Shown here: positions 1 through 64,000 of the stretch, piece after piece
Numbering within the stretch: position 1 is the first letter of the stretch
How the letters are laid out: each line of letters starts with the position of its first letter
Source: a virus
Virus record (IMG/VR): IMGVR_UViG_3300045988_094081
Span: 38,033 to 102,032 of that record
Reading direction: 5' to 3' (one strand)
Length of the DNA: 64,000 nucleotides
Program-made: the position numbers and the translations under genes
The notes under the pieces: generated by a model
Database searches by the model: none
What the model saw: only the letters and a program-made list of their open reading frames with translations
Told to the model about the DNA's origin: nothing

Positions 1-71
1 TTAACGAATATAATTTTATACCGGATGCTTACGGAGATTTAAATGATTTATCAGGCTTATCAAGTTTTACC

Positions 72-1898
72 ATGTACCGTGATGATAGAGGTAGGATGGT
101 TGTGAAAGATAAGTACGATTTTTATAGAAGCGATCAACCTTTTGGTGTTGGGGTTGTTACTAAGACTCTTGATACAATAGGATATCCTTTTGAAATAAGG
201 GATTATGTAGAAGATAAAATCCCATACGAAGAGAATGATCCAAACAAGATCCTGTTTAGATCCATTATTGATTCAAAGAATGATTTGGATAAAAGGATGG
301 AGATAAGATCCAAAAAACAAGGAGGGGATTCTTCTAAGCCGGAAATAGATTGGGATTTATTCAAATCCAAATATGAAAATATGAAGCGTGTGGGTAAGGG
401 TAAGCATCGTACTATGGACGTAGAAGGGATGAATATGATCTATGATGCTTTATATGATAAAGGTTTTAATCAACGCCAGATAGAAGCCGTACTTGGAAAT
501 ATTATTGAAGAATCTGGTGGAAACCCCTACGCTGTATCTGAGGATGGAAAATTTAGGGGACTTTTTCAAGAATATTACAAAAGATATCCGCCAAAAGAGT
601 TTGAAAGAGATAAAGAGAGATTTAAGAGCGATAAGCGTGGATATATCAACTATATGATAGACAGATTTTATGATCATGTTCAAGATGCTGGGAAGTATAG
701 TATAAAAGATACTAAATACAAAAAAGCTATTCATGCAGTAAACGAATTTATGTCAGAAGATCCAGATACGGATTATTCGTATCCACTTGTATATGCTTTT
801 GAAGCTCCATCAGATAAAGAAGGAACTTATAAAAACAGAAAGAGCGTATCAAATTTGATAAGTCAATCTTATGTTTTGGATAATGTTGATAAAAATGATA
901 ATACTATTGTTGATGCTATTCTTGGAATAAAAAATGATCTTGAGCTACAAGACTCTATTTCCACTACAAGAGGTGAAGCCTTTAAAGAAGCCAGGAAAAG
1001 AGGTCTTAAGGAATTTACATGGAATGGAAAGAGATACAATACCAACATCAAGAAGGAAGGTGGCGTAGTTGGCAAACAACGTGAGGCATATGAATACTTT
1101 ACTGATAAAAGAGGCATGTCTAAAATACAGGCTCTCGCCATCATAGGTAACCTCATGGCTGAATCCGGTCTTAAAGATGACATATATGGAGACAACAGAA
1201 CATCATACGGCATACAGCAATGGCATAATGAGCGCATGGATAAGTTGTTCAAGCACGCCAAAAAGAAAGGTCATTCTACACCCACATTCAAAGACCAACT
1301 TGAGTTCTTGGCTGACGAATACGAAGGGAAAACCGGATATTCTAATTTCTTATACACAAGAAAAGGAAAAGAAGGACCAGGGTATTACAACTACAGCCGG
1401 CAGGATTTTATGAACGCCGATAACCTTAAGGATGCTGTAGTAGCTTGGAACCAAGGAGCAGGACGTCCTCATAAGAGTGTTATAAGAAATGATGATCGTT
1501 ATGACTATGCTATGGAAGTTGCTAAAAATCTTGGTTTGGAAATTGAAGAAAATTCCGTATCTTTGTATGGTCAAATGGGATTCGGAGATGATGGAGAAAT
1601 AGCAGCATCGGTAACACTTCCAGAGGTAGAAGTGGCAGCCGCCCTCCCTAACCCGGAAGCTCAGTCCCAGGAGAGACAGTCCGAGGAAGAGAGATTCCGT
1701 ACATGGACTGAAACGTATGGTAAAGACATCGTAAATCATTTACTGACGTTAGACGGGAAAAAGGATGGTGATGACAGTGATTACAGCATGATGTATAGAC
1801 AGCATCAAAAAGAAAGCGAAGAGGATAAGAAAATGGCTTTGATTAATGCCGTGCTTCCCAATATACAACTTCGCATTAAAGGCGTCACTGATAATTAG
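72..1898 (+). CDS. Virion/tail-associated peptidoglycan hydrolase with two tandem lytic-transglycosylase/tail-lysozyme-like domains. The reading frame stays open to the window edge, so the gene may be 5' truncated.
   Basis: Two repeats of a G-N-(I/L)-x-x-E-S-G ... G(L/I)(F/Q)Q motif: GNIIEESGGNPYAV...GLFQ and IIGNLMAESGLKDD...YGIQQW. Glu-Ser is the catalytic dyad signature of SLT/tail-lysozyme folds. There is no in-frame stop upstream of Met72. Confidence 0.6.
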   Translation: MYRDDRGRMVVKDKYDFYRSDQPFGVGVVTKTLDTIGYPFEIRDYVEDKIPYEENDPNKILFRSIIDSKNDLDKRMEIRSKKQGGDSSKPEIDWDLFKSKYENMKRVGKGKHRTMDVEGMNMIYDALYDKGFNQRQIEAVLGNIIEESGGNPYAVSEDGKFRGLFQEYYKRYPPKEFERDKERFKSDKRGYINYMIDRFYDHVQDAGKYSIKDTKYKKAIHAVNEFMSEDPDTDYSYPLVYAFEAPSDKEGTYKNRKSVSNLISQSYVLDNVDKNDNTIVDAILGIKNDLELQDSISTTRGEAFKEARKRGLKEFTWNGKRYNTNIKKEGGVVGKQREAYEYFTDKRGMSKIQALAIIGNLMAESGLKDDIYGDNRTSYGIQQWHNERMDKLFKHAKKKGHSTPTFKDQLEFLADEYEGKTGYSNFLYTRKGKEGPGYYNYSRQDFMNADNLKDAVVAWNQGAGRPHKSVIRNDDRYDYAMEVAKNLGLEIEENSVSLYGQMGFGDDGEIAASVTLPEVEVAAALPNPEAQSQERQSEEERFRTWTETYGKDIVNHLLTLDGKKDGDDSDYSMMYRQHQKESEEDKKMALINAVLPNIQLRIKGVTDN

Positions 1899-1933
1899 AA
1901 CAAGATTGTTTTATTTCTCATATTAATAAAGCG

Positions 1934-2005
1934 AAGCCGGATTTGAGACTCGTTATACGGATACCGAAGGTTGAAGAACGATATCAAGATAATCCGGCTT
2001 TTTTG
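1934..2005 (+). terminator. Hairpin with a 10-bp perfect stem (AAGCCGGATT...AATCCGGCTT) followed by a T6 run, downstream of the lysozyme-domain gene
   Basis: Inverted repeat read directly in the sequence. The loop is long (~47 nt), so the terminator role is tentative. Confidence 0.45.
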
Positions 2006-2159
2006 TGCGATTTCGTGAAGGATGGAACTATCATCGCCTTGGTTGGACGGAACAGACCTACGTACTTTCACTGTCCTGACTGGCATGGACGCTCGTCTCG
2101 CCTACTCCCTGCCTAATTCTCCACTGGCTACCTAATATAACTATTAACGTCACTCCATC

Positions 2160-2332
2160 ACCTATCTCCTTCGTCGATAGGTTCAGTCGTTTTTAAATAT
2201 TATAAGTTCTTTCGCATCGTTCCCTTCGGTCACGATACTCAATCTTTTCACACAATTAGGTAAACAATACAATAGATGGAAAAAGTAATTTGTCAATCCG
2301 TTCACTCACTTAACTCCCTTCGGTCGTTAAGT
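2160..2332 (+). repeat. Three stem-loops with near-identical pyrimidine-rich loops (TCCTTCGTC / TCCCTTCGGTC / TCCCTTCGGTC) but different stem sequences
   Basis: SL-a at 2160-2182 (ACCTATC/GATAGGT), SL-b at 2216-2236 (ATCGT/ACGAT), SL-c at 2308-2332 (ACTTAAC/GTTAAGT). All sit in a 750-nt ORF-free region. Confidence 0.5.
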
Positions 2333-2555
2333 TCATTCACTGTAAACAATTATATGAATAAATGGTAAAGTATATAAAATAATATAAATAATATAATGAG
2401 TAAGATCATTGAAAATGGTCTTAATATTAAGGAAAACGGAGACTATTTATAGGCGTAGTTTTAATTCAAGATTTGTTGTCCCACCCCTGACGGTCAGCCG
2501 TTTACGTTTCGAGCCGTTCTTTTGTCTCTTATCCAAACCGTCATAAAATAAAAAA

Positions 2556-2610
2556 CCTTGTATCCTATTTCTCTCAAACCGGATACAAGGTCGTGCATTT
2601 TCTTCTTTTT
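2556..2610 (+). terminator. 10-bp perfect hairpin (CCTTGTATCC...GGATACAAGG) followed by a T-rich tract
   Basis: Inverted repeat followed by TTTTCTTCTTTTT, read directly. Confidence 0.45.
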
Positions 2611-2621
2611 ATGTAAAATCA

Positions 2622-2629
2622 TATATTTG
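2622..2629 (+). promoter_or_regulatory. Bacteroidota-type -7 promoter box TATATTTG (TAnnTTTG), 20 nt upstream of the ATG at 2650
   Basis: Exact match to TAnnTTTG. Spacing is appropriate for a sigma-ABfr promoter. Confidence 0.5.
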
Positions 2630-2649
2630 CACTAAACAATAAAAACAAT

Positions 2650-3669
2650 ATGGAGACAAAAATAACTGAAATAATAGATCCTCACAAGTTACACGACAAG
2701 CTCTTTAAGAAAGAGCAGGTCTCTCCAATAGAAGTTATATACAATAGCTTCAGCAACTTAGGGTATAATGTAGTACGCCGTCCAGCCGGTCAGTGTTTAG
2801 GCAATTTGAGATATTTTAATCTATTTTATGACAAACATACTCATCATTTCTATCAGAAAGACAGGAAGTTGAGATATTGCAGCAACTTTATCATATCTGA
2901 TTACTGGAAAGATAGAGTGCGATGTTTCGTCGTTTGGAACTTTGGCTTTGGAAGATTTTTTCCGTACAATGACTTTATTGAGGCTATGGTTTATGACTAT
3001 CTCCGATATGGAAGAAAGTCAGTTCCTTATCTTAAAAGCGTGCAAGAGGCTGAAGAAAAGTGTGTAAGGTTCTATATCCGGTCTCAGATAGATATGCTTC
3101 GTAAGGAAGGATATGCCGCCTATAGAGCTAAGTTTAAGGAAGAGCGTCCTCAGTATTTCATTGGAGACGATAGGACGGTGTTTAGATGCCTTGATAGCTC
3201 TTTAAAAAGAGAAGAGAAGATTGCCGCATGCGTAGCCCACAAAAGGGCTTTAAAAGAAGGGATAATGACTTCCTTTATCAATCATCTCAAGAAACATCCT
3301 ACCACCTTATATTCGTGGTTCTCGTCAGAGGTGGACGGTCAAGGAAAGAACAGGCTTTGTCTATCTGAAAAAGCCATTAATTATCTTAATAATAGACTGG
3401 TTCGTAATGGGTTAAAGGCTCTTTCTGCATCATATCTTTTTAGAACGTTTAGAAAAATGGTGAAGACCTTGTTCGGTTCCAATGTCAGGTCGTTTTTGAA
3501 TAGCTGTCTGATGTCTGTTTCAACAGAAGAGGTTTTAACCAAATCTATGAAGAAAATAGTTTCCAAGACGGTGCTGTTTTTGTACAGGAAAGCGCTTAAG
3601 AACTATCGTCGGGCATGTGGCCTTAAGTATGATCCTGATTCTGGTGGTTTGTCTGTCGTACATGATTGA
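2650..3669 (+). CDS. Hypothetical basic protein (339 aa)
   Basis: Long ORF with its own TAnnTTTG promoter. No recognisable motif. Confidence 0.6.
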   Translation: METKITEIIDPHKLHDKLFKKEQVSPIEVIYNSFSNLGYNVVRRPAGQCLGNLRYFNLFYDKHTHHFYQKDRKLRYCSNFIISDYWKDRVRCFVVWNFGFGRFFPYNDFIEAMVYDYLRYGRKSVPYLKSVQEAEEKCVRFYIRSQIDMLRKEGYAAYRAKFKEERPQYFIGDDRTVFRCLDSSLKREEKIAACVAHKRALKEGIMTSFINHLKKHPTTLYSWFSSEVDGQGKNRLCLSEKAINYLNNRLVRNGLKALSASYLFRTFRKMVKTLFGSNVRSFLNSCLMSVSTEEVLTKSMKKIVSKTVLFLYRKALKNYRRACGLKYDPDSGGLSVVHD

Positions 3670-3715
3670 TTTTTAAACGTATCCCATAACGTTGGATTTT
3701 CTCGTTCGTTTCTCT

Positions 3716-3723
3716 TATCTTTG
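3716..3723 (+). promoter_or_regulatory. -7 box TATCTTTG (TAnnTTTG) upstream of the 947-aa gene
   Basis: Exact motif. It overlaps the GTG at 3723, which argues that the real start is the ATG at 3738. Confidence 0.45.
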
Positions 3724-3737
3724 TGAAAAAAGATGGT

Positions 3738-6581
3738 ATGAGATTACGAATCATAAAAAATCGTCCGATATTCGCTCCTGGCGGTAGTGTTCAGGATAAG
3801 AAACAGGATATTAATGTATCCTCTACTCAGTCTATTCTTGATTATGGAACGCCTGTTAATAAATGGGGTGAATCTGATATTCAGAATATATATATGCCTT
3901 CTGATGTGATTTTAGAAACAGAGGAGGGGGAGATAAATCCATTTAGTAGTATGCCTACATCCGATCCGTTTTTTGAAAACAATGATGCAGGATATGCAGG
4001 ATATCTCGCTGATAATAGGGGTATGGTTAAAAACGTAGAGAAATCAGTCGTTGATAATACAATGAATGTAGGTGGTGTTGATGCTGATTCCTCTAAAGAA
4101 AAACGTTCCCAAGATGGTAATCCTCTTGATCCTATGACTACCCCATATTATTCACCCGATCTAACCGGCAGAGCTCAAATGTTCGGTACAAGTCTTGGCC
4201 GGATAAGAGCCGGTAATAAGGTCGGTGCTAATGTGGCTCAAGCTGCCTTGTCTGGTGTTAGTTTAGGATTAGGTCTTACCCGTAATATCATGGGAGCTTC
4301 ATCTGCTGCGTATGCAGCCAGCAGAGACGAGCAGGCAGCGAGGGAAAAACTTGCCAAGGAGCGTCGTCAGCAATTCATCAAGTGGGAACGTGAAGGTGGT
4401 GGCGTGAATTTAGGTAACGGTCAGAAGATGGATACGTCTGATATGACCGGCGAATATATTTATCCTCTTCCCAAGTCTATGGAAGATGCTGCGAATGTAG
4501 AGATAGAGAAAGGCGAGTACGTGCTGACTCCTGACTCCGTAGGGCCTATGGAAGCCAAAGGGAACAGACATGAAAATGGTGGCACTCCGGTTGATTTGCC
4601 AGAGGCTTATATTGTTTCCGATTATCGTAAGATAGATGATGAGTTTGCCTCTTACGTTAGAGAAAATTATGGTATTAAGGCAACGTCAAAAGATACGTAT
4701 GCTACACTCCTTGATCGATATAAGAAGAAGATTGGTTTGTCTGATAAGTACGAAGATCAGGAGCGTGTATATAAGAGATTAGAGAAAAATGAAGATGTAA
4801 AAGACAAAAACACATCTAATCTTAATGCTTCTATTCTTTCCAAGTACGTCAATGAAAACCAGAAAGAGATAGACGAGCTTGAAGCACAATTTCGTTCTTT
4901 CGCTGAAATCGTTTATGGCAAACAGGAAGAATCTAAGCGTAACGAGAAGATGGATGCTTTTTTCAGGGATGGCGGGGTTGTTGATCTGAATCAGGTAAAG
5001 AAACAAGCTAAGGCTTTTAATATTGCAGAATCAGATGCTAAGAACTGGATATATGACGAGTATGTTAAGCAAACCAGGAAAATGGCTGAAGGTGGACCTA
5101 CTCAGAAGGAGCTGGAGGAACTTAGAAAGAATGCTATCGGCTACAATAAGCTTATCAATCAGTTATTTGGACGAACTCTTAATATGACTGTATCTGATGT
5201 TAGTGGTCGTGAGCAGATTCTTAATCCTGATTCCAGTGTCAATGCCAACCAGAATCTCCAACATAGAAGCAATTTAGGATACGGCAGGGTAAATGATAAG
5301 GCGGTATCTAATTTGCTCGACATAAACCGATGGGCTAACAAGTACAATACGGATGGTGATTTTGATACAGAAGGTTTCCAGAAAGGATACAACAGGCAAT
5401 TAAATGCATTGTGGGCGTTAGCTGATGTAGGTGCTATCACGAATGCTGATGCAGCCAAGAAATTCAGAGATGAGTACGGATTCTGGGGCCAGGATGCCGG
5501 AAGCTACGGAGGTAATCAGGCTTATAATTCATTTGCCGTAGATGATAAGTTTGGTCAGACAACAGCCACCCGTTCTTATTATGGATTGGACGTTGTTTCG
5601 GCAGAGCAAAAAAGATTGTTAAACGAAAAAGGGATAAAGAATTATGTTGACTTATTTGGTGATAAATCTGATGCCGCTAAGAAGATTCTGGGCTCCGATT
5701 ATAATAAGTTTGTTGCTTTAAGAGATAGTGGGTTAATGCCGGAAATAGACTTCGTTCTTGAGTCTGTTAAACCAGAAATGAAGCCTATTGAGGCCGGTCC
5801 CATAGCACCAGACCTTACACCGCCTAAGATTGGATCTCCTGGAAGGATAGAGGTAAAACCGAAAGCAAGTACGCCTGCGACTGCAACCGACACCGATACA
5901 GAGGAGGTGGTTGAAGACAACGGACCTAAAGGACAGGGCAGACCGGAGGCGTTCGGTCCTATCTTCCCGGAAATGCTAAGAACCCTTGACACTGGCTTGG
6001 AGATAGAAGGCCTGGAAAGACATCAGGCTCCGAGAATAGACCCGGTTCTTCAATCTGCTGATCAGTATATCAACGAGCTCAACCGTGCGACATCGGCTCA
6101 GTTAGACGCAGTAGGTGACGTGCCCGACTCCCAGCGGGCTGCTATTCTGGCTAATATGAACGCCATAGCTGGAAGCAATATAGCCAAGTATGTTAATGAA
6201 GTAAATTTCAATAACGCAAGGCAAATAAACGAAGCTGATAGGTTTAATGAAATGGCTTATGTTCAGACAGATGATAAGAACATAGCAGAAAGGCAACGTT
6301 ATGAATCTGGGTTGTTGAAAGCTATGGCTATAAGGGATGAAAATCTTGCTCGTTATTATGATAGTATAAACAGCGAGATACAGAATAAGTTTAATGTTCG
6401 TACATCGTTGAATACCATAGCTTCCATAGCCCCGAATATGAGAATGCTTCCAAGTGGTCAAATTATTTACGTTCAAGGCAATCAGGATGTGATGAATATG
6501 GGTGATTATTCTACACCTTATTTGAAGAGCTTGGAGGATGATGAAGAAGATAAATATAAAAAGAGAAGGAGAAATAGCTGA
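3738..6581 (+). CDS. Large virion-associated protein (about 947 aa). Function unknown; possibly a structural or ejection protein.
   Basis: The ORF-track start at 3723 is a GTG inside the -7 box, and the first ATG is at 3738. The stop overlaps the next gene's start (TGATG), indicating translational coupling. Confidence 0.65.
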   Translation: MRLRIIKNRPIFAPGGSVQDKKQDINVSSTQSILDYGTPVNKWGESDIQNIYMPSDVILETEEGEINPFSSMPTSDPFFENNDAGYAGYLADNRGMVKNVEKSVVDNTMNVGGVDADSSKEKRSQDGNPLDPMTTPYYSPDLTGRAQMFGTSLGRIRAGNKVGANVAQAALSGVSLGLGLTRNIMGASSAAYAASRDEQAAREKLAKERRQQFIKWEREGGGVNLGNGQKMDTSDMTGEYIYPLPKSMEDAANVEIEKGEYVLTPDSVGPMEAKGNRHENGGTPVDLPEAYIVSDYRKIDDEFASYVRENYGIKATSKDTYATLLDRYKKKIGLSDKYEDQERVYKRLEKNEDVKDKNTSNLNASILSKYVNENQKEIDELEAQFRSFAEIVYGKQEESKRNEKMDAFFRDGGVVDLNQVKKQAKAFNIAESDAKNWIYDEYVKQTRKMAEGGPTQKELEELRKNAIGYNKLINQLFGRTLNMTVSDVSGREQILNPDSSVNANQNLQHRSNLGYGRVNDKAVSNLLDINRWANKYNTDGDFDTEGFQKGYNRQLNALWALADVGAITNADAAKKFRDEYGFWGQDAGSYGGNQAYNSFAVDDKFGQTTATRSYYGLDVVSAEQKRLLNEKGIKNYVDLFGDKSDAAKKILGSDYNKFVALRDSGLMPEIDFVLESVKPEMKPIEAGPIAPDLTPPKIGSPGRIEVKPKASTPATATDTDTEEVVEDNGPKGQGRPEAFGPIFPEMLRTLDTGLEIEGLERHQAPRIDPVLQSADQYINELNRATSAQLDAVGDVPDSQRAAILANMNAIAGSNIAKYVNEVNFNNARQINEADRFNEMAYVQTDDKNIAERQRYESGLLKAMAIRDENLARYYDSINSEIQNKFNVRTSLNTIASIAPNMRMLPSGQIIYVQGNQDVMNMGDYSTPYLKSLEDDEEDKYKKRRRNS

Positions 6582-9500
6582 TGGCTTCACAATATAGTAT
6601 TTTAAGGCAATATGCCCCGTATGTTAGTCCTTACAACATAGATCTTGTTAAGGACGTCATGATGTACAAACAGCAGAAGGTTGATGCTGCTCGTGAAAAG
6701 ATCTATACCCAGGTAGATTATCTTATGGGTCAAGAGATAGATAAGCCTGAAGCCCGCGCTTATATGGAAGATAAGATGTCAGGTGTGATTGCTAACATCA
6801 ATCAAAAATTCAAAGGCGTGGATCTTTCTTCTGATGGTGTTACGAGAGCCATACAAGGAGAGATCAGTTCGGTGTTGGATGATACGGTCATTAACGCGAT
6901 TGCCGGCACAAAAGAAGGCAGGAGAATGCATAAAATGCTATCTGATTTACAAATAAATAATCCAGAACTTTATTCTGCTGCGAATGCTTATGCGGCTTTA
7001 AAGCCGTATAATGAATGGGTGAATGATGGAAAGGCTGGTTCCCGTCTTGCTCCTCTTCAATATACTCCTTATACTGATTATAATAAGGAATTAAAAGATA
7101 GGATAGATTTTATAAGCAAGCTTCATAAAGGAGCTAAAGTTCAGATTCCTATTCTTGACAAGGATGGTCATCCTACCGGGGCAGTACAAGAAGTAACTAA
7201 GGATATGCTTACTCCTGAACAGATAGCTTCTTTTGCATTGTCAGGGTTATCAGATAAAGCAAGGCAGCAGATGCAGGTGGAGGCTATTTACATGGTAGAC
7301 TCTAATCCCTCTTTATATTCGTATGATTCTGTTCTTGGTTTTATGAATAAGCAGATAAGTGATAAGCAGAGGTATGTTGATGCTCTTACTGCCGATCTTT
7401 CCGGTTTGGGTTCTGATCCTGCAAAGAAAGAAATGGTTGAAAATGAAATAAAGAGAGCCAAATCTGAAATAGCTTCCATGAAATCTGAATTTAGCAGAAT
7501 GGATGAAAGGGCTTACGATCCGTATCTTGGAGCGATGAAGGTTATTGAAAATAATTTTATTAATAATGCTGCTGCTTCATATGCTTATGATAATTCGTCT
7601 TTCATAATCAAAGCCGACGAGCTTTACTGGAAAACCAAAGAATATAATCAGAGGGAAAGATTAGCTAATTTGAATTTCGAAAAATGGAAGATAGAATTTG
7701 AATATGAAAGAAATAGGGATATTGCAGAGTTTGAATATGGTAAGAATAAGGATGAAGCCAGATTTGGATTAGACGAAGAACGTCTGAAGATGCAGAATAG
7801 GCTTAATGAAGCCAGAATAGCAAAACTTATGTCCTCTGGTGCAGGAGCGGCAGGCGGCAGAGCTGGAAGCCGAGCCATGCAGGTGGGCGTTGGCACAAAC
7901 TCTGGTGGAACTATTTCAGCTAATCCTATCGAAACTAAAAATATTAGCATATCAGAAGAAACTCATAAGAAGTTTAATAAGGCATATACAGATCTTGTAA
8001 CATCCGGAAGTAGACTATCTACAGCCCTTGGTGCTGAAAACATGAAAAATATTCAAGCTGCCATATCAAGAAATATGACGGATGAAACATCAGGATACAA
8101 GTATCTTATGGATGAAGAAAAACTTCTTAAGTATATAAAGGACAATGGAGGTCTCTCTAATGATATGTTTGACAAGCTACCTATGGCAGAGAGAAAAGCT
8201 GCCACAGATGCTTATATGCAGCTTAATAGCGCTGTAGACAAGATGGATATAGAGAATGATAGAATTAAGAAGGAGAATAAGATTTATGATAATATTGTAT
8301 CTGAAATAGCAAATGCGATCGCGCAGAAGGAAGGAGGTAAACCCGAAGAATATATAGCCTATGCTACAGCGTTATCCCTTAATGATATTTTAAGAAAAAA
8401 TAGAGGTACAGTCGGCGATGTAGAATCTGGAGTAAGATATTATGAAAAAGGATTCTCGCCTGCTGATATAGCTACTATAAGAAAGAGGGTGAAAAATGAT
8501 GGCATTGATTTATCTAAAGTATTTGAGAGGGATAGCAAAAGTGGCAGGTATTTCTTAAAAAAATACGATGATGTAAAAAATAGTTTCTCGGATGGTGAAG
8601 AAAAGGTGTTTTTTAATACACTGTATTCTATTAGCGGAATGGAGAGCGTTGGAGGTGATGTAGTAAGCGATATTAATATAGCCAATCAAATAACTAAGGT
8701 TCAAGATGATGGTATAAATGAGATACGTAAAGAATATCTCGAACTGTATTCACCTAACACAGTAACGTATTCAACCAAATTAACCTCCAAGGAGGCTGGT
8801 TATAGAGAGATGGGTGTTCTCAGGGATCTATTTACTAAAAAAATGGCAGAGCATCCTGTTGGTAAATCTAAATCATCATCGGCAACTATTGAATCATTTT
8901 CTTTGACAGAATCGGGAATAGCCGACAATGGAGAGAAGACTTACAGTTTGGTTGCTAATCATACTGGTGAAAGAGAGGAAATAGATATTGTTGAGGTATC
9001 TGAAACAGAGTTGATAAATAATGGCATAGATCCTGGTATTAATACTCCTTCCGTCGATATAGGTGGATATGAAAGTGGTATTATAAGACCTACATTTGGA
9101 AGTGATACCAATATGTGGTATCCGAAGATGCTTGAAAATTCAGATATATCACCCGCTTATGCTTCTGTATCTTCAATGATGAAAGTGTTATCAGATATGA
9201 TAAATGAATCTGGTAATAATTTAGATGATATGCCAGAACAAAAGGTTTGGCTTCTTAATGCAGCTAAAGATATATTGGATAACAGTGGAAAGCTTGGTGT
9301 AAAGGTTGAAGGTTATGATCCTAAGACAAGTTACGGTTATGGATATGAGACAAGGCTTTATCTTATGGAGAATGGTAAACCTGAGTTAATAGATTCGTTT
9401 GATACTCCTAATGTATGGTTTGCGGATAATGTGTCTAAAGAACTTGCTGTTGCGCCTCAGAAAAAAATAGTTGATTTTGTTGTGGCAGCCATAACAGAGG

Positions 9501-9604
9501 AGATTAAGGATATGGTGGCGGCAAAAGAAGGAGGTAATTTACCTGCGTCTTTGAATAAAAACGGCAAGTTGATGAAGTTGTTGAATAGTGTAAATAGGGA
9601 ATAA
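6581..9604 (+). CDS. Large virion-associated protein (1007 aa), function unknown
   Basis: Long ORF, translationally coupled to the upstream gene and same strand as the giant genes. Confidence 0.65.
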   Translation: MASQYSILRQYAPYVSPYNIDLVKDVMMYKQQKVDAAREKIYTQVDYLMGQEIDKPEARAYMEDKMSGVIANINQKFKGVDLSSDGVTRAIQGEISSVLDDTVINAIAGTKEGRRMHKMLSDLQINNPELYSAANAYAALKPYNEWVNDGKAGSRLAPLQYTPYTDYNKELKDRIDFISKLHKGAKVQIPILDKDGHPTGAVQEVTKDMLTPEQIASFALSGLSDKARQQMQVEAIYMVDSNPSLYSYDSVLGFMNKQISDKQRYVDALTADLSGLGSDPAKKEMVENEIKRAKSEIASMKSEFSRMDERAYDPYLGAMKVIENNFINNAAASYAYDNSSFIIKADELYWKTKEYNQRERLANLNFEKWKIEFEYERNRDIAEFEYGKNKDEARFGLDEERLKMQNRLNEARIAKLMSSGAGAAGGRAGSRAMQVGVGTNSGGTISANPIETKNISISEETHKKFNKAYTDLVTSGSRLSTALGAENMKNIQAAISRNMTDETSGYKYLMDEEKLLKYIKDNGGLSNDMFDKLPMAERKAATDAYMQLNSAVDKMDIENDRIKKENKIYDNIVSEIANAIAQKEGGKPEEYIAYATALSLNDILRKNRGTVGDVESGVRYYEKGFSPADIATIRKRVKNDGIDLSKVFERDSKSGRYFLKKYDDVKNSFSDGEEKVFFNTLYSISGMESVGGDVVSDINIANQITKVQDDGINEIRKEYLELYSPNTVTYSTKLTSKEAGYREMGVLRDLFTKKMAEHPVGKSKSSSATIESFSLTESGIADNGEKTYSLVANHTGEREEIDIVEVSETELINNGIDPGINTPSVDIGGYESGIIRPTFGSDTNMWYPKMLENSDISPAYASVSSMMKVLSDMINESGNNLDDMPEQKVWLLNAAKDILDNSGKLGVKVEGYDPKTSYGYGYETRLYLMENGKPELIDSFDTPNVWFADNVSKELAVAPQKKIVDFVVAAITEEIKDMVAAKEGGNLPASLNKNGKLMKLLNSVNRE

Positions 9605-9607
9605 TAT

Positions 9608-12600
9608 ATGGAAAATAAGGAACAGACATTGGTAGAGAAATCAGGTTTCTTACCATCTACTGGATTAAGAGGGTATAATGCCGTAGTTCCTACGCGATAT
9701 GAAGAAGAATCTTCTCTTATTGAGGGAGCAAAAAGAGAGATGGAGAGGATGAAAGTAGGTTCATATACTCCCCCGGTATCAGCCATAAATCCTGATGATG
9801 ATTCAGAAAAAGGGTCTGATATTAGCGGAATAGATACTTCTTTTGATGTAGACACATCTTTTTCTGGACTAAAATCGGCTCTGAATGGTGGAGATGATCC
9901 AAGAAAGAAGAAAGAGGAGTCTTATAATAAGTTAAATTCCATGATAAAATCTATTCAAGATAAATCAAGGAATACTTATTCTGGTAAACAAACGTCTTAT
10001 GGTGAGGTTATAGCTGGTAATCAACAGTCATCTGCTGTTGATTTTGGTGTATTTGGTAAAGGAAGAACTATTAAGTTAGATGAAGCATATGACTTTTTAT
10101 CCGATGGGAACATCGGTCTTGCAAAGTTTAAAAGTTATATGCCAGGAAGGGATAATGAAGATTATTACGGAAGAAGGCAAACTACTTGGAATAAGGCTGT
10201 TAATGGTATAGGGAAACTTGTCACAAAAACAGCATTATATGGTGTATCAGGAGTAGTAGGTATTATCCCGGCTGCGTATAATCTTATAAAGACTGGTACG
10301 TTATCTTCTGCATTTGACAATGATTTTACACGGACCATAAATGATATAGATGAAAGAATAAACCACTCTCTTCCTCATTATTATACAAGAGAAGAGCGTG
10401 ATATGGGATTTTTGCAGAGTCTTGGAACTGCAAATTTTATTTTTAATGATGTTATTGGAAATGGTCTATCGTTTACGACAGGAGCTATTCTGTCTGCCTA
10501 CCTTACAGGTGGGATGGGCGTGTCAAGTCTTGGAGCTGTTGGCGCTAAAGTAGGGATGAGAGTGGCCGGAAAGATGGCGGCGTCTAAGATTGCGGCAAGT
10601 GCTGTAAAATCAGCTTTTGGAGCGTATAGAGCAGGAGCGATGTACGGCAGGGCTATAGGTAATATGGCCAAGGTAGGAGTAAATACGTTCGTGGGCGCCG
10701 GCTGGGAGTCTGCCGTGGAGGCTCAGTCCTTCATGAAAGACTCTGAAAGTAAATACAAGGAATATTTTAAAAATATGTATGGTCGGAATCCTAATCAGTC
10801 TGAGATGGCTGAATTTAAGAGTTCTATTTCCGATACGGCAAATAGCATATTTTTAGCTAATATGGGTATAGTTGGATTATCCAATTATCTTCTTCTGGGA
10901 AAATATCTTGGAGTAGACACTGGTTTTGCTTCTAAATACATACCTGGATTAAAGGGTGTATCAAACACATATAGGGGATCAAAGAGTTTTGTAGATCGCT
11001 ATTTGTTTGGATTAGGGACTAAGAAGGTAGCGGGTGATGCTGGAAGATTACAGACGGTAAAAGCAAATTTATTCCAGAAATCCTTAGCTACTGTTTGGAA
11101 TGTATCTAAAAGACCCATATCTGAAGGTGTATGGGAGGAAGGCATGCAAGGTGTTGCTCAGCGCATGGGGGAAGATTTTATTAGATCAAGATATGATAAG
11201 ACGTATCTTGATGCTACGTCTTCTATAGTTGATTCTTTTTCTAAGGCCATAGCTGAACAATTTACAACCAAAGAAGGATTGAAAGAGATTGGCATAGGAG
11301 CCCTGATTGGTGGTTTATTTGGAGCCAGAAATGGTGCTTTTGGTTTATATGAAAGGAGAAATAAAGAGCGTACTATTAATACTGATGTTGAGAAATTTAA
11401 TAGTAATAATGCTTTTACTTCTCAATCTGTAAAAGACTCTATGCGAAATTTAGCCGAATTTAATGCTCAAATGAATGATCCTGAATCAGATTATTATTCT
11501 AAATTTGAATTATCTGACAGAATGGGAATGTTAGAGGATACGGCTAACAATTTCAGGTCAATGGTTAAAAGCCTTGACGAAAGTGAGTTGGCTTCTGAAA
11601 TGAAAGTAGATGAAGAAACTGTTAAAAAATACAAGGAAGATATTATAAAAGATTTTGATAAGAAGTTAGCCAATTATAAAAAAGCTTCTTCTTTTGCTGA
11701 GGCTATTACTGCTGAGACTTCATCCGATCTTTATCGATCTAATGTTGCTAATGCTGTGTTTAAGGGGTTGGATGCAGAGGATATAGCAATGGAAGCATCA
11801 AATGATATTGCTGATTATGTAAATGACAATAATTTGTTTGATGATATAAATACGTTTTATTCATTATCAAGTCAAGCTTTTGATACAGCTAATCAGTTAA
11901 GGGAATTGCGTAATGAGATCAATGATCTGAATGCTGAAATAGAGAGGTTGGCTACAACTCCGAGAAGAGTAGAGGATGGCAATGATACCGAAGCAGAGGC
12001 TATAAAACAAAAAACTATTAAATACGATAATCTTAATAAGGAATATAGAAGGTTGTCAGAAGATCTTCTTAGTAGTTATAAAGAAGTATTTTATTCTTTT
12101 GATCCTGGAGTATCAGCTCTTGAGTTGTTTAAATCCGAAACAATAACTGCTGAAGATATATTGAAGGCTTATGACTCTGTTGCTTCTTTAAGCACTTATA
12201 TCGAGAACAATAAGGGGAAGAAAGAAGCAGAGGATTTAAGAAAGATGGTGGTAAAATACCAGCAAGCTATTACCCAATATAAGGTTCTACGGTCATTCAT
12301 GAACTCCATGCAGGATAAGAAATTTATGAGACACGATTTTTCTTTATTCTCTAAGTTCTTAAATGATATAGTGTCATCCGATACCAAGCCTATAGAAAGT
12401 GATCGTTTTTATCAGAACCAGGAAGGAAACAATATCAGTTTAGATGAAAAAATAAATGAACTCCTGAATAATGGTGAAATAGATTCAGATGAGGCATTTA
12501 CAATGAAAGTATTTGGTCATTTAAATGATGGTATAATTCAGAAGCCGAAAGAGGATATATTGTCTGATTTTGATTATGAGTTGGCTATGGAAGATCTTTC

Positions 12601-15600
12601 GTCTGCACCTATAGAGGTTAGAGAACGTATAGTAGACAAGATATATACAGGTAATCAAGATCTTTTATCTCCAAGAGAGAAGGAGATATATGAAAAGTAT
12701 AAACAGGATATTGATGATTATATATCAAATCTTGGTGATAGTCCGGCTAAGATGATAAAAGATTTATCAGATAAAGTTAGGAGACTTACTGAGCCTCGAT
12801 CTGTGTATGAGGATAATAAAGCTATTATTGATATGGCTAAATCCAATTTGGAACCAGATCAAAGGAAGGAACTTGATGATGCTATTTCTTTGTATGTTGA
12901 TATAATGAACAGACGAGATAAAGGGGAGAAAGTTGACGAAGATAAGCTTGCCGATTCGGTATTTACCATAGAAGATCTTGGCCAGGTTGGAAACATCACG
13001 GATCTCCTTCCTTATATCGAACAGAACAGGATTATTGATAAAGGTCGTATTTCCGAATCTACGTTAAGTAATTTTGGGGAGGATGATGCTAATATAGATT
13101 CTCTTGTAAATGAATTAGACGAATCTGATAATACGCCGGGAGCCAATATAGATAGCGCCCAGAATCCAGAGACGTTGATGGTAAGAAGAATCTCCAACGA
13201 CGGCAATGAAAGGTATGAAATTGCCGGTCTTAGAGCCGATAAATTTATATCTTCTATAAAATCATTGGTTCCTATTCAAATAAGCTCTGAAACGAACGCT
13301 AATGGTACTAAAAGGTATTCTCTTAACATAGGTGGAGAAACGGCTACTATAATTGAACTTCCTTATCATGCGAGATGGTCTATAGATAAAGAATCGGCTC
13401 GTGTTCTTAACCGTTACACAGATGTGTCTATTCAGGACGTGGGTAATTCCTATTCTTTGGTTTATAAGCGTCTTGATTCAGATGAGTTGGTTTCGTACAG
13501 AACGGGTGTCGGATTCGGAGAGAATGAAGTAGATAAAATAGATCAGGAAGCATTATCTTCTTTGAAAAAAGGAGATAAGGTTAATCTCGAAATAGATGTA
13601 AATGATACCTATAATCAGTCTCTTTTTGCCGAATACAATGATGCTGTTCAGTCCGGCGATAAAAAAAGAATAGAATCTGCTGAAAATAAACTGGTATCCA
13701 ATATGGTTATTAAGGTTATGAGTGGGAATAGATTCGTTTCTGTTGTAAAAGCTGACACAGGGGGCATAGATGGTATAAGTAAGATAAGAAGAACGGCTTT
13801 CAACAAGTGGAAGAAGGACGCCGGCCGGTCGGCTACCATCAGCGTCGGCACGCATGTTGTTGCCCAGACCCTTCCCGGAAGACCGGTGTTTAACATGAAG
13901 GTGAACGGTCAAGGATATGGCCAGGTAGAAAATCTCCCTATTACCGAAAAAGGTGCTGAAAAAGTATCTGATGTCGGATATGTATTAAATGGCAAAGTCG
14001 TGCTTAAGAACGGCTCTAAATACACAGGCTTCCCATTTGCTTATTCTATATTAAATGACAAGGGGAATAATTACAAAAATGTAAGAGTTCCGGTAGTTGT
14101 CATCAAAGGCAAAAACGGTCTTAATTATCTTTTCCCGGTTAGTCTACGTTCTGTGGAATCAGAGGAAGGAAAGAAATGGATTTCTTTTATAGATATGCTG
14201 CTTGAATCCGGTGACTCTGAATTGTTACAGATGGGTCAAGATGACATACAAGATCTTAATGCGTATCTAACCAAGTTAGGTCTTGATCCAGCTTCGTATC
14301 AAGTATCGTATTTGAATCCTATTTCAGGTCTTAGAAAAGCTCGTGAGGCTATAGAAAAATTATCTACAGTTCCTGATGTTGTTAAGTGGGTAGAAGATGA
14401 AAGTAGGAGTGTGAAAGACATTGTGACGTCTGAAGTAGAATCTGGAATAGATTTCGAAGGTGAGATGTTTGTTGCTCCTAAGATCAGGATTCAGTTTGGT
14501 AAATCATCTTCCAGACCTAAATCACTTATAGAAGATGATCTCCCTTTCTCCGATGAGGGTAAGACCGTTACTTCCAAGGAAGATGTGGATATTTACGAAG
14601 AGGAAATGCCAGAGGAAGACCCTGTCCGGGGGACTCGGCCGGCGCCACCAGCTCAGCCGGCTCCTGCGGCACAAGCTACGCAGTCCTTACATGGCAAGAA
14701 GCGCACCTCCAGAAAAAACTTCTCTCTTATGTTAAACGAAATGGAATCTCATATAGAAAAAGAAGGGTTGCCGCCTTATGCTAATATTTTTGATTTTATA
14801 GCAAGGAAGATTGTAGGAGGTGATTTGAGATTTCTTCGTGAGAGAGGTAATCCTAAAAGTCTTAAGGAGGAAATGGGATTAGAACCTAAAGGAACAGTAG
14901 GTGATAAAATATCCACTCCTTCTAAAAAGGGAGGTAAGACCTTAGAAGAATATGTTTCTTGGCTTCGTTCTCAAACGGATCAGGTAGTAGCGGATTATGT
15001 TGGTCCAAGATCTGACGAACAAATTATATCAGAGTTGAAAAACTTTTTGAAATATATTAATTTTGTTCCAAGCAAGGCTTTGAATTATTCTCTTAGAATC
15101 AATGGCATGGATACCCTAAAAGAATATGGCACAAAAGAGGAAGTAGAAAAAATGGAATCTGACATCAATAGTTTGGTTTCTGAAGTTTTGCCTACGGTAG
15201 ATAATCAAACTGTAGAAGATGTTTCTACTGCAATAGAATCAAATAACTTGCCTGCCATATGGGAGCCCATGGAAAGCCTTGATATGACAAACGAGGAAAA
15301 AATAGAGTTTTTGAATAACGTAGCAGATTTCCTTAGCGGCATTCCAGAGTATGACGCTGTTGTGGAGTCTATAGAGTCAGAATCAGATAATATTTCAAAT
15401 AATGGAAAAGAAGGAAGTGCAGAAGGCGGTGCAGTACGCACTGAGGAAGATGGCGATAAAAAGGGAGATGGAGAAGGCAAAGGACAATCCAGAACAAATG
15501 TCGAAGTTAAAGGAAATGTCGAATTACCTGGATCTAAAGAAGGAAGAGTAGATAACTATAGGAAGAACGGAGATAAGTTCTCTGACATTGCTGAAGTTAC

Positions 15601-16327
15601 CTTATGGTTACTTAGAAGGGCTGCCGGCATAACCTCTATCCCGGAAGGAGAAGAGGTTTATGTAGAGGGAGATGAGGTTAATAGCATTATGACCGATATG
15701 GAATCAAGGTACGGGATAGACACCATCAACCACTCGCATACGACTAAGGCTATAAGGGATCTTAACGGCGTATCAGGTTATAAAGTAGAATACGGCTTAA
15801 CCTTTTTAACATACGATCCTTTTATTAGGATATCCAATCCAAGGAAAGAATCTAAGACTGCAAAAAACGAACCTCGTATATCCGAAGAGCCGCTTATTCA
15901 CATATCAAGGGTAACAACCCCTTATTTCCTGTACGGCGGTGATGAAGCATATACATCTGTTCCGGCTAAGGTAGAACCTATACCAGAGAAGATAATGGGT
16001 CGTAATGGCATTAAATTTGGTATGAGCGTAGTCGAGCTGACCAAATTAGGGTACAAAAAAGCTGGTGGAAACTGGATATACAAATTCTACATGAACTCAG
16101 GTGTTTATGATTTGTATAATATCAGTACCGGCGAAGCGTTTAGAGCAAAACCGGATCTTGGAGTTAAGATAAGTTCCAGCGCATTCATCCGTTCTTTATC
16201 TCAATCTGGTAGAAAAATACAAAATATGATGAGTAACATGAGCCAGGAAGAGATAGATAGGAATAAGAATCTTGTAGAAGGTTCTGATAATTCGGATTCG
16301 ATAAATGAGTTAAATAAGGAGTGTTGA
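9608..16327 (+). CDS. Giant protein (2239 aa), presumed virion/ejection cargo. No polymerase motif found.
   Basis: 6.7-kb uninterrupted ORF. Low-complexity acidic and Pro/Ala linker regions (PAPPAQPAPAAQA, EEDGDKKGDGEGKG). No DxDGD motif. Confidence 0.8.
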   Translation: MENKEQTLVEKSGFLPSTGLRGYNAVVPTRYEEESSLIEGAKREMERMKVGSYTPPVSAINPDDDSEKGSDISGIDTSFDVDTSFSGLKSALNGGDDPRKKKEESYNKLNSMIKSIQDKSRNTYSGKQTSYGEVIAGNQQSSAVDFGVFGKGRTIKLDEAYDFLSDGNIGLAKFKSYMPGRDNEDYYGRRQTTWNKAVNGIGKLVTKTALYGVSGVVGIIPAAYNLIKTGTLSSAFDNDFTRTINDIDERINHSLPHYYTREERDMGFLQSLGTANFIFNDVIGNGLSFTTGAILSAYLTGGMGVSSLGAVGAKVGMRVAGKMAASKIAASAVKSAFGAYRAGAMYGRAIGNMAKVGVNTFVGAGWESAVEAQSFMKDSESKYKEYFKNMYGRNPNQSEMAEFKSSISDTANSIFLANMGIVGLSNYLLLGKYLGVDTGFASKYIPGLKGVSNTYRGSKSFVDRYLFGLGTKKVAGDAGRLQTVKANLFQKSLATVWNVSKRPISEGVWEEGMQGVAQRMGEDFIRSRYDKTYLDATSSIVDSFSKAIAEQFTTKEGLKEIGIGALIGGLFGARNGAFGLYERRNKERTINTDVEKFNSNNAFTSQSVKDSMRNLAEFNAQMNDPESDYYSKFELSDRMGMLEDTANNFRSMVKSLDESELASEMKVDEETVKKYKEDIIKDFDKKLANYKKASSFAEAITAETSSDLYRSNVANAVFKGLDAEDIAMEASNDIADYVNDNNLFDDINTFYSLSSQAFDTANQLRELRNEINDLNAEIERLATTPRRVEDGNDTEAEAIKQKTIKYDNLNKEYRRLSEDLLSSYKEVFYSFDPGVSALELFKSETITAEDILKAYDSVASLSTYIENNKGKKEAEDLRKMVVKYQQAITQYKVLRSFMNSMQDKKFMRHDFSLFSKFLNDIVSSDTKPIESDRFYQNQEGNNISLDEKINELLNNGEIDSDEAFTMKVFGHLNDGIIQKPKEDILSDFDYELAMEDLSSAPIEVRERIVDKIYTGNQDLLSPREKEIYEKYKQDIDDYISNLGDSPAKMIKDLSDKVRRLTEPRSVYEDNKAIIDMAKSNLEPDQRKELDDAISLYVDIMNRRDKGEKVDEDKLADSVFTIEDLGQVGNITDLLPYIEQNRIIDKGRISESTLSNFGEDDANIDSLVNELDESDNTPGANIDSAQNPETLMVRRISNDGNERYEIAGLRADKFISSIKSLVPIQISSETNANGTKRYSLNIGGETATIIELPYHARWSIDKESARVLNRYTDVSIQDVGNSYSLVYKRLDSDELVSYRTGVGFGENEVDKIDQEALSSLKKGDKVNLEIDVNDTYNQSLFAEYNDAVQSGDKKRIESAENKLVSNMVIKVMSGNRFVSVVKADTGGIDGISKIRRTAFNKWKKDAGRSATISVGTHVVAQTLPGRPVFNMKVNGQGYGQVENLPITEKGAEKVSDVGYVLNGKVVLKNGSKYTGFPFAYSILNDKGNNYKNVRVPVVVIKGKNGLNYLFPVSLRSVESEEGKKWISFIDMLLESGDSELLQMGQDDIQDLNAYLTKLGLDPASYQVSYLNPISGLRKAREAIEKLSTVPDVVKWVEDESRSVKDIVTSEVESGIDFEGEMFVAPKIRIQFGKSSSRPKSLIEDDLPFSDEGKTVTSKEDVDIYEEEMPEEDPVRGTRPAPPAQPAPAAQATQSLHGKKRTSRKNFSLMLNEMESHIEKEGLPPYANIFDFIARKIVGGDLRFLRERGNPKSLKEEMGLEPKGTVGDKISTPSKKGGKTLEEYVSWLRSQTDQVVADYVGPRSDEQIISELKNFLKYINFVPSKALNYSLRINGMDTLKEYGTKEEVEKMESDINSLVSEVLPTVDNQTVEDVSTAIESNNLPAIWEPMESLDMTNEEKIEFLNNVADFLSGIPEYDAVVESIESESDNISNNGKEGSAEGGAVRTEEDGDKKGDGEGKGQSRTNVEVKGNVELPGSKEGRVDNYRKNGDKFSDIAEVTLWLLRRAAGITSIPEGEEVYVEGDEVNSIMTDMESRYGIDTINHSHTTKAIRDLNGVSGYKVEYGLTFLTYDPFIRISNPRKESKTAKNEPRISEEPLIHISRVTTPYFLYGGDEAYTSVPAKVEPIPEKIMGRNGIKFGMSVVELTKLGYKKAGGNWIYKFYMNSGVYDLYNISTGEAFRAKPDLGVKISSSAFIRSLSQSGRKIQNMMSNMSQEEIDRNKNLVEGSDNSDSINELNKEC

Positions 16328-16329
16328 GT

Positions 16330-16860
16330 ATGAGAAGGAGATTTTTTAATGCTGCGGATAATTTTGTGGGAGGATGTTATAATAAGTTATCTAATGAAGA
16401 TATAAAAAGGCTTGGAGGAAAAAGACCTTATGTATGTCAGTTTAATAAAATTCATATACATATAGGGCCTGTATTAAAAGATTATGATTCCGAAGAAAGT
16501 TATATAATGTTTAATAGTGATTGGAATCATGGTGGTTATGAATCTATGGTTTATCATCATAGCAATAATGGCATTTTTATATTAGGTGAAAACAAAATTG
16601 GTAATATAGAAGATCATATACAGGATCTAACATATTGGTACGAATATGATCCAAACATTAATGAAAATTATTGTTATTGTTATTATGAAGCTGATAACAG
16701 CGGAAATGCTATTAAGTTGAGCCGTGAGTTTGGTGATGTTTGCACTGTTTTTAATATTCCCAGTTTGAAAGTTACTACTCTTCGTGATGGCGGTTTGAGT
16801 TTCCCAGAGATTTATATAGAAGGAGTTTGGGATTCGTCATTGTATAAGTCGGTTTTATAA
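16330..16860 (+). CDS. Hypothetical protein (176 aa)
   Basis: The ORF-track start at 16321 is GTG. The ATG at 16330 lies 8 nt after an AGGAG. A Cys/Tyr-rich region is present (NENYCYCYYEADN). Confidence 0.55.
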   Translation: MRRRFFNAADNFVGGCYNKLSNEDIKRLGGKRPYVCQFNKIHIHIGPVLKDYDSEESYIMFNSDWNHGGYESMVYHHSNNGIFILGENKIGNIEDHIQDLTYWYEYDPNINENYCYCYYEADNSGNAIKLSREFGDVCTVFNIPSLKVTTLRDGGLSFPEIYIEGVWDSSLYKSVL

Positions 16861-16886
16861 TTAACTTTGCAAAAAAGTTAATTATT

Positions 16887-19145
16887 ATGGGTGTCAAATG
16901 TCAGATAGAAAAAAAGGAAAATGAAATAAAACGGGTTAAGGCTCCTAACGGGGAGCCTTCCGTTCTTTACGAAAGTGCTTTAAAGGTATTAGGAAACAGT
17001 GAGCGGGCTCTTCAGGTATGGGCTAAGGCTTACACTCCTGGTTTTTTGTCGTATTACGGTCATTGGAATAACCCGGCTCCAGGGGAGATGTTTAATACCG
17101 ATCCCAATGGCGAACCTCTTTTAGAAGACGTGCTGTCGTATATGAAGCGTCAGACTTATTTTGCTGATCCTTTAACGGCTCAGGACATTAAGGATGTAAG
17201 GGATTTCCTTTTGTCTACTCATTATTTTTTCAATGCGTCTTCATTGTCTAATGCTATCCTCTTCGATTTTTATGTAGATGGCAGTTTGATACTGAATGAG
17301 CAGAAATTAAGGAGATCCGGTTTGTATGATGAAACAGAGATAAGTCGTATCTTATCCGATCCTTCTGTTTTAAATGAGGTTTCGACTTCCATGAGAAAGT
17401 TAATAGATTGTTCTATTAACGAACATGATAGGGAAAAGGATAATTATTTTATGTCTGTTGACTATCAGTATGGTCCTATTGTTTACAAGGAGGGAGTGTT
17501 TAACCAATTTGGTAAAAAAGTGCCATATAATCCTTCTGAGCTTTATTATGCTATGCGTAAAACAGTAGCCGGCATAAAAAACTTTTCTGAATTTTCATCT
17601 GCTTTTGAATCGTTGAGAAACTCATATCCTGAACTGGTTGAGAAATTCGTTTCTGATAAAGAATTTGCCGAATCTATGTTTGATGAGTTTTCATCTACGA
17701 ATAAGATTCCGGTAATAAACATAGAAGGGGATGATATGGTAGAAGGCAAGAGAAGATCTTTGTCTAAGCTACAAGATCTTTCTTATTACAATTCCGGCAA
17801 AATAGAGTTCCTAAGAGCTCGTATATCAGCTTATTTACATAGGGTTAATGCCGACACCGAATCCGATTTAAGAAGCATGATATGGGATATAGAAGAGGCT
17901 TGTACGTGGTTTGGCATAGATATAATAGGGACATCGGAAACTTATGATGGCACAGAAGAATCTTTGAATAAGATAGATAATTTGATGCTGGATCTTGATA
18001 TTTATGTGGCCAGGCACAATGATGTAAATTATGCTCCTACGTTGGCATCTTCTATTGATGATGTTCTTGGTGATAGTACAGACTATTATTTTGGATTATT
18101 GCCGGAGTATATGGATAATTTGAATATCGTTTATTCTGAATCCAATATAGACCCAGTAGAAGCATTTGAGAAACATTCATTGCTTAAGGTAGGAGATAAT
18201 CTATATCAAAGGATCAGCAAAGATGATCTTAACGAGATGTATCAAATATCAACAGTGTTAGCCAAGCACAACCTAACTCACTTTCCTGCTAAAATATATC
18301 CTGAATCTTGTTTTAAGAACGGCGTTTTGGATAAAGAGAAAGTACGGAACGTAGATGATAATACGCTCATGGATTCCATTAAAAAATACGTCAGATCGTT
18401 CATGGATTCTCAGAACACGGAGGACATGGTAATGACCAGGATGGCGTTTGGGCATCCGGCGGTACTTGATGTTTCTTACGCGGATGTGGATCGGGAATTT
18501 AGTCGGTACATGAACAAAAAACAAGATAGCGAAAACCCATTATCCTTATTCGATTTATACCAATATTACCTTGACAACAAACTCCATAAAACAAAATTAT
18601 ATGATAATGCCTATAAGTATCTTGACTTCAAATCTGGTCCATCTTTGGGTCTTATTTCTGATGATCCTGATATTTTGAAATCAATAGAATTATCTTTATC
18701 TGGAAAAGACAGGTTGATGTTGTTTGATTATAGCATGACCAGCACCGACCCTTTTTTATCAAAATTGTTTTATTTGGATAGGTATGACCCTTCGTATGCC
18801 GAGAATGATTTTGAACACTATTTTTACACCAGGCACCCGTATCTGTTAAAAGAAAAATCGGGCCCTAATATCGTAGAGCAAGATGGTGTTATAACAGCCG
18901 AAGGTATTTATGATAATTTTATAAGAGTAGGTAATAAGATATGGTCTAAAGTAAGCGAAAGTAGTTCCGGCTCTATCTACCAAAATCTGACAGGGACCGA
19001 ATCGGAGGTGAAATACGATTCTACCCAGAAGGCTAAGACAGTAGAAACCGATTACGCTCCATACCAAAACAGATCTGGCTTGACGCAAGACATGACTGTA
19101 AGCAAGTCTGAATTAGGTGATCTTAATAAATTAGAATGTAGGTAA
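16887..19145 (+). CDS. Large hypothetical virion-associated protein (752 aa)
   Basis: Long ORF, last gene of the giant-ORF run, followed by a cluster of terminator hairpins. Confidence 0.7.
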   Translation: MGVKCQIEKKENEIKRVKAPNGEPSVLYESALKVLGNSERALQVWAKAYTPGFLSYYGHWNNPAPGEMFNTDPNGEPLLEDVLSYMKRQTYFADPLTAQDIKDVRDFLLSTHYFFNASSLSNAILFDFYVDGSLILNEQKLRRSGLYDETEISRILSDPSVLNEVSTSMRKLIDCSINEHDREKDNYFMSVDYQYGPIVYKEGVFNQFGKKVPYNPSELYYAMRKTVAGIKNFSEFSSAFESLRNSYPELVEKFVSDKEFAESMFDEFSSTNKIPVINIEGDDMVEGKRRSLSKLQDLSYYNSGKIEFLRARISAYLHRVNADTESDLRSMIWDIEEACTWFGIDIIGTSETYDGTEESLNKIDNLMLDLDIYVARHNDVNYAPTLASSIDDVLGDSTDYYFGLLPEYMDNLNIVYSESNIDPVEAFEKHSLLKVGDNLYQRISKDDLNEMYQISTVLAKHNLTHFPAKIYPESCFKNGVLDKEKVRNVDDNTLMDSIKKYVRSFMDSQNTEDMVMTRMAFGHPAVLDVSYADVDREFSRYMNKKQDSENPLSLFDLYQYYLDNKLHKTKLYDNAYKYLDFKSGPSLGLISDDPDILKSIELSLSGKDRLMLFDYSMTSTDPFLSKLFYLDRYDPSYAENDFEHYFYTRHPYLLKEKSGPNIVEQDGVITAEGIYDNFIRVGNKIWSKVSESSSGSIYQNLTGTESEVKYDSTQKAKTVETDYAPYQNRSGLTQDMTVSKSELGDLNKLECR

Positions 19146-19191
19146 TTTTCATGTAATATAATTAGTTTTTTTTACATTTACACTTCTGGGA

Positions 19192-19220
19192 GTGAGGCTT
19201 GTGAAAGTCTCACTTTTCTT
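19192..19220 (+). terminator. Hairpin GTGAGGCTT...AAGTCTCAC followed by TTTTCTT
   Basis: Read directly; 9-bp stem with one mismatch, then a T-run. Confidence 0.45.
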
Positions 19221-19287
19221 ATATATGCACATATATCAGCAACATACAAGAAAAGTCAGACTTTCGTTGTTTTTGGATTATTTTTAT

Positions 19288-19295
19288 TAAGTTTG
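19288..19295 (+). promoter_or_regulatory. TAAGTTTG, a TAnnTTTG-type -7 box in the intergenic region
   Basis: Exact motif match. Confidence 0.3.
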
Positions 19296-19649
19296 CAATA
19301 TTAGTTTCAGGAAGGGATTATAGAAAAAAAGGAAGGTAAGAACAGAACGTAACTAATAACGGTAGGAAATGAGAATCAGTACCATCAAACGTAATAACAG
19401 CATTCATCTTATGTATAAAAACATTATGAATGATTTAGGTCAATTAAGAACTGTAGTTTCAAAATCCTATATTTATAATCTGATACGAAATCAAACCGGA
19501 TTAAGTATCAGAACTATATCCCATGTCTTGAATCACACGAAAGAACAGGATACAGATTCTTTGTGAAAACCATACATTTTCATACATTTGTGTGTTCTTT
19601 AGTTTTTAGATTTAAGTTTTTCATGGTATTAGTTTAGATTAGTGTAGAT

Positions 19650-19688
19650 CAGGGTTCGCAGTGATGCGGGCCCTGGTTTGTTTTACAG
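19650..19688 (+). terminator. Hairpin CAGGGTTCGCA-GTGA-TGCGGGCCCTG (G-U wobble pairs at the RNA level) followed by GTTTGTTTT
   Basis: 11-bp stem if read as RNA with two G-U pairs, followed by a T-rich tail. Confidence 0.45.
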
Positions 19689-19732
19689 TGCTTTACCCAA
19701 AATGGGAAAGGCAAAAGTTTATGATTATCAGG

Positions 19733-19765
19733 TTTTCCCCTTAAATGGGGGAAAATTAATTATTG
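19733..19765 (+). terminator. 8-bp perfect hairpin TTTTCCCC-TTAAAT-GGGGAAAA
   Basis: Read directly. A T-rich tract follows after a short spacer. Confidence 0.35.
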
Positions 19766-19899
19766 TGTATTATACTTCCGTTTTTGCTGAAAATACTTCT
19801 CTTCTATAGGAAACAAACACACCTGTATTCCACCCTGCAATCATGATCTTTGTTACGTGCTTCATGCACGTATGTTTAACAATTAAATACTATAAAATT

Positions 19900-20907
19900 A
19901 TGGGTGGTGATAAAATCGTCCTTTTAGATGGAGCCGGGGCTAACGGTGGTGGTGCAGCCACTAACGGTCTTCTTTCAATGATTCCCGGCATGTTTGCTAA
20001 TTTGATAGGTGGTAATAAAATGGATCCGAATCTGGTGGCGGCTTTGATGAACGGTCGTAATAACCAGGACGGTTTCGGTGGGGCTAACGGTTGGTGGCTC
20101 TGGATAATTGTTTTGTTCTGGCTGTGGGGTGGACGCGGCTTCGGTAACGGTTTTGGAAATGGTGGTGATTGTTGCGCCAATGGTTTACCCGCTCAGTTGA
20201 ATAACGATTACGGTCGTGAGCTTCTGATGCAGGCAATTCAAGGTAATCGTAGCGCTATAGATCAGATCGCTTCTGCTTTGAACTGTTCTACTACTCAACT
20301 TCAGAACGCTATCTGCAACGTACAGGGTGCTATTGATAAAGTAGCTGGTCAGGTAGGTATGACTTCTCAGGCTGTTATCAACGCAGTTCAACAACAAGGT
20401 TGTGAAATCGGAAATCAAATCAGCTCTTGCTGCTGCAATCTGAGTTCGTTGATCAATCAAAGCACTTGCCAGACTCAGGGAATGATTACTCAGCAAGGTT
20501 TTGATAACCAGCTTCGCACGTTGGAACAAACCAATATCTTGCAGAACGGTCTCAACCAAGGTCTGGCTAACAATCGTGAGCAAGCTACAAGCCAATTTAA
20601 TATCTTGTCTGCGAAACTTGACGCTCAAACCGTTATGATCAACGACAAATTCTGTCAGTTGGAAATGAGGGAGATGCAGAACACTATTGCTCAACTTCGT
20701 GAAGAAAAAGCGGCTTTGACAGCTTCGGCATTATCTCAGCAACAAACCCAGAATATCGTTGGTCAATTACGCCCGACGGCCGTCCCAGCCTACCCCTCTT
20801 GTTCTCCTTACCAGGCTTATTCTTGGGGACAGGTATTCGGAGGAGGTTACTGCAATAACGGATGTGGATGTAACAACGGATGTTGCAATAACAACGCTGC
20901 TGTCTGA
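19900..20907 (+). CDS. Gly/Asn/Cys-rich low-complexity protein. It has one Trp-rich hydrophobic segment (WWLWIIVLFWLW), a central coiled coil and a Cys-rich tail (GYCNNGCGCNNGCCNNN).
   Basis: The ORF track starts at 19843; the first plausible start is the ATG at 19900 (MGGDKIV...). Strong compositional bias. The same-strand context and a downstream terminator favour the + strand over the long antisense ORFs. Confidence 0.5.
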   Translation: MGGDKIVLLDGAGANGGGAATNGLLSMIPGMFANLIGGNKMDPNLVAALMNGRNNQDGFGGANGWWLWIIVLFWLWGGRGFGNGFGNGGDCCANGLPAQLNNDYGRELLMQAIQGNRSAIDQIASALNCSTTQLQNAICNVQGAIDKVAGQVGMTSQAVINAVQQQGCEIGNQISSCCCNLSSLINQSTCQTQGMITQQGFDNQLRTLEQTNILQNGLNQGLANNREQATSQFNILSAKLDAQTVMINDKFCQLEMREMQNTIAQLREEKAALTASALSQQQTQNIVGQLRPTAVPAYPSCSPYQAYSWGQVFGGGYCNNGCGCNNGCCNNNAAV

Positions 20908-20930
20908 TTTTATTAAGAGAGGAGGCTAAT

Positions 20931-21344
20931 ATGGCTTGTGTTTCTAAAATAGGATCGTTGTATGAGATGGTTACGAAGAATGTTATTGTCAGTACGACAA
21001 ATACAATCTTCGGTATTAACCCACGGGCTTGGATCGCCCTTCCGTGTGAGGGTCTTATCCTTCTTAAGATAAGGCAAGTAGTCCCCACAGCCGGAAGTGC
21101 TCTACCGGTACAGATTGCGGTCCCGGCAAACAGCACAGTTTCAACAGTAGGAGCCGACACCTGTTGCTCGGTTACGGGAGTGAATGTCGTGAACCCTATT
21201 AACGTAGCTGTAACGGGTGCTGCTATGGTAAATGGCACAGAACGCCTTCTGTACTTCAATAAAGTTCGTGGCGTGTTAAGATTAATGGATTGCTGTGTTC
21301 CAGTAGCGGCAGCCCAGGCGTCTGAAGTTAAAGCAGGTAAATGA
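20931..21344 (+). CDS. Hypothetical protein (137 aa), Val/Thr-rich, probably all-beta
   Basis: ATG preceded by GAGGAGG, followed by a strong terminator. Confidence 0.5.
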   Translation: MACVSKIGSLYEMVTKNVIVSTTNTIFGINPRAWIALPCEGLILLKIRQVVPTAGSALPVQIAVPANSTVSTVGADTCCSVTGVNVVNPINVAVTGAAMVNGTERLLYFNKVRGVLRLMDCCVPVAAAQASEVKAGK

Positions 21345-21351
21345 TTTCAGT

Positions 21352-21379
21352 AGGGTGATGGAGATCATCACCCTATTTT
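21352..21379 (+). terminator. 9-bp perfect hairpin AGGGTGATG-GAGAT-CATCACCCT followed by ATTTT
   Basis: Read directly, immediately after the stop at 21344. Confidence 0.6.
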
Positions 21380-21400
21380 CACCTAAATAATATTTTGATC

Positions 21401-21889
21401 ATGTTTTCAGATTTGAAGAAAGGGTTTCAGGTACATACCCTTGATACTAATACAGTACCTAAATACGAATTGGGAAAGGTAGTAGCCGTATCCGAACCCA
21501 GGTATCTTCCTCCTCAGCCGGGTCAGTATCAGGCGATGCAGACCCGCGTGGTGGATCTGACGGTAGAGCTCACTGGCGAAACCAAGACCTATACGGTCCC
21601 GGAATCCCAGAATGTGGCTAAGGCTATGGGTATAACATTATCTACCAGCATAGATCCGATTATGAACGAACTGAATGCTATAAAAAGCACCAGTCAAGAC
21701 ATAATAGACAGCGTAGATACCCATCGTGCCAAGATAGAAGCTTGTGAATCTATATTAGAAGACATCAATCCGGCATTCAAACAAACGAGAGAGCAGGATC
21801 GTAAAATAGCTGGTATAGAAAATAAGGTGAATGACCTTACTGATTCATTCGAAGATTTAAAGAAGTTAATTGTAGAACGTTTGAAATAA
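21401..21889 (+). CDS. Hypothetical coiled-coil protein (~162 aa)
   Basis: The ORF-track start at 21395 is TTG; the ATG is at 21401. Confidence 0.5.
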   Translation: MFSDLKKGFQVHTLDTNTVPKYELGKVVAVSEPRYLPPQPGQYQAMQTRVVDLTVELTGETKTYTVPESQNVAKAMGITLSTSIDPIMNELNAIKSTSQDIIDSVDTHRAKIEACESILEDINPAFKQTREQDRKIAGIENKVNDLTDSFEDLKKLIVERLK

Positions 21890-21896
21890 GTATAAT

Positions 21897-22274
21897 ATGA
21901 TAGTATATGATTTAAATTCAGGACACAGAGAATATCCTGGATATGATGAGATAGAAGACAGGCGAGGTGGAGGCAGAGGCAGAAGCCGTCGTTCTGATGG
22001 GACGTACATGGAGTACGGACATGGGTTCCTTCCTCCTTATGATCATTACGGTATGCATGAGAAGATGAAGGAAATGGAAGAACGCGAAAACGAGCTGGAA
22101 GAAAGGGAAAGAAGGCTCGAAGAGCGCGAACGTCGTCATGAAATGGAGGACCGGGAATACCGGAGGATGGGTTACGAATCCTACCCGACCGATTACTATG
22201 GAGACGACAGATACTACGGTGACGGACCTCAGATGCGTAGAGGTCGCGGACGTGGCAGAGGTCGTTCTTATTGA
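21897..22274 (+). CDS. Highly charged protein with an Arg/Glu repeat coiled coil (ERENELEERERRLEERERRHEMEDREYRR) and RG/RGG-rich termini (GGGRGRSRR ... RGRGRGRGRSY)
   Basis: Composition read from the translation. Possibly nucleic-acid binding. Confidence 0.45.
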   Translation: MIVYDLNSGHREYPGYDEIEDRRGGGRGRSRRSDGTYMEYGHGFLPPYDHYGMHEKMKEMEERENELEERERRLEERERRHEMEDREYRRMGYESYPTDYYGDDRYYGDGPQMRRGRGRGRGRSY

Positions 22275-22367
22275 GGAGCAGACGCAGAGGATCCAGCTTA
22301 TCAGAAATATGTAGATACTTACGGCTACCATTTTTCTAATGCTCTTGCTGATGAGGCGGTAAAGAAG

Positions 22368-22661
22368 ATGGTCAACGTCGATGGATCCAAGAGGATCTGG
22401 AAGCAGCCGGAAATAAAAGATATTTTTGAAAAGTGCGGAGCGAAGAAGCCGGATAAAGCGACATGGGGCGATGTCCAATATGTCTTTGCAATGTACTATT
22501 CGGATGGTTTTCCGAAGGTCTTCAAATGTGAGAACGAGTTGGTGAAAGCTACGTTAATGTATTTGGATGATCCGGATGCTCCCGAAGGAGTAGCCTTTAT
22601 AAGATGGCTTGCCGTGCAAGATTACCTCGGCGAAAAAATAAACTGGAAGGATCTGACATGA
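22368..22661 (+). CDS. Hypothetical protein (97 aa)
   Basis: ORF on the consensus strand. The frame is open back to the previous stop, so the start is uncertain. Confidence 0.4.
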   Translation: MVNVDGSKRIWKQPEIKDIFEKCGAKKPDKATWGDVQYVFAMYYSDGFPKVFKCENELVKATLMYLDDPDAPEGVAFIRWLAVQDYLGEKINWKDLT

Positions 22662-22834
22662 GATCCAGGCCCAGGCCCTTCCGGTGGTGCGGGAGCCATA
22701 GTAAAAAATATGATTCCCGCATTCCCGTTTTTCCCGTTTGGAAAAAAAGGAATAAAAAAAATGTTATACCGGTCGGCGGGCAATAGAATACCCGTGGCCG
22801 GTTTGTTTCACATAACTTTTTTTTGGACATGAAT

Positions 22835-22981
22835 ATGGCACACGAATCTAAATCAAATAAAACCCCATTGTATTTAATAGGAGAGTTGATTGGCGTACCG
22901 AATACGGTTATGGACTCAGCATTGCATGAACTGAGAGATAGAATAGACAAAGACCCTAAATATAAAGATGTTAAAAATTAG
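22835..22981 (+). CDS. Small hypothetical protein (48 aa, MAHESKSNKTPLYLIGELIGVPNTVMDSALHELRDRIDKDPKYKDVKN)
   Basis: Found by manual translation and not in the ORF track (<60 aa). It lies in an otherwise empty 470-nt gap and is followed by a terminator at 23029. Confidence 0.25.
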   Translation: MAHESKSNKTPLYLIGELIGVPNTVMDSALHELRDRIDKDPKYKDVKN

Positions 22982-23028
22982 CTCGAGTCTTTACCCAAGA
23001 TCTGAACCTATTTTTTTTCAATACCAGG

Positions 23029-23063
23029 CCCGATGCGATTTTAACGTATCGGGTTTTTATTTT
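23029..23063 (+). terminator. Hairpin CCCGAT-GCGATTTTAACGT-ATCGGG followed by TTTTTATTTT
   Basis: Read directly. Confidence 0.5.
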
Positions 23064-23133
23064 AATTCATATTGTTTTATTTTAAATCTAATTAATTTAT
23101 GAATGTCGTACTTTTGTTGAAAAAGTATTTTTT

Positions 23134-23361
23134 ATGGAAAATAAGGAAGATTACGTTGGTTACGAAGATCAAGAACTGTGTAACCGGTATTACAAAGAGG
23201 CTGAAGCCATGAGGCAAAAGCAGGACTGGTCTCGGCTTAGGGCTGTCCCTGCTCCGGCTAAGGGAACGCCATCGCCCGGCTGGGGTCAGCTTGGACGTGG
23301 AAATGATGTCCGTGTCAAGTATGTTAGCATCAATTCAGGATTAGGAGGGGACAGATTATGA
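23134..23361 (+). CDS. Hypothetical protein (75 aa)
   Basis: ORF whose stop overlaps the next start (ATGA), indicating coupling. Confidence 0.4.
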   Translation: MENKEDYVGYEDQELCNRYYKEAEAMRQKQDWSRLRAVPAPAKGTPSPGWGQLGRGNDVRVKYVSINSGLGGDRL

Positions 23362-23573
23362 CCGTAGAAGAATTGGCTAATAAAAGATACGGTGGCGAAT
23401 TTGTTTTCATGTTTGGTCATCTTGAAGGTAGAACAAGATTCGTTTTTGAATGCTTTGATCCAAGACCTGATCATGAAGGTAAAAACACTTATATAGTTTC
23501 TTATTTTGATAAGGGACTTCGTAGAAGAGATGTGGTAGATGTGCCATGTTATATGAATGTTTTAGCAAAATAA
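23358..23573 (+). CDS. Hypothetical protein (71 aa)
   Basis: Translationally coupled to the upstream ORF. Confidence 0.45.
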   Translation: MTVEELANKRYGGEFVFMFGHLEGRTRFVFECFDPRPDHEGKNTYIVSYFDKGLRRRDVVDVPCYMNVLAK

Positions 23574-23593
23574 ATTAAAATATTGTAAATATC

Positions 23594-24229
23594 GTGGTTA
23601 GAATCGCATATTTCGGAACCGATGGCTGCCCCGGTCATCACGTTATTCCAATACGAGGTAAATTCACAGAAGAGGATATTAAGGTAATAGAATCTGTAGA
23701 TTGTGATGATTTCTATAAGGTGTTTGATGTCATGCGTTTTAAGATAGCTGAGTTTAAAGGATGGACGATATTGGGAATCCCGGCAAGCTTAGACGATCAT
23801 AGACCTGGAAGCAAAACCGTTATCTTCATAGAGGGTGAAGCTAACGAAGCTGATTTTATAGAAGTCACACAAGAGTATTCTTTTCTTAAAAATAAGGTAA
23901 AGAAACTTGCCGAATTGTATCATGATGGAAAATGGCTTGCGACTGGTAAATTGAATCAAGATCCGCCTACTAACAAGGAGCGGTTTCAATTTACGTTAGA
24001 CAAGGATGATATTATTAACATGATTAGGGGAGTCGATTTAGATCCTTATTCTGATGTGGCGAATGAAATGGAGAAAATCGGATTGGGATCATCATCTGAT
24101 TCTTCATATGAGGGTCCCACATGGTCTTGGTTTGTTAACAAAGTAGAACTTTGGCAGAAGAATAATGTATGGGATAGTTTCTCCGCTGAGTTTTTGTGGG
24201 GTTTGTATTGTAGGATAAAGAAAGTATAG
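23594..24229 (+). CDS. Hypothetical protein (211 aa). The start codon is a GTG/alternative start.
   Basis: ORF-track start is GTG; the first internal ATG is far downstream. Confidence 0.45.
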   Translation: MVRIAYFGTDGCPGHHVIPIRGKFTEEDIKVIESVDCDDFYKVFDVMRFKIAEFKGWTILGIPASLDDHRPGSKTVIFIEGEANEADFIEVTQEYSFLKNKVKKLAELYHDGKWLATGKLNQDPPTNKERFQFTLDKDDIINMIRGVDLDPYSDVANEMEKIGLGSSSDSSYEGPTWSWFVNKVELWQKNNVWDSFSAEFLWGLYCRIKKV

Positions 24230-24252
24230 TAACAATTAATTTAAAACAAATC

Positions 24253-25116
24253 ATGGAATTAAAAGATTTTAAAGATGTGGTTAGAGTAATGACAAAAGAA
24301 GAGTTCGAATCAACAATCGAAGAAGATATTAAATTCGTTGAGGGATTCAAGAATTTCTTAAAACATGATGATGCCACGAGGATAGTAGAGCATATCAAGT
24401 CTGTGTTAGAAGCATCAGTAGATTACTACTATCCTAATCATCCTGAAGTAGAATTTGAAAAAGATTTTAATATACAATACGATGTCAATAATATCTTGAA
24501 CAAATACGGCCACACCGAAATGGGTATGTATAAAATACAGCTCTATATAGAGAATATTTTGGGTAGTATTCAAAACAAGAAGCCTGTAGACGTGGGAGAA
24601 GTCTCTGACGGATACCACACTTTCAATGAATTGTATCGGTATCGCATGTTGTATAACGCTGCCTTCTTTAATCTATTAGCCAGAAGCGGACAGGTTGAAG
24701 TTTGCAAATCAAGGAGACACAGCGACGGAGAAAAATGCTTCGGTTCTGATGATTGGTTTATTGTGATGGCGATCCTACCTACCGGTCAGGTATCTAATCA
24801 CTATGAAAGCAAATACTGGGATTTGTTTGATGTTCCTGAAAGAGAAACCGCTTTCGAATACGATGGCCATACACCAAATGAAGCCTCCGACAGACTTGAA
24901 AAGTATCTCAAACTGCCTCGTCATGGCATGACATTCGAACAGGCTTTAGAACGGCTTAAATTAGGTCGTAAGATAAAAAGAATCGATTGGGGTAAAAAGT
25001 ATATCTGTATGTTTGACGTAAATATATTGATGATAGATACAGGTCAAAAAGTAGCATCAAATTGGAATCCAACCGAACATGATATTATGTCTAATGACTG
25101 GGAGATTGCGGGATGA
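24253..25116 (+). CDS. Two-domain protein with an unknown N-terminal domain and a C-terminal DUF2829/Tad2-like domain (about residues 225-287)
   Basis: The C-terminus MTFEQALERLKLGRKIKRIDWGKKY...WNPTEHDIMSNDWEI follows the DUF2829 pattern (FEEAL.aLK.GkkV.R.GW ... W.ps..DLla.DWEi), as recalled from memory. Confidence 0.55.
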   Translation: MELKDFKDVVRVMTKEEFESTIEEDIKFVEGFKNFLKHDDATRIVEHIKSVLEASVDYYYPNHPEVEFEKDFNIQYDVNNILNKYGHTEMGMYKIQLYIENILGSIQNKKPVDVGEVSDGYHTFNELYRYRMLYNAAFFNLLARSGQVEVCKSRRHSDGEKCFGSDDWFIVMAILPTGQVSNHYESKYWDLFDVPERETAFEYDGHTPNEASDRLEKYLKLPRHGMTFEQALERLKLGRKIKRIDWGKKYICMFDVNILMIDTGQKVASNWNPTEHDIMSNDWEIAG

Positions 25117-25388
25117 GTTTGTTTGTTTGTTCAAAATGTGGCTGTATAGATAATACAGCCACATCCTGTTATTGGGCTCTTATAAGACCTTGTAAGAATC
25201 GTATTTACGATAAGTCGCTAAAGGGATATGAAGGCAAGCCTCTTTGTTCTGAATGTGCCGCTATTGAATATCATAAGGATGATAAGCCGGTGGTGGTTCC
25301 TGGAACGTGGCATGGTAATTTCAAGAAGGAATGGCCTACTGAAGAAGAAAAGAAGCATATTGGTAAAAATGGTATTTTAAATTATTGA
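25113..25388 (+). CDS. Small Cys-rich zinc-binding protein (91 aa; CSKCGC...CSEC)
   Basis: CxxC pairs; the start overlaps the upstream stop. Confidence 0.5.
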   Translation: MSLFVCSKCGCIDNTATSCYWALIRPCKNRIYDKSLKGYEGKPLCSECAAIEYHKDDKPVVVPGTWHGNFKKEWPTEEEKKHIGKNGILNY

Positions 25389-25391
25389 TTT

Positions 25392-25697
25392 ATGTGTGAT
25401 AAGGAAATTGTTATATGCGCAGCTATCTGGGTTCAAGATTACAAGAACAAGCCTCACGGTCCAGTAAATATACCATCTGGAACCGTATTTTGTGGATTGA
25501 GACACTGTTCCATAATATCGCAACTTGCGGCATACGGTATAGCTCATAAAAACCGCAGTGTTCAAGGATTTTTGACAAGCAAGAACCGGTTTCTGACGAG
25601 AGAAGAAGCGTCTGAGCTTGTTAAGAACAATAATCAGGAGATGGTAGTAGATAGGAATGCTATTAGAGAACAATTGTATTCAGAAGATTTATATTAA
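25392..25697 (+). CDS. Hypothetical protein (101 aa)
   Basis: ORF in the compact small-gene cassette. Confidence 0.45.
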   Translation: MCDKEIVICAAIWVQDYKNKPHGPVNIPSGTVFCGLRHCSIISQLAAYGIAHKNRSVQGFLTSKNRFLTREEASELVKNNNQEMVVDRNAIREQLYSEDLY

Positions 25698-25714
25698 CTA
25701 AAAAACAAAACAAC

Positions 25715-26071
25715 ATGGGGTTTAAAATCAAAAAGTCAATCATTTATAATATGATGAACGGCAGTCGGGTAGAGTACGAATTTGACAATACCAAGGATTT
25801 TGATTATATTACATTTAAGGGTGATGGCAAAGAGTCTTTTTCATTTAGCGTAATCCTTGTTAAACAATTAATTGAAACATTTGAAATCATGTTGCAGGAT
25901 ATATATTCTGATAATTATAAGCTTAAGGTTTATGCTGGTAATTGCATAGCTCAATTGAACGTAAATCCAAAGGACTCAAGTGAATCCTTTTTTGACGTAT
26001 ATGATAAAGATGAAACGAAACTGATATATGGAATAGAGATCGGTATTCTGAAAGGAATGTTTGGCATATGA
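25715..26071 (+). CDS. Hypothetical protein (118 aa)
   Basis: ORF, coupled (ATGA) to the next gene. Confidence 0.45.
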   Translation: MGFKIKKSIIYNMMNGSRVEYEFDNTKDFDYITFKGDGKESFSFSVILVKQLIETFEIMLQDIYSDNYKLKVYAGNCIAQLNVNPKDSSESFFDVYDKDETKLIYGIEIGILKGMFGI

Positions 26072-26388
26072 TTACTAAACAAGATATACAAGCAGCAGCA
26101 TCGTATATTTTCCGAAGCAGTTTTGTCTCAGAAGACCAGGCAAGGAAAGTAACGATAAGAGCCGGTAATAACGCTACCAAGAACCTTGTCAAGACCTTCA
26201 GAGGAAAGTTGTTCAAGAAGGCTTTTGGAAGAGCTCGTAGAGGGAAGGATATCAGTTCTTTTGAAAGACAAGAAAAAGAAAGTGGTTTTAATTTTCTTTA
26301 TAATCCTAATAATGGTCGTATGCGAAGCGGTCATATTATAATAGACGGAATTGGTCTGTTTAAACAAATAATAGAGTCGGGTACGTAA
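26068..26388 (+). CDS. Hypothetical basic protein (106 aa)
   Basis: ORF; a terminator hairpin overlaps its stop. Confidence 0.45.
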   Translation: MITKQDIQAAASYIFRSSFVSEDQARKVTIRAGNNATKNLVKTFRGKLFKKAFGRARRGKDISSFERQEKESGFNFLYNPNNGRMRSGHIIIDGIGLFKQIIESGT

Positions 26389-26405
26389 GTTATCCGACTT
26401 TTTTA
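26375..26405 (+). terminator. Hairpin AGTCGG-GTACGTAAGTTAT-CCGACT followed by TTTTTT
   Basis: Read directly. Confidence 0.55.
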
Positions 26406-26413
26406 TATATTTG
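26406..26413 (+). promoter_or_regulatory. -7 box TATATTTG, 5 nt upstream of the ATG at 26418. This implies a leaderless or very short-leader mRNA.
   Basis: Exact TAnnTTTG. Confidence 0.35.
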
Positions 26414-26417
26414 TGGC

Positions 26418-26741
26418 ATGGCAAGAGGTTATTATTGGATACCACAAACAGATGAAACGTTAAATGGCAGAAGCTATTACGTGGCTAAGATAGTAGGGGA
26501 TATCACGTTTGATACTAAACGAAAAAGAATCGTATTTCAAGCTGATAGGTATTTCCCTGTAGGATCTGTTTTCCATTTTACGCACAATTGCTTCAATTAT
26601 ATCATAACTTGCCGACTTCGTAAGCCTGGGCTGTGGTATGAGGCAAGGAGGGAAGACTGCGGACCTATTGGACCGGATGATGTGGAAAGGTTCGAATCAG
26701 GAAGGTTTATTCATAGAAATGGGTACAAATACAATGCATAA
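26418..26741 (+). CDS. Hypothetical protein (107 aa)
   Basis: ORF bracketed by terminators. Confidence 0.5.
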   Translation: MARGYYWIPQTDETLNGRSYYVAKIVGDITFDTKRKRIVFQADRYFPVGSVFHFTHNCFNYIITCRLRKPGLWYEARREDCGPIGPDDVERFESGRFIHRNGYKYNA

Positions 26742-26792
26742 GCGTAACTTGACGATTTGCGTCAGATTATAATTTTTTTTCATATTATTTTT

Positions 26793-26830
26793 AAGCCATC
26801 AGACTGAGAAGTTAGATGGCTTAATTTTTT
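26793..26830 (+). terminator. Hairpin AAGCCATC-(14 nt loop)-GATGGCTT followed by AATTTTTT. A weaker hairpin, TGACG-ATTTG-CGTCA at 26750-26764 with T8 at 26773, precedes it.
   Basis: Read directly; these are tandem terminators. Confidence 0.55.
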
Positions 26831-26851
26831 ATGATATGCTTGATTTTTAGC

Positions 26852-26859
26852 TACCTTTG
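26852..26859 (+). promoter_or_regulatory. -7 box TACCTTTG upstream of the 2140-aa giant gene (ATG 26883)
   Basis: Exact TAnnTTTG, 23 nt upstream of the ATG. Confidence 0.45.
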
Positions 26860-26882
26860 TCTCATAACAAAAATGTTTTATC

Positions 26883-29800
26883 ATGGTATCAACGTGTATT
26901 ATTAAAAGAGATAATAAAAAGAAAGTTGTTTCTGTCTCTACCAGATCAGGGGACAGGTCTATGTTATTCGATAAGATAGCATCTATTCCTCTTATGGAAA
27001 ATAGGGAACGGGCTACTACTGTTTTTAAAACCGTATTTTCTAATAAGTTCTTAAAGGCTTTTGGTGACTGGAGAAGGAATGTGCCTATCAACAAACAGGC
27101 TTACAATAAGGTAAAATCCAATATCGACCTTATTCCGGAAGCCTATAGAGAAAGGGTGCTGGATAAGGCTTCTAAGATGAGCAACCCTATTCTTGTGTCG
27201 AAATCAGATGCACCTTATGGGATTCAAGAATCAGGCTTTGGATTCTATAGCCAGGATCTGGGTGATAATATTATGTTGGTGGATGCTATGGTTCCGTCAG
27301 GTATTTCCATACCGGAAGGACCGGGAATAGACGCCGGCCAGTATCTACAAGATGCTATATCTTCAGACTTCACTCCCGTATCTATGGTACAGGATAAGGG
27401 TGTTGATTATATGGTCATAAAAGACGGTCTTAAGATATTTAGCCCAGAAGAGCTACCAGAGGCAGATTCTAATCCTGTGGGTGTAACGTATCAGACTGGA
27501 GAGCCTCGTTTGTTTTTCATGAACGATCGTAATCAATTATTTGAAGATTACGGAGAAGCTCTTCGCTCTGGAGGGAATGATATTAGAATAGGATTCTTAT
27601 CAGGCATCGTTCAAGAATCTACCGTGGATGGAGTGGCAGACATTACTTACAAGGCTGGAAAGTATGTTCTTAATAATCCCAAGTCTTTTATACCGGTCAT
27701 GACCGCTTCCGCTTCTACTTCTTTATCAACAAAAGGCGGTATAATTAACTACCTTATAAAGAAAGGTCTTTTGTCCGGATCCAAGATATTCGATCCGGAA
27801 ACAAGAGGCTATTATATTACAGGAGAAGGACATACAGGACAAATTAGACTTTTCAATTCAGCATTATCCTACACTGAGCTCCGTAATCATTTTGGTTCTG
27901 ATGTTTCCATGAATGATCAAGGCATGATAACCATAAATTCATTGGATAATAGTAAGGTAACTATGAGACTCGCCACCGGAGGAACGGAAAGGGTTAGCAG
28001 GGGGCAGATAAAGAACGATCTCAAGTCAGGAAGATACAATGAATTGGACGCCAAGTACGATCATTTTGATGCGCTTGTAGTTTCATTCATATTAGAAGAC
28101 AACGATCTTTATGCTGATACTAAAGCTAAGATCGTATCGGATTATAGCCAAGAGGAACGTAATCAACGAAATTCTATTGTTGAGATACTGAAAACTCTTG
28201 GCGTTAGTGTCGTTGGCATGACCGATTATATAGAGAAGTACCAAACTAAATACGGACACGAACCTTCTGCTAAAGCATTGGCGGATATTGCCAATAACGT
28301 AATAGCAGTCGGTGAAGATGCTACTTTGTCTGACTTAGTAGAAGAAACAGCCCACTTCCTTGTAGAGGCGTACAGAGATCAGAATGCTGTTGAGGCTGTT
28401 CTGCAAGATGTAGAAGGTACGGAAGAGTGGAACCAATATGCAGGTCAGTATTATAATACATACGGTAAGGTATATGAAGGGGCTGAGCTTGATAATGCTG
28501 TTAGGAGAGAAATTCTTGGAAAGATCCTCGCCAGGGAGATGCAGACCGGAACAGCACAGGCGCCGGTAGAGCCTACCTCCTTCCTGGGGCGCGTCCGGCA
28601 GCTTCTCTCTGGAATTGTAAACTGGCTTAAATCAGCTTTATCAACCCAAAGACAGGATTTGAATAACGTTATTAAAAATATTCGTGATCTTGCTATTACC
28701 GACATAGATAAAGGATTTGATACTTCTCTTTTGAAGGATAATGACTTTACATTATACTCCCTTTCTTCTATGAACAAGAACAAGTTTCTTGAGTCTAAGA
28801 TCCGGGCATTGAGAAAAACGTTAAGAGACTTACGTCAGATAAGCTCTGATAGGGCTGTAACTACGTCTATGACCCTTGCCCAGCTTAAGACCATAGAAGA
28901 TAAGATAAATAAGGTAGAGACCGAAATAGACAAGAATGAGATGGCGGCCGCCATGAACAGCATGATCTCCACAGCCGAAGCTCAGGTTAGATACTTAAGC
29001 AACGTAGTAAATACTATCCTTCATGGTGATACCAAAGACGGTAAGCTTCATTTCAATACCAATGATCGAAAGAACGTAGATATTATCAACAATCAGGTTC
29101 TTCCGATCATGAACGATCTTCGAGGATATATCCGTAACAGAAGTACCGAATTTGATGAGCGTGAAAAGCAGGATTATACAAATAGGATCAATACCGTCAT
29201 TGCCGACATCAACGGTATTCAGTCTGATATTAAATCAGTACAAGATCTTGATGAAAGTACGTTGCTTGACAAGTTAATGAACGAACTTCATGTGCCGGCA
29301 GATAAGGTAAAGAGAGTAAAAGAGTTCTTTGATAAGGTTCAACACGATGTTTCTTGGATAAGTAGGTGGTTCGGTATATTAGAGCATTCTTCCAGCCCGT
29401 TCAACAACGCTCTTGGAGCTATGATTGCCAAAGACAATTACAATGCGATGGTGAATGCCCAGCCCGCTATATCCGATTTTCTGGCATATGCGAAAAAGCA
29501 TGGTTTTAACAAATCTGAATTTGAAAAACTGCTTCAGAAAGTAGACGGCAAAACTTCTAATTACCTTCGTAGTGCCCTTGATATGGCTAAATACGATCGT
29601 AATAAGAAGCTGGCGCAGATGCGAGCGTTTGCGACCGCCATGAACATAGAGATATCAGAAGAAGAAATCAATGATGTGGTTGACAATAACCGTAATTACG
29701 TATTTAAAAGAGAAGTAGTTGACAAGGACGGAAATACGGTTACTGAGAACGCTAAATTTAAACCGTCGTCCGATAGGGTTAATACCGATATTTTTACTAT

Positions 29801-32800
29801 CGAACAGGAAAAAATCTATACAGAACAGATGGAGAAGTGGGATGCTGAAAATTCAGAACTGGAATTTAGTGAAAGTTATGCCACAAGAATGGAATCCATA
29901 TACAAAAAGGCCGAAGAAGAATTAGGGCATCCGGTTTCTCAAACAACCAAAGAATACCTTAACGCTCTTTCTCGGCAGAAGCGGATATTGAGGCAGCCTT
30001 TTATTGATAGCAATGGTAATTTTGATGAGGTTGCTTACTATAAGAGTAGTAACTACGAAGAAGAAGGACTGCTTCGTAAACAACGTAAGGAAGCAGCTTC
30101 AGAATACATATATGTAGGAACCAGGAGAGTGGAAAAAACCGGCGACCAACTTAAGATGGCCAAAGAAATACAAGCTATAAATGAAGTTTGGAGAAAGGAA
30201 TCAAATAATGTCACTAATGTCGTATCAGAATCGTTTTTGCAAAAATTGAGAACGATTCAGAACGAGTCAGGAGGAGAAGCTGCGCTGAAGACACTTATGT
30301 TGGGAGGTCACCTGTCATTTAATGATCGGTTTTGGAATGACGTAGAATCGGAACAGTCGGCGCGCACCGAATCAAACAACAAGGCTTCGTATCTTAAAAT
30401 GGCGCATGATATCATTAGCTCTACGACAAGTGATAGAGATGCGACTGACGTGGATTCGATTGTGAAAGATATAGAAAAAAATAAGGCCATTATCAAGGAA
30501 ATAATCGGAAACAACCGAGATGTGGCTGATATCGGAGAAATTAACGAAGCGACATTTACCTCATCTGAAAGAGATGCTTTTAGGGCCGCATCTGAAGCTA
30601 TTGAAGCCGATTACGCTATTTTGATAGATTATGCTAAGATGGTGGGTCTTGAAGATATTGATAAGTACCTTACTAAAAGCAGTAAGGCTGAAAACGAAGT
30701 AAATCAGTCTTATTTAAATGCTCTTGCTGACTCCAAGGAAGTGGAATGGAAGTTTGTGCAACGTCATACTACGGCAAAGAAAGCAAAAAGGATTCAGGCT
30801 TTAAGGGATAAGCTGTTTAAAGCTGCTGATAACCGATATCTGTTTACCGTATCTGAAACCAACTACCTGTCAGAAAAGCTTGGAATAAGCAAAGAATTAG
30901 ACGGTAGAGATTTTAGGAATGCTGTCAATGCTAAGATGGCCAGCTTATTTTTAAATAACACAAGAGAATCAGGTATAGAAGAAGCTAATGCGATCGTTAA
31001 TGAATTTGCCAGGAGCCAGGTCTTTTCGTACTATAAACGCATGGCACCTACCGGATATGCGGCTATGATTGGTAAAATAGGCCGCGGTGAGATAGATGTG
31101 GCGCAGATGGTTAAAGACGTACAGAACAGTACATCCACCCAAGATTATGGCATGGACATATCATACCTGTCTTTCGACCCTGCAAGGGCATGGGTGGCTG
31201 AATCTGAAGCCGAAAATAGCGGTCGTAACCCTGATTATGTAAAAGATCATGGGTATGGTCATCGTATGCCCAAGAAAAGCCTGTATCGTGATGAATCGTA
31301 TTTCAATGACTTTGGTATCAAGTATGATGCTGACGGTAATGAGGTTGCTACTAAAAACGTAGAGCAATGGAATATGATTCAAAAACTTAAGGAAATAAAA
31401 AGACAATCCCTTTCCTTATACAAAGAGCAGAGCCCGAACCTGTATGCTATTCCACAGATATCCAAACAAGATATAGAACGTGTGGAAGGATTGGGTATCA
31501 GCCTTAAAAGTACGGTCAGGAACTTCGTATCCGACTTATGTCTTGATCGCGTAGATGACTCCCTGTATGGTAAAACACGCCAGGGTGAGGTATATGATCC
31601 GGAAGATAGGGTTCGGTCCATACCTAAATACTACATATATGAATTAGAGAACCAAGATGACGTATCTCATGATTTTGGTTACTCTTATTCGATGCTTATG
31701 ATGCAGTCATCGTTATACAACGAAAAGCAGAAGTCTATAGAGCTCGCTCAAGGACTGGAGCAGATGTTACTGAATAAACAATTTGAAGGTGGTAAAAAGG
31801 CTGAAGCAACCCAAGCATATCAGATGTTCAGGGACTTCTTCAACGATCATTATTATGGCATTAGGATGAACACCAAAAAACTTACGGTGAACATCGGAGG
31901 ATATACGGTAGACCTTACAAGAATTATGATGGCTGTTGAAAGATTTATGTCGGTTATGAACCTGGCGCTGTCCCCGTTTGTGGCAGCTACCGGCGCCTTA
32001 ACAGGTCATATCAACCTCATCATGGAATCTGCCGTAGGACAGTATATAAGCAAAGACTCCCTTAAATACGCATCGGCTGAGTTTTCTCGTCTTGCGCCAT
32101 CTTGTATAGCAGAAACCGGAGACATAGATAGAAAAAGCAAATTATATGTCATAGGTGAGAGAATGGGGATATTCAATATCCGAAATCGTATGTATGGTGC
32201 CGGATACAATAGAGTGGCCAGGACCTTAATGCGTTCGCCTATGTATGCTTTTATGGAAATCCTGAACTACCCTCTTGATCCGCAGGTTATGATTGCTACT
32301 ATGGACAATGTTCGTTATTACAAAGGTCGGTTCTACACGTTCCAAGATTTCAAGATGGAAAAAGAACGTAATAAAGAACAGAGTACCATAAAAAGAGAAT
32401 GGAACGCATTAAAAGATCGTACTTTATGGAGTATGGTAGATGTCGTGGATGGAAAGGTGGTTGTAAAGCCCGGATCGGGTGTTACTGTTGAGGAGGTTGA
32501 AACTCAGATGGCTATAACCCGAAATCAGGTTCGTAGCCTGTCTCAGATATGTAACGGATCTTTGAATGAAGAAAACCGAACTGCCGCATCGCGCAACTGG
32601 ATAGCCAGGTTCATGACCGCCCACCGAGGATGGTTGGTGCTGGCGGCTCAACGTCTGTGGAAAAGACGTGGCTTCAATTTCCAGACAATGCAAGAAGAGG
32701 AAGGGTTGTCAATTACGTTAAAGAATATGATAGCCAAAACATTTAGCTTAGCTTCCGAGTCTGGTATGAAAAACATCATAGATGCCTGGAACGAAAATAA

Positions 32801-33305
32801 AGACAATATGAATGAGGTAGAGAAAACCAATCTCAAACGTCTCAGTGTCTATGCCGGCACGTTCCTTATCATGCAGGCCGTATCTATGCTTCTTGCCGGA
32901 TGGCGTGATGATGATGAAAACGAGGAAAGCTGGCTTACTCAATTCGGATCTTATGTAGGATTTAGAACCATAAATGAAATAGCTTCACAGATGCCGTTTA
33001 TTATGGAGCTTAATGTGGTGGATATCATTAATGACCCATTTGTCATGGGACGGAAACTGAAGGATCTCACCGATCTCAGGAACTACTCACTTGATAAAGT
33101 AACATCTGGTACATATAAAGGTGAGTCTAAGTTATTTAGACAACTCGCTAAACAGACGTTTATCAAACAATGGTATAACATTAAGACGCCGGAAGACGTA
33201 GCACGTGCCTATAACTGGTGGCAGCAGACGAACAACAAGTCAATGATGTTTTTCATCGGTGCCACTCCTGATTCAGAAGGAGACGATGATGTGAGCTACA
33301 AGTAG
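26883..33305 (+). CDS. Second giant protein (2140 aa), presumed virion/ejection cargo. No catalytic motif recognised.
   Basis: 6.4-kb uninterrupted ORF with its own promoter and a terminator upstream. Confidence 0.8.
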   Translation: MVSTCIIKRDNKKKVVSVSTRSGDRSMLFDKIASIPLMENRERATTVFKTVFSNKFLKAFGDWRRNVPINKQAYNKVKSNIDLIPEAYRERVLDKASKMSNPILVSKSDAPYGIQESGFGFYSQDLGDNIMLVDAMVPSGISIPEGPGIDAGQYLQDAISSDFTPVSMVQDKGVDYMVIKDGLKIFSPEELPEADSNPVGVTYQTGEPRLFFMNDRNQLFEDYGEALRSGGNDIRIGFLSGIVQESTVDGVADITYKAGKYVLNNPKSFIPVMTASASTSLSTKGGIINYLIKKGLLSGSKIFDPETRGYYITGEGHTGQIRLFNSALSYTELRNHFGSDVSMNDQGMITINSLDNSKVTMRLATGGTERVSRGQIKNDLKSGRYNELDAKYDHFDALVVSFILEDNDLYADTKAKIVSDYSQEERNQRNSIVEILKTLGVSVVGMTDYIEKYQTKYGHEPSAKALADIANNVIAVGEDATLSDLVEETAHFLVEAYRDQNAVEAVLQDVEGTEEWNQYAGQYYNTYGKVYEGAELDNAVRREILGKILAREMQTGTAQAPVEPTSFLGRVRQLLSGIVNWLKSALSTQRQDLNNVIKNIRDLAITDIDKGFDTSLLKDNDFTLYSLSSMNKNKFLESKIRALRKTLRDLRQISSDRAVTTSMTLAQLKTIEDKINKVETEIDKNEMAAAMNSMISTAEAQVRYLSNVVNTILHGDTKDGKLHFNTNDRKNVDIINNQVLPIMNDLRGYIRNRSTEFDEREKQDYTNRINTVIADINGIQSDIKSVQDLDESTLLDKLMNELHVPADKVKRVKEFFDKVQHDVSWISRWFGILEHSSSPFNNALGAMIAKDNYNAMVNAQPAISDFLAYAKKHGFNKSEFEKLLQKVDGKTSNYLRSALDMAKYDRNKKLAQMRAFATAMNIEISEEEINDVVDNNRNYVFKREVVDKDGNTVTENAKFKPSSDRVNTDIFTIEQEKIYTEQMEKWDAENSELEFSESYATRMESIYKKAEEELGHPVSQTTKEYLNALSRQKRILRQPFIDSNGNFDEVAYYKSSNYEEEGLLRKQRKEAASEYIYVGTRRVEKTGDQLKMAKEIQAINEVWRKESNNVTNVVSESFLQKLRTIQNESGGEAALKTLMLGGHLSFNDRFWNDVESEQSARTESNNKASYLKMAHDIISSTTSDRDATDVDSIVKDIEKNKAIIKEIIGNNRDVADIGEINEATFTSSERDAFRAASEAIEADYAILIDYAKMVGLEDIDKYLTKSSKAENEVNQSYLNALADSKEVEWKFVQRHTTAKKAKRIQALRDKLFKAADNRYLFTVSETNYLSEKLGISKELDGRDFRNAVNAKMASLFLNNTRESGIEEANAIVNEFARSQVFSYYKRMAPTGYAAMIGKIGRGEIDVAQMVKDVQNSTSTQDYGMDISYLSFDPARAWVAESEAENSGRNPDYVKDHGYGHRMPKKSLYRDESYFNDFGIKYDADGNEVATKNVEQWNMIQKLKEIKRQSLSLYKEQSPNLYAIPQISKQDIERVEGLGISLKSTVRNFVSDLCLDRVDDSLYGKTRQGEVYDPEDRVRSIPKYYIYELENQDDVSHDFGYSYSMLMMQSSLYNEKQKSIELAQGLEQMLLNKQFEGGKKAEATQAYQMFRDFFNDHYYGIRMNTKKLTVNIGGYTVDLTRIMMAVERFMSVMNLALSPFVAATGALTGHINLIMESAVGQYISKDSLKYASAEFSRLAPSCIAETGDIDRKSKLYVIGERMGIFNIRNRMYGAGYNRVARTLMRSPMYAFMEILNYPLDPQVMIATMDNVRYYKGRFYTFQDFKMEKERNKEQSTIKREWNALKDRTLWSMVDVVDGKVVVKPGSGVTVEEVETQMAITRNQVRSLSQICNGSLNEENRTAASRNWIARFMTAHRGWLVLAAQRLWKRRGFNFQTMQEEEGLSITLKNMIAKTFSLASESGMKNIIDAWNENKDNMNEVEKTNLKRLSVYAGTFLIMQAVSMLLAGWRDDDENEESWLTQFGSYVGFRTINEIASQMPFIMELNVVDIINDPFVMGRKLKDLTDLRNYSLDKVTSGTYKGESKLFRQLAKQTFIKQWYNIKTPEDVARAYNWWQQTNNKSMMFFIGATPDSEGDDDVSYK

Positions 33306-33376
33306 ACGAAGAATATCGGACTTGCATTGTTTTGGTATGATTCCAATATGCTATATTAGCATCGTCAAAGAGTAGA

Positions 33377-34135
33377 TTGTACGTTTTTTGTTCTTACTTG
33401 AAAGATTATGTAGGTTTATTTTTTCTGAAATTGTTTTCTTACCGGTTCTCAGTCAGAGATGATAGGGAACCGGTTTCTTTTATGTTGTCAATTATTGCTA
33501 TCTTGCAAACAAAAATCATGAGACGAAGATTTCAAATAGGGATGGGGGTAAATCCCTCGCTTATAATCAATAAAGGCATATACATCCAACATGTAGATGG
33601 AGGATTATATACAAAAGAAAATTGGTCTAATAAAGGATATTCCAATGATCTATGCAATGGAATAGCTCTTGTAGATAAAGTGTGTTTTGTTATAGCCACC
33701 GAATATATTGGCACATTTCGTTGGGGTAAGGATGGAGAAATAGACAATATATTTGCACAAGATAGTTCTCATATTGGAACTATTAAAAAGGATTATTGGG
33801 GGCGTGAAAATCAGAATGCGTATCTTGAATATGATACCAGTAATACAGATTACGCTTTTAATAAAGCTAATAGCTATTTATTTAAAAATGGTCAAAATGG
33901 ATATGTAGGTGGCGCCGGAGAGTTTTTTTTGATATCATTGTATGCTAATGAAATAAACGAATGCCTTTTAATGGTAGGAGGTACGATAATGAGTAATAGA
34001 ATGTGGACATCCACTCGAAATGAAAAATTTACCTATTCGTGGTATTATGATATAAACATCCAAGGAGATCATTTGGATACAGGTTCAAGGGGCAGTTCAC
34101 ATTATGTCCGTCCTTTTACTGAATTAATTTTATGA
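33377..34135 (+). CDS. Hypothetical protein (up to 252 aa; start uncertain), possibly a fibre or receptor-binding accessory
   Basis: ORF. Gly/Asn/Tyr-rich and beta-like. Position is at the distal end of the structural block. Confidence 0.45.
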   Translation: MYVFCSYLKDYVGLFFLKLFSYRFSVRDDREPVSFMLSIIAILQTKIMRRRFQIGMGVNPSLIINKGIYIQHVDGGLYTKENWSNKGYSNDLCNGIALVDKVCFVIATEYIGTFRWGKDGEIDNIFAQDSSHIGTIKKDYWGRENQNAYLEYDTSNTDYAFNKANSYLFKNGQNGYVGGAGEFFLISLYANEINECLLMVGGTIMSNRMWTSTRNEKFTYSWYYDINIQGDHLDTGSRGSSHYVRPFTELIL

Positions 34136-34139
34136 AATT

Positions 34140-34868
34140 ATGAGAAGAAGATACGAAAATGATATTAAGCTATACGAATATGTAATAAATAGCAACTGTA
34201 TAGGCGGAACCATATTCGTAGATGGAAAAAATGTAGGTGTCGTAAGCTCCAGTCCTTTGATTTACGTTACTCCAAAACCAATCATCTCTTCTATTAGTAT
34301 CTCAGGGGGATTGCCCTCTGATAATAGAGAATTGATAGATACATATACTGAAAATAGTACAGATATTCAAGGATTAGATAAAATAGCTATAATTGTTTCT
34401 CCACAAAATGGAAATGATTATAATATTCTACACGTTAGTTTGCCTGTCATTAACTTTGTTCTTGTTTCTACTCCTATTACTTACAAAAAATATAAAGTTT
34501 ATCATAATCACGCTCCAGAGTCTATTTACAATGTTGTTCCTGGATTATATAACCTGAATTACACCTACGAAATAAAAGAGGAGACAGATGAAGGGACACC
34601 TGGCAGCCCTACCTATAAAGCTCTTTACAAGGATGATTCAAAATGGAATCTGGGGGTTGTTGATAGCAATGTCAATATAGAAGGTAGACTTAATAATACA
34701 GTATCGTTAAACACTGTTTCTATAATACATATTCAGTCTAATATACAAGATGATAGCTACATAGTATTTAAAGCTGACGTAAACCTGTATCTAATAGATC
34801 CTTCTGATAGATATAACCCTGTATATAATAATACTATAACCAAACAATTGCGATATGAGTTCAAATAA
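34140..34868 (+). CDS. Hypothetical beta-rich protein (242 aa), possibly a fibre or receptor-binding accessory
   Basis: ORF, last gene of the + block, followed by a bidirectional terminator. Confidence 0.5.
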   Translation: MRRRYENDIKLYEYVINSNCIGGTIFVDGKNVGVVSSSPLIYVTPKPIISSISISGGLPSDNRELIDTYTENSTDIQGLDKIAIIVSPQNGNDYNILHVSLPVINFVLVSTPITYKKYKVYHNHAPESIYNVVPGLYNLNYTYEIKEETDEGTPGSPTYKALYKDDSKWNLGVVDSNVNIEGRLNNTVSLNTVSIIHIQSNIQDDSYIVFKADVNLYLIDPSDRYNPVYNNTITKQLRYEFK

Positions 34869-34872
34869 AAAA

Positions 34873-34910
34873 ATAATTATGGCACCAAGAACTATTGGTG
34901 CCATAATTAT
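34873..34910. terminator. Bidirectional intrinsic terminator between the convergent gene blocks. It is a 13-bp perfect stem (AATTATGGCACCA-AGAACTAT-TGGTGCCATAATT) flanked by an A-run and a T/A-run.
   Basis: Read directly; it sits exactly between the last + gene (stop 34868) and the last - gene (stop 34910). Confidence 0.65.
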
Positions 34911-35167
34911 TAAAACCGTTTCTTGTAACAAGAGTCCACTACCTTTACCTTTTCTTCTTTGTTCTTACCATAATTAAATTCATACGCATCTTCGAATGAA
35001 TAAAAAACAGCATAACACGACATGCCAAACATATCGTATTTTATCCTGTTTTTCCATTTCCCAAAAATGTTTTGATATTGGCACCAATATTCTACTTCCC
35101 CATTAGTTAATTTCCTTTCAACTATTCTAAGAGGAATATGAAACAAGTTTCTAAGCATTAACTTCAT
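34910..35167 (-). CDS. Hypothetical protein (85 aa)
   Basis: ORF; it overlaps the upstream gene by 17 nt. Confidence 0.4.
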   Translation of the reverse strand: MKLMLRNLFHIPLRIVERKLTNGEVEYWCQYQNIFGKWKNRIKYDMFGMSCYAVFYSFEDAYEFNYGKNKEEKVKVVDSCYKKRF

Positions 35168-35639
35168 GACCTTCCCTATCTGTGAAAACTAAACCAATAC
35201 CTTCTACAATATATCCTACTACAGGAGCTTTGTCAAATTCCTCCTTCGTAGCCCAAGTAGCATTATCAGGCATAAGATCCTTGAATGCGTCCGAAACATC
35301 ACCTTGACACCAGCAGTTATTTGATACAACAATGCCTTTCCCTTCGATATTGATATACATCTTTCTTCCACCACATCCAAGGCTGTTCCATCCGCTCGGT
35401 ACGTTTTCCACCATAGGCTTAAGCACCCAGCTTACACCGTCTATCCTAACCCATCCAGGATCGTCTTTGTGCTTGTCGTACAAGTTTTGCCAAAAAGAAC
35501 ATTCGTAGCACCATCCCCTGTCTTCCATAACAGTTCTTATCTCACACCTTTCAAATCCATCTGCATCCATCGTGTGCGGAGAATGAGGCTGGTGAGGGGT
35601 GCCACATTTTGGACATACGAGTTTTAAATTATTTTCCAT
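35151..35639 (-). CDS. Zn-ribbon protein, paralog A (162 aa; CPKCG...CYECSFW...IDGVSW...GGRKM...FKDLMPDNATW)
   Basis: Clear paralogy with the ORF at 55529..55933; shared motifs are listed in the findings. Confidence 0.6.
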   Translation of the reverse strand: MENNLKLVCPKCGTPHQPHSPHTMDADGFERCEIRTVMEDRGWCYECSFWQNLYDKHKDDPGWVRIDGVSWVLKPMVENVPSGWNSLGCGGRKMYINIEGKGIVVSNNCWCQGDVSDAFKDLMPDNATWATKEEFDKAPVVGYIVEGIGLVFTDREGHEVNA

Positions 35640-35740
35640 ATTATTTCACTTTTACGATCTTAACAGAATCTCCGATATTGTATTCCCCTTGGTATCCACT
35701 GAATCAATAAAAGACTCTTTATTTTTTTTTCTGAAAAGAT

Positions 35741-36331
35741 TTAGGCATTTAACTCTGATTTATAAAACTTCATTGTTGTTTCTTTGGAGATATAAACTTC
35801 GCATCTATCAGCTGGGCCATAACCTACACGCGCTTGTATCCAAGGCAACTCTCTATGTATTGCTGTTTCAAGCTGAAACTGATTCCATTCTGAAAGATTT
35901 TCCAAAACAGTACTCACTAAATCTTTCTGGTCTGTTGTTAATTTGGCAAACTCAGCGTCAACATCTATATCACCGGGAGCATAACTATAGGACAATTCTG
36001 AGTATAAAATTGATTTGTCTTTTAAACTGTCGTACACTTTACGGCTAACCGGCCCATGAACCCACGCTTGAAATTTATCAGAAACCAATTCTGTACCAAA
36101 GTAAGCAAGATGGTATGCGTCACAATAAAACAACAATTTTTGCAATTTTAAGTGAGACATAGAGCCATAATGCTTAACAATATATTCACATAAGACTAAT
36201 GAGTCTATCTTTTGAAGTTTTCGGCTCGTTTCCATTTTTCTATTTTTTTGATGACAAAAATACCCTTTTGTTTTTCTAAAACAAAGAAAATCCTTTATTT
36301 GTTTGTTAAACGTGTTTACAAACACTTTCAA
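35741..36331 (-). CDS. Panacea-domain (DUF4065, PanA/SocA-like) antitoxin-type protein. The likely real start is the ATG at 36235 (164 aa), since the ORF-track start at 36331 is TTG.
   Basis: The sequence LKLQKLLFYCDAYHLAYFGTELVSDKFQAWVHGPVSRKVYDSLK matches the Panacea core (KLQKLLYy...AW..GPV...vY). A minus-strand TATTTTTG -7 box (plus strand 36255-36262) lies 19 nt upstream of the ATG at 36235. Confidence 0.75.
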   Translation of the reverse strand: MKVFVNTFNKQIKDFLCFRKTKGYFCHQKNRKMETSRKLQKIDSLVLCEYIVKHYGSMSHLKLQKLLFYCDAYHLAYFGTELVSDKFQAWVHGPVSRKVYDSLKDKSILYSELSYSYAPGDIDVDAEFAKLTTDQKDLVSTVLENLSEWNQFQLETAIHRELPWIQARVGYGPADRCEVYISKETTMKFYKSELNA

Positions 36332-36465
36332 TAATAATCGGTATATATCACACGTTCACCATTTAAAGGAGATAGATCATATATAACCCATCCGTCATTA
36401 ACCTGATTATCATCATGCGAACATGATGATAACACAAGTGCCATCAATAAAACAAAATACCTCAT
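36328..36465 (-). CDS. Tiny lipoprotein (45 aa, MRYFVLLMALVLSSCSHDDNQVNDGWVIYDLSPLNGERVIYTDYY)
   Basis: Found by manual translation and not in the ORF track. It has a signal peptide with lipobox LSSC, and the +2 to +5 residues (SHDD) resemble the Bacteroidota lipoprotein export signal. Confidence 0.35.
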   Translation of the reverse strand: MRYFVLLMALVLSSCSHDDNQVNDGWVIYDLSPLNGERVIYTDYY

Positions 36466-36472
36466 ATTATTT

Positions 36473-36664
36473 TCAGCATAAAAATTTGTAACCTGGTTTT
36501 ACAGCTTCCGCTTCTTCTCTCGTATCAAACATTAAGGTAGTGACAGCTCCTATTCCTTCACAAACGTAAGACACTTCCACCCACCACCTAAAAATCCCAG
36601 AGCCGTAATCATCATAGTACGGCTCAGAAAGAACTTCTTTCACGTACCCATCCAAATAATTCAC
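36473..36664 (-). CDS. Hypothetical protein (63 aa)
   Basis: ORF, coupled (ATGA) to the upstream gene. Confidence 0.4.
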   Translation of the reverse strand: MNYLDGYVKEVLSEPYYDDYGSGIFRWWVEVSYVCEGIGAVTTLMFDTREEAEAVKPGYKFLC

Positions 36665-37377
36665 GATCGTTCCTCCTTGTTTTTAGATTCTGCCTCTTCG
36701 AGTATGCTGATCACCTTGTCAACAATATCCGAATCAGACATTTTCTCAATAAAAACATCCATTGCCTTAGTTATGTCATTGGCTTCTTTTTCTTCAAGAG
36801 CTATTTCTCCACCGGTAATAGCATCAGATAATGATGTAGATAAGTGTCTTATCTTATCAATGCTCATAAACGTAAATGGATTACCACCCAAGCCTCCACC
36901 CATTTCTTTCATGATCTGGTATCCACCTGAGATAAATCTGCCTGATGTCGTGGCCAAGGAGGATACGATTAGGGACAGTACCGCCGCTTCCGTCCGCTCC
37001 TCGGACACACCCCTCGACCACACGGCTGCCTTTATAGCGCCGGCCAGGTCGTCTATGTATGGCATGAGACAGTCTTCCATAACTTGTGTTATATCAGCTA
37101 TAACCTCACTACGCTCTTTATTTATGTAGTAGATAGAAGCATTGTATTTCCTTATCTCCTTATCCATATCATTCAAGAATCGTTTGACATTATGTCTGTA
37201 CATAGGACCGCCCTTAACCACTTCTTTCAGCTTAAGAATGTAATTATAAGCCTGGTCGTTTACGAACAACGTCATAGTCTCAACCGTTGAATGAAGCGTG
37301 TTAAGACTGTTAAGAATCTTATCGAAATTGTTTATCAAATAAGCCTTCCTGGCTTTTGCTGCGTAGTTAATCATCAC
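36661..37377 (-). CDS. Hypothetical helical protein (238 aa)
   Basis: ORF on the consensus strand. Confidence 0.55.
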   Translation of the reverse strand: MMINYAAKARKAYLINNFDKILNSLNTLHSTVETMTLFVNDQAYNYILKLKEVVKGGPMYRHNVKRFLNDMDKEIRKYNASIYYINKERSEVIADITQVMEDCLMPYIDDLAGAIKAAVWSRGVSEERTEAAVLSLIVSSLATTSGRFISGGYQIMKEMGGGLGGNPFTFMSIDKIRHLSTSLSDAITGGEIALEEKEANDITKAMDVFIEKMSDSDIVDKVISILEEAESKNKEERS

Positions 37378-37897
37378 ATTCGAATTTTAGATTTTCAAGT
37401 TCATTCAATTGTTTCTTAATTGACTCGATCAGGTGCGTTCTCCGTTCCTCTGCATGTTTTAAAGCTTCTTCTTTGCTCTCAAAAGCATCCCTTCCTATTT
37501 CATAAGGAGTGATCCTATCAGGAATGTCGGCTAACAAAAGACCACCATAATCTTCTATTTTAGCTTTTACTTTTCTTATTACACCGTCTCTCATGCACGC
37601 ATCTGTAATCCATATAAACCTGTCACATTCTTCTAATTCCCTTTCGTACAATTCATACCATTCCGGTTTAGGAAATCTTAATGTAAATCTAATCTCGGTA
37701 TCTTTTTCTAAGACATTAATATCATACGCCTCCGGCCACAGTTCTTTTATGCTGTCTTCATCTTCAGCATACGCCACCAATACAAATGAATTACTGGATT
37801 CTGCACTACACCAATATGGATGTTTTATAGGCCATTTGACTGGACGGTAATCATTATCACAGTCATCCTTTCTAATGTAAAATCTTGCTCTAATCAT
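37367..37897 (-). CDS. Hypothetical protein (176 aa)
   Basis: ORF. Confidence 0.55.
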   Translation of the reverse strand: MIRARFYIRKDDCDNDYRPVKWPIKHPYWCSAESSNSFVLVAYAEDEDSIKELWPEAYDINVLEKDTEIRFTLRFPKPEWYELYERELEECDRFIWITDACMRDGVIRKVKAKIEDYGGLLLADIPDRITPYEIGRDAFESKEEALKHAEERRTHLIESIKKQLNELENLKFECDD

Positions 37898-37898
37898 G

Positions 37899-38207
37899 TT
37901 ATTCTACTTTTTTGATTTCGCTCAAATCGTCTTCATACACCAAATAAGATCCTCTTCCAGGTCTTCCTTCTTTATTAGCTTTCTGGATTGTAAATATAAC
38001 TGTTCCAGTATTCGTGATTTGCACGTTCTTAAAGAAACCAACAAGAGGCTCTTTCGAACGTTTGTAAAGAACACTCACTTTATCTCCCTTCTTTAACCCA
38101 TAAACAGAATCGAAATATTCCTTTTTAATTCTTTCAATATTACTTCTATGTTTGTTCATTGCATCAAGCTCGTCGTCTAACAGTTGATTCATTTGTTCTT
38201 TTGTCAT
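37899..38207 (-). CDS. Hypothetical protein (102 aa)
   Basis: ORF. Confidence 0.5.
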   Translation of the reverse strand: MTKEQMNQLLDDELDAMNKHRSNIERIKKEYFDSVYGLKKGDKVSVLYKRSKEPLVGFFKNVQITNTGTVIFTIQKANKEGRPGRGSYLVYEDDLSEIKKVE

Positions 38208-38947
38208 TTCTTTTCCTCCTTATTTAATGGTATTAATCCTTTTCCGTGTTTATCATACCACAACATAGTTATCACATTCCATGCGACCGCAGCTAAATGG
38301 TGTACGTTCGTCTCTTTATCCATTCTCTCTCCTTTCAGGTACGCCATCATGTGTCGAAACGTCGCCGCACGGTACCGTTCAAAGCCGTCGTCAAGATCCT
38401 GCCAAGTATTAGGCCCATATTTCTTGGCTCCGGCATGATAGACTTTTACAATGTCTTCAATCTCTTCCATCGGAAGCAAATCCCATCGTAGTTTATCGTC
38501 AATGATGTCATTCTTCACCGATTCCCCTTCTTTTTTATTATTGTCTTTTTTTGAACTAACAGGTTCTAACAAATCCAAGGGTATGCTAAACTGTTTCCCT
38601 TCGTAGTATATGACAGCCATAACATCTACATTGTAGACCTCTTTTGCCAATTCGACCATAGCTCCCCCAGGAACAATATCATCTTTAAAAGAATAATCTT
38701 TTTTAACAAAAAGCAATTCTCCTTCTTTGAAAAGGACATCATCATTCTTTAGTATATAATCAACTGGTATATCGATCTCCATACGACCTTCATACGACAG
38801 CGTGGCCTCCTTATCTCCTTTTTTGATATCTTTTTCACACACAACCTTAAGCCCTTTTTTGGCTACTAACGTTTTATAAGCATAAACATCTTTGTTAATA
38901 ACCACATTTGTCCCCTTCGGGATAATAATATTGTCCATCTTTTTCAT
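38204..38947 (-). CDS. Protein with a C-terminal all-alpha NTP pyrophosphohydrolase-like (dATP/dGTP PPHyd / MazG-like) region. This is tentative.
   Basis: The C-terminal WDLLPMEEIEDIVKVYHAGAKKYGPNTWQD...HLAAVAWNVITMLWY resembles the phage dATP/dGTP pyrophosphohydrolase domain family, recalled from memory. Confidence 0.4.
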   Translation of the reverse strand: MKKMDNIIIPKGTNVVINKDVYAYKTLVAKKGLKVVCEKDIKKGDKEATLSYEGRMEIDIPVDYILKNDDVLFKEGELLFVKKDYSFKDDIVPGGAMVELAKEVYNVDVMAVIYYEGKQFSIPLDLLEPVSSKKDNNKKEGESVKNDIIDDKLRWDLLPMEEIEDIVKVYHAGAKKYGPNTWQDLDDGFERYRAATFRHMMAYLKGERMDKETNVHHLAAVAWNVITMLWYDKHGKGLIPLNKEEKK

Positions 38948-38979
38948 TGTTTTATCGTTGCTTTAATCAATATAGTCCA

Positions 38980-39321
38980 TCACTCTTTTTTTACAAAGCG
39001 ATCAAATTCTTCTCCGCTCATAACAATGCGGTTAATGATAATTATGCCGCTATCGCTATAATCATCATCTTTAATTCCCATGTCATCAAGCTCCTTCTTT
39101 AAGTCTTCAAATGTAGGGCCTGTATTGCTTTTAAAAAATAAAGTAGCATGTGCAAGACTTCCGTTGTTTAGTTTTACTCTCACGGTATAGACATACCCTT
39201 TTTCATCTTCATCCTTTTTGTTGACACCATCAAGGATGCTATTTATCATGTCCTTGTCCTCACGTGATAGGTTGGATATGGCTATTCTGCCCTTTAATCT
39301 AAATACTTCGTTTTCGTTCAT
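38980..39321 (-). CDS. Hypothetical protein (113 aa)
   Basis: ORF. Confidence 0.45.
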   Translation of the reverse strand: MNENEVFRLKGRIAISNLSREDKDMINSILDGVNKKDEDEKGYVYTVRVKLNNGSLAHATLFFKSNTGPTFEDLKKELDDMGIKDDDYSDSGIIIINRIVMSGEEFDRFVKKE

Positions 39322-39605
39322 AACCTTCCATTTTTGTTGTTTTCAAAATATTGTCTTACAGCTTCTATGGCTTTATCGTCATCAAAAGCTTCTTCAAACT
39401 CCGTGTAGAACCTATCTCGCTCCATGCAGAATGTGTTTTTTCCTTCCGGTATAGGACGGAACACAACCACCCTCTCTTTGTCGTGATTGGTTCCTATTAT
39501 GTTATTATCTAAGATAATAGAATACCTTCTTGAACTCTTGTTGATAACAACATCATGTTGAAGACCATACAATTTAAGTATTTCCCTTAATTCATTTGTT
39601 TCCAT
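39318..39605 (-). CDS. Hypothetical protein (95 aa)
   Basis: ORF, coupled. Confidence 0.45.
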   Translation of the reverse strand: METNELREILKLYGLQHDVVINKSSRRYSIILDNNIIGTNHDKERVVVFRPIPEGKNTFCMERDRFYTEFEEAFDDDKAIEAVRQYFENNKNGRL

Positions 39606-39962
39606 TTATATTATTCCTTCCAAATTTACTTTAATAGAACCATTTATAGTTTTAATGCTCCCATCTATGGTTGAAATCACATCATCTAAATCATTTATAA
39701 TACCTTCCATGTCATCAACCACCTCCTCCATATAAGTTACAGCCTGATCTGATTCCCAATATCTTTCTGAGTCTTGTAACGATTCAGGTATATTATCTCT
39801 CGCCTCAGTCTCTTCGTCTAAAATCATATCAACATCATCTTTGGCTGAATTTATGTTGTGCTTTAACTCTGACAACTTTGATTTGATGTATTCAAAATCC
39901 GTTTTATACTTATTTACATTGTTAATAACATCCGATATTTTTTTTCTTCTCTTGTTGTTCAT
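39606..39962 (-). CDS. Hypothetical coiled-coil protein (118 aa)
   Basis: ORF, coupled to the helicase (overlap). Confidence 0.45.
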   Translation of the reverse strand: MNNKRRKKISDVINNVNKYKTDFEYIKSKLSELKHNINSAKDDVDMILDEETEARDNIPESLQDSERYWESDQAVTYMEEVVDDMEGIINDLDDVISTIDGSIKTINGSIKVNLEGII

Positions 39963-41380
39963 GCCTTTATCCTATTATAATATTCGATAATCTTTTCTTT
40001 TCTATCTCCTGGTTTTACTGCCATATTCTCAGCCAAGAACCTAAAATACGACACCGGTATGTCCTTGAATCTAATTCCTTCATATTTTCCAAACCACATT
40101 ATTATACTGTCAAGATCGTCTTCTCTCCTACCATCTCCATTCACAGATTTAAGCGAGGCTGCCCGGCGAAGGATCTCGTCTTTGGTAATAATATCACCCA
40201 TCCTTATATTGGACAGAAGTTGATCTCCGGCAAACATACACCAGCCCTTAGAAGGGAATTGCTCGATTGTCAAGTCTTCTATCCGACCGAAACGCCTCAT
40301 GTTGTCGCAGCAATCAACTATCAGCGCCTCTTTCTTGTCAGGATGGATGCGGACGGCGCGGCCTAATATTTGGTAATATGTTGAATATGAGAACGTTGGG
40401 CGACCAAACATCACACAATCAAGTTCAGGAAAATCAAATCCGGTAGCAAGCGTTGAATAATTAAAAACCACCTTCAACTTACCTTCTTTGAAATCTGATA
40501 TGATTTGCTCTCTTTTCTTTTTGGTTGTTAGCGATGTTACGACACCTGTTATGGCTCCCATTTTGGCATTCATAAACTCTGATATTCTATTACATGATTC
40601 GATAGAATCCATACAAACCAAAATGGCTTTACGCTCGTTCATAAGCTGAAGAAGACGCTTGTAGATAGAGTTGTTTAAGCCATTTCGTACGATGCTTTCT
40701 TTAATAGATTCGTTGGTATATTCGGCTCCGGTACTGTTTAACATCAGAGCCGATTCATCAAATGACCATCGTTCGTACTTAAGTGGACACCAAAAACCTT
40801 GAGAAGTTAGCTCTTGTATTTGTATTACATGAACTAACTTCTTGAAGAAGTTATGCTCGTCTTTTGTCAGCATATTAAGTTTGCTATAGTTTCCTTCCAG
40901 CATGGAACTGTAGGCTCTGAGGCGGCAGGGGGTGGCGGTGAATCCCAGCACCTTTGCCTGTGGAAATTCGCTCATAAATTCCATAAATTCAGAACCTTCC
41001 TCAGGGGAATACCCCGAGTGGCATTCGTCCACCAATAAGGTGTCTATCCCTATATCTTTCAACCTTGCTACGTCTTTCTTTATGCTTTTAAGTGTAGCAT
41101 AAGTCATAGCCGATAATTCCTTTACGCCACATGAGGCAGAGTATATAGTAGGTTCGGAGCCAAACGATACAGCCTTAGCATAATTCTGCTCCAGAATCTC
41201 TTTCGAGGGCTGCAATACTAACGTCGGTCTATTTATCTCATGCGCTATCTTGGATATCAGAAGGCTCTTACCCGCTCCGCATGGGGCTACTATTATGCCA
41301 GGCTTTTTAGATCTTCCCGTGAGAAACTTAAGCCCGGCATCTACTGCTTCTTTTTGGTAAGGTCTAAGTTCAAAGCCCAT
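39959..41380 (-). CDS. Superfamily-2 DExH-box helicase
   Basis: Walker A APCGAGKS after LRPYQKEAV; the DExH box LLVDECH; a C-terminal helicase domain. Confidence 0.85.
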   Translation of the reverse strand: MGFELRPYQKEAVDAGLKFLTGRSKKPGIIVAPCGAGKSLLISKIAHEINRPTLVLQPSKEILEQNYAKAVSFGSEPTIYSASCGVKELSAMTYATLKSIKKDVARLKDIGIDTLLVDECHSGYSPEEGSEFMEFMSEFPQAKVLGFTATPCRLRAYSSMLEGNYSKLNMLTKDEHNFFKKLVHVIQIQELTSQGFWCPLKYERWSFDESALMLNSTGAEYTNESIKESIVRNGLNNSIYKRLLQLMNERKAILVCMDSIESCNRISEFMNAKMGAITGVVTSLTTKKKREQIISDFKEGKLKVVFNYSTLATGFDFPELDCVMFGRPTFSYSTYYQILGRAVRIHPDKKEALIVDCCDNMRRFGRIEDLTIEQFPSKGWCMFAGDQLLSNIRMGDIITKDEILRRAASLKSVNGDGRREDDLDSIIMWFGKYEGIRFKDIPVSYFRFLAENMAVKPGDRKEKIIEYYNRIKA

Positions 41381-41747
41381 CGCAATCTATTTTACTATTT
41401 TTTGAAAGTTCTATTATCGCCTCTTTCAACATCTCCCTTGCTTTATCTTCGTTATCTTCAAGCAAGCATACACTGCACGATATGCCCATACGATCCCCAT
41501 AAGCCTCGGCATTACCTAATGTGAATGCGCAGCAGTAATCATAATCCATGTTTTTTGCTACGGCAATAAACTGATTATCTTCTATCAGTACAGCATATTC
41601 AGCATCAGTTTCACACATGATAATGGCTTTATCTTTTTTTATAGACAATACCTTGTTTCTGAAAAGTCCGTTATAAATCCATAGTTCCTTTCCTGCATTT
41701 TTATAAAACGTAGCCATATCTTCCTTGGTTGTAACTTCTTTTTTCAT
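41370..41747 (-). CDS. Hypothetical protein (125 aa)
   Basis: ORF. Confidence 0.45.
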   Translation of the reverse strand: MKKEVTTKEDMATFYKNAGKELWIYNGLFRNKVLSIKKDKAIIMCETDAEYAVLIEDNQFIAVAKNMDYDYCCAFTLGNAEAYGDRMGISCSVCLLEDNEDKAREMLKEAIIELSKNSKIDCDGL

Positions 41748-41750
41748 GAC

Positions 41751-42071
41751 TTACTTGTGTTTAACATCAGTAATTAAAATATATTTTTTAACAATATCTT
41801 CAAGCTCCATAGAAAATAACAAACTTGGGCTTTTTCCGTACTCGTACAGAGCGTACCCTTCCTTTATGTCCAATATCTTAATCACATGCTTGCCTCTTTC
41901 AAATGGATCCATGAAGTAGCCTTTGTGTTCGTATCTTTGACCAACTTTTATTTTGTCGGTCTTCTTCTTCATCTTATACCGATCTATTGCCCTGCTTATT
42001 TTTATAAGAATCGTTACAAACAGGTATGATAATAAAAAGACCGCTGCTCCTGCTATCAATGCTTCTTTCAT
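41751..42071 (-). CDS. Small membrane-anchored protein (106 aa, N-terminal TM helix)
   Basis: N-terminal hydrophobic segment AGAAVFLLSYLFVTILI. Confidence 0.4.
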   Translation of the reverse strand: MKEALIAGAAVFLLSYLFVTILIKISRAIDRYKMKKKTDKIKVGQRYEHKGYFMDPFERGKHVIKILDIKEGYALYEYGKSPSLLFSMELEDIVKKYILITDVKHK

Positions 42072-42237
42072 TGGACCTCTTTTAAGTAGTTAAACCATAT
42101 ATCCTCCAGCTTCTCCTGAAGCTCAAACGCTTTCTTGAAATTCCCGCATCGTACAGCAACGTCTCTCATGTATGTCAAGTTTATAACTTCCGGATCTTGC
42201 CGGTATTTTGTTCTTAACTTTTGAACGTCCTCGTATT

Positions 42238-43257
42238 TCATCGTTTTATCTTTTTAGACGGATCCCAATCCGAAGAGAAAGGGCATTCGTTTTTGTTATG
42301 TAATCCAAAGTCACAATAGTAACACAGTGCTGACGGGCAGGGTAGCTTGTTTTGCGAAACAGGCTGGCTTAGGGTGGCACGCCGCTTGCTATACCTGGCT
42401 CCTTCTGCTCCCTGGATGTACGCTTGAAATGATTTTACACTATTATCTTCAAAATCATACATTTTAGACAAAGTGTCATTTAGCATCTCTATAGATTTTG
42501 TTTTACGTTCCTCATCCACCTTAACCTTTTGGTACTGCCTGGTCCTGGTAAAGAAATAGATGTTCATATCTGGCAGAACTCCACCATATTTTCTATAGAT
42601 GTAAAATGAATATATAGGATGCTGTAAATTCGTTTCCAACTTCTTAGAATCAAAAACCTTATTACCTGATTTCCAATCTATGACATAATGGTGAACTACG
42701 TTCTTGCTTTTTATAGCCAGATGAAGGTCTACCGATCCTACTATGTACACATGAGTATGAATTACTCCATTTATGTTAACAGGCTTAGGAAGACGGTACG
42801 GTAGCACAAAATCCTCTTCGACTCCTATTATGGCACCGTGTCTGATGAGTTTCTCACAGGGATTAAGATCACTATCAGCTATCATAAACCTATTCCCGTC
42901 TTTTTTAAATAGATCTACAATCCAAGCAAGAAGCTCTCCAGATTGCTTCATGGCTATCATCATATTTTCCGGTGATTGCCAAGGTATGTCTTCCTGGTAA
43001 GCATAGTAACTTATTGCTTCTCCAAGGTCTTTACCAGAAGGCTGTCTTCCGTTCTTAAAAAAGTATTCCAGTGTCTTATGGATAACCGTACCATAAGACG
43101 TAGCTTCTTGTTTTTCCGTAGACCTTTTGCCCTCTACGTAAGTCTTATACCATTTCATTGGACAGGTAAGAAACGTATCTATCTGGGAATAAGATATGGC
43201 AAGACGTTTTACACCATTAAACTCCTTATATAGCAAATGCGTTTCCGGGACCATCAT
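42238..43257 (-). CDS. PD-(D/E)XK nuclease of the Cas4/RecB type with a 4-Cys Fe-S cluster signature
   Basis: N-terminal FLTCPMKWY; motif II GSVD; motif III IDWKSGNK; the QxxxY motif QHPIY; C-terminal CPSALCYYCDF...ECPF. Confidence 0.75.
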   Translation of the reverse strand: MMVPETHLLYKEFNGVKRLAISYSQIDTFLTCPMKWYKTYVEGKRSTEKQEATSYGTVIHKTLEYFFKNGRQPSGKDLGEAISYYAYQEDIPWQSPENMMIAMKQSGELLAWIVDLFKKDGNRFMIADSDLNPCEKLIRHGAIIGVEEDFVLPYRLPKPVNINGVIHTHVYIVGSVDLHLAIKSKNVVHHYVIDWKSGNKVFDSKKLETNLQHPIYSFYIYRKYGGVLPDMNIYFFTRTRQYQKVKVDEERKTKSIEMLNDTLSKMYDFEDNSVKSFQAYIQGAEGARYSKRRATLSQPVSQNKLPCPSALCYYCDFGLHNKNECPFSSDWDPSKKIKR

Positions 43258-43613
43258 AAGTCATTGTCTTTAAATCCTTCCGGGTAATATACGACATACT
43301 TCTTACCGTCTTCTGGTGTCATGGCAAACTGCATGTAGTTATTACGATTACGATGCTTGCCATCTAATCCTCGCTTCCAATACAGAATCCCATCTATATC
43401 CACATAAGACCGTCCGCGTTCGGCTCTAACTACGTCCGTGTGTAGCAGATACCCGTCGGAAGACACGATCCACACTTTATCCCCTTTGTTTAAATAAGAT
43501 ATTCTTTTTCTTACAACAACCTTTTTCTTATTATCTAATGCAAATTCCTCATCGGTCATACTCTTCATCCTCCTCTTCTTCTGTTTCAAAATCAATTCCA
43601 TAACACTGATCAT
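43254..43613 (-). CDS. Hypothetical protein (119 aa)
   Basis: ORF; a perfect palindrome lies ~80 nt upstream. Confidence 0.45.
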   Translation of the reverse strand: MISVMELILKQKKRRMKSMTDEEFALDNKKKVVVRKRISYLNKGDKVWIVSSDGYLLHTDVVRAERGRSYVDIDGILYWKRGLDGKHRNRNNYMQFAMTPEDGKKYVVYYPEGFKDNDL

Positions 43614-43689
43614 AATGCTTGGTCAGTTCTTCTGGTTCTAAATCTTGTCCAAAATCCATGTTAAAAATATCGTAATTAGTAAAGCACTG

Positions 43690-43705
43690 TTCCTGCCGGC
43701 AGGAA
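43690..43705. promoter_or_regulatory. Perfect 16-bp palindrome TTCCTGCCGGCAGGAA, a candidate operator for a dimeric regulator, upstream of the gene starting at 43613
   Basis: Read directly. A second hairpin, GGCCCAAG-TGTAAC-CTTGGGCC, lies at 43738-43759 just after the flotillin stop. Confidence 0.4.
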
Positions 43706-43766
43706 ATCTATGAATGCTGCTTTTATTTCTTCAATTAGGCCCAAGTGTAACCTTGGGCCATTGTAT

Positions 43767-45467
43767 TTATTTTTTGTCATCTCCTTTTAATTTCTTTAAA
43801 GTATCTGCAATCGGAAGCTGATCAATGACTCCCAATGCCGGAGCGACGGTCTTAACAACATTGTTAAGGAAATTACCGGTACTGTTCTGACCGCCGTCAA
43901 ATACCGTGATATTTCCGAGGTTAATGTGCTCAAATGCCTTAACCTGTTCTCCGGCAATTTCTTTCCACTGATTAACCATCTTGTACTGGATGGCGATCTG
44001 AGGATTGGATTCTGCTGCTTCCACCATAGCCTTAAATCCGTCGGCTTCTGCCATTAACGACTTTTTCTTACCTTCGGCTTCTGCCTCCAGCTTCATCTGA
44101 ATAGCTTTTGCCTCTGCCTCAGCTTTTGCCAAATGTGCTGCTGCCTCAGCCTCAGCCCGGCGTTTGATCTTCTCGGCCTCGGCATCAGCTTGCAAGATAG
44201 CCTCTTCCTTCTGGGTTTCAGCCGGCACAATCTTTTCAGCCTTAAGCGCAGCCTGAACTTTCTTAGCCTTAGCTTCTTCCACTTCTTTGTCGGCAAGCTC
44301 TTTTGCCGTTTTTACAGCCGCTTCCGATTTAACTTTTTCTTCTCCGGCCTTCTTCTCTGATTGAGCTTTGATAATCTGTAGTTCTGATACTGACACAGCA
44401 ACCTCCTTCTGGGCATTGTTGTATCCTATAGACGCATTTTTCTCAGCCTCAGCCTTCTTAATCTGAGCTTCAGAGTCTTGTATTGCTATAGCTGCTTCCT
44501 TGTCAGCTTCAGCCTTATTCTTTCCGACTTCTTCCATCCTTTCAGCCTCGGCTTTATTTACTTCAAGTTCTGCCTTAGATCTTACGATCGCCGATTCCTT
44601 GTCGGTTAAAGTTTTTGCGATAACCGCAGCCCTGTCTCTATCTGCTTGAGCTACACCAATCTGTTTTTCTTTATCGGTTAAAGCCAAAGCTATTTCTTTT
44701 TCTTTCTTCGTTTCAGCTACTATTGTTTCCTTTTCTTTTTCAGTACAAGCAATTTGAATCTCTTGTTCTTTTTTGGTATTAGCCACAGCCGTTTCTTTCT
44801 CCTTCTGCTGTACAGCAATCTTAATAGCCCCCAGCTTCTCCTGTTCTTCGATATTAGCCTGTGCTTCGTTCAGAGCCCTACTTTCAGCCTCCTTACCAAG
44901 GTTCATAATATAACCGGCTTCGTCTCTAATGTCACTGATGTTGATGTTCAGGAGGTAAAGACCTAACTTGTTAAGCTCGTTATCAATGTTCTTTCTTGCC
45001 TTATCCAAAAACTCATCCCTGTCAGAATTAAGTTTTTCGATTGTCATTTCAGCAATAATCAAACGCATCTGACCGTAAACGATGTCCGTAATAAGATTTT
45101 CAGTAGATTCGGTATCCATTCCCAAAAGTCTTTCTGCCGCATTTTGCATGATCTCTGGATTTGTACTGATAGCTACTGTAATAGTCGTAGGAACATCTAC
45201 TCTAATATTCTGAGATGACAAAGCACCGGTAAGCTTGCAATCTATTTGCATAGGCTCCATTGACAAAACATCATAGCTTTGAATAATAGGCAAGACAAAT
45301 GCCGCTCCACCATGATATAATTTCGCCGATTTCTTTTCCCCACCTGTCTTACCATAAACGACCAAGACCTGATTAGGCTTACATCTACGATACCTTGATA
45401 AGACTCCGATGATTGTCAAAATAATCACTACAGCTAAGATAGCTGACACGTACATGATTGTTGTCAT
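43767..45467 (-). CDS. floT: FloT/YuaG-type flotillin (SPFH/band-7 family) with an N-terminal TM helix, SPFH domain, long Ala/Glu-rich coiled coil and conserved C-terminal tail
   Basis: GGAAFVLPIIQ...AAERLLGM and the C-terminal NLGNITVFDGG align with the B. subtilis FloT motifs GGGTFVLPVFQ, AAEQFLGK and ITVVDTGG. EA-repeat coiled coil present. Confidence 0.85.
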   Translation of the reverse strand: MTTIMYVSAILAVVIILTIIGVLSRYRRCKPNQVLVVYGKTGGEKKSAKLYHGGAAFVLPIIQSYDVLSMEPMQIDCKLTGALSSQNIRVDVPTTITVAISTNPEIMQNAAERLLGMDTESTENLITDIVYGQMRLIIAEMTIEKLNSDRDEFLDKARKNIDNELNKLGLYLLNINISDIRDEAGYIMNLGKEAESRALNEAQANIEEQEKLGAIKIAVQQKEKETAVANTKKEQEIQIACTEKEKETIVAETKKEKEIALALTDKEKQIGVAQADRDRAAVIAKTLTDKESAIVRSKAELEVNKAEAERMEEVGKNKAEADKEAAIAIQDSEAQIKKAEAEKNASIGYNNAQKEVAVSVSELQIIKAQSEKKAGEEKVKSEAAVKTAKELADKEVEEAKAKKVQAALKAEKIVPAETQKEEAILQADAEAEKIKRRAEAEAAAHLAKAEAEAKAIQMKLEAEAEGKKKSLMAEADGFKAMVEAAESNPQIAIQYKMVNQWKEIAGEQVKAFEHINLGNITVFDGGQNSTGNFLNNVVKTVAPALGVIDQLPIADTLKKLKGDDKK

Positions 45468-45499
45468 AACTTTTAAAATTTAATTGTTGATAAAAAAAA

Positions 45500-45994
45500 T
45501 TAGATACTTAATTCTCCTTCTTCGTATTTTATATTCACCTTGTCACCGTTTTTGTAATTTTTTCCAGACAAGCACCTCACTCTCATCTGTTCCTGTCTTC
45601 CATTTTTCGAAATATTTACCATATAATGATTCTTACCTGATCTAAATACTATCTCCGCCTCTCTGCCATTTAAATCTTCCGGACATTCGTACACCATTTC
45701 TTGTTTTAACTTAAGAAGTAACTTATATACGTAAAACAAAACGATAAAGAAAAATGACCCTATTACGATCCCTACTAAATGGGAACCCGAAAAGTACGTA
45801 GTCCAGCTATATCCAAGAATAAAATGTGTTATGCCTTTGAATGATATGATGTCCGACAAAGACATGCTTAAATCAGAAGCGTTATCAATGTCAATATCCG
45901 TATCCAGATCAGATCCTAATATCGACAATAAAAACTGTATAACAAAAGCAAATGACGCTATTAAAGCCATGCATAAAATTATATCATTTCCCAT
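45500..45994 (-). CDS. nfeD: NfeD-like (YuaF-type) membrane protein with a C-terminal OB-fold, the canonical operon partner of flotillins
   Basis: N-terminal TM helices plus a C-terminal beta-barrel region NGREAEIVFRSGKNHYMVNI...GDKVNIKYEEGELSI. It lies immediately upstream of the flotillin, matching the yuaF-floT arrangement. Confidence 0.65.
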   Translation of the reverse strand: MGNDIILCMALIASFAFVIQFLLSILGSDLDTDIDIDNASDLSMSLSDIISFKGITHFILGYSWTTYFSGSHLVGIVIGSFFFIVLFYVYKLLLKLKQEMVYECPEDLNGREAEIVFRSGKNHYMVNISKNGRQEQMRVRCLSGKNYKNGDKVNIKYEEGELSI

Positions 45995-46235
45995 ATCCTT
46001 CTGTTATTATTTTGTAAACAAGATCAGTCATATCTTTGATGGATTCTGTATCATAATCAATAATAACGATATTGAATTTTTGTTCCACCATCGCATCAAG
46101 CTCAATTCGATCAATAGAATCTAATCCAAGTTCTTTAAACGACACATCTTCTTCATGAACTATATCCATTTCCGAATTAAGAAACTGAGTAATAATTATA
46201 TCCTCTATTATCTTTCTAATTCTTACTTTTTCCAT
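45984..46235 (-). CDS. Acyl/peptidyl carrier protein-like small acidic protein with the LGLDSID phosphopantetheine-attachment motif
   Basis: FKELGLDSIDRIELDAMVEQKFNIVI aligns with E. coli ACP [27 protein letters not shown]. It overlaps both neighbours (11 and 13 nt), indicating translational coupling. Confidence 0.6.
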   Translation of the reverse strand: MEKVRIRKIIEDIIITQFLNSEMDIVHEEDVSFKELGLDSIDRIELDAMVEQKFNIVIIDYDTESIKDMTDLVYKIITEGYGK

Positions 46236-46936
46236 TGCTTTCTAATTTTGTTAAATAAATACGTTTTTATGTTTTTCAACCTCTCTTTGTCTGTTTCCGA
46301 ACTTCCGGTAAACAAATAATCCGGATTGCCTTTAGCCGGCGGCGTAGGCAATTTAGATACGGCAAACAACCAATCCATTTCCTTATTCTTCTTAGGCTCC
46401 AAATAAGGCTCGGTAGCGATCTTAAATTTTTCAGCTATTAGGTCAAAGAGCTTTGAGTTTTTAAGGTTCATATGGACTGAAAAAGCCTGAGAAGGCGGTT
46501 TCCATATGAAGTTACATAAGCTCATTGTGTAATCTCCTGACTCTGCTATATAAGATTCCGTTACTTGAAGTATGACCTCTTTCTTAAATGAAGTATTACC
46601 CATAAACCAACACAATCTGGATTCCGCTTCTTTTCTGCTGACACCTATGTCTTTTGAATATGATTCGTACATTCCTATCATAATCTTCAACGTTTCCAGA
46701 ACCTCGTCCGTCATTTCCGGTGTCTCTATATAATTCACAAAAGACGTTCCTTTGTTGGTTAATCTCATCACGCCTGATTTTAATTTCTCAACCAGGCCAA
46801 GCTCTATATATCTTCCAGCGTCTTCTTCCGGTATGGCTTCGATCATAACCGCATCCTTCTGTCTTATGGCAAGAAGATTAGCGAGATCATTAGGAGTCAT
46901 GTCTGATGCTGTAAGTTGTCTGAAATTGATGTACAT
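46223..46936 (-). CDS. Hypothetical protein (237 aa), first gene of the ACP-NfeD-flotillin coupled unit
   Basis: ORF. No PPTase or acyltransferase motifs could be confirmed. Confidence 0.5.
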   Translation of the reverse strand: MYINFRQLTASDMTPNDLANLLAIRQKDAVMIEAIPEEDAGRYIELGLVEKLKSGVMRLTNKGTSFVNYIETPEMTDEVLETLKIMIGMYESYSKDIGVSRKEAESRLCWFMGNTSFKKEVILQVTESYIAESGDYTMSLCNFIWKPPSQAFSVHMNLKNSKLFDLIAEKFKIATEPYLEPKKNKEMDWLFAVSKLPTPPAKGNPDYLFTGSSETDKERLKNIKTYLFNKIRKQWKK

Positions 46937-46938
46937 TC

Positions 46939-47145
46939 CTAATCAGCTTTAATGAAAATAACATCTCTATTATCCTCCCTCTCCGCGTGACTACACGGAC
47001 CTGCAATCACATCCACTGCCCCGCATGTAAAGTAATTGAATATACATCCTTCACATCCTGCATTTGGCGCCGTAGGTTCCACACATTTTAATCTCACAAG
47101 TCCGGCATCAAACACTTCTCCTACTTTAAATTCCTTCTTTTCCAT
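46939..47145 (-). CDS. Small Cys-rich protein (68 aa; CVEP...CEGCIF...CG...GPC)
   Basis: ORF with 6 Cys. Confidence 0.4.
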   Translation of the reverse strand: MEKKEFKVGEVFDAGLVRLKCVEPTAPNAGCEGCIFNYFTCGAVDVIAGPCSHAEREDNRDVIFIKAD

Positions 47146-47160
47146 ATTTCCTCCTTGTTT

Positions 47161-47763
47161 TTAACTGTTGTACCCTTCTTTGATAATCGAATTTCTACCG
47201 GTAGATACCGACTGTCGAAGATCGTCATGTACAGAATCTACCGTAGAATACTTGTTTCTGGTTGTAAAAATAACTTCCAGCATCTCCTTGTAATCACCTA
47301 AAGCTACTTCGTATCTCGGATCCACTTTGGCTTTTCTTTCAGCCTCGGCATTACTTTTAGCCAGCTCTCGGTCGAGAAGGTCTTCTTTGATCCGGTCAGC
47401 AATCATATCAAGTTCTTTTTTAATAACTTCTCCTGCTGCCCGAAGTTGACCTTCTACGTCACCAAGCTGGTCTTGGACGGTACCTATTTCTTTCTTTAGA
47501 CGATCGTATTCGTTAATCATACCCATATCACCTGCATAACCAGAAAAGTCTTTGATTATTCTGGTCCCTTCTTTAAGAAGCTCAATGACTCGTCTTTTGC
47601 GTTCTCTGCTTATTAAAGACGGAAGACGATAATTCATATCCGCTACTGCTTTATCATGTATGGAGTTGATTAAAAACATCTCTCTTTCATCCCCTGCGAA
47701 CTCAGTAAGAACCAAAAGGAACTTACTTATCAGGTATTCGTTTTCTTCTACGGTAAGTCTCAT
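47161..47763 (-). CDS. Hypothetical coiled-coil protein (~200 aa; start taken at Met52 of the ORF-track frame to avoid overlap with the dnaB-like gene)
   Basis: The ORF-track start at 47916 would overlap the DnaB-like CDS by 139 nt. An internal ATG at 47763 follows KKKKR. Confidence 0.45.
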   Translation of the reverse strand: MRLTVEENEYLISKFLLVLTEFAGDEREMFLINSIHDKAVADMNYRLPSLISRERKRRVIELLKEGTRIIKDFSGYAGDMGMINEYDRLKKEIGTVQDQLGDVEGQLRAAGEVIKKELDMIADRIKEDLLDRELAKSNAEAERKAKVDPRYEVALGDYKEMLEVIFTTRNKYSTVDSVHDDLRQSVSTGRNSIIKEGYNS

Positions 47764-47777
47764 ACGTTTCTTTTTTT

Positions 47778-48902
47778 TTAATATACTGACTGTTCTTCCT
47801 TTACCTCTTGCTCTTGATCTTGATTGTTCGTAACGTCTTCCACAGTATAGAGCTTGGGCGGCGTCGGCGGCTGGTTGGGGTTCACGAACTTCGTCCCTCC
47901 CTCCCCGTACATCCATCCATGCCCCGGCAGGATCTCTGGGTGGATTGTATTAGTAAGCTCTTCCATACTAACTTGCCTTACCTTCAGTATATGATGAAAC
48001 ACCAGTCCGGCTGTCCTGAATGATGTTTTGTTTTCAGTTTTAAACCGGTCAAGAGTCTGATACCAGTCTTTCCCAAATATCATATACTTGTCCAGCCCGT
48101 ATCTGCGAGGATTATGCAAACCTATCATTAACGTACATAGTTGCCCCAGCGTATCAGACTGATAAAAGTCAGAAAGACGGGGAGGCTGCTCTTGAGGGCT
48201 TTTTATCCTTCCTTCTATCTCTCTGTTGAATTGGGATATGATGAGGAAAAATATGTTTTTATATACTAATTTAGCCTCGTTCATAACCGCCACCAAATCA
48301 TCTATAGCCGACTTAGGATCTAATCCCATTCTTTTTATCAAAGCAATATGATCGACTTTAAATATTATAAGACGTTTGTCTTTGTGTTTGGTAGCTATAT
48401 GATACACAGCCGCCTCAAACTCTTTTACCGTACACGGAGCATCGATGTATATTATATTATTTCTAATTTCACCTTGAAGGATTTCAAACATCCTCATCTC
48501 TTCTACTGTATTAGAATCTTGCCTTCTTAATATTTCAGGAGCCCGTTTTTTCATATCCTGGCTCATTCTGCGAAGAAGAAGATCTTGAGGATTCATTTCG
48601 AACTCGCAATTGACAAGAAAATAATCTTCTGCTTGCGGGTTGATCATCGGATTCATCACATTTTCCAATATCTTTTGGGCCACATACGATTTACCCACAG
48701 ATGGCCGAGCTCCTATGGCAATAGCATGCTGAGGGAAAATACCTCCAAGCAAAGCCTCATCAATATAATCGTATCCGGTTTTAGCGGGGATAAGCTCTCC
48801 CCGCCTGTATTTCAAGATATTCTCATACGCCTCCTCCATAACCTGTTTAGAGGTCTTGAATATCCTTCTTATATCTATCTTATTTGCTATCTCCTCGTGC
48901 AT
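47778..48902 (-). CDS. dnaB: DnaB-like replicative helicase (RecA-fold C-terminal domain)
   Basis: Walker A GARPSVGKS; the H4-like motif IISQFNREIEGR...QEQPPRLSDFYQSDTLGQLCTLMIGLHNP (DnaB SQLNR motif region). The ORF-track start at 48911 is GTG; the ATG is at 48902. Confidence 0.75.
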   Translation of the reverse strand: MHEEIANKIDIRRIFKTSKQVMEEAYENILKYRRGELIPAKTGYDYIDEALLGGIFPQHAIAIGARPSVGKSYVAQKILENVMNPMINPQAEDYFLVNCEFEMNPQDLLLRRMSQDMKKRAPEILRRQDSNTVEEMRMFEILQGEIRNNIIYIDAPCTVKEFEAAVYHIATKHKDKRLIIFKVDHIALIKRMGLDPKSAIDDLVAVMNEAKLVYKNIFFLIISQFNREIEGRIKSPQEQPPRLSDFYQSDTLGQLCTLMIGLHNPRRYGLDKYMIFGKDWYQTLDRFKTENKTSFRTAGLVFHHILKVRQVSMEELTNTIHPEILPGHGWMYGEGGTKFVNPNQPPTPPKLYTVEDVTNNQDQEQEVKEEQSVY

Positions 48903-49158
48903 TTTTGTCACCTTTTGTATCCGATTTGGATCCCCTATTAGCTTTTACTGATTTATACCTAAGACCGTTCTTGGTATGAGAACAATCCTTGCCTTTCCTC
49001 CAGCCCTTGCCCTTCTTCTTGTCCGTTTCGTAGTTTTTACGACCAAGCTCTCGGCGTTTGGCTTTCTGTTCCGGTCTGGCATTTATCTCCTTGTCCTTTT
49101 TAGCCTTTTTCTTCCTGGCTTCGGGATGAGTCCTGTAGTACTCTGTTGATCTGCCCAT
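48880..49158 (-). CDS. Very basic Lys/Arg-rich small protein (92 aa), possibly nucleic-acid binding. It may be spurious.
   Basis: ORF; it overlaps the DnaB-like start by ~23 nt. Confidence 0.3.
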   Translation of the reverse strand: MGRSTEYYRTHPEARKKKAKKDKEINARPEQKAKRRELGRKNYETDKKKGKGWRKGKDCSHTKNGLRYKSVKANRGSKSDTKGDKNARGDSK

Positions 49159-49210
49159 GTGCTTATATTTTTTTTGATTAATAATAGCACAAAGATAGGC
49201 AATTCGCGCC

Positions 49211-49777
49211 CTATTTCAACCTACCGTAGCTCATGTCGGGATCACACCAGACATACCCGTCTTTCTCATCATGAAGATACTCAGGACATCCTCTGCATGC
49301 GCTACTGCCTGACACTATTTGGTTGTTCTTATTAGGGCACTTATCTCCAGGCTTATGCCATTCTATTCTCGAACCTGATCGCTCTTTGTTTACATGACAG
49401 AACTGAAAGATTTTCCCCATCGTCTTCTCTCCGAACATACCTATATGTGTGTACTCTTCCGGTATAGAGAGAAATTCAGATAAATCTTTATACATCCTTT
49501 CCCGTTCCTCCGGCGTAGACCATAGTCTGTCAAGTTCGGCATGGACTCTTATCTTAAGAGACCTCAGTGATGGCCCCGCAAGCCGGCCTTTAGCTTTTCC
49601 CTTATTCGGCCCTGATTCATGAACACCGACATAAGCATTGCATGGTTTACACATCATAACCATCCCTAATCCTTTTCTGTTATATATTTTATCGGCATTG
49701 ACCAGCTCGGTTTCTTTTCCGCAATAAGGACAAATTTCGCCTCTTAAAACCCGTTGTTGGCGCTCATTAAGTTCCAT
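49211..49777 (-). CDS. Zinc-ribbon protein (188 aa; CPYCG...CKPCNAYVGVH, C-terminal CRGCPEY...WC)
   Basis: Cys pairs read from the translation. Confidence 0.5.
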   Translation of the reverse strand: MELNERQQRVLRGEICPYCGKETELVNADKIYNRKGLGMVMMCKPCNAYVGVHESGPNKGKAKGRLAGPSLRSLKIRVHAELDRLWSTPEERERMYKDLSEFLSIPEEYTHIGMFGEKTMGKIFQFCHVNKERSGSRIEWHKPGDKCPNKNNQIVSGSSACRGCPEYLHDEKDGYVWCDPDMSYGRLK

Positions 49778-50019
49778 ACCCTATTCTTTTGTTTTTCTTT
49801 AAACTTTTCATACAAACTGCTTTCAGTTTCCATTTCCGAAATCTCTACCTCTACGTCCTCTCTTTTGAAAATTACTTTCTTGGCTGTCGGATATGCACAT
49901 TTAGAGATACGAATAGCATTACGAATAGCGTAAACAAAATACGTTTCTGGTGACGATTCGATCACCACTACCTCATTTAAAGTGTTTTTGTAATTTTCCA
50001 TATTATCTGCTTGCTTCAA
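49744..50019 (-). CDS. Hypothetical protein (91 aa)
   Basis: ORF. Confidence 0.4.
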   Translation of the reverse strand: MKQADNMENYKNTLNEVVVIESSPETYFVYAIRNAIRISKCAYPTAKKVIFKREDVEVEISEMETESSLYEKFKEKQKNRVWNLMSANNGF

Positions 50020-50356
50020 TTACACACCCTGGATTATCTTCACATGCCTCTTTGTATTCGATAAGAAACTTAAGAAATGAATCATAAGACCCCCATCCGT
50101 TTTCTGGTTCGTATCTCAAAAGACTCTTTCTCTTGGAGATCATAATATATATACCTTTTGTGAGTATCTTCACCATCTCCTTAGTATCTATTTCCCTGCC
50201 CAATTCTTCCGGTCTCCAAACATAATCGTATAGTGTTTCTTTGTTTTCTGATACGAATATTTTTTGTGCCATCTTGTTCATGTTGTGGGTGATGTTTGCA
50301 ACCCATTTACGATCCTCTTCTTTCTTCTTGCTCTTAATATAAACGTCCAGGCTCAT
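50003..50356 (-). CDS. Hypothetical protein (117 aa)
   Basis: ORF. Confidence 0.45.
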   Translation of the reverse strand: MSLDVYIKSKKKEEDRKWVANITHNMNKMAQKIFVSENKETLYDYVWRPEELGREIDTKEMVKILTKGIYIMISKRKSLLRYEPENGWGSYDSFLKFLIEYKEACEDNPGCVIEASR

Positions 50357-51347
50357 AATATTTCTCTTTTACTTTGTTATTAATTATCAAATCTGCCACA
50401 TCATCTCCGTCCCCTACATTCTCAACACTCTGAAGATAGTCCGATACTTTTATCCTTGACTTCATCATCATCCCATCTATCTTTTTACTCCATGTGTCAA
50501 ATGCTTGTCCTTTGTCCGGAAAAGCTACAGTCTTTCTATCTTTTAAAACATCTATCACTTCCGGTCTTAAGTTCTGCAACCCACCGGTAGCTACAAATAA
50601 CTCATCCGGTTTATTCACGGCGCATATAATAGCCGTCTTCTCTGACTCCACCAAATTAACTACCTTATCCGGATACTGGCTTAAAAGATGCTCTCCGAAC
50701 AGGCATTGTCTAAACAAGAAGTCTCTTGCATGCAACGAGTGATAAAACATGACATGAGGTCGCTCATTGTCACCGTCTTTTTCCTTCACTCTTTTTACAT
50801 CAATCTCATTCCCCTGGCTGTCGGTCTTTATATAAAAGTCCATGATCTTGCCGGTTCTACATACAAAATCTTTGTCTATCTGCCAGAATATACAACACCC
50901 TTTCCATCCCCATAAGTCCATTGTTCCGACATGATACCTCCTGAATACATCAGATACCCTTTCTTTTCCCCATAGAGACGATAAAAATCTAAATACGGTG
51001 TTTCTGTCGTCTGGAACCACAGTCCTCTCAAACTCGCTAAAAGGTATGTAATTTACAACGTCAGGATTTACAGGAGGACGATAAGCTCTTATACACTTGT
51101 TTCCCGAAATCCAAAGATCTTTGTCACCTACATCCTTACCAGTAGGTCGTTTATCGTAACCGCAAGTCCGTTCATGATCGCATCTTCCGAACTCGTTGCC
51201 AACAACCTGACCTGTTGCCACATCAATATAAGGAGTGAGGCACCGGCTTTTTCCGCAAGCCGGGCAGGTTAGCTTCAGCCGGCTCCTTCCGGGCCTGCGG
51301 TCAAGTTGAAACCGGGGTACGTTTTCGCATCTTCTGAAATCAAGCAT
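50334..51347 (-). CDS. DNA primase with an N-terminal Zn-binding domain and a C-terminal Toprim domain
   Basis: CPACGKSRC...GRCDHERTCGY zinc finger. Toprim-like LVESEKTAIICAV...DKGQAFD. Confidence 0.7.
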   Translation of the reverse strand: MLDFRRCENVPRFQLDRRPGRSRLKLTCPACGKSRCLTPYIDVATGQVVGNEFGRCDHERTCGYDKRPTGKDVGDKDLWISGNKCIRAYRPPVNPDVVNYIPFSEFERTVVPDDRNTVFRFLSSLWGKERVSDVFRRYHVGTMDLWGWKGCCIFWQIDKDFVCRTGKIMDFYIKTDSQGNEIDVKRVKEKDGDNERPHVMFYHSLHARDFLFRQCLFGEHLLSQYPDKVVNLVESEKTAIICAVNKPDELFVATGGLQNLRPEVIDVLKDRKTVAFPDKGQAFDTWSKKIDGMMMKSRIKVSDYLQSVENVGDGDDVADLIINNKVKEKYYEPGRLY

Positions 51348-51690
51348 TTTTAACTCCTCTCATTGCTTCTATGATTCTATCCGCTATAGTTATAGACCAT
51401 GACACCACATCTGGTATATATACTCCGCAATCTATTTCTCCTTTTCTATCTTGCATTTTAATGAACTCAATAGAATAAGCCTTAACAAGATCGAATCTAC
51501 GTTGTTCCCAGTCTACATCTTTGTTCTCATCATCCACAGGAAGGGTATCGAGATAATAATTTAAACTCTCATTTATCACACTTCCGTTGCTGTCATAGAA
51601 TTGTATTTGGTCATAGTCGCTTCTTATAGTTGAACCACTGAAGGTGATTACGTCTATTATCTCCCCGGTTCTTCTAATTTTTCTTTTCAT
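51340..51690 (-). CDS. Hypothetical protein (116 aa)
   Basis: ORF. Confidence 0.45.
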   Translation of the reverse strand: MKRKIRRTGEIIDVITFSGSTIRSDYDQIQFYDSNGSVINESLNYYLDTLPVDDENKDVDWEQRRFDLVKAYSIEFIKMQDRKGEIDCGVYIPDVVSWSITIADRIIEAMRGVKNA

Positions 51691-51920
51691 ACTATTCTTG
51701 TGTTTCTAACCAGTATAGGCATTGTCACATTAACAGTCTTGCCATATTTCTCGTAAGATGTGAGTATGCATATTGCATACTTATCCCCTATTTTCAAATC
51801 TTTCGATAATCTTAATCTTGAACCCCTTTTGATGTTAATAAAACAATTACCAAAAGGATTGATACATATCGGTTTTACGATTTCCACATAATCTCCTTTA
51901 GGAATAACAATATCACTCAT
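51687..51920 (-). CDS. Hypothetical protein (77 aa)
   Basis: ORF. Confidence 0.4.
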   Translation of the reverse strand: MSDIVIPKGDYVEIVKPICINPFGNCFINIKRGSRLRLSKDLKIGDKYAICILTSYEKYGKTVNVTMPILVRNTRIV

Positions 51921-53245
51921 ATTACGAATCTTTTAGACATTTCCTCAGCAATATCATATACGACAATATGATCCTCTTCATTGTACGGCTTATTGATATT
52001 CAGCACTCCTTTTCTCACTTTAAACTTCTTATCTTTTCTAAGGTGATTCAACATACCTTGTTGGAACACACAGTCCGCCTTTTCAAGTGCTACACTGTCT
52101 TCTGTCCATTCTTTCAGCGTATATCCTTTACTGCTCGTGCTTTTTGGAGAAAAGTTCATAATACGTGCATCAATGCCATACCATGCTTTAACCATTCTTC
52201 TTTCAGCTTCCAATTGGAATGCATATGATTCCCATATTCCTCCCGATTTAAAGTCAAGAATGACCACTTCTTCTTTTTCCACTTCTCTTACTTCCTTCTT
52301 CGGATCACCTTTTTTGAACTGTCCGGTAGCCCTTTGATACACGGCTCCAAAATAACCTTCTTCTTTGTATTTGAATGTCATTTTAACCATCGCATCAATA
52401 GGTGTTGCTACAAGGTAATCCTCTAAAGAAAGGATTCTTTCTATCATCATCGGTTTCACCTTGTAATCAGAACAGAATTTGGCAAACTTCATGACCCTGA
52501 CAATCATATCGTCAAGATCATCTATGCTATTAAAGAACCGATCAAGATTTTTCTTAGATATCTTCAGCTTGCCTTCTTGCACTGTCTTAACCACAAAGCT
52601 TCGATTTAAGACCATATCTCTACCTGTTAGGTACAATCCGTATAAGTAGTGCATGATCGTTCCCTTATCGGCTTCATACTGCGCTACCTCTTCTGGATTG
52701 CGACCAAGCATCTTTATCTCTTGCTTCCATTCCTGAAGTGCTGTCTTATCATCTACATACCCATCTTTGATTAAAGTTGTTACCGAAGCATATATCTTAG
52801 CCGTCCCATCATCCATCTTTCTTACATAAAAACGATTATCGTCTAATGTCAATCTTACGAATTTGGGGGTCTCAATCTTCTTTAACTCATCACAGATATA
52901 AAACGGCTCTAATGTTTCCTGATTTTCTGTAAACGGATTCGAATCTTCTTCTCCAGGGTTAGGAGCGGCTTCCTCCGCCTGAGCTTCCGGTTCCTCCTTC
53001 TGGACCGGCTCTGGCTCAGGCGCCGGCTCTTCAACTACTGGAACCTGTCCGCCTCTTTCTGCTATGTCTCTGTTCTTTATTAAAGACATAACCTCCTTCT
53101 TCAACTGCTCTGGTGTTTGGTTAGGATCTGATACTGACATCACAACGTCGTTCATTCTAAACAACGTATTTCCTTCTCCTTCCACCATAGGTACAAACCC
53201 TAAATCTATTAATATTTTAATCTTTTCTTCTATCATACCTATCAA
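51917..53245 (-). CDS. Putative recombination exonuclease (PD-(D/E)XK-like C-terminal domain) with an acidic Pro/Glu-rich linker
   Basis: VVILDFKSGG (hhhDxK motif) and QLEAERRMVKAWY (QxxxY). The linker is PAPEPEPVQKEEPEAQAEEAAPNPGEED. Confidence 0.5.
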   Translation of the reverse strand: MIGMIEEKIKILIDLGFVPMVEGEGNTLFRMNDVVMSVSDPNQTPEQLKKEVMSLIKNRDIAERGGQVPVVEEPAPEPEPVQKEEPEAQAEEAAPNPGEEDSNPFTENQETLEPFYICDELKKIETPKFVRLTLDDNRFYVRKMDDGTAKIYASVTTLIKDGYVDDKTALQEWKQEIKMLGRNPEEVAQYEADKGTIMHYLYGLYLTGRDMVLNRSFVVKTVQEGKLKISKKNLDRFFNSIDDLDDMIVRVMKFAKFCSDYKVKPMMIERILSLEDYLVATPIDAMVKMTFKYKEEGYFGAVYQRATGQFKKGDPKKEVREVEKEEVVILDFKSGGIWESYAFQLEAERRMVKAWYGIDARIMNFSPKSTSSKGYTLKEWTEDSVALEKADCVFQQGMLNHLRKDKKFKVRKGVLNINKPYNEEDHIVVYDIAEEMSKRFVI

Positions 53246-53834
53246 TTATTTCAATAATCAACCTACCTCTTTCCTTGATCATTCCTCTGCTTTCCATATC
53301 CAGTACCTTCTTTACCGCATACTTCCACACAAAAGGAAATTCTGTTTCAAGTTTATCAAATTCCATCCGGTCAAGATACATGTCTAATACCGTATGCTCC
53401 GATTCATGAAGAAAAACTATATTATCCCTGCAAGTAGCAACCGACTTATATATCCTTTTCGGAAGTATGTGACAGACGTTACATACTGTAGGAAAATGAA
53501 TAGCCTTACCGGTCATAGACATTCGAATAGTATTCAACTCTTCCAGCATAAGACGAAAAAACCCGGATAAATCCGGGCTCTCTAACTTTTTCTTCTTGCT
53601 GCTGTTTTTAATGGATGTAATTCTGTCTTTTTTCTTCGGAGTCAACTCTTTATAATATCTCGATATAAGTGATATAGTTGAAAAGGATACCGCCGTTAAA
53701 GACAACGTATATGGTAAGTTCATTAACCATCTTGGCACTTCTTCTGTATTGATCACTATCAGCAAAGTAGCACCTGCCACTACCAATAATACAATTGCTA
53801 TTGCAAGTGCTACACGGGAAACAACATCACTCAT
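53217..53834 (-). CDS. Membrane-anchored protein with an HExxH motif (FLHESEHTVLD), a possible Zn metallopeptidase
   Basis: N-terminal TM helix plus HESEH. Confidence 0.4.
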   Translation of the reverse strand: MSDVVSRVALAIAIVLLVVAGATLLIVINTEEVPRWLMNLPYTLSLTAVSFSTISLISRYYKELTPKKKDRITSIKNSSKKKKLESPDLSGFFRLMLEELNTIRMSMTGKAIHFPTVCNVCHILPKRIYKSVATCRDNIVFLHESEHTVLDMYLDRMEFDKLETEFPFVWKYAVKKVLDMESRGMIKERGRLIIEIIDRYDRRKD

Positions 53835-54297
53835 CAGTTTTCTTTTCTCCCAATTTTTCTACGCCTTTTTGCAGATCGTATTTAAACACTTCAATGATTT
53901 TCGTTTCTGCAATAGACTCGCAATTCCAGTCTCCCAACGTACCCTGCATACCTTTAGTCAACACAGCTTCGGCGTCTTTAGGATTGCCGGCCTGGACATA
54001 CATATAGCATGGCGTTTTCTTTTCCTTACCTTTCTTTTCATTCAGTGTAATGTAATTCACCTTACACTTATACCAGTACTCAGCCTCTCCGTTGAAGAAG
54101 ATTTCCGACACTTTAATAGGATTTATTTTAACAATATCGAATACTTTAAATAAATCCTTGAAAATCTCTAAAGATCTTGATTCTGCCTCTGTATAAGATA
54201 AGGCATCTACCAAATACTTTTCAGTTACTTTCTTTTTTTTGCCGTTCTCGATATTATCAATCTCGGCTTTTACCGTAATTTCAAACCAGCGATTCAT
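53827..54297 (-). CDS. Hypothetical protein (156 aa)
   Basis: ORF. Confidence 0.45.
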   Translation of the reverse strand: MNRWFEITVKAEIDNIENGKKKKVTEKYLVDALSYTEAESRSLEIFKDLFKVFDIVKINPIKVSEIFFNGEAEYWYKCKVNYITLNEKKGKEKKTPCYMYVQAGNPKDAEAVLTKGMQGTLGDWNCESIAETKIIEVFKYDLQKGVEKLGEKKTDE

Positions 54298-54308
54298 TGT
54301 ATTAATAT

Positions 54309-54563
54309 TTAATTAGTTGATTTCTTTCCTTTCTCTATACTATTTTTAAGTCTTTCAGAACACCACTGCAAAACGTCCATCATCATCATTTCATTATTAG
54401 ATAAGATGCCTTTTATAACTAACGCCAATTGATACTGTGACATTCTTAGGCTCATATCAAATCTTCTTTCCTCTTCATTTACTATCGTAGCCACGAAATA
54501 CTTACACCCCTCTAAATGCGTCAGGGCTTCAATCATAGCTTCTTTTATCTCTTTTTCTTCCAT
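54309..54563 (-). CDS. Hypothetical protein (84 aa)
   Basis: ORF. Confidence 0.4.
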   Translation of the reverse strand: MEEKEIKEAMIEALTHLEGCKYFVATIVNEEERRFDMSLRMSQYQLALVIKGILSNNEMMMMDVLQWCSERLKNSIEKGKKSTN

Positions 54564-54635
54564 TATGTTTGTTTTTTGGACAAAGATATGTCTTTTGATA
54601 ATAAAAAAGATTCAAAATGATTTAATTTAGCTTAA

Positions 54636-55304
54636 TTACTGCTCTTTTGATTCGTCCGGTATAGGCATGTCAAACTTTTTTCTGATAAACGACTCTGTTT
54701 CTTCATTGAATGGATAGGCTTCCTTAATAAAATTCATAGCTACTTCCATGTCACCGTCTGCTATATCTTTATACCTTTCAAAGATACCAACCAGGTCATT
54801 GTTGTATGAACGTTCTTGTTTTATGTTGTACACGTATTTCAATACCCTGTCTTTGATTTCATTGGCTTTTTTCACAGTATCATTGAAGGAATTTATACTT
54901 TCCAATTCTGGATCTTTGTTTTCCTTGTTTACCTTATCAAACTCTTCCTCGCTATATCCTGTTTCCCCTTTAATAGCCGGGCAAACACTTTCTTTTATGA
55001 TCCAAAACTGTTCATACGATCCTGTCAGATACCCTGATTTTATTTTAAATGCATTATATTTAACAAGCAAATTAGCCACCTCAGTTGCACCTTCTATGGT
55101 TCTAAAACCGATGCCGATATCTTTTAACATAAATACTGGAACTCCCGTTCTTGGATACACGATTTCTTTTTTGTCCTTTATATTCCAGTTTTTAGCTTCA
55201 ATTGGAATACCTTTATTAGCAAGCTCTTTGTCTATATACAGACTTATGTCTTCGTCTGTCAATGCCACAATCTCATCTCTGCTTAAATCAAAAACTGTTT
55301 TCAT
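54636..55304 (-). CDS. Hypothetical protein (222 aa)
   Basis: ORF. Confidence 0.5.
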   Translation of the reverse strand: MKTVFDLSRDEIVALTDEDISLYIDKELANKGIPIEAKNWNIKDKKEIVYPRTGVPVFMLKDIGIGFRTIEGATEVANLLVKYNAFKIKSGYLTGSYEQFWIIKESVCPAIKGETGYSEEEFDKVNKENKDPELESINSFNDTVKKANEIKDRVLKYVYNIKQERSYNNDLVGIFERYKDIADGDMEVAMNFIKEAYPFNEETESFIRKKFDMPIPDESKEQ

Positions 55305-55504
55305 TTTTCTTTATTTATTAAATTAAACAACTTACTTCTTTGTTCAGGCTCCGTATATTCTACCCATATATCGGCCGCCACATTTCTGAGAAATTCCATA
55401 AAGTCTTGATGATCCCTGTATTCAGCAGAATCAACTTTTCTCACAAAACTTAGAATTTCCTTTAACATCTTATTGTTTTCTTCGAGAAGTTCTCTGTCGG
55501 TCAT
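55301..55504 (-). CDS. Hypothetical protein (67 aa)
   Basis: ORF. Confidence 0.4.
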   Translation of the reverse strand: MTDRELLEENNKMLKEILSFVRKVDSAEYRDHQDFMEFLRNVAADIWVEYTEPEQRSKLFNLINKEK

Positions 55505-55528
55505 AACCTTTCATATTTTCTTCTTAAC

Positions 55529-55933
55529 TCATTTTACCCATTTGGCATTATCAGGTATTAAATCCTTAAATTCTTCTGGGATTTTCCCTTGATGCCACCA
55601 ATCATTGGAAATGATTTTTCTCCCATCATTTGAAATAGCCTCCATCATTCTTCCTCCCATACCCATGAATCTTCGTGTTTTGTTGTTTGTATTGGGAACA
55701 AACGGATTAGCTATCCATGATTCTCCATCTATAATCAACCAATTGGGATTATTCTTATTCTCTTCATATAGTCTGATCCAAAACGCACAAGAATAGCAAA
55801 CTCCATCTCGTTCCATAATAGACCGTATAGGACATTTGCAAAAATGTTCGGGATTCATGCTATGTATATTATTTTGCCCCGACCCATCTTCGCAGCCGCA
55901 TTTGGGACATATTTTCTTCTTTTCGCTTTCCAT
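55529..55933 (-). CDS. Zn-ribbon protein, paralog B (134 aa) of the ORF at 35151..35639
   Basis: Shared motifs: CPKCG, ME(R/D)(D/R)G.CY.C.FW, IDG.SW, GGR.M, FKDL.PDNA.W. Confidence 0.6.
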   Translation of the reverse strand: MESEKKKICPKCGCEDGSGQNNIHSMNPEHFCKCPIRSIMERDGVCYSCAFWIRLYEENKNNPNWLIIDGESWIANPFVPNTNNKTRRFMGMGGRMMEAISNDGRKIISNDWWHQGKIPEEFKDLIPDNAKWVK

Positions 55934-55949
55934 ATTGTTTATCTTGTTT

Positions 55950-56279
55950 TTAAGGTATCAAATCTTCAACATATGCCCAGCGCATATAATGATTCTTTTC
56001 CGAAAGTTCTTCCCATGGCTTGCTCTTGGTTGAATAGACCAAATCATAAGCACCGTCAATATCCTCCACAATGAGCAGCTTCCCTTTGTCTGGCTTTTCT
56101 CTTGCATCGTACCACACGCTGTTAATGCGCCATTCTGCACCCGCCATGAAGTCTTCACAGCAATTATCCTTGCGTAGAACATAATCGTCTGCATCCACTT
56201 CTTTAAGAACGTTTCGCCGAAAATGTGTTTTACCTATGGAATAATCTTTTGCTGCTTTTTCAATATCTTCTCGTTTCAT
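55950..56279 (-). CDS. Hypothetical protein (109 aa)
   Basis: ORF. Confidence 0.45.
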   Translation of the reverse strand: MKREDIEKAAKDYSIGKTHFRRNVLKEVDADDYVLRKDNCCEDFMAGAEWRINSVWYDAREKPDKGKLLIVEDIDGAYDLVYSTKSKPWEELSEKNHYMRWAYVEDLIP

Positions 56280-56347
56280 TTCTTTTTTTTAGTTTGGAGC
56301 TATCCTGAGAATTAGTTAGGACAGCATCATTATTACTTTTTGTGTTA

Positions 56348-56686
56348 TTAATTAATCCGATTCCCTAATTTTAAAATAAAAACTTCATTATCCGGTGCAC
56401 CCCATTCCGAGTGACCTTTGCCAATAGAAATGCCATTCAATTTAAATAACATGGTTCGTTTTGTATATCCGTAACGAAAACGGACAGCATCATAATATTT
56501 AAGGGATGGTTTGCAACAATACTTGCACTTTTCTGGAATATAGATTTTGCAATCCGTGTTTTTATCGTAGCAAGCATAAAATCTTTTGGCCCAATAACTG
56601 TTATGTTCCCGATACTCCTCCTTTTTCTTGCCAGATTCTATCATATTGTACCAAATGGCTTTTAATGGTAAATCAAGTATATTCAT
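56348..56686 (-). CDS. ASCH/PUA-like small protein (112 aa). This is tentative.
   Basis: LPLKAIWYNMIESGKKKEEYRE...GISIGKG...VFILKLG resembles the ASCH domain pattern. Confidence 0.4.
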   Translation of the reverse strand: MNILDLPLKAIWYNMIESGKKKEEYREHNSYWAKRFYACYDKNTDCKIYIPEKCKYCCKPSLKYYDAVRFRYGYTKRTMLFKLNGISIGKGHSEWGAPDNEVFILKLGNRIN

Positions 56687-56699
56687 ATCTTTTTAAATT

Positions 56700-57119
56700 T
56701 TACAGTATAGATTGAACATATTCCAAATATTCTTGAGCTTGTTCAAGGGATTCGAATTGAGATGTCTCTTCGTTATATAAAGGAGCATAGTTGGCTTGTT
56801 TCAATAAATTGTCGTAAAACATATTGATGAATATTTTTAATAGATCGGCTGTATTATTCACTGTTCCCATTGTTACTCCATGACATCCATCTCCCATATT
56901 TACATATTCGTTACTAAAAGACATCCCACCTTTTATACCATATCGAATTTGAGCGATGTATATGCGTTCGAAATGTACTTCAAACCAAAGATTATGTTCT
57001 GATTTTTCATATTCTTTGATTGATAAGCAGAATATGCCAAAAACAAATTTCAACTCTTCTTTTGTAATTCCTGCCGGATTTTTTGTCAATATTTCTTTAA
57101 CTTGTTCTTTCGTTATCAT
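56700..57119 (-). CDS. Hypothetical protein (139 aa)
   Basis: ORF. Confidence 0.45.
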   Translation of the reverse strand: MITKEQVKEILTKNPAGITKEELKFVFGIFCLSIKEYEKSEHNLWFEVHFERIYIAQIRYGIKGGMSFSNEYVNMGDGCHGVTMGTVNNTADLLKIFINMFYDNLLKQANYAPLYNEETSQFESLEQAQEYLEYVQSIL

Positions 57120-57410
57120 GATTCGATATTTTTTATATTATTACCAATCTCCACCATCATTTAATATGCCATCAATAATAGTTACACTATTTTCAATGTT
57201 GCTGCCTCCATATTGCGTAAATTCCGGTGTAGGATTATAGTTTGTATCTCCATGCATCATTACATGTAATGTTCCGCTTGCTAAATATATCCATAATCGT
57301 TTTCCATCTTTCTTCCATTTTTTGGCAAGCCTCTTAAATGAATCAATTAGCTTGCATTCTTCTTCTGTGCATTCTATTCCGGCTCTTGTTTCGTACTTAC
57401 TTATATCTCT

Positions 57411-58157
57411 TTAGTTGTTAGATAAAAGCAAAATCGGTTCATTTGACTCCGCAATTGCTTTTATTTGTTCTGGATTGATAAAACTCTTGACTTGTTCACT
57501 TATATTGCAAATAGACTTGATCATATCAACGAATAATTTTGAGGTACATTCGTTACATTCCACTTCCATTACCGGTTTATATCTATTGTATGATATGTTC
57601 GTTACACAATTCAGCCAGTGCGCATAAGTTTCTTTTTCTGTATTTAACCTATCGTATTCTACTTTTGTCTCTCCATTTCCATATTCAATTACTCTTTTTA
57701 GAAATGGTTTTGCATAAACACTAAAACCGAAAGGTTGGGTGTTTAAGGCATCTAAACGGGAAGTTCCATCCCTCCATTTTCCATTCTCATCATTTCCTGT
57801 CCATTCCTTAGAGGGGTTAGGGACAATATTTCCGTTTTTGTCATAGGAAAACATGCAATTCGTTTCCAGTTGATACTTAATAACAGGCACTTCTTCTACT
57901 ATTTTATAACTTAAACATCTCTTCAGAACTTCCCTGATTTGACTTTCCAAATCAGAAAGTGCTATACTATTGAAATATCCTTCGTTGCCTAATCTGTTTG
58001 TAGGTAATTTGATCCCATAAGAATGAATCTTATCCATATCTTCTTTTGACAAGGTAGTGGTAAACACTCCTTCTTTGGTGACATTCACTTTAACAGTTAC
58101 AGACAAACTGTTATTAGCGTTCTTTTCCGTTATATTTAGTGTTGTTAATGCTGCCAT
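57411..58157 (-). CDS. Hypothetical protein (248 aa)
   Basis: ORF. Confidence 0.5.
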   Translation of the reverse strand: MAALTTLNITEKNANNSLSVTVKVNVTKEGVFTTTLSKEDMDKIHSYGIKLPTNRLGNEGYFNSIALSDLESQIREVLKRCLSYKIVEEVPVIKYQLETNCMFSYDKNGNIVPNPSKEWTGNDENGKWRDGTSRLDALNTQPFGFSVYAKPFLKRVIEYGNGETKVEYDRLNTEKETYAHWLNCVTNISYNRYKPVMEVECNECTSKLFVDMIKSICNISEQVKSFINPEQIKAIAESNEPILLLSNN

Positions 58158-58175
58158 AATCAGATCTTTTTGAAA

Positions 58176-58427
58176 TCAATTCGAATAAATATAATGCATT
58201 CCTGCTTCATATACCCTATGTACATCAGGGTCATTCTTGTCTTCCGGTTCCAATTCACTTTCTTCACGAGTATAATTCCATTCAGAGTTGTAGTACATAT
58301 CCTCATTTGTTTTCTCCAAGGAGCAATCTTTCATTAGATTCATATTTTCTCCCCAGACTGCAACTTCTTGTCGTTGCTCTTCTTCTGTCATAAGAGATAT
58401 TTTGTCTTTCAATTCTTTCCAGGTCAT
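58176..58427 (-). CDS. Hypothetical acidic protein (83 aa)
   Basis: ORF. Confidence 0.4.
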   Translation of the reverse strand: MTWKELKDKISLMTEEEQRQEVAVWGENMNLMKDCSLEKTNEDMYYNSEWNYTREESELEPEDKNDPDVHRVYEAGMHYIYSN

Positions 58428-58451
58428 GATTTTTAAAAGATGATTAATAGT

Positions 58452-58835
58452 TTATTCTACATCAAAAAGTTGATCTAACACCAATAATTCGGCATCCATG
58501 TCTTCATCTTTCGGGAAACGAACTTTTATATTTCCAAACTTAGATGTCTTAAACAAGATGTAGGGGTTCATATCTTCGGCAGTCACCGGCTTATACTCCT
58601 TAACTTCCGACATCTTGAGATACCAGTCGCCTATTTTTACAAATCCGGAGAAGATAGAACACAGATGCGCTTTTACAGACTGTATCTCCTTTTTATCTTT
58701 GAAAGGTATAATTTCGTCCTTTCCCCTTATCCTGATTGACAAAAAAGGACGAATGTTATCTGTTTCATTTTGAAATTTGAAGCCTGTTATGGCTTGTTTT
58801 GGGATTCTTCTTCCCATTAATATAAAATAGCTCAT
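58452..58835 (-). CDS. Hypothetical protein (127 aa)
   Basis: ORF. Confidence 0.45.
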   Translation of the reverse strand: MSYFILMGRRIPKQAITGFKFQNETDNIRPFLSIRIRGKDEIIPFKDKKEIQSVKAHLCSIFSGFVKIGDWYLKMSEVKEYKPVTAEDMNPYILFKTSKFGNIKVRFPKDEDMDAELLVLDQLFDVE

Positions 58836-58837
58836 TG

Positions 58838-59146
58838 TTATAAGTGATTTTGTTTTATGTTAGGTAAGTAATTTGTAACAACATCAAGTGATATCCATAA
58901 CTCTGGCTCTATGCTGTTTTTTATTCTATCACTGAAAAGCGAATTATCATCACAATCACAATGAGAGATTGTGATATAACAATCTTGATAATCCCACCAA
59001 TGAGCCGATTTAAAATCGTCCCCTCCATTCCAAAACCCTATTCTTATACCTCTTGGGTTGAAATCTTCATCTATCCAACTTGGGTGATAGGCCAACACTT
59101 CTTCTCCCTCTGGAGGTTTTTCCTCTTTGAATTTCTTCCAGTTCAT
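58838..59146 (-). CDS. Hypothetical Trp-rich protein (102 aa), possibly DUF551-like
   Basis: MNWKKFKEEKPPEGEEVLAY...GFWNGG...WWDYQ pattern; low certainty. Confidence 0.4.
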   Translation of the reverse strand: MNWKKFKEEKPPEGEEVLAYHPSWIDEDFNPRGIRIGFWNGGDDFKSAHWWDYQDCYITISHCDCDDNSLFSDRIKNSIEPELWISLDVVTNYLPNIKQNHL

Positions 59147-59157
59147 CTCGCCTTTAA

Positions 59158-59955
59158 TTAGTTAGACACAAATGTACAAGTTTTATTAAGATACCCTTCT
59201 GTCATCTCTATGAAATTCACACAATCTAATTTACTTAATTTGTAAATCAATGCCGGATTGTGTATTATGGCTATAATTTGTGTTTGTGGTTTATGAAATG
59301 ACAATACATTGTAAATCTGCATTATGTTGTCAATATCAAGATTCCTGTCTGGCTCATCCATGAGAACCGTGTATTCAAAACTGCTTTCTGTTAATGTTAT
59401 GCGGTTTCTTTTATAATACTTCAACAGGTTATCAATTCTTTTGATCCAAAATGCATTTGATTTTTTCTTGTATTCTGCAAGATCTTGCATTGGAAACGCA
59501 TAATCCTTTTGGCTGAACATTAAATTGAAAAGTGATTCCAATGATAACACCACTTTTTCCCCATAAGATTTTTGAATACTATTCGCATACAAATCGAAAT
59601 TGCTGATGTTTTTTAATACACTATCTCGATTTGTCTCCGTTGACGGCAATAAACGGAATACTTTCCCTATATAATCGGATGATATATCAATCCCATCAAG
59701 AACCTTGTCATCATCATCAAATATAGGTGGGAAATCCAGCGCCTCAGCCGGCATTTCAGAGCACATGGATTTCTCGCACAACGCATACATTGATATGATG
59801 TTAAGCAAAGTTGATTTTCCACTACCGTTTTTCCCTATAATCACATTCACTCCTGGCTTGAAAATAAATTCTCTGCCATTTTCAAACGCTTCTATGTCAG
59901 AAGCATATTCAAAAGGAGTTTTTGTGTTGTCTTTTATTTTTACTAATGTTATCAT
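59158..59955 (-). CDS. Minimal ABC-type (AAA_21/SMC-head-like) ATPase, 265 aa
   Basis: Walker A GKNGSGKST near the N-terminus, a signature-like SYGEK, and Walker B/D-loop YTVLMDEPDRNLD. Confidence 0.7.
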   Translation of the reverse strand: MITLVKIKDNTKTPFEYASDIEAFENGREFIFKPGVNVIIGKNGSGKSTLLNIISMYALCEKSMCSEMPAEALDFPPIFDDDDKVLDGIDISSDYIGKVFRLLPSTETNRDSVLKNISNFDLYANSIQKSYGEKVVLSLESLFNLMFSQKDYAFPMQDLAEYKKKSNAFWIKRIDNLLKYYKRNRITLTESSFEYTVLMDEPDRNLDIDNIMQIYNVLSFHKPQTQIIAIIHNPALIYKLSKLDCVNFIEMTEGYLNKTCTFVSN

Positions 59956-59967
59956 ATGTAATCCTTT

Positions 59968-60807
59968 TTAAAAATCAATTACCGTCCGAACCCTGTGACT
60001 GCTGGACCTGTTGTTGACGTTCGTGCCGCCATTGGAGAAGCTCACGTACCACGCGTGGTACTGGCTGTACTCAGTACTGGACCAATACCACGCCGAGAAG
60101 GCTAACGGTTCTGCACCTATGTATTCAAGCGCATTGTTTATGCTGCCTTTGTAATGCGCAATTAGGTTGAGTTGTCTCAATGAAGGGATGTATTCTCCAT
60201 CTTCCAGCAGATTTTTCAACTTTGGATTTCTGGCTACAAGGCGTTCCGTATTTTTCTGTCCGTCAAAATCAAACAGCGCATCACATTCACGTTCGTAATA
60301 TGTTTCATTTACAGATACTTCGAGGCTATCATCGTCAAGCAATTGTACTCTATCATGCTCCGTCAGTGAGATAGCAAACGATACGTCTTTGTGCTTTAAT
60401 CCTATGTACCTCACATTCTTTTTGATATTCTCTCCAGTAAACGGCTCAGCGTGTCCGTTTCCGTAGATTAGATACAAACCATCTTTTCTTGATGGTACTC
60501 TATTTTCACATACGCATCTTTCATTTTTGGAACTTACAATTATGTTCAATTCATTCAACACATGATCTTTTATAACCTCCTTACATATTCTTCTTACAAA
60601 ATCATAATCTCTTTGTTTAAGTTCGTCATTAACCATACATCTGATCCAATTTTCTATCTGATTGTTATTCCCATATGTATTATTCATACACTGTTTTACA
60701 AGTTTTTCCAATAATGATTCTATGTTTTTGATTATGTCTTCTTTGGTAAGGTGAAGTTCATTTAGTATGCAGTTCCTTACCGCCTTGTATTCTTTACTTG
60801 TTCTCAT
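59968..60807 (-). CDS. Protein with a C-terminal DUF1566 (Lcl C-terminal / Fib_succ_major-like) domain
   Basis: IPSLRQLNLI...AWYWSSTEYSQYHAWYVSFSNGGTNVNNRSSSHRVRTV fits the lPt.eEL...yWSST...AW.V.F.nG...k....vRcVR pattern. Confidence 0.55.
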   Translation of the reverse strand: MRTSKEYKAVRNCILNELHLTKEDIIKNIESLLEKLVKQCMNNTYGNNNQIENWIRCMVNDELKQRDYDFVRRICKEVIKDHVLNELNIIVSSKNERCVCENRVPSRKDGLYLIYGNGHAEPFTGENIKKNVRYIGLKHKDVSFAISLTEHDRVQLLDDDSLEVSVNETYYERECDALFDFDGQKNTERLVARNPKLKNLLEDGEYIPSLRQLNLIAHYKGSINNALEYIGAEPLAFSAWYWSSTEYSQYHAWYVSFSNGGTNVNNRSSSHRVRTVIDF

Positions 60808-60818
60808 GATGATATTTT

Positions 60819-61055
60819 TTATAATTCAACTCCCTTATTTTCCATCTCCTTAATTACCTTTCTTGCTGTCTCAAGTTCAAAAAGTCTCGCTATTGCTTCA
60901 TCCTTCATTTTTTTAGCATTTCTGAATCTTTCAGGGTTTTCTCCTCTCTTAAAAAAGTCATAACCGGCCTCTTCGTATTCTGAAATGGATCTCTTTACTT
61001 CCATAACTGCTTTGAATGATTCATTTTCAAGATAAGCATGTGCTGTTGGTTTCAT
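60819..61055 (-). CDS. Hypothetical protein (78 aa)
   Basis: ORF, coupled. Confidence 0.4.
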   Translation of the reverse strand: MKPTAHAYLENESFKAVMEVKRSISEYEEAGYDFFKRGENPERFRNAKKMKDEAIARLFELETARKVIKEMENKGVEL

Positions 61056-61717
61056 TTTAGTTCTTTGATTAAAGCATCCGCATATATCACAGCTAATTCA
61101 GCCGCCTTATCACACGCTTCCAATATTAATTCACCGTGAGGTCCACGCCCTGATACAGATGTGATCGGAAGCACAGTTTTCGCTATCTCGTATCTACGTT
61201 GTTCCCAATCTACATGGGTGTTACACGGTTCTTGATTGACCTGTATATATCTTCCTTCAATATTAGAAGATCTTAATGTTTCCGCATTCTCTTCGCCGAA
61301 TGCAACCAGAATAGACCCACATCCTGGACTTTCACCTATTGTCCCATCTTCTCTGTGGAATTTTATTCTTCCTTTCATGAACAATATACCTTTCGCTTTC
61401 GGGAATACAACATCCTGAAACATCTTATTGTCAAGACGATTGAAAAGAAGAGCTATTCCATTATTGTGCTCTACCATACGAGTAATAAAATGCTCTATCG
61501 TCGGTCTTGAATAAGGTGGGTTTAACCATACCCTTCCTTCCCATTCCTGTTTTAATCCATCTTGTTCTTTGTTGTACATCACTCTGGCTGTCCTCCATAA
61601 AGGACGCATAGGCGCACATGGATCTAAATCAAATTCTCCTAAAGCATCTATAATCTCTTTAGGTGTGTACCATTCATCTGTACTATTTTTTTTTGATTTT
61701 TCAAATGATGTGTTCAT
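61052..61717 (-). CDS. dam: Phage Dam-family DNA N6-adenine methyltransferase
   Basis: DEWYTPKEIIDALGEFDLDPCAP and WLNPPYS (NPPY catalytic motif). Confidence 0.85.
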   Translation of the reverse strand: MNTSFEKSKKNSTDEWYTPKEIIDALGEFDLDPCAPMRPLWRTARVMYNKEQDGLKQEWEGRVWLNPPYSRPTIEHFITRMVEHNNGIALLFNRLDNKMFQDVVFPKAKGILFMKGRIKFHREDGTIGESPGCGSILVAFGEENAETLRSSNIEGRYIQVNQEPCNTHVDWEQRRYEIAKTVLPITSVSGRGPHGELILEACDKAAELAVIYADALIKELK

Positions 61718-61735
61718 ATATTTATGTTTTATAAG

Positions 61736-62398
61736 TTAATCCCATCCTCCATCAGCATACAAAGATACGTCTTCCTCCTCTACATTCACACCCTTAAGAG
61801 CTTGCAGAAGCTTTTTCTTTGTCTCCCTACACATATTGTAACCATATCCCTTATACTTATATGATCTTTCCCATGTACTCACTGGGAAGGGGATATTTTC
61901 ATCAATGACCAGCCTCTTCATATGAAGATGTTCGAAGAATTTATCATGGTATAGAAGTTTATACTCGTATCCTACTATATCAGTAGATGAGAATGGAAAA
62001 TAATCATCTTCCTTTTCTTCGTATTTAGGCTCCTTATAGTAAGCCATTTTTGTCACAGTAAAATCGAAGCTCCTAAGAATCTCTTCTGGCTTTCCAAACT
62101 CTGACTCTATGAACTCTATCCATACCTTTTCTCCCTCTTTCTGGAACGCACATACCTTCTCATTTCTGTACTTAAATTTCCATCCTTCTTTCTGATGTTT
62201 TTCATCATTGAACAAATCAACAGCTTCCTGAAAATCGCTTTCGCTTTCAAAGAAAATATCAATGTCTTTTACTTTTTCTCCGGAAAGGATATTTTTAAAA
62301 CATCCACCAGCTATGAATCCTTTGTGGCCTTCCATATACTTGTCAAGCCATCTTATTTGCCAGAAATTATCTGGAGTATCTATTACAAAATTATTCAT
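61736..62398 (-). CDS. Putative Pol-beta-superfamily nucleotidyltransferase (minimal NTase fold)
   Basis: GGCFKNILSGEKVKDIDIFF (GG...DxD) plus a downstream acidic WIEFIE. Confidence 0.45.
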   Translation of the reverse strand: MNNFVIDTPDNFWQIRWLDKYMEGHKGFIAGGCFKNILSGEKVKDIDIFFESESDFQEAVDLFNDEKHQKEGWKFKYRNEKVCAFQKEGEKVWIEFIESEFGKPEEILRSFDFTVTKMAYYKEPKYEEKEDDYFPFSSTDIVGYEYKLLYHDKFFEHLHMKRLVIDENIPFPVSTWERSYKYKGYGYNMCRETKKKLLQALKGVNVEEEDVSLYADGGWD

Positions 62399-62416
62399 AT
62401 TGCTTATGTTTTGCTG

Positions 62417-62671
62417 TTACCAAGCGAGATAAAAATTCCGCTTCACAATAATACAATGAGTGTAATTACTCAGGTCGATTCCGTTGTCCGTAAATGCATC
62501 CAGGACCCGTTTTTCCACGTATTTGAGTTTTACTGTTATCCCCTTCTTAAACACTTCTATTAACTTCTCATTGCACTCAATAGGTCCAATAAGACAGTAT
62601 CTATTCGAAGGACTGTCTGATATACAATATGTCTGACATCCTAACATGTTGCTTAAAATTACTTCGTTCAT
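62417..62671 (-). CDS. Hypothetical protein (84 aa)
   Basis: ORF. Confidence 0.4.
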   Translation of the reverse strand: MNEVILSNMLGCQTYCISDSPSNRYCLIGPIECNEKLIEVFKKGITVKLKYVEKRVLDAFTDNGIDLSNYTHCIIVKRNFYLAW

Positions 62672-62678
62672 AATTTCT

Positions 62679-63155
62679 CTATGATTCTAATATGGTGTCT
62701 ACAAACTCCGTTATTTTATCAACGGATTCTTTTGATAAGGTATATCTTCTCCAATTCCATCTAAAATGCGCTTTTGGGAGATTTTTAGTAGAATATTTTT
62801 CATTTCCGTCCTTGTTAGTCCATTCGTAATTATCCTCTGGATCCGCCACTTTTATCCCCGATTTAGGTCCGTTACGAAAGCTATATAGCATTCTTATAAC
62901 CGATTCAAAATCCGAACCTATATCAAATAGCATATGATACACCTTGTTTATTAAAGCCCTATCAGCTTGTTCCAAGTCTTCACCAAACAACTCTCTTACA
63001 CTCCAATTTTTCATTTCTGAATAACGAATGAAATTAAGTTTCCCTTTTTCTATATTAGGATTTTTTCTTGATAATACAAGCTCCAAATCTTTCACAAATG
63101 ATTCTTTTAGCTTCTGTTGTCCTAACAAGGCGGTGTATTTGCTTACTATATCCAT
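62679..63155 (-). CDS. Hypothetical protein (158 aa)
   Basis: ORF. Confidence 0.45.
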   Translation of the reverse strand: MDIVSKYTALLGQQKLKESFVKDLELVLSRKNPNIEKGKLNFIRYSEMKNWSVRELFGEDLEQADRALINKVYHMLFDIGSDFESVIRMLYSFRNGPKSGIKVADPEDNYEWTNKDGNEKYSTKNLPKAHFRWNWRRYTLSKESVDKITEFVDTILES

Positions 63156-63379
63156 TATCCAAAGTTTTTTAATATTGCTTCAAACGAATCATATTTAATC
63201 CCTAATGTATCATGCGCCTTTTGGGATCCACATTCACATTCTCCTACCTTATGTTCTGATCCACAATCGCATAAGTCGATCCCCAAATGGTTGACGCAGT
63301 GGTCGCAGCAGCAGGACTGGTGAAGCCATGTGGCATCACCAGCATCCAAATCCAATTTTTCAAATGTTTCCCAAAACAT
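63155..63379 (-). CDS. Cys/His-rich zinc-binding protein (74 aa; HQSCCCDHCVNH...CDCGSEH...CECGSQKAH)
   Basis: Dense Cys/His motifs. Confidence 0.45.
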   Translation of the reverse strand: MFWETFEKLDLDAGDATWLHQSCCCDHCVNHLGIDLCDCGSEHKVGECECGSQKAHDTLGIKYDSFEAILKNFG

Positions 63380-63449
63380 GCTATTCGAAGCTCCATTATC
63401 AAATCTGATAGTGACTGCACCGCATTTACATTTTGTATGTATTCTATTT

Positions 63450-63698
63450 TCATATATGTTCCATTTTCAAAATTTCTGGGGACAGATATTCTTGTAACTC
63501 CAATTTGCGTATTGGAACAAGACAATCCAGATGTTTAGCATCCATTTCTTGCTTATCTTCATCTACCCACGTTAAAGTACCTTCACTGCTACATTCCGGG
63601 CATTTGTCAGCTCCACATGGAAGAAGCATTTGTGCTCCACATAAGACACATCTTACCCAGTCTCCGTGCTGCACCCCTTCGTATGTTCTTGTTTTCAT
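63450..63698 (-). CDS. Zinc-ribbon protein (82 aa; CVLCG...CPEC)
   Basis: Two CxxC pairs. Confidence 0.45.
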   Translation of the reverse strand: MKTRTYEGVQHGDWVRCVLCGAQMLLPCGADKCPECSSEGTLTWVDEDKQEMDAKHLDCLVPIRKLELQEYLSPEILKMEHI

Positions 63699-63700
63699 AT

Positions 63701-63979
63701 TTATTGTTTATCATTTATAACATTTACTTCTTTACTCCACAAACGTCTCTTATATATCGGAGTGATGCCGATCAGAATACCACTATCTTCGCCCCAATAC
63801 TGAAGTATTTTGGACTCAATTTTATGATGCAATTCTTGTATTCCTCCTTTGTTCCTGTCATAAGGAGAAAAATCGGATAATTTCACCGTTTTCATTTTTT
63901 TTTCTGGATTTTCAGTAATTCCCAAAAGACACTCGTTACCCTCAAAAGGAATACAATGAACAAACACCACCCCATTCAA
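63701..63979 (-). CDS. Hypothetical protein (92 aa)
   Basis: ORF near the window edge. Confidence 0.35.
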   Translation of the reverse strand: MNGVVFVHCIPFEGNECLLGITENPEKKMKTVKLSDFSPYDRNKGGIQELHHKIESKILQYWGEDSGILIGITPIYKRRLWSKEVNVINDKQ

Positions 63980-64000
63980 ACATTCATATTTAGTCTCCCC

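Follow-up and report, generated by a model that had tools for sequence, protein, structure and literature searches.

Nut-type boxB hairpins and other protein-binding RNA hairpin arrays with GNRA-like loops combine a freely covarying helix with a conserved purine-rich apex containing sheared G·A pairs and with adjacent linear boxes. In the P22 sar/ant and ColE2 RNAI/rep systems a regulator gene or a rep gene is controlled by an antisense RNA. GNA-capped mini-hairpins are a hallmark of RSF1010 ssiA, the G4 complementary-strand origin and the promoters of the N4 virion RNA polymerase (RNAP) (PMC13037366; PMC8567376). The ssiA and ssiB signals of RSF1010 (IncQ), which are recognised by the RepB' primase, are strand-specific hairpins of ~21-25 nt with a CCGAAGG apex, i.e. 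a GAA triloop closed by C-G (PMC13037366; PMC8567376). N4 early promoters are three tandem hairpins on the same strand, having 5-7 bp stems and GNA (GGA or GAA) triloops (PMC13037366; see also PMC4496689). The N4 stems vary while the loop and the flanks are conserved, and the phage injects its RNA polymerase.

Here we describe a locus in a gut crAss-like phage that shares features with these systems. Three hairpins lie within a long non-coding stretch next to an orphan gene encoding a 339-aa protein, and the cassette that they form together with this gene and a predicted antisense sRNA is previously undescribed. The DNA analysed was a stretch of 64,000 nt (the window), for which an initial annotation had reported three stem-loops; these are real and far beyond chance. 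The features of the locus, in window coordinates, are:

1934-2005, plus strand: long terminator of the tail-lysozyme gene (AAGCCGGATT ... AATCCGGCTT followed by a T-run), the left boundary of the region; a CCGAAGG mini-hairpin lies inside it (plus strand, 1964-1970)
2071-2132: conserved block with a C-rich plus strand and a G-rich minus strand (CTGTCCTG ... CTCGCCTAC..CCTGCC...TCCACTGGCTAC)
2150-2187, minus strand: unit U1, with the inverted repeat H1 (2160-2166 ACCTATC, 2167-2175 TCCTTCGTC, 2176-2182 GATAGGT); stem 2182-2176 / 2166-2160, core GA-C-GAA-G-GA at 2175-2167
2204-2243, minus strand: unit U2, with the inverted repeat H2 (2216-2220, 2221-2231 TCCCTTCGGTC, 2232-2236); 7-bp stem GUAUCGU/ACGAUGC (2238-2232 / 2220-2214) including one U·G pair, core GA-CC-GAA-GG-GA at 2231-2221, 3' flank GAAAGAAC
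2298-2337, minus strand: unit U3, with the inverted repeat H3 (2308-2314, 2315-2325 TCCCTTCGGTC, 2326-2332); stem ACUUAAC/GUUAAGU (2332-2326 / 2314-2308), core GA-CC-GAA-GG-GA at 2325-2315, 5' flank CAGUGAAUGA, 3' flank GAGUGAACGG
2338-2468: AT-rich spacer from the hairpin array to the conserved box, almost invariant in the species-level cluster
2469-2497: most conserved box (AGATnnnTTGTCCCACCnCTGA-NNN-TCAG), with a CTGA/TCAG palindrome inside
2540-2591, minus strand: T1, intrinsic terminator (hairpin 2591-2581 / 2565-2555, U-run 2554-2540)
2545-2650, minus strand: predicted antisense sRNA of ~105 nt, beginning just downstream of the P_as -7 box and ending at T1
2622-2629, plus strand: Bacteroidetes-type -7 promoter box of the 339-aa gene (TATATTTG)
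2650-3669, plus strand: orphan gene (339 aa), which always accompanies the non-coding region
2657-2664, minus strand: P_as, Bacteroidetes-type -7 promoter box (TATTTTTG), overlapping codons 3-5 of the 339-aa gene

The non-coding region is ~740 nt long and strongly conserved, and the ~750 nt initially annotated as free of ORFs agree with the finding that 1899-2649 holds short ORFs only. We consider the region to be non-coding since relatives differ by a 2-nt indel inside H1 and by duplications and deletions of whole units; together with the covariation, these differences rule out a coding or recoded ORF at the array. The exact 11-mer TCCCTTCGGTC is found only at the H2 and H3 sites in the 64-kb window. 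A covariance model of the unit scored 42 bits for U1 (E = 6.5e-9), 56 bits for U2 and 63 bits for U3 (E = 5.6e-15), and detected nothing beyond these at E < 1 in the window and 150 kb of the related csAssE-Sib genome. The three units, all on the minus strand, make up one locus only in the ~151-kb genome. Comparison with Rfam 15 gave no match at the gathering score in the whole window and only chance-level matches (E ≥ 1) at E up to 10 in 1850-2700, the cassette matched no Pfam or PHROG family, and no tRNA or tmRNA was predicted. Moreover, the long intergenic regions of phi14:2 have no similar units, and in the literature the core sequence matched unrelated primers only.

The fold belongs to the minus strand. 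In each unit a 7-bp stem is followed by tandem G·A/A·G pairs in an internal loop, by a covarying mini-helix of 1-2 bp and by a GNA (or GNRA) loop, and the conserved GUGAA and GARNGAAC motifs that flank the units are single-stranded in the fold. All stem cells that deviate from Watson-Crick pairing read as C·A on the plus strand but as G·U on the minus strand (13 G·U on minus vs 0 on plus), and several of these wobbles are the majority allele. Using RNA parameters, the hairpins fold with -9 to -12 kcal/mol on the minus strand compared to -2 to -7 kcal/mol on the plus strand (U2, -11.8 vs -5.0; U3, -10.8 vs -6.8), while DNA parameters give no more than ~-5 kcal/mol for these hairpins and leave almost no difference between the strands. 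Judged by the folding energies and the G·U asymmetry, the plus-strand RNA with UCCCUUCGGUC loops that was initially proposed has both the wrong strand and the wrong anatomy. The supposed conserved 11-nt loop is structured, with covariation at positions 3/9 and 4/8 (CC/GG, GC/GC, AC/GT, CT/AG), and the H2 stem, annotated as 5 bp (ATCGT/ACGAT), comprises 7 bp on the minus strand. The core reads CCGAAGG in U2 and U3, and CCGTAGG, CCGGAGG and GCGAAGC occur in relatives. U1 is a short version, in which the 9-nt H1 centre has lost one whole inner base pair compared to most relatives (GACTGAAGGGA), and a distant relative has 1 bp and a GUGA tetraloop in place of 2 bp and a GNA loop.

Pooling U1, U2, U3 and their paralogues (27 distinct units from 43 loci), 98.3% of the stem cells are paired (slid controls, 34-46%), and changes on both sides are seen at 7 of the 9 pairs, which bears out the covarying stems of the initial annotation. 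Its notion of selection on structure plus loop identity stands with respect to the structure and to a conserved central motif, but this motif is not a loop. The motif is kept in related phages, including one in which the protein of the neighbouring gene is only 44% identical, and the number of units varies between 1 and 4 by duplication or deletion among close relatives. As judged from these comparisons, the units probably mark repeated binding or recognition sites on single-stranded nucleic acid.

The non-coding region travels with the 339-aa gene. The same region is present upstream of ~60%-identical protein homologues at a different genomic site (site B), where some relatives have a second copy of the cassette; in csAssE-Sib site B is empty. 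The array is kept in both paralogous cassettes (~60% protein identity) and in a relative at 44%, and the whole region is strongly conserved inside the species-level cluster. At site B the insertion has no target duplication and no terminal repeat, and mobile-element ends were rejected on these grounds. A main replication origin at the cassette was also rejected, as the GC skew has no inflection there and its extremes are at ~17.4 and 110.8 kb.

With respect to the other parts of the region, the sequence of the block at 2071-2132 is kept between the site-A and site-B cassettes and has a local negative GC skew; alifold gave no supported helices. The box at 2469-2497 is conserved in all clusters (L154 included) and represents a candidate double-stranded DNA protein-binding site. 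In the AT-rich part, ATGAATAA "iterons" were rejected because of a copy number that is inconsistent (1 to 4) between clades. Between 2008 and 2545 there is no canonical host promoter on either strand, and inward-facing terminators close both ends. No terminator-like site was detected at the three units on either strand; lacking U-tracts, the units are not terminators. The global fold of the 553-nt minus-strand region is no better than that of shuffled sequences (z = -0.66); together with the unsupported helices of the G-rich block, this led us to reject one large structured RNA. Processing sites or a structured ncRNA, as suggested in the initial annotation, may still apply, although not in the form of a significant global fold or an Rfam family.

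At the right end of the region two promoters face each other. A match to TAnnTTTGC was found at the promoter of the 339-aa gene in all loci scanned (150/150), and in 124 of these loci the minus strand has a canonical TAnnTTTG located 26-45 nt rightward of the plus-strand promoter. The predicted sRNA, with ends placed from the sequence, overlaps the 5' end of the mRNA of the 339-aa gene, and its stem corresponds to the inverted repeat 2632-2628 / 2597-2593, the arms of which covary between clades (GTGCA/TGCAC; TTTGGAGC/GCTCCAAA; TTGGGCA/TGCCCAA; AGCAATT/AATTGCT). Unlike the three units, T1 has the characteristics of an intrinsic terminator on the minus strand. Inward, its hairpin continues to a tetraloop of the GNRA type, which is GAGA here and GCGA or GUGA in relatives; 8 of the 14 pairs of the hairpin show compensatory change, G·U pairs are present, and it is retained even in homologue loci at 23-24% protein identity. 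The -7 box in 124/150 loci and the covarying, GNRA-capped and U-tailed T1 argue for minus-strand transcription by the host RNAP at this locus. This arrangement is similar to sar/ant and RNAI/rep in having face-to-face promoters and a short (here predicted) stem-loop antisense RNA with an intrinsic terminator over the start of the gene (here for a probable DNA-binding protein); it differs from these in that there is no sequence homology and in that the array beyond the sRNA terminator has no counterpart there.

The 339-aa protein belongs to a small family, represented by only 22 clusters among 1.84 billion representatives. The C-terminal half was predicted confidently and gave weak matches to winged-helix / helix-turn-helix folds, including the ORC/Cdc6 winged-helix domain and RTP; based on this structural model the product is a probable DNA-binding or nucleic-acid-binding protein. 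No RNA-binding domain is recognisable, no primase (AEP) or Rep signature, plasmid homologue or fold match to RepB' was detected, and the family alignment has no invariant acidic residue.

Our preferred interpretation, to which we assign a probability of roughly 40%, is that the hairpins are protein-binding RNA modules of a minus-strand non-coding transcript. In this view, a single-stranded molecule with the minus-strand sequence, most likely RNA, would carry the three hairpins as modules, each with a 7-bp helix leading via tandem sheared G·A/A·G pairs to a 1-2 bp mini-helix and a GNA triloop (GNRA in one distant lineage), and they may provide repeated docking sites for a protein, either the adjacent 339-aa product or a host factor. 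The cassette would accordingly be self-contained and regulatory: a 339-aa gene with a host-type promoter, a putative, conserved ~105-nt antisense sRNA over its 5' end and, onward on the same minus strand, the conserved box, the AT-rich spacer, the hairpin array and the G-rich block. The fold with its strand and covariation, its confinement to one locus, the link to the cassette and the signals for an antisense promoter and terminator are seen directly; that the folded molecule is RNA, transcribed and protein-bound we infer from several observations, i.e. the G·U asymmetry, the majority-allele wobbles and the folding asymmetry that is nearly lost with DNA parameters. The covarying inner pairs, the deletion of one of these in U1 and the GUGA replacement in the distant relative point in the same direction, as do the linkage to the cassette, the conservation of the region inside the species-level cluster and the minus strand being locally G-rich, like the sense strands of the same genome. 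With its covarying helix, conserved apex and linear boxes the array has the pattern of boxB-type arrays, consistent with recognition by one protein; it differs from these in that it has no cognate RNA-binding protein and no match in Rfam, and in that the strand has no genes farther downstream on which antitermination could act.

Several observations argue against this interpretation. The minus strand has no canonical host promoter between T1 and the first hairpin and T1 looks strong, and hence transcription of the array is hypothetical. Given that no host-type promoter is located directly upstream of the array, the hairpin RNA would be generated by read-through of T1 or by a non-host polymerase, and for the latter route there is a precedent in the abundant early long non-coding RNAs from the long intergenic regions of phi14:2 (bioRxiv 10.1101/2020.03.07.982082). 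There is also no convincing 3' end for a hairpin RNA, the G-rich block is kept in sequence and not in structure, and the unremarkable global fold and the lack of an Rfam match are likewise unfavourable, as is the lack of a recognisable RNA-binding domain in the 339-aa protein. Moreover, the almost invariant AT-rich spacer is more typical of a DNA element, and hairpins of single-stranded DNA likewise readily accommodate GNA loops, tandem G·A pairs and G·T wobbles (PMC13037366).

In the main alternative, which we regard as somewhat unlikely, the bottom strand would fold into the hairpins as single-stranded DNA and these would serve to initiate synthesis, either by priming at an origin or as entry sites or promoters for the virion RNAP. 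In the former case the cassette would be an accessory unidirectional origin with an initiator gene, a binding box, an AT-rich unwinding region and ssi-type hairpins, as in RSF1010 oriV. The order of palindromic conserved box, nearly invariant AT-rich stretch and hairpins is origin-like, the weak fold matches of the 339-aa protein are to winged-helix DNA binders, its gene is opposed by a predicted antisense RNA as is often the case for plasmid rep genes, and the authors of the csAssE-Sib study speculate on an episomal lifestyle (PMC11054128). The units resemble the ssi hairpins in strand specificity and in length (~21-25 nt). U2 and U3 have the same CCGAAGG heptamer as ssiA and, as with the functionally important single-stranded flanks in RSF1010, the flanks of the units are conserved; in both systems the hairpins also neighbour an AT-rich region as well as a gene encoding a replicon-specific protein, which has 323 aa in RSF1010 (RepB') and a similar size here (339 aa). 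However, ssiA and ssiB are an inverted pair on opposite strands whereas the units are all on the minus strand with no opposite-strand signal, RSF1010 differs in its flanking motifs and with respect to the tandem G·A internal loop, and neither identical iterons nor a cognate RepB'-like (AEP) primase was found. Iteron-type origins have identical direct repeats bound as double-stranded DNA, next to an AT-rich region and an autoregulated gene for a winged-helix initiator. Here an AT-rich region and an adjacent gene with weak winged-helix-like fold matches are present; the repeats are non-identical and hairpin-like, and homology to known Rep proteins or plasmids and a shift in GC skew are lacking. 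Furthermore, with a rightward fork, inferred from the GC skew, the bottom strand would be the leading-strand template and not the exposed lagging-strand template, and the 339-aa protein lacks a primase or Rep signature, plasmid homologues and an invariant acidic residue.

In the latter case, the virion RNAP would enter at the hairpins and move rightward, transcribing the 339-aa gene and a block of genes for large virion proteins. The crAss-type virion RNAP of phi14:2 works well on single-stranded templates and poorly on double-stranded DNA, no early-promoter motif has been found in phi14:2, and 2008-2545, without a canonical host promoter on either strand and closed by inward-facing terminators, would suit such a signal. 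The csAssE-Sib virion RNAP is reported to resemble phi14:2 gp66, which is of the two-barrel type, not the N4 type (PMC11054128). The DFDxD motif is not literally present in the large ORFs of the window. The initial annotation had considered hairpin promoters as in N4-like phages, and the GNA triloops on the bottom strand fit this idea, as does the set of three tandem same-strand hairpins with variable stems and conserved loop and flanks in a phage that injects an RNA polymerase; the single locus, the phi14:2-type RNAP and the longer, interrupted hairpins do not. N4 promoters have a short continuous stem and a 3-nt loop, and because tandem G·A pairs and a second mini-helix of 1-2 bp separate the 7-bp stem from the GNA triloop, the units do not have a simple N4 geometry. 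The N4 enzyme is a giant T7-like virion RNAP (gp50 family), to which the two-barrel crAss virion RNAP is unrelated, and here the motif is situated amid the structural genes, at one or two sites of the cassette and not at a known leading genome end; being at one locus only, it is also not found upstream of early-gene blocks. Both cases suffer from the marginal stability of the hairpins as DNA (~-5 kcal/mol with nearest-neighbour parameters), from AT-rich 7-bp stems with an 11-nt non-Watson-Crick centre, which are poor candidates for extrusion from duplex DNA, and from majority-allele wobble pairs, which are less expected in DNA hairpins. In an extended and speculative form, which we consider distinctly unlikely, epsilon crAss-like phages would possess in the cassette an autonomous module able to duplicate within the genome, in which the bottom-strand GNA mini-hairpins are single-stranded DNA initiation signals, the 339-aa protein is a site-specific opener and the antisense sRNA sets its dose. 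If true, the hairpins would be the first defined recognition elements for the single-stranded DNA-preferring crAss-type virion RNAP, or for priming at an accessory origin.

It is improbable that the units are locally duplicated REP- or MITE-like palindromes with a generic role, for instance in blocking exonucleases or read-through or as a site of frequent recombination, and whose conservation reflects the young age of the lineage and not a specific ligand. The shifts in unit number among close relatives (1-4) are in keeping with this, and the exact core (stem-GACCGNAGGGA-stem) is present in multi-copy repeats of unrelated bacteria and archaea, e.g. GTCATTTC-GACCGNAGGGA-GAAATC in Anabaena, Polaribacter, Flavobacterium and gammaproteobacterial MAGs; in a scan of bacteria and archaea, 58 of 305 distinct units had the core directly flanked by a stem of 4 bp or more, vs 2 in the shifted control. 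Against such palindromes, the stems of the three units differ within one genome and are kept by compensatory changes, the flanking single-stranded motifs are conserved, the array is kept in both paralogous cassettes and in the relative at 44%, and the genome has three copies at one locus only and none elsewhere, as opposed to dispersed near-identical copies; the absence of U-tracts excludes a role as terminators. Among other candidates, the units lack the character of a CRISPR array or of an RNA anti-CRISPR repeat mimic, as the unit stems differ and the spacers are conserved between clades. The similarity of the U3 stem to RYYYAAC/GTTRRRY of integron attC sites was taken as a coincidence since U1 and U2 do not fit, and the idea of a Y RNA, raised by a Ro60 gene just upstream of the window in csAssE-Sib, found no support in the hairpin region.

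Finally, the literal form of the initial annotation, plus-strand RNA stem-loops with an unpaired 9-11-nt UCC(C)UUC(G)GUC loop that are bound or processed in a read-through or 5'-UTR transcript, is disfavoured and very improbable: the plus strand is also able to form the outer stems, and CUUCGG is similar to a UNCG tetraloop context (with UACG and UCCG variants), but the non-Watson-Crick stem cells are C·A on that strand, the 3/9 and 4/8 covariation breaks the C(UUCG)G register (GC/GC variant), the common H1 variant UUCA is not UNCG, the plus hairpins are weaker by 4-7 kcal/mol, and a strong plus-strand terminator precedes the region, which has no plus-strand promoter inside.

Epsilon crAss-like phages are abundant and uncultured, and the control of their transcription and replication is essentially unexplored; for the crAss-type virion RNAP of phi14:2 an early-promoter motif has not been found, and crAss-like long non-coding RNAs are without assigned function. 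The locus reported here is compact, strongly conserved and testable: a covarying hairpin motif, a predicted antisense sRNA and an orphan protein whose fold probably binds nucleic acids are linked in one cassette, which has become duplicated within genomes. The presence of the GA-CCGNAGG-GA core in multi-copy repeats of unrelated bacteria suggests a more general and uncatalogued structural module. Under any of the readings the locus would add a new regulatory part to crAss biology, whether this is an ncRNA bound by a protein, a hairpin that serves as promoter or priming signal, or an accessory origin.

Over its first 6.9 kb the window is 96% identical to csAssE-Sib (OR575929, 151 kb, human gut), an epsilon crAss-like phage for which a virion RNA polymerase (RNAP) has been reported (PMC11054128); hairpins, non-coding regions, intergenic regions and promoters are not mentioned in that paper. 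The three hairpin units lie inside a 751-nt gap between a tail-lysozyme gene and an unannotated gene for a 339-aa protein, downstream of which are genes for large virion proteins of 952, 1007 and 2239 aa. The features referred to below are as follows.

72-1898, plus strand: tail-lysozyme gene, left neighbour of the gap
1934-2005, plus strand: tail-lysozyme terminator, a long composite hairpin whose 10-bp outer stem encloses 47 nt, plus a T-run
2469-2497: AGATnnnTTGTCCCACCnCTGA-N3-TCAG, the most conserved box of the non-coding region, with a CTGA/TCAG palindrome
2591-2555 (U-run 2554-2540), minus strand: GNRA-capped intrinsic terminator, showing covariation
2622-2629 and ~3700-3712 (also 41,700-41,710 in L151, the csAssE-Sib locus of the second cassette site): TAnnTTTG boxes of structural genes
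2664-2657, minus strand: -7 box TATTTTTG, predicted antisense promoter
2650-3669, plus strand: 339-aa gene, right neighbour of the gap

Structural genes are individually equipped with a Bacteroidetes-type TAnnTTTG box, located some tens of nt ahead of the start codon, which agrees with the reported transcription of crAss-like phage middle and late genes by the host RNAP. The literal DFDxD motif is absent from both giant ORFs (2239 aa, 9608-16327; 2140 aa, 26883-33305), for which the PHROGs labels are only "unknown function" and "virion structural protein". The tail-lysozyme terminator is unusually long, is kept in an 82%-identity relative (L086) and has a CCGAAGG mini-hairpin inside it (plus strand, 1964-1970). 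Just upstream of the window start there is a Ro60-related (Rsr) phage gene (5004-6973 in locus L001; csAssE-Sib 72,756-74,725), preceded in L001 by tRNA-Tyr and tRNA-Lys genes; the Y-RNA partner is usually encoded near Ro60 orthologues.

For all three units, the positions given in the initial annotation for the inverted repeats and central motifs are exactly right, and the exact 11-mer TCCCTTCGGTC occurs in the 64 kb only at 2221 and 2315. A single-unit covariance model recovers all three units (E = 6e-9 to 6e-15) and no further unit at E < 1 in the window and the 150 kb of the csAssE-Sib genome. We compared 150 related loci, 80 of which are near-identical IMG/VR contigs while the remainder come from homologues of the neighbouring protein at 82%, ~60% and 44% identity. 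The hairpin units are retained in relatives down to the 44% level, and the gap is indeed non-coding, since close relatives show a 2-nt indel inside hairpin 1 as well as presence/absence differences of entire units. Genomes that are otherwise almost the same have between one and four units, the result of clean whole-unit duplication or deletion (L055, 4436-4539; duplicated unit in L097 and L112; deleted units in L113 and L137).

The fold differs from the one proposed initially, in which a conserved 11-nt loop capped stems on the plus strand. This segment is not a loop, as its positions 3/9 and 4/8 covary (CC/GG, GC/GC, AC/GT, CT/AG), and the 9-nt version in the window's hairpin 1 represents loss of one inner pair. 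All plus-strand mismatches are C·A, i.e. G·U on the minus strand; among 27 distinct units, minus-strand cells comprise 216 Watson-Crick and 13 G·U pairs, and plus-strand G·U pairs number zero. Covariation of the stems was seen in an alignment in which the three paralogous units were pooled and fitted to the model: 98.3% of the cells pair, vs 34-46% with the partner columns slid, and both-side changes occur in seven of nine pairs. RNA folding gave -9 to -12 kcal/mol per unit for the minus strand and -2 to -7 for the plus strand. For the 553-nt minus-strand region as a whole the global fold is not significant (z = -0.66).

Read on the minus strand, each unit runs from the first arm of a 7-bp stem through GA, one half of a 1-2-bp mini-helix, a GNA triloop (GAA, GUA or GGA), the other half of the mini-helix and GA to the second stem arm. 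Opposite each other, the GA dinucleotides make up a tandem G·A/A·G internal loop with a mini-hairpin above it. The apex in the 44% relative is C-GUGA-G, a GNRA tetraloop. Units of the type ACCTCAC...GATTCGGT in other clades can likewise be explained on the minus strand: 3 bp are followed by another tandem G·A pair, and beyond it come A-U, a bulged U and C-G. Their outer 3 bp covary (ACC/GGT, AUC/GAU, GCC/GGC). Single-stranded flanks are also conserved: each hairpin is preceded at a distance of 3-9 nt by GUGAA and followed directly by GARNGAAC.

We also searched prokaryotes, each species represented by a single genome, for pairs of cores separated by 55-85 nt, and at least 120 loci matched. A large number of these encode collagen-like repeats (GACCGCAGGGA, i.e. 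Gly-Pro-Gln-Gly), and a sizeable share consists of true multi-copy hairpin repeats in which the stem abuts the same core; for the latter there is no Rfam family. One example, GTCATTTC-GACCGNAGGGA-GAAATC, is present in cyanobacteria, Bacteroidota, gammaproteobacteria and Anaerolineales. The wider form GTCAT(T/G)(T/C)C-GACCGNAGGGA-G(A/G)AAT(C) is multi-copy, often in tandem, and has the same GA / CC-GNA-GG / GA core in Anabaena, Polaribacter, Flavobacterium, Lewinellaceae, a gammaproteobacterial MAG and Anaerolineales (loci L167, L168, L170, L176, L204, L213, L217, L220, L228, L237 and L240); in two haloarchaeal loci (L169, L221) different stems surround this core.

Between the array and the 339-aa gene, an A-run precedes the hairpin at 2555-2591 on the plus strand, which means that on the minus strand the stem is followed by UUUUUUAUUUU. 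Here the "conserved loop" extends the helix and is capped by a GNRA tetraloop (GAGA, GCGA, GUGA), and an alignment of nine diverse loci, including homologues at 23-24% protein identity, supports 14 pairs, of which eight show compensatory changes and several show G·U. A minus-strand -7 box (TAnnTTTG, canonical for Bacteroidetes) is found in 124 of the 150 loci, 26-45 nt rightwards of the TAnnTTTG that serves the gene itself, with one-mismatch versions in three representatives checked among the other loci. On the basis of the -7 box, the terminator signals and the covariation we predict an antisense RNA of ~105 nt that would overlap the mRNA 5' end and stop at 2555-2591; its signals are kept even at 23-24% protein identity, and it would include an inverted-repeat stem (2632-2628 / 2597-2593) whose arms covary between clades. 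Together with its -7 box, this predicted sRNA takes up 2545-2664 on the minus strand and would lie antisense to the start of the 339-aa gene.

Selection most likely acts on structure in a single-stranded nucleic acid of minus polarity. Our preferred reading, to which we assign a probability of roughly 0.4, is that the units are RNA hairpin modules serving as repeated docking sites for a protein. It is favoured because the hairpins are far more stable as RNA than as DNA, wobble pairs in many cases represent the majority allele, GNA/GNRA loops form the apices, sequence signals for host-RNAP transcription of the minus strand lie just upstream of the array, and this strand shows the local G-richness (GC skew down to -0.37) typical of sense strands in this genome. 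The G-rich block is conserved as sequence, not structure. The array lies downstream of the sRNA terminator on the minus strand, its left side is closed by the strong plus-strand lysozyme terminator (1934-2005), and no canonical host promoter is present on either strand between 2008 and 2545; hairpin-bearing RNA would thus come either from host transcripts that pass the sRNA terminator or from a polymerase other than the host's. In the crAss-like phage phi14:2, abundant early long non-coding RNAs arise from long intergenic regions (bioRxiv 10.1101/2020.03.07.982082), and these regions have no similarity to the hairpin units.

The main rival, a somewhat less probable one, is that the hairpins act as single-stranded DNA. 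The RSF1010 ssiA priming signal has the heptamer CCGAAGG, with a GAA triloop, at its apex, and GNA-capped hairpins are N4 virion RNAP promoters and also occur in the G4 origin (PMC13037366; PMC8567376). Single-stranded DNA is the preferred template of the crAss virion RNAP, for which phi14:2 yielded no early-promoter motif; the locus is also insulated from host transcription and has an origin- or entry-site-like order of gene, conserved palindromic box, invariant AT-rich stretch and hairpins. However, as DNA the hairpins reach only about -5 kcal/mol, the units are all on one strand, a primase/Rep signature and a GC-skew feature are absent, and the motif is confined to this cassette. That the units are REP-like palindromes with a generic role would accommodate their turnover and the presence of the core in bacterial repeats, but it fits poorly with three different stems kept by compensatory changes, and we regard it as improbable. 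An RNA read literally from the plus strand, as first proposed, is very improbable given the strand of the G·U pairs.

With respect to known systems, the units would act like the strand-specific recognition hairpins of ssiA, N4 promoters and boxB-type RNA hairpins, yet none of these families matches them in full. IncQ-type ssi signals differ in geometry, occur on the two strands and depend on a cognate primase, of which this locus has no signature. N4 promoters belong with another polymerase family and have a simpler geometry, whereas here a tandem G·A pair and a mini-helix lie between the stem and the GNA triloop. No Rfam family covers the units; they are not terminators since they have no U-tract, and their non-identical repeats argue against CRISPR arrays, iterons or REP elements.

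Conservation extends beyond the hairpins to the whole non-coding region, with little variation in the species-level cluster, AT-rich part included. The region also precedes ~60%-identity homologues of the 339-aa protein, sharing the G-rich block, units, AT-rich spacer, box 2469-2497, hairpin 2555-2591 and promoter inverted repeat. The box, ~125-150 nt upstream of the gene's promoter, looks like a candidate double-stranded-DNA site for a dimeric protein. The protein family comprises 22 clusters among 1.84 billion representatives; we found no Pfam, PHROG, NCBIfam or PDB sequence match and no plasmid homologue, and csAssE-Sib is the only GenBank phage with a homologue. Upstream of one 24%-identity homologue (L157), a 1.1-kb gap (3905-5001) separates genes encoding proteins of 2395 aa and 2153 aa; it is devoid of GA/GNA units, and its G-rich, GTAGG/GGGG-rich block is on the gene's own strand, opposite to the window.

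A second cassette copy (~760 nt of non-coding DNA plus the gene, ~60% protein identity) is present in many relatives (L082-L085 and L112-L150, gene at 6001 or 3001). Its neighbours are a DUF6808 gene on one side and a structural gene of 292 aa on the other, and in genomes of this kind the site is ~36 kb upstream of the first. Both copies occur together on several contigs, the second site is empty in csAssE-Sib (41,636-41,720, L151), and neither terminal repeats nor target duplications were detected at the cassette borders. As the same non-coding region and gene are found at two sites, they behave as one unit that was duplicated or moved. Together, the array of tandem-GA/GNA hairpins, the orphan gene for a probable DNA-binding protein and the predicted antisense sRNA appear to be an undescribed combination, which, judged from sequence, would form a cassette duplicated in crAss-like phages.

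Follow-up and report, generated by a model that had tools for sequence, protein, structure and literature searches.

An epsilon crAss-like phage with a probable internal cargo module whose virion RNA polymerase slot most likely holds a stand-alone non-catalytic module

Introduction

crAss-like phages are the most abundant human gut viruses and are distinguished by an RNA polymerase that is injected together with two partner proteins. Most of gp66, the virion RNA polymerase (vRNAP) of phage phi14:2, was previously described as new fold space without known function.

The cargo of this group is best illustrated by two phages. Mass spectrometry of crAss001 detected gp47, gp49 and gp50 as cargo proteins, and gp47 and gp49 were assigned to internal cargo zones and do not appear in the resolved structure of the tail (PMC10172136). 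In phi14:2, g065-g067 are virion proteins that are at times fused into one polyprotein; gp65 carries a zincin motif, and gp66 has a bridge helix (residues 1529-1559), a trigger loop (1598-1636) and catalytic aspartates that are essential (Drobysheva preprint). A third genome, that of crAssE-Sib (OR575929; Babkin et al., 2024, Viruses 16:513), carries in its ORFs 93-98 the same genes in the same order as the block of large ORFs characterized here, and the homologue of one of them, p752, was labelled a DNA-dependent RNA polymerase.

Results

The 64-kb stretch of DNA analysed in this study (the window) is assigned by sequence to an epsilon crAss-like phage (Epsilonunovirus-like) with ~96% nucleotide identity to crAssE-Sib (95.7% over 67% of a 20-kb query), and its annotation is collinear with that genome. 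The same level of identity (~96%) extends across most of the block, whereas nucleotide similarity is lost at 7095-12628, which covers the 3′ part of the p1007 gene and the 5′ part of the p2239 gene. At the place of p179, crAssE-Sib has a different gene of unrelated sequence, and its antirepressor gene is absent from the window. A tRNA scan of the 64 kb found none. An earlier note on this DNA had regarded the function of the large ORFs as unassigned and potentially novel; a near-identical genome had already been published with a supplementary table that calls p752 an RNA polymerase.

The four ORFs of 947, 1007, 2239 and 752 aa that the earlier note described are present (Table 1), as are the double-lysozyme-domain protein upstream of them and the TGATG stop/start overlap at 6579-6583, which couples translation of p1007 to that of p947. 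Between the p1007 stop and the p2239 ATG there are 3 nt. A fifth ORF, p179, missed in the earlier note, lies between p2239 and p752. Terminator-like matches within the block are all weak, and one of them (16938-16959) falls in the codons of a conserved APNGEPS peptide; the strongest hairpin is 3′ of the p752 stop. Each of the four ORFs has hundreds of homologues, synteny is conserved in distant phages, and on these sequence comparisons the ORFs are real genes. The lysozyme protein, ~806 aa in crAssE-Sib, is truncated by the start of the window, since its frame is open from base 3. TAnnTTTG motifs of the Bacteroidetes -7 type lie upstream of p339, p947, p752 and p2140, and the block is probably divided into two transcription units, starting from the promoter-like motifs before p947 and p752. 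A sigma-70 promoter scan, which is not suited to a Bacteroidetes host, gave chance-level counts. The cysteine-rich p339 is probably not cargo. The gene of p2140 falls outside the coordinates given in the earlier note.

Table 1. Positions of genes, putative regulatory elements and protein motifs in the window
Feature	Position (nt)	Strand	Remarks
Tail lysozyme protein, C-terminal part	1..1898	+	Pfam PF18013 Phage_lysozyme2, E 3.8e-31, in two stretches; 0 Cys (part in window)
p339	2650..3669	+	9 Cys; no Pfam or PHROG match; TAnnTTTG at 2622, 28 nt upstream
Bacteroidetes-type -7 promoter-like motif TATCTTTG	3716..3723	+	22 nt upstream of p947 ATG; putative, from the motif only
p947, cargo C1 position	3738..6581	+	947 aa from ATG at 3738; GTG at 3723 gives 952 aa; 0 Cys
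CW_7-like peptidoglycan-binding motif of p947	5472..5606	+	Residues 579-623
p1007, cargo C2 position	6581..9604	+	1007 aa; 0 Cys
p2239	9608..16327	+	2239 aa; orthologue of crAss001 gp47, phi14:2 gp67 and phi4:1 gp038 by homology
C2239 of p2239	16322..16324	+	Last residue and sole cysteine
p179	16330..16860	+	Small variable cassette, cysteine-containing; between p2239 and p752; no family matches (Pfam, PHROG)
Bacteroidetes-type -7 promoter-like motif TAACTTTG	16862..16869	+	25 nt upstream of p752 ATG
p752, occupant of vRNAP slot	16887..19145	+	752 aa
C5 of p752	16899..16901	+	Conserved
C751 of p752	19137..19139	+	Conserved
Terminator-like hairpin	19188..19217	+	13-bp stem, after p752 stop; consensus scan
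p2140, third module member	26883..33305	+	Orthologue of crAss001 gp49, phi14:2 gp65 and phi4:1 gp035 by homology
Cys5 of p2140	26895..26897	+	N-terminal

Gene-for-gene synteny and homology connect the block with gp041-gp035 of the Cellulophaga phages phi4:1 and phi17:2 (Lightbulbvirus), where the lysozyme protein is matched by gp041, p947 by gp040, p1007 by gp039, p2239 by gp038, p752 by gp037 and p2140 by gp035. The homologues gp040-gp035 are annotated 'virion structural protein' with experimental MS/MS, and two p2239 homologues, phi4:1 gp038 and phi14:2 g067, were found in virions by MS/MS. Identity between the window and phi4:1 proteins is only 21-31%, and it is from these homologues that packaging is inferred. 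The phi4:1 block is likewise without a DFDxD-bearing RNAP. The same gene order was found in 14 distant metagenomic loci, six of which have the p2239-like N-domain fused to a gp66-like RNAP bearing G[AS]DFDID. It is also shared with crAss001 (gp45 (C1), gp46 (C2), gp47, gp50 (vRNAP), gp49) and phi14:2 (g069-g065), the common order being muzzle/tail genes, two mid-size Cys-free proteins, a gp47-like protein, the RNAP slot and a gp49-like protein. Unlike in these two phages, the RNAP slot of the window appears to hold an N-terminal module alone, without the catalytic core, and the order is interrupted by a lysozyme protein and by an island of small genes of ~7.7 kb.

By blastp, p2239 matched phi4:1 gp038 (E 2e-67), crAss001 gp47 (E 7e-14) and phi14:2 g067 (E 4e-8); it also matched phrog_32390 and, by tblastn, the gp47-like genes for an 'RNA-polymerase subunit' in IAS, cr128_1 and cr85_1. 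Its conserved N-terminal domain (residues ~150-620) contains four Gly/Ala-rich hydrophobic segments (204-227, 277-317, 406-434 and 561-579), the positions of which are conserved across p2239, g067, gp47 and gp038. The gene lies immediately upstream of the vRNAP slot, as expected of the crAss001 gp47/phi14:2 gp67 cargo family, to which we assign p2239. A further ~1500 aa of the protein had no assignable domain. Similarly, p2140 is placed by homology in the gp49/gp65 family, with blastp matches to phi4:1 gp035 (E 5e-86), crAss001 gp49 (E 5e-18) and also phi14:2 g065, and with a match to phrog_37651 'virion structural protein'. It has hydrophobic segments near its C-terminus, and its N-terminal ~65 aa are homologous to the N-terminus of p752 (p752-family HMM positions 4-67 vs. 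residues 4-69, E 2.7e-8); in distant loci, a p2140-like gene directly follows a p752-like gene. Single-sequence and profile searches with p2239 and p2140 found nothing significant among PDB sequences. The zincin HExxH motif of phi14:2 gp65 is absent from all block proteins of the window.

The first protein of the block, p947, starts with a basic N-terminus and a GG and ends in a basic tail, with a Gly-rich hydrophobic helix at residues 162-187 in between; its AF2 model is poor (pLDDT 42). It matches phi4:1 gp040 (E 5e-29) and phrog_36695 'virion structural protein', and the sole PDB match of its family profile is to the Cpl-7 CW_7 repeats of 5i8l (E 1.5e-6), corresponding to the CW_7-like motif listed in Table 1. 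The possibility that a DGDFD at residues 539-543 is a cryptic catalytic motif was rejected, since this sequence varies even among homologues at least 54% identical and is absent from distant ones. Conservation of p1007 is limited to its N-terminal ~230 aa. The protein matches phi4:1 gp039 (E 2e-14); no relatives were found in PDB, Pfam or PHROG searches, and ~770 aa had no assignable domain. Both proteins share position, size and the absence of cysteine with C1 (gp45) and C2 (gp46) of crAss001, and p947 and gp45 each have a Gly-rich TM-like helix near residue 150 (residues 162-187 and 140-158, respectively). Sequence homology to gp45/gp46 was not demonstrable: hhalign between the p947 and gp45 families gave at best P 0.0024 (probability 12%), compared with 94% for the gp45 family against g069 as a positive control, and the p1007 family against the gp46 family gave P 0.31. 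p947 and p1007 can thus be regarded as positional counterparts of C1/C2.

The AF2 model of p752 is mainly helical (pLDDT 83), and its sole significant PDB fold match is the vRNAP gp66 (6vr4). Among predicted viral structures (BFVD), it matches first-half chunks of crAss RNAPs, with phi14:2 gp66 represented by chunk _1 at E 1.9e-5 and chunk _2 at E 0.14; the 'N-terminal half' assignment is based on these chunk labels and on an N-terminal blastp/HMM match. The protein is related to phi4:1 gp037 (HMM E 1e-32), and compared with crAss-type vRNAPs it combines homology to their non-catalytic part with the same gene slot. The enzymes are 2180-2412 aa long and carry their catalytic motif as DFDID at residue 1361 of gp66 and DFDVD at 1483 of gp50. 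No D.D.D motif is present in p752 or its phi4:1 homologue, and the larger p752 relatives checked (1400-3000 aa) contain no DxDxD other than a non-matching DSDND near the C-terminus of one of them. In agreement with the earlier note, which had not found the DxDGD signature of a crAss-type polymerase, there is no conserved DxDxD or DxDGD anywhere in the block, the single DGDFD of p947 not being conserved. The invariant residues of the p752 family form no acidic triad, and no region of p752 was found to match the two DPBB domains, connector, bridge helix and trigger loop (gp66 residues ~900-1640). A local hhalign comparison of the p752 family with a crudely aligned gp66 family lent no support (probability 0.3%); since two structure comparisons are consistent with each other, we attribute this to the limits of that alignment. 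The p752 family profile against PDB sequences and Pfam on p752 gave nothing significant. Weak collinear HMM matches of p752 to the gp66 C-terminus (iE 0.1-0.6) were not used. No RNAP was found among the other scanned ORFs of the window, which represents 64 kb of a ~150-kb genome, and in the crAssE-Sib gene table the p752 homologue is the only candidate. Central inserts of larger p752-like proteins had no match in the window that would indicate a relocated core. From the structural models, p752 is most likely a stand-alone, non-catalytic N-terminal module of crAss-type vRNAPs.

The p752-module family comprises 801 protein clusters, in which the module occurs alone, at the N-terminus of proteins of 1100-3072 aa with one to four HExxH motifs, or split around inserts carrying LPD23 domains; BFVD relatives are annotated ART-PolyVal and helicase. 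In phi4:1, the module is split between the gp038 C-terminus (profile positions 90-172) and gp037 (197-709).

Another feature of the block is its distribution of cysteines. The cargo proteins have almost no cysteines apart from conserved terminal ones, which in p2239 lie at the C-terminus, in p2140 at the N-terminus and in p752 at both (Table 1); this pattern is common to the cargo proteins of crAss001 and phi14:2. The signature is previously unreported; no earlier description of terminal cysteines in cargo was found in the key literature, and a broader search was uninformative.

Discussion

In the current study, we compared a block of large phage genes with the cargo genes of crAss-like phages, and we conclude that the block most likely encodes the ejection proteins that an epsilon crAss-like podovirus carries as internal cargo. 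The earlier note had likened it to the cargo/ejection modules of crAss-like and podovirus-like phages, a suggestion now supported by the relationship of p2239 to gp47/gp67 and by synteny with phi4:1 proteins verified in virions by MS/MS. Such proteins would be expressed late, from promoters of the host type, and stored in the cargo zones of capsid and tail. At infection, they would be pushed out through the tail in unfolded form before the DNA. The cell wall may be handled by the tail lysozyme together with p947, through its peptidoglycan-binding motif and Gly-rich helix, and a conduit could be built by membrane insertion of two hydrophobic regions, the Gly/Ala-rich N-domain of p2239 and the C-terminus of p2140; we infer these membrane and cell-wall roles of p947, p1007 and p2239 from composition and one short motif. 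p752 would act as a 'carrier' module that elsewhere drags an effector into the cell, the payload being the RNAP core in classical crAss phages and zincin/LPD-type polyvalent enzymes in marine relatives, and that here carries nothing.

It is conceivable that p752 is instead a functional but highly divergent vRNAP and that the block is a complete crAss-type transcription module. Table S1 for crAssE-Sib reports an HHpred probability of 95% to phi14:2 gp66 at 46% coverage (Babkin et al., 2024; PMC11054128), we reproduced the structural homology to 6vr4, and p752 lies in the gp66 gene slot. Nevertheless, we regard this as highly improbable: at 752 aa the protein is far shorter than the enzymes, the DxDxD whose aspartates are essential in gp66 is missing from p752 and from all family members checked, the model is mostly helical, no acidic triad exists among the invariant residues of the family, and in BFVD p752 matches the first half of gp66 instead of the one with DFDID, bridge helix and trigger loop. 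The absence of DxDxD together with a fold match to the first halves of RNAPs means that the published 'DNA-dependent RNA polymerase' label for p752 is not supported.

The location of the large proteins must also be considered, since virion MS/MS is blind to inside vs. outside, phi4:1 gp041 is annotated 'tail protein' and the lysozyme protein matches PHROGs annotated 'tail length tape measure protein'. We give hardly any credence to their being external tail components such as fibres, spikes or a tape-measure-like protein. The PHROG tape-measure matches are confined to the lysozyme domain of the upstream protein, and the gp47/gp49 orthologues are assigned to internal cargo zones of crAss001. 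The extreme scarcity of cysteine and predictions that are mostly helical or of low confidence are in keeping with proteins that have to unfold on their way through the tail. Moreover, when p947, p1007, p2239 and p752 were searched against Pfam, PHROGs and PDB profiles, no domain of a fibre, spike, beta-helix or tape-measure protein came up; tape-measure or tail-fibre domains were what the earlier note had named as evidence against its suggestion. A role mainly as injected effectors, that is, as anti-defence or host-takeover polyvalent proteins rather than conduit builders, with enzymatic functions in p2140 and ~1500 aa of p2239, is unlikely but overlaps the cargo-module explanation rather than excluding it. 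The zincin HExxH, LPD23, ART-PolyVal and helicase features of p752 relatives are all typical of polyvalent proteins, and gp65 has its zincin motif; the unassigned ~770 aa of p1007 and ~1500 aa of p2239 could hold enzymatic functions. On the other hand, no enzymatic domain or HExxH was found in any block protein of the window, and conservation across families falls on terminal modules and on the hydrophobic N-domain of p2239, with no effector-like domain among the conserved regions.

Within an internal cargo module, the terminal cysteines of p2239, p752 and p2140 suggest a chain linked head to tail. We tentatively propose, as a possibility we would not yet favor, that the C-terminal Cys of p2239 joins Cys5 of p752 and that Cys751 of p752 joins Cys5 of p2140 in the virion, by disulfide or shared metal. 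On this view, the crAss vRNAP would be one of a large family of carrier-module cargo proteins, and epsilon crAss-like phages would retain the carrier with no payload. The three linked proteins would exit the virion as a single thread in fixed order and come apart in the reducing cytoplasm, and near-total loss of other cysteines would prevent mis-linking. If so, p2239-p752-p2140 would rebuild what other phages encode as a single-ORF polyprotein, and the terminal-cysteine rule offers a hypothesis for the ordering and release of megadalton protein cargo during ejection.

This lineage appears to have kept the partners of the polymerase and its front module, not the enzyme. Such an arrangement would reconcile the published statement that the epsilon group lacks the transcription block with the statement that crAssE-Sib encodes a virion RNAP, and would correct the latter. 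In phi14:2, early transcription is resistant to rifampicin. As a carrier without payload, p752 would leave the phage to begin transcription with host RNA polymerase; if this is true, the first transcripts of the lineage depend on the host enzyme, a different early-infection strategy.

The carrier idea can also be compared with the polyvalent proteins of phages and conjugative elements (Iyer et al., 2017; Pfam LPD families). The p752 module heads many giant multi-enzyme polyvalent proteins that contain LPD23 and motifs of the zincin type, and we propose that the N-terminus of gp66 is a widespread delivery module common to them. The p752 of the window differs in lacking an effector domain; Pfam has no model for the module, and p2239, p947 and p1007 also gave no Pfam domain in the search for effector and LPD domains. 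With regard to ejection itself, the earlier note had proposed a remote-homology comparison with T7 gp15/gp16, and no sequence or fold relationship was detected to these or to the other proteins of the T7 gp14/15/16, P22 gp7/16/20 and N4 gp50-52 ejectosomes. The proposed logic is nevertheless the same, in that proteins stored in the capsid are ejected before the DNA and would form a trans-envelope channel, and N4, like the classical crAss phages, also delivers a vRNAP.

Organization of the gene block

The earlier note had described a contiguous run of four very large open reading frames (947, 1007, 2239, and 752 aa; proteins are named here by length, as in p947) downstream of a protein with a double lysozyme domain. 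All four were confirmed by the ORF list, each on the plus strand, and the upstream protein matched PF18013 in two stretches. The reported TGATG overlap at 6579-6583 is present, and a 3-nt gap separates p1007 from p2239. Contiguity was only partly upheld, as a fifth ORF, p179, is interposed. Furthermore, the block probably comprises two transcription units, p947-p1007-p2239-p179 and p752, since -7 motifs precede p947 and p752 and the best hairpin follows p752. This Bacteroidetes-type motif, TAnnTTTG, occurs 12-31 nt 5′ of p339, p947, p752, the ORF at 26418, and p2140. The claim that internal terminators are lacking needs softening, as weak terminator-like matches occur within the block, the best hairpin lying 3′ of p752.

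A 9-bp GC-rich hairpin (AAGGCTCC...GGAGCCTT) at 16938-16959 lies within the p752 coding sequence, over near-invariant APNGEPS codons. The 700-nt gap 3′ of p752 holds two TAnnTTTG motifs and hairpins, and no long ORF. At ~34000-35000, the sign of both GC skew and AT skew flips exactly at the plus-to-minus coding-strand switch. The minus strand of the window carries the replication module and no RNA polymerase (RNAP). Inside that module, a protein with SPFH/Band 7 and flotillin domains (43767-45467, minus strand) is encoded near SNF2 helicase, DnaB, PD-(D/E)XK nuclease, and DUF6371/Zn-ribbon genes.

Features of the block and their counterparts in three phages (-, none)
Feature	Position	Strand	Description	phi4:1	crAss001	phi14:2
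Lysozyme protein	5′ of block		Truncated by left window edge; Pfam PF18013, two stretches	gp041	-	-
p947	3723/3738..6581	+	ORF, 947 aa counted from ATG	gp040 (E 5e-29)	-	-
p1007	6581..9604	+	ORF, 1007 aa	gp039 (E 2e-14)	-	-
p2239	9608..16327	+	ORF, 2239 aa	gp038 (E 2e-67)	gp47 (E 7e-14)	g067 (E 4e-8)
p179	16330..16860		ORF between p2239 and p752; fifth in run
p752	16887..19145	+	ORF, 752 aa	gp037 (HMM E 1e-32)	-	g066, N-terminus only
Hairpin	19188-19217		Best of terminator scan; directly 3′ of p752
p2140	26883-33305			gp035 (E 5e-86)	gp49 (E 5e-18)	g065 (E 2e-4)

p752 as a probable homologue of the virion RNA polymerase front module

The DxDGD signature that had been sought in vain is indeed missing: no D.D.D motif of any kind occurs in p752, and no acidic triad was found among the invariant residues of its family. 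Among predicted viral structures, the top named match of p752 was its phi17:2 orthologue, followed by chunks that cover the first half of crAss-like RNAPs; further matches included the cr111_1 "putative RNA polymerase," again with its first chunk. For the phi14:2 RNAP, E was 1.9e-5 with chunk _1 and only 0.14 with chunk _2. In gp66, the virion RNA polymerase (vRNAP) of phi14:2, residues 1095-1636 form the connector, second barrel with DFDID, bridge helix, and trigger loop (Drobysheva preprint). A crude local hhalign of the p752 and gp66 families was negative. Because the matches are to first-half RNAP chunks and the catalytic motif is missing, we conclude from these predicted structures that p752 is a homologue of the non-catalytic N-terminal vRNAP module, not a polymerase. 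Its homologue in the closest relative, crAssE-Sib, is listed as "DNA-dependent RNA polymerase" in Table S1 of the paper describing that phage, a call that rested on HHpred, which paired it with phi14:2 gp66 (95% probability, 46% coverage; PMC11054128). With no D.D.D motif and a match to the RNAP front half only, this label is unsupported.

When the p752 profile was searched against 1.84 billion representatives, 801 clusters matched, and 346 reached E<=1e-30. The module stands alone (~750 aa), makes up the N-terminal ~690 residues in proteins of 1100-3072 aa with 1-4 HExxH motifs and no DFDxD, or is split into N (1-55) and C (71-750) parts around 700-1500-aa inserts with LPD23 polyvalent-protein domains. 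gp66 has the second architecture, with an RNAP core as payload. Judged by sequence, the module is a widespread carrier, and the epsilon protein would carry no payload, because the inserts of its larger relatives match nothing anywhere in the window.

Predicted wall and membrane features

Both ends of p947 are basic, with GG after the N-terminal stretch. The protein also has a Gly-rich hydrophobic helix (residues 162-187) resembling the predicted TM helix of crAss001 cargo protein gp45, and a CW_7-like peptidoglycan-binding motif (match to PDB 5i8l, E 1.5e-6); its AF2 model was uninformative. Profile comparison of p947 with gp45 was suggestive only (P 0.0024), and that of p1007 with gp46 found no homology. 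Four Gly/Ala-rich hydrophobic segments occupy one domain common to p2239, gp47, g067, and gp038, the sole region of p2239 kept across the family. These features fit wall- and membrane-active ejection proteins, the putative role of p947, p1007, and p2239.

Terminal cysteines

Cysteine is absent from p947, p1007, and the lysozyme protein, and the single one in p2239 is its last residue. In 13 further p2239-like lineages, Cys is the last residue or within the last five, and mostly the sole Cys in 1700-2500 aa. In p752-like proteins and vRNAPs, one Cys sits at position 3-5 and another at or near the C-terminus; the ends of gp66 read MACK...QECK, and a 1952-aa protein of this class (locus L058) has only C5 and C1951. 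gp49/gp65/p2140-like proteins carry Cys at position 3-5, their sole one in cr128 gp052 and cr85 gp054, and the gp67-gp66 fusion proteins (>3750 aa) have 0-2. Among family representatives, Cys falls within the first 8 residues in 144/148 and within the last 6 in 145/148, and these are the only cysteines in 125/148. Internal Cys frequency is ~1e-4 vs. 1.6% in the phage's other proteins, and the p947 and p1007 families total 5 and 7 Cys, each in ~110,000 residues. The p752 N-terminal module has matches in the first ~65 aa of p2140, crAss001 gp49, phi4:1 gp035, and gp66.

The tails of p2239 and p752 read ..INELNKEC and ..DLNKLECR, and the heads of p752 and p2140 MGVKCQI and MVSTCII; across lineages, acidic residues precede Cys in tails and basic residues usually do so in heads. 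The sequences suggest that these Cys-bearing tails and heads may be complementary docking peptides. Because terminal Cys count 1 + 2 + 1 in gene order, we hypothesize that p2239, p752, and p2140 could be linked head-to-tail through them, substituting for polyprotein peptide bonds. Inter-protein disulfides are visible by cryo-EM in crAss001 virions, and the key papers all make no mention of cargo cysteines. A 354-aa protein at 19843-20907 with 18 Cys ("spike protein/glycoprotein" in crAssE-Sib; phrog_16490, function unknown) adjoins the Cys-free cargo proteins and contrasts sharply with them.

Comparison with known phages

The published genome of crAssE-Sib (OR575929; PMC11054128), an epsilon crAss-like phage, shares 95.7% nucleotide identity with the window, covering 67% of a 20-kb query; the GenBank record labels the block homologues "structural protein" or "hypothetical protein." Nucleotide similarity is 89-98% outside divergent stretches. 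It is lost at 7095-12628, spanning the C-terminal part of p1007 and the N-terminal ~1000 aa of p2239, and at 16342-16853, the p179 position holding an entirely different protein in crAssE-Sib. On sequence grounds, these gaps look like mosaic replacement within cargo genes. The crAssE-Sib antirepressor gene (L001 24667-25773, L001 being its locus) is absent from the window (compare positions 19685-19776). p2140 is one ORF in the window and two overlapping ORFs in crAssE-Sib (L001 32316-33161, 281 aa, and 33061-36993, 1885 aa), which suggests a frameshift or sequencing error in the published sequence.

Window proteins were also compared against three experimentally studied phages, phi4:1, crAss001, and phi14:2. 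All counterparts in the Cellulophaga phage phi4:1 (gp035, gp037-gp041) carry MS/MS-based virion annotation, and crAss001 gp47, gp49, and gp50 were detected by MS as internal cargo (PMC10172136). phi14:2 g065-g067 are virion proteins, and in some phages a single fused polyprotein (Drobysheva preprint). The catalytic vRNAPs gp50 (DFDVD) and g066 (DFDID) match one another, and neither matches window proteins past the N-terminus. In phi4:1 (L069 13785-21195), p752-profile positions 90-172 lie at the gp038 C-terminus and 197-709 in gp037, with a 17-nt overlap between the genes; possible origins of the split are an earlier fused gene, a frameshift, and a programmed event.

Fourteen distant metagenomic loci keep the gene order of the window (lysozyme, X, p947-like, p1007-like, p2239-like, slot protein, p2140-like), and six encode a fusion of the p2239-like N-domain with a gp66-like RNAP bearing G[AS]DFDID. 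Environmental-phage ORFs of >3750 aa that exceed the locus ends (L060, L063-L065, L067, L068) join a gp67-like N-domain to a gp66-like RNAP. Yutin et al. described the epsilon group as being without the transcription gene block (Yutin et al., 2021; PMC7886860). Judged by conserved order and orthology, two of the three "transcription block" proteins are in fact present in the window, as is an occupant of the RNAP slot.

The earlier suggestion of a crAss-like cargo/ejection module stands, as orthologues of phi4:1 virion proteins and crAss001 cargo lie in the same order. The module is real and of crAss type, and since its phage lineage is known, it is not categorically new. It is an informative variant on three counts: the RNAP slot holds the carrier module alone, the published RNAP label is unsupported, and a large family of carrier modules has come to light together with a striking rule for terminal cysteines, which opens protein ejection to experiment.

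Follow-up and report, generated by a model that had tools for sequence, protein, structure and literature searches.

The question raised by this locus is why a phage should carry the gene of an antitoxin-like Panacea protein when no cognate toxin lies beside it. The locus was analysed within a 64,000-nucleotide stretch of the IMG/VR virus record IMGVR_UViG_3300045988_094081, hereafter the window (64 kb), which belongs to a lytic-looking gut phage of approximately 150 kb that is a relative of csAssE-Sib. A first-pass annotation, made from the letters of the DNA, had described a Panacea gene with its own promoter and no obvious toxin, adjacent to a 45-aa lipoprotein. It had proposed as partner either that lipoprotein, as a PanT-like toxin or exclusion factor, or a nearby Zn-ribbon ORF, and had given as an alternative an orphan phage antitoxin directed against host toxin-antitoxin (TA) or abortive-infection toxins. 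The evidence favours this alternative: on balance, the gene probably encodes an orphan antitoxin that is used against PanAT-type abortive infection or exclusion. The features of the locus are as follows.

35151..35639, minus strand: Zn-ribbon ORF of 162 aa, a backbone gene outside the module.
35641..35697, minus strand: orphaned 3' remnant of the lipoprotein gene, reading GYQGEYNIGDSVKIVKVK and stop, with no start-codon ORF (compared with the csAssE-Sib C-terminus ...GYQGEYNIGDSIKIIKVKQYGK).
35705..36342, minus strand: inserted cassette of 638 bp, made up of promoter, panA and 44 nt without a traced source.
35741..36235, minus strand: panA-like gene (orphan antitoxin homolog) for a 164-aa stand-alone Panacea/DUF4065 protein, with an ATG start.
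36255..36285, minus strand: putative Bacteroidetes-type promoter, consisting of TTTG (36285-36282), a 19-nt spacer and TATTTTTG (36262-36255).
36312..36325, no strand assigned: palindrome GTGTTTACAAACAC, seen in the sequence upstream of the promoter.
36328..36465, minus strand: truncated 5' half of the lipoprotein gene, a 45-aa ORF, delimited by alignment with the 82-aa ORF of csAssE-Sib.

In order to establish the identity of the 164-aa protein, profile, sequence and structure searches were performed. The Panacea/DUF4065 call was borne out by Pfam, in which PF13274 (SocA_Panacea) matched the protein with E=1.3e-20 and 74.9 bits, above the curated gathering score of 25.7, and the match covered profile positions 1-112 of 113 and hence most of the domain. 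PHROG 1281, a group labelled 'function unknown', was also matched (E=2.8e-30). An AlphaFold2 model based on 38 homologs had a pLDDT of 91.9 and consisted of a single globular domain. A PDB sequence search returned no match, and a Foldseek comparison of the model with the PDB returned nothing significant, the best hit being a chain of the DarTG complex at E=0.18; because the model is without a significant PDB neighbour, the domain call rests on the Pfam match. The protein found no match in PADLOC, and it fell short of the NCBIfam SocA equivalog NF047745 (53.4 bits against a cutoff of 190), the match being confined to residues 24-75. A longer reading of 196 aa from a TTG at 36331 found no support, the alignment of bacterial homologs beginning at the ATG. 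These homologs belong nearly all to the Bacteroidales, in which more than 650 PanA proteins of approximately 162-170 aa share 58-78% identity with the phage protein; the nearest bacterial PanA sampled was 78% identical. Furthermore, of 62 positions with at least 90% conservation across the subfamily, the protein of the window keeps 61.

The bacterial relatives of the gene were then compared by their surroundings. A scan of one genome per species yielded 22 bacterial loci with a PanA of at least 56% identity, and in all 22 a gene for a partner protein of approximately 146 aa was found directly downstream. The spacing of the two genes ranged from a 4-nt overlap to a 57-nt gap, with one locus (L170) containing a fragment of the partner 184 nt downstream. 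The partner ORF was approximately 146-150 aa in length and lay downstream in every bacterial context inspected, often with an IS1595 transposase near the two-gene locus. Among viral and prophage contigs, a PanA homologue was located directly upstream in 39 of 44 partner genes; the other five, which are the most divergent, had no PanA at E<=1e-3, and one of them is at a contig end. The partner family comprises more than 1279 members, every one annotated 'hypothetical', and a single allele (P0122, of the WP_117818059 cluster) occurs on at least 1000 Phocaeicola contigs. The invariant His, Arg and Lys residues of the partner correspond to R107, H109, H119, K132 and H134 of P0122. The module of PanA and partner is abundant in Phocaeicola, Bacteroides and Prevotella.

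Sequence searches with the partner family gave no Pfam match, no PDB match and no membership in the RelE/ParE sequence profiles, and in PADLOC nothing beyond a weak match to NsnC (E=0.004). An AlphaFold2 model of the partner (pLDDT 88.8) was aligned by Foldseek with YoeB, RelE and YafQ at probabilities up to 1.0, and a RelE/YoeB-like alpha/beta fold is therefore predicted. Only bacterial versions of the module contain this partner, which is invisible from the window alone. Kurata et al. (2022) defined a putative toxin cluster T1 with antitoxin-then-toxin gene order (PMC8832971). The partner family is assigned to T1 because pairs in Dataset S1 of that study share genomes with loci L216 and L226 (Brevibacillus gelatini DSM 100115 and Dyadobacter soli DSM 25329). 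The supporting information of the same study predicts 'mRNase' for the T1 members that were tested, and those members, from E. coli MOD1 and Salmonella phage Emek, showed no toxicity in E. coli (PMC8832971). They are distant relatives and went undetected by tblastn with the partner sequence P0123. As neither protein is represented by a PADLOC model, it is an assumption here that the PanA-T1 module acts in defence.

Searches for the partner in phages supported the first-pass statement that no cognate toxin is present. No partner homolog was detected in the 64-kb window, which covers part of the approximately 150-kb genome (best tblastn E=0.02), in two Panacea-bearing IMG/VR contigs (partial, 102 kb and 131 kb), or in GenBank phages including csAssE-Sib, with the exception of BI-TP1. 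The conserved two-gene locus with a neighbouring toxin that characterizes PanAT was likewise absent from the window and from the Panacea-bearing contigs, and the gene thus stands as a phage-encoded antitoxin homolog without its cognate toxin.

The upstream region of the gene corresponds to that of bacterial modules. Nucleotide homology to an operon whose PanA is 77% identical (L011) spans window positions 36310-35740, beginning approximately 75 nt upstream of the ATG and ending at the panA stop codon, the point from which the operon runs on into the toxin gene. The TATTTTTG element ends 20 nt upstream of the ATG, and its TAnnTTTG columns are invariant in all five aligned panAT upstream regions. 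The arrangement TTTG-19 nt-TAnnTTTG corresponds to the Bacteroidetes promoter consensus of established Bacteroides work. The first-pass claim of an own promoter thus holds as far as this consensus match goes, and it is plausible, judging from the sequence, that the cassette carried a promoter along with panA. A scan for sigma-70 promoters, which are of the wrong type for Bacteroidetes, returned 7 sites against 5.9 expected and was uninformative. The palindrome GTGTTTACAAACAC is conserved in a bacterial or prophage operon with a PanA 78% identical (L018), and represents a possible operator or remnant of the donor locus.

Other functions have been attributed to Panacea proteins, and the phage protein may work without a RelE-fold partner, be it as a sensor or regulator, as a SocA-like protease adaptor, or as an antitoxin for an unrelated phage or host toxin. 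In Caulobacter, SocA is a type VI antitoxin that acts as a ClpXP adaptor. It has the Panacea domain in common with the phage protein, the N-terminal part of which resembles the NCBIfam SocA model weakly, at a sub-threshold score of 53 bits; the cutoff of 190 bits is missed widely, and the phage protein has no SocB-like partner. For other PanAs, neither ClpXP nor Lon is required (PMC8832971). Roughly half of all DUF4065 proteins occur outside TA-like loci and partner swaps are frequent (PMC8832971), a sensory role for Panacea has been proposed by Ernits et al. (PMC10440598), and the direct search for a toxin covered 64 kb of the genome, all of which, like the weak SocA match, agree with a partner-independent function. 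Against it, the subfamily is strictly tied in cells to one partner family (22 of 22 loci) and the phage protein keeps its conserved positions, while no neighbouring phage gene co-varies with Panacea and the backbone phage is without any partner homolog. We therefore regard a partner-independent role as unlikely. If the unrelated toxin were borne by the phage itself, Panacea would be part of a superinfection-exclusion pair.

The way in which the gene entered the phage was reconstructed by comparison with its relatives. The phage group of the window inhabits the human gut and has csAssE-Sib (OR575929.1, 151 kb) as its sole GenBank member, for which a literature search found no paper. The flanks of the locus share 89-95% nucleotide identity with csAssE-Sib, whose genome lacks the Panacea gene and has instead an uninterrupted 82-aa lipoprotein ORF that overlaps the start of the Zn-ribbon ORF. 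Collinear blastn blocks between the two genomes stop at 35704 and restart at 36343, the 638-bp cassette having taken the place of approximately 50 nt from the central part of the lipoprotein gene. The 45-aa ORF noted in the first pass is indeed present next to the Panacea gene, and its final five codons and stop are supplied by the cassette. Its N-terminus (MRYFVLLMALVLSSC) by eye fits the lipobox L-[AS]-[GAS]-C as LSSC, following a putative signal peptide, and comparisons with lipoprotein N-termini gave sub-threshold matches only (VirB7, E=0.0018; PLCC, E=0.0096).

The direction of the change was examined in the best 80 of at least 197 IMG/VR contigs matched via the Zn-ribbon protein. The 82-aa lipoprotein gene is intact in 68 of these 80 closest relatives, Panacea occurs in none of the 80, and approximately 10 carry a TnpB/IS605-OrfB gene (PF01385 and PF07282) in or beside the lipoprotein gene. 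These intact copies without Panacea and the TnpB insertions indicate that the site is dispensable and a recurrent landing pad, and the polarity is clear, the insertion having occurred in the lineage of the window. The cassette was also considered as a transposon or insertion sequence and rejected as such: it contains no transposase ORF, its terminal repeats are only chance matches of 10-19 nt, and approximately 50 nt of the target were replaced. Its base composition does not differ noticeably from that of its surroundings. A search for the junction in JGI metagenomes recovered a single contig.

Once acquired, the gene has been retained. The identical Panacea protein was found in 380 assembly blocks, mainly contigs of 20-200 kb, and the junction-specific 45-aa ORF in 513. 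An intact 164-aa gene in the same context was present in all 20 contigs sampled. Across a sample picked by the junction-specific ORF, and hence without bias as to Panacea, the gene had pS of 0.013, pN of 0.002 and pN/pS of 0.16, with 7 segregating sites. As its pS lies below that of the flanking genes (0.03-0.12), the cassette is either younger than the diversity of the backbone or has spread across that diversity. With so little diversity in the cassette the within-lineage test of selection is weak, and its signal, although weak, is in the right direction. Stronger evidence of retention than the window phage's own polymorphism comes from a second phage lineage (20 contigs of 50-110 kb), which has only the Panacea gene in common with the window. 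This lineage encodes a partner-less PanA of the same subfamily (157-161 aa) at a fixed site, with all copies intact, and its flanks encode, among others, a DUF5675 protein and a KilAC antirepressor. The median dN/dS of 0.24, over dS values up to 0.32, demonstrates purifying selection. A broader reading, put forward tentatively as a serious possibility, is that two unrelated gut phage lineages each independently captured and kept an antitoxin-only PanA of the T1 module, the most widespread one with Panacea, and that the module is an abortive-infection defence of Bacteroidales.

The same observations bear on whether the cassette has any role at all, since it could be a functionless panAT fragment that entered a dispensable gene by illegitimate recombination and is hitch-hiking without a part in infection. 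Junk and mobile DNA tend to land at this site, distant T1 toxins were not toxic in E. coli, and intactness of the gene by itself says little in a cassette so young and so poor in diversity. However, the gene is intact throughout the sample and its junction marker is widespread, the putative promoter is still present, and all but one of the conserved residues are kept. Moreover, the homology to the donor-type operon breaks exactly at the stop codon, such that only the toxin was removed, and the independent lineage has maintained its partner-less copy under constraint (dN/dS of approximately 0.24). A functionless fragment is thus considered distinctly unlikely.

With regard to the neighbouring genes, the paralogy of the Zn-ribbon ORF that had been noted was confirmed, with the second copy at window positions 55529-55933 (43% identity, E=2e-29). 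The role given to this ORF as a partner did not withstand comparison. It occurs in at least 197 related viral contigs, of which the 80 retrieved are all devoid of Panacea, and it bears a 137-nt deletion in three Panacea-bearing contigs (L015, L016 and L235). Its resemblance to the C-terminus of the partner was weak in tblastn (E 0.4-1.5), and membership in the partner family was rejected at an hhalign probability of 3.6%. Although both ORFs are adjacent to panA on the same strand and small membrane peptides are known among validated PanTs (PMC8832971), it is highly improbable that either is the cognate toxin or exclusion factor, because a toxin older than its antitoxin, and thriving in its absence, is not cognate: the 45-aa ORF is the truncated form of a gene that pre-dates Panacea and is interrupted by TnpB elsewhere, and the Zn-ribbon ORF is a backbone gene, partly deleted in some Panacea-bearing contigs and unrelated to the true partner family.

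Under the orphan-antitoxin reading, the gene would stem from a Bacteroidales PanA-PanT type II module whose antitoxin half was captured by illegitimate recombination, the captured piece keeping the module's promoter, leaving the toxin behind and landing in the dispensable lipoprotein gene. PanA-PanT modules would be carried by the chromosomes, BI-TP1-like prophages or IS-associated islands of the presumed Bacteroidales host, and PanT, with its predicted RelE/YoeB fold, would probably be a translation-dependent mRNase. Infection may free the toxin, either via turnover of the antitoxin after host shut-off or via a phage trigger, and the freed toxin would abort the infection. PanA supplied by the phage would bind this toxin directly, in the manner of stand-alone Panacea antitoxins, and translation would continue. 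Direct neutralisation of a toxin by a stand-alone Panacea protein has been reported (PMC10440598), and complexes of PanAs with toxins are known, with narrow specificity for the cognate one (PMC8832971). This specificity, with the nearest sampled bacterial PanA only 78% identical, counts against the reading, as does the lack of toxicity of the distant T1 members in E. coli. The use of an orphan antitoxin as phage counter-defence has been proven for DarTG1 (PMC11825919). Suitable targets for the phage PanA are plausible, the module being common in Phocaeicola and present on the inducible Bacteroides prophage BI-TP1.

Antidotes encoded by phages without the corresponding toxin include T4 Dmd, which counters RnlA and LsoA and is not homologous to the native antitoxins. 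T4 AdfN, a DarG1-like NADAR protein (Johannesman et al. 2025, PMC11825919), and a DarG2-like protein of a chimallivirus (PMC13309987) are further phage orphan antitoxins used as counter-defence. The phage PanA shares with this group the apparent co-option of a TA module and the independent acquisition by unrelated phages. AdfN and DarG work enzymatically, undoing the modification made by the toxin (type IV logic), whereas the phage PanA is an antitoxin homolog of the binding type (type II) and has a traceable donor operon.

Likenesses are also found among PanA proteins themselves. PanA of PanAT/T1 modules (PMC8832971) has the same domain and subfamily (58-78% identity), stand-alone architecture and promoter region, but the phage gene is not followed by a toxin and lies within a lipoprotein gene that it has disrupted. 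As a toxin, the T1 partner family is itself putative; its tested distant members lack toxicity in E. coli. In the temperate Bacteroides phage BI-TP1, gp23-gp24 include a PanA that is 66.5% identical and likewise constitutes an accessory insertion of the moron type. The toxin gene (67% identical to P0123) has been kept in BI-TP1, while the window has the antitoxin only, and the full module of BI-TP1 presumably serves defence or addiction.

The domain family, the predicted pairing of PanA with T1 and the idea of phage orphan antitoxins are already known. A literature search for DUF4065/Panacea in combination with phage anti-defence found no paper linking them. What is new is an antitoxin of the binding type whose donor operon and promoter can be traced, together with the anatomy of its insertion, a convergent second lineage, and the defence role that these imply for the module. 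The uncharacterised PanA-T1 pairing is one of the most common that Panacea forms, with high abundance in Phocaeicola and Bacteroides. Retention of the antidote only, in two lineages, is the type of evidence that first revealed the phage-defence role of other TA systems. If the broader reading is true, the dominant Bacteroidales of the human gut would have an abortive-infection defence in the PanA-T1 module, which is found on at least 1000 Phocaeicola contigs, and theft of a type II antitoxin with its promoter would be a general route of phage counter-defence. Orphan antitoxins in viromes could then point to TA families that act in phage defence.

The phage PanA and the Bacteroidales partner with its predicted RelE fold constitute a testable pair, at a time when few pairs of defence and counter-defence are known from the gut, an ecosystem of clinical relevance. 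For annotation, the locus suggests caution, as a small ORF neighbouring an antitoxin gene can be a by-product of insertion and not a partner. Panacea-plus and Panacea-minus variants of the same phage are both present in human guts, where they provide an isogenic natural contrast.

The lipoprotein gene that is split by the Panacea cassette (a putative promoter and the antitoxin gene panA) is a hot spot with repeated insertions. In approximately 10 of the 80 closest relatives, which were drawn from at least 197 contigs matched via the Zn-ribbon protein and none of which carries Panacea, a TnpB-type gene takes the place of this one or interrupts it, and the TnpB product of 410 or 383 aa contains the domains PF01385 (OrfB_IS605) and PF07282 (Cas12f1-like TNB). 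The window counterpart of this insertion site is found at approximately 35640-36465.

TnpB-type genes in relatives
L096, 2678-3910: at the lipoprotein gene
L132, 2713-3864: at the lipoprotein gene
L107, L109, L110, L120, L136: intact
L124, L150: decayed

Synonymous diversity, compared across loci L242-L251, was far lower in the cassette (window 35705-36342; pS 0.013) than in the flanking backbone genes (0.03-0.12), which suggests either that one recent insertion was carried into diverged backbones through recombination or that a sweep took place. A 14-nt palindrome within the cassette, GTGTTTACAAACAC (36312-36325), lies on the upstream side of the putative promoter; the panA-partner operon L018, from a bacterium or a prophage, shares a conserved copy. 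The 44-nt stretch between the panA stop codon and the lipoprotein remnant (35698-35740) had no match to donor or phage.

A C5 DNA methyltransferase gene, absent from the window, was present in the 151-kb GenBank relative csAssE-Sib and several Panacea-bearing contigs (L232, L235-L240), representing a second presence/absence accessory gene less than 2 kb from the cassette. Furthermore, the Zn-ribbon ORF carries a 137-nt deletion or other disruption in some Panacea-bearing genomes (L015, L016, and L235), and this gene is therefore dispensable too.

37897-37899: methyltransferase site, at the junction of ORFs 37367-37897 and 37899-38207 (L001 counterpart, 12115-13242)
35410-35545: window counterpart, inside the Zn-ribbon ORF, of the segment disrupted in L015, L016 and L235
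38204-38947 (-): gene for a protein of 247 aa whose C-terminal part matches PF18909, a dATP/dGTP diphosphohydrolase domain, at E=7.5e-26

The N-terminal half of the 247-aa protein is without annotation. The protein may point to manipulation of the nucleotide pool or to modification of DNA.

The 51.7-kb 'viral' contig IMGVR_UViG_3300045988_147180 encodes both a partner-less PanA and a complete PanA-partner pair approximately 10 kb apart (L028 and L044/L253), the putative toxin of the pair being identical to P0122, a common Phocaeicola allele of the bacterial partner that is absent from the window. The sole defence-database signal for the partner family was a weak PADLOC match of P0122 (residues 25-135) to NsnC (profile positions 176-279 of 284; E=0.004), which falls short of any useful threshold.
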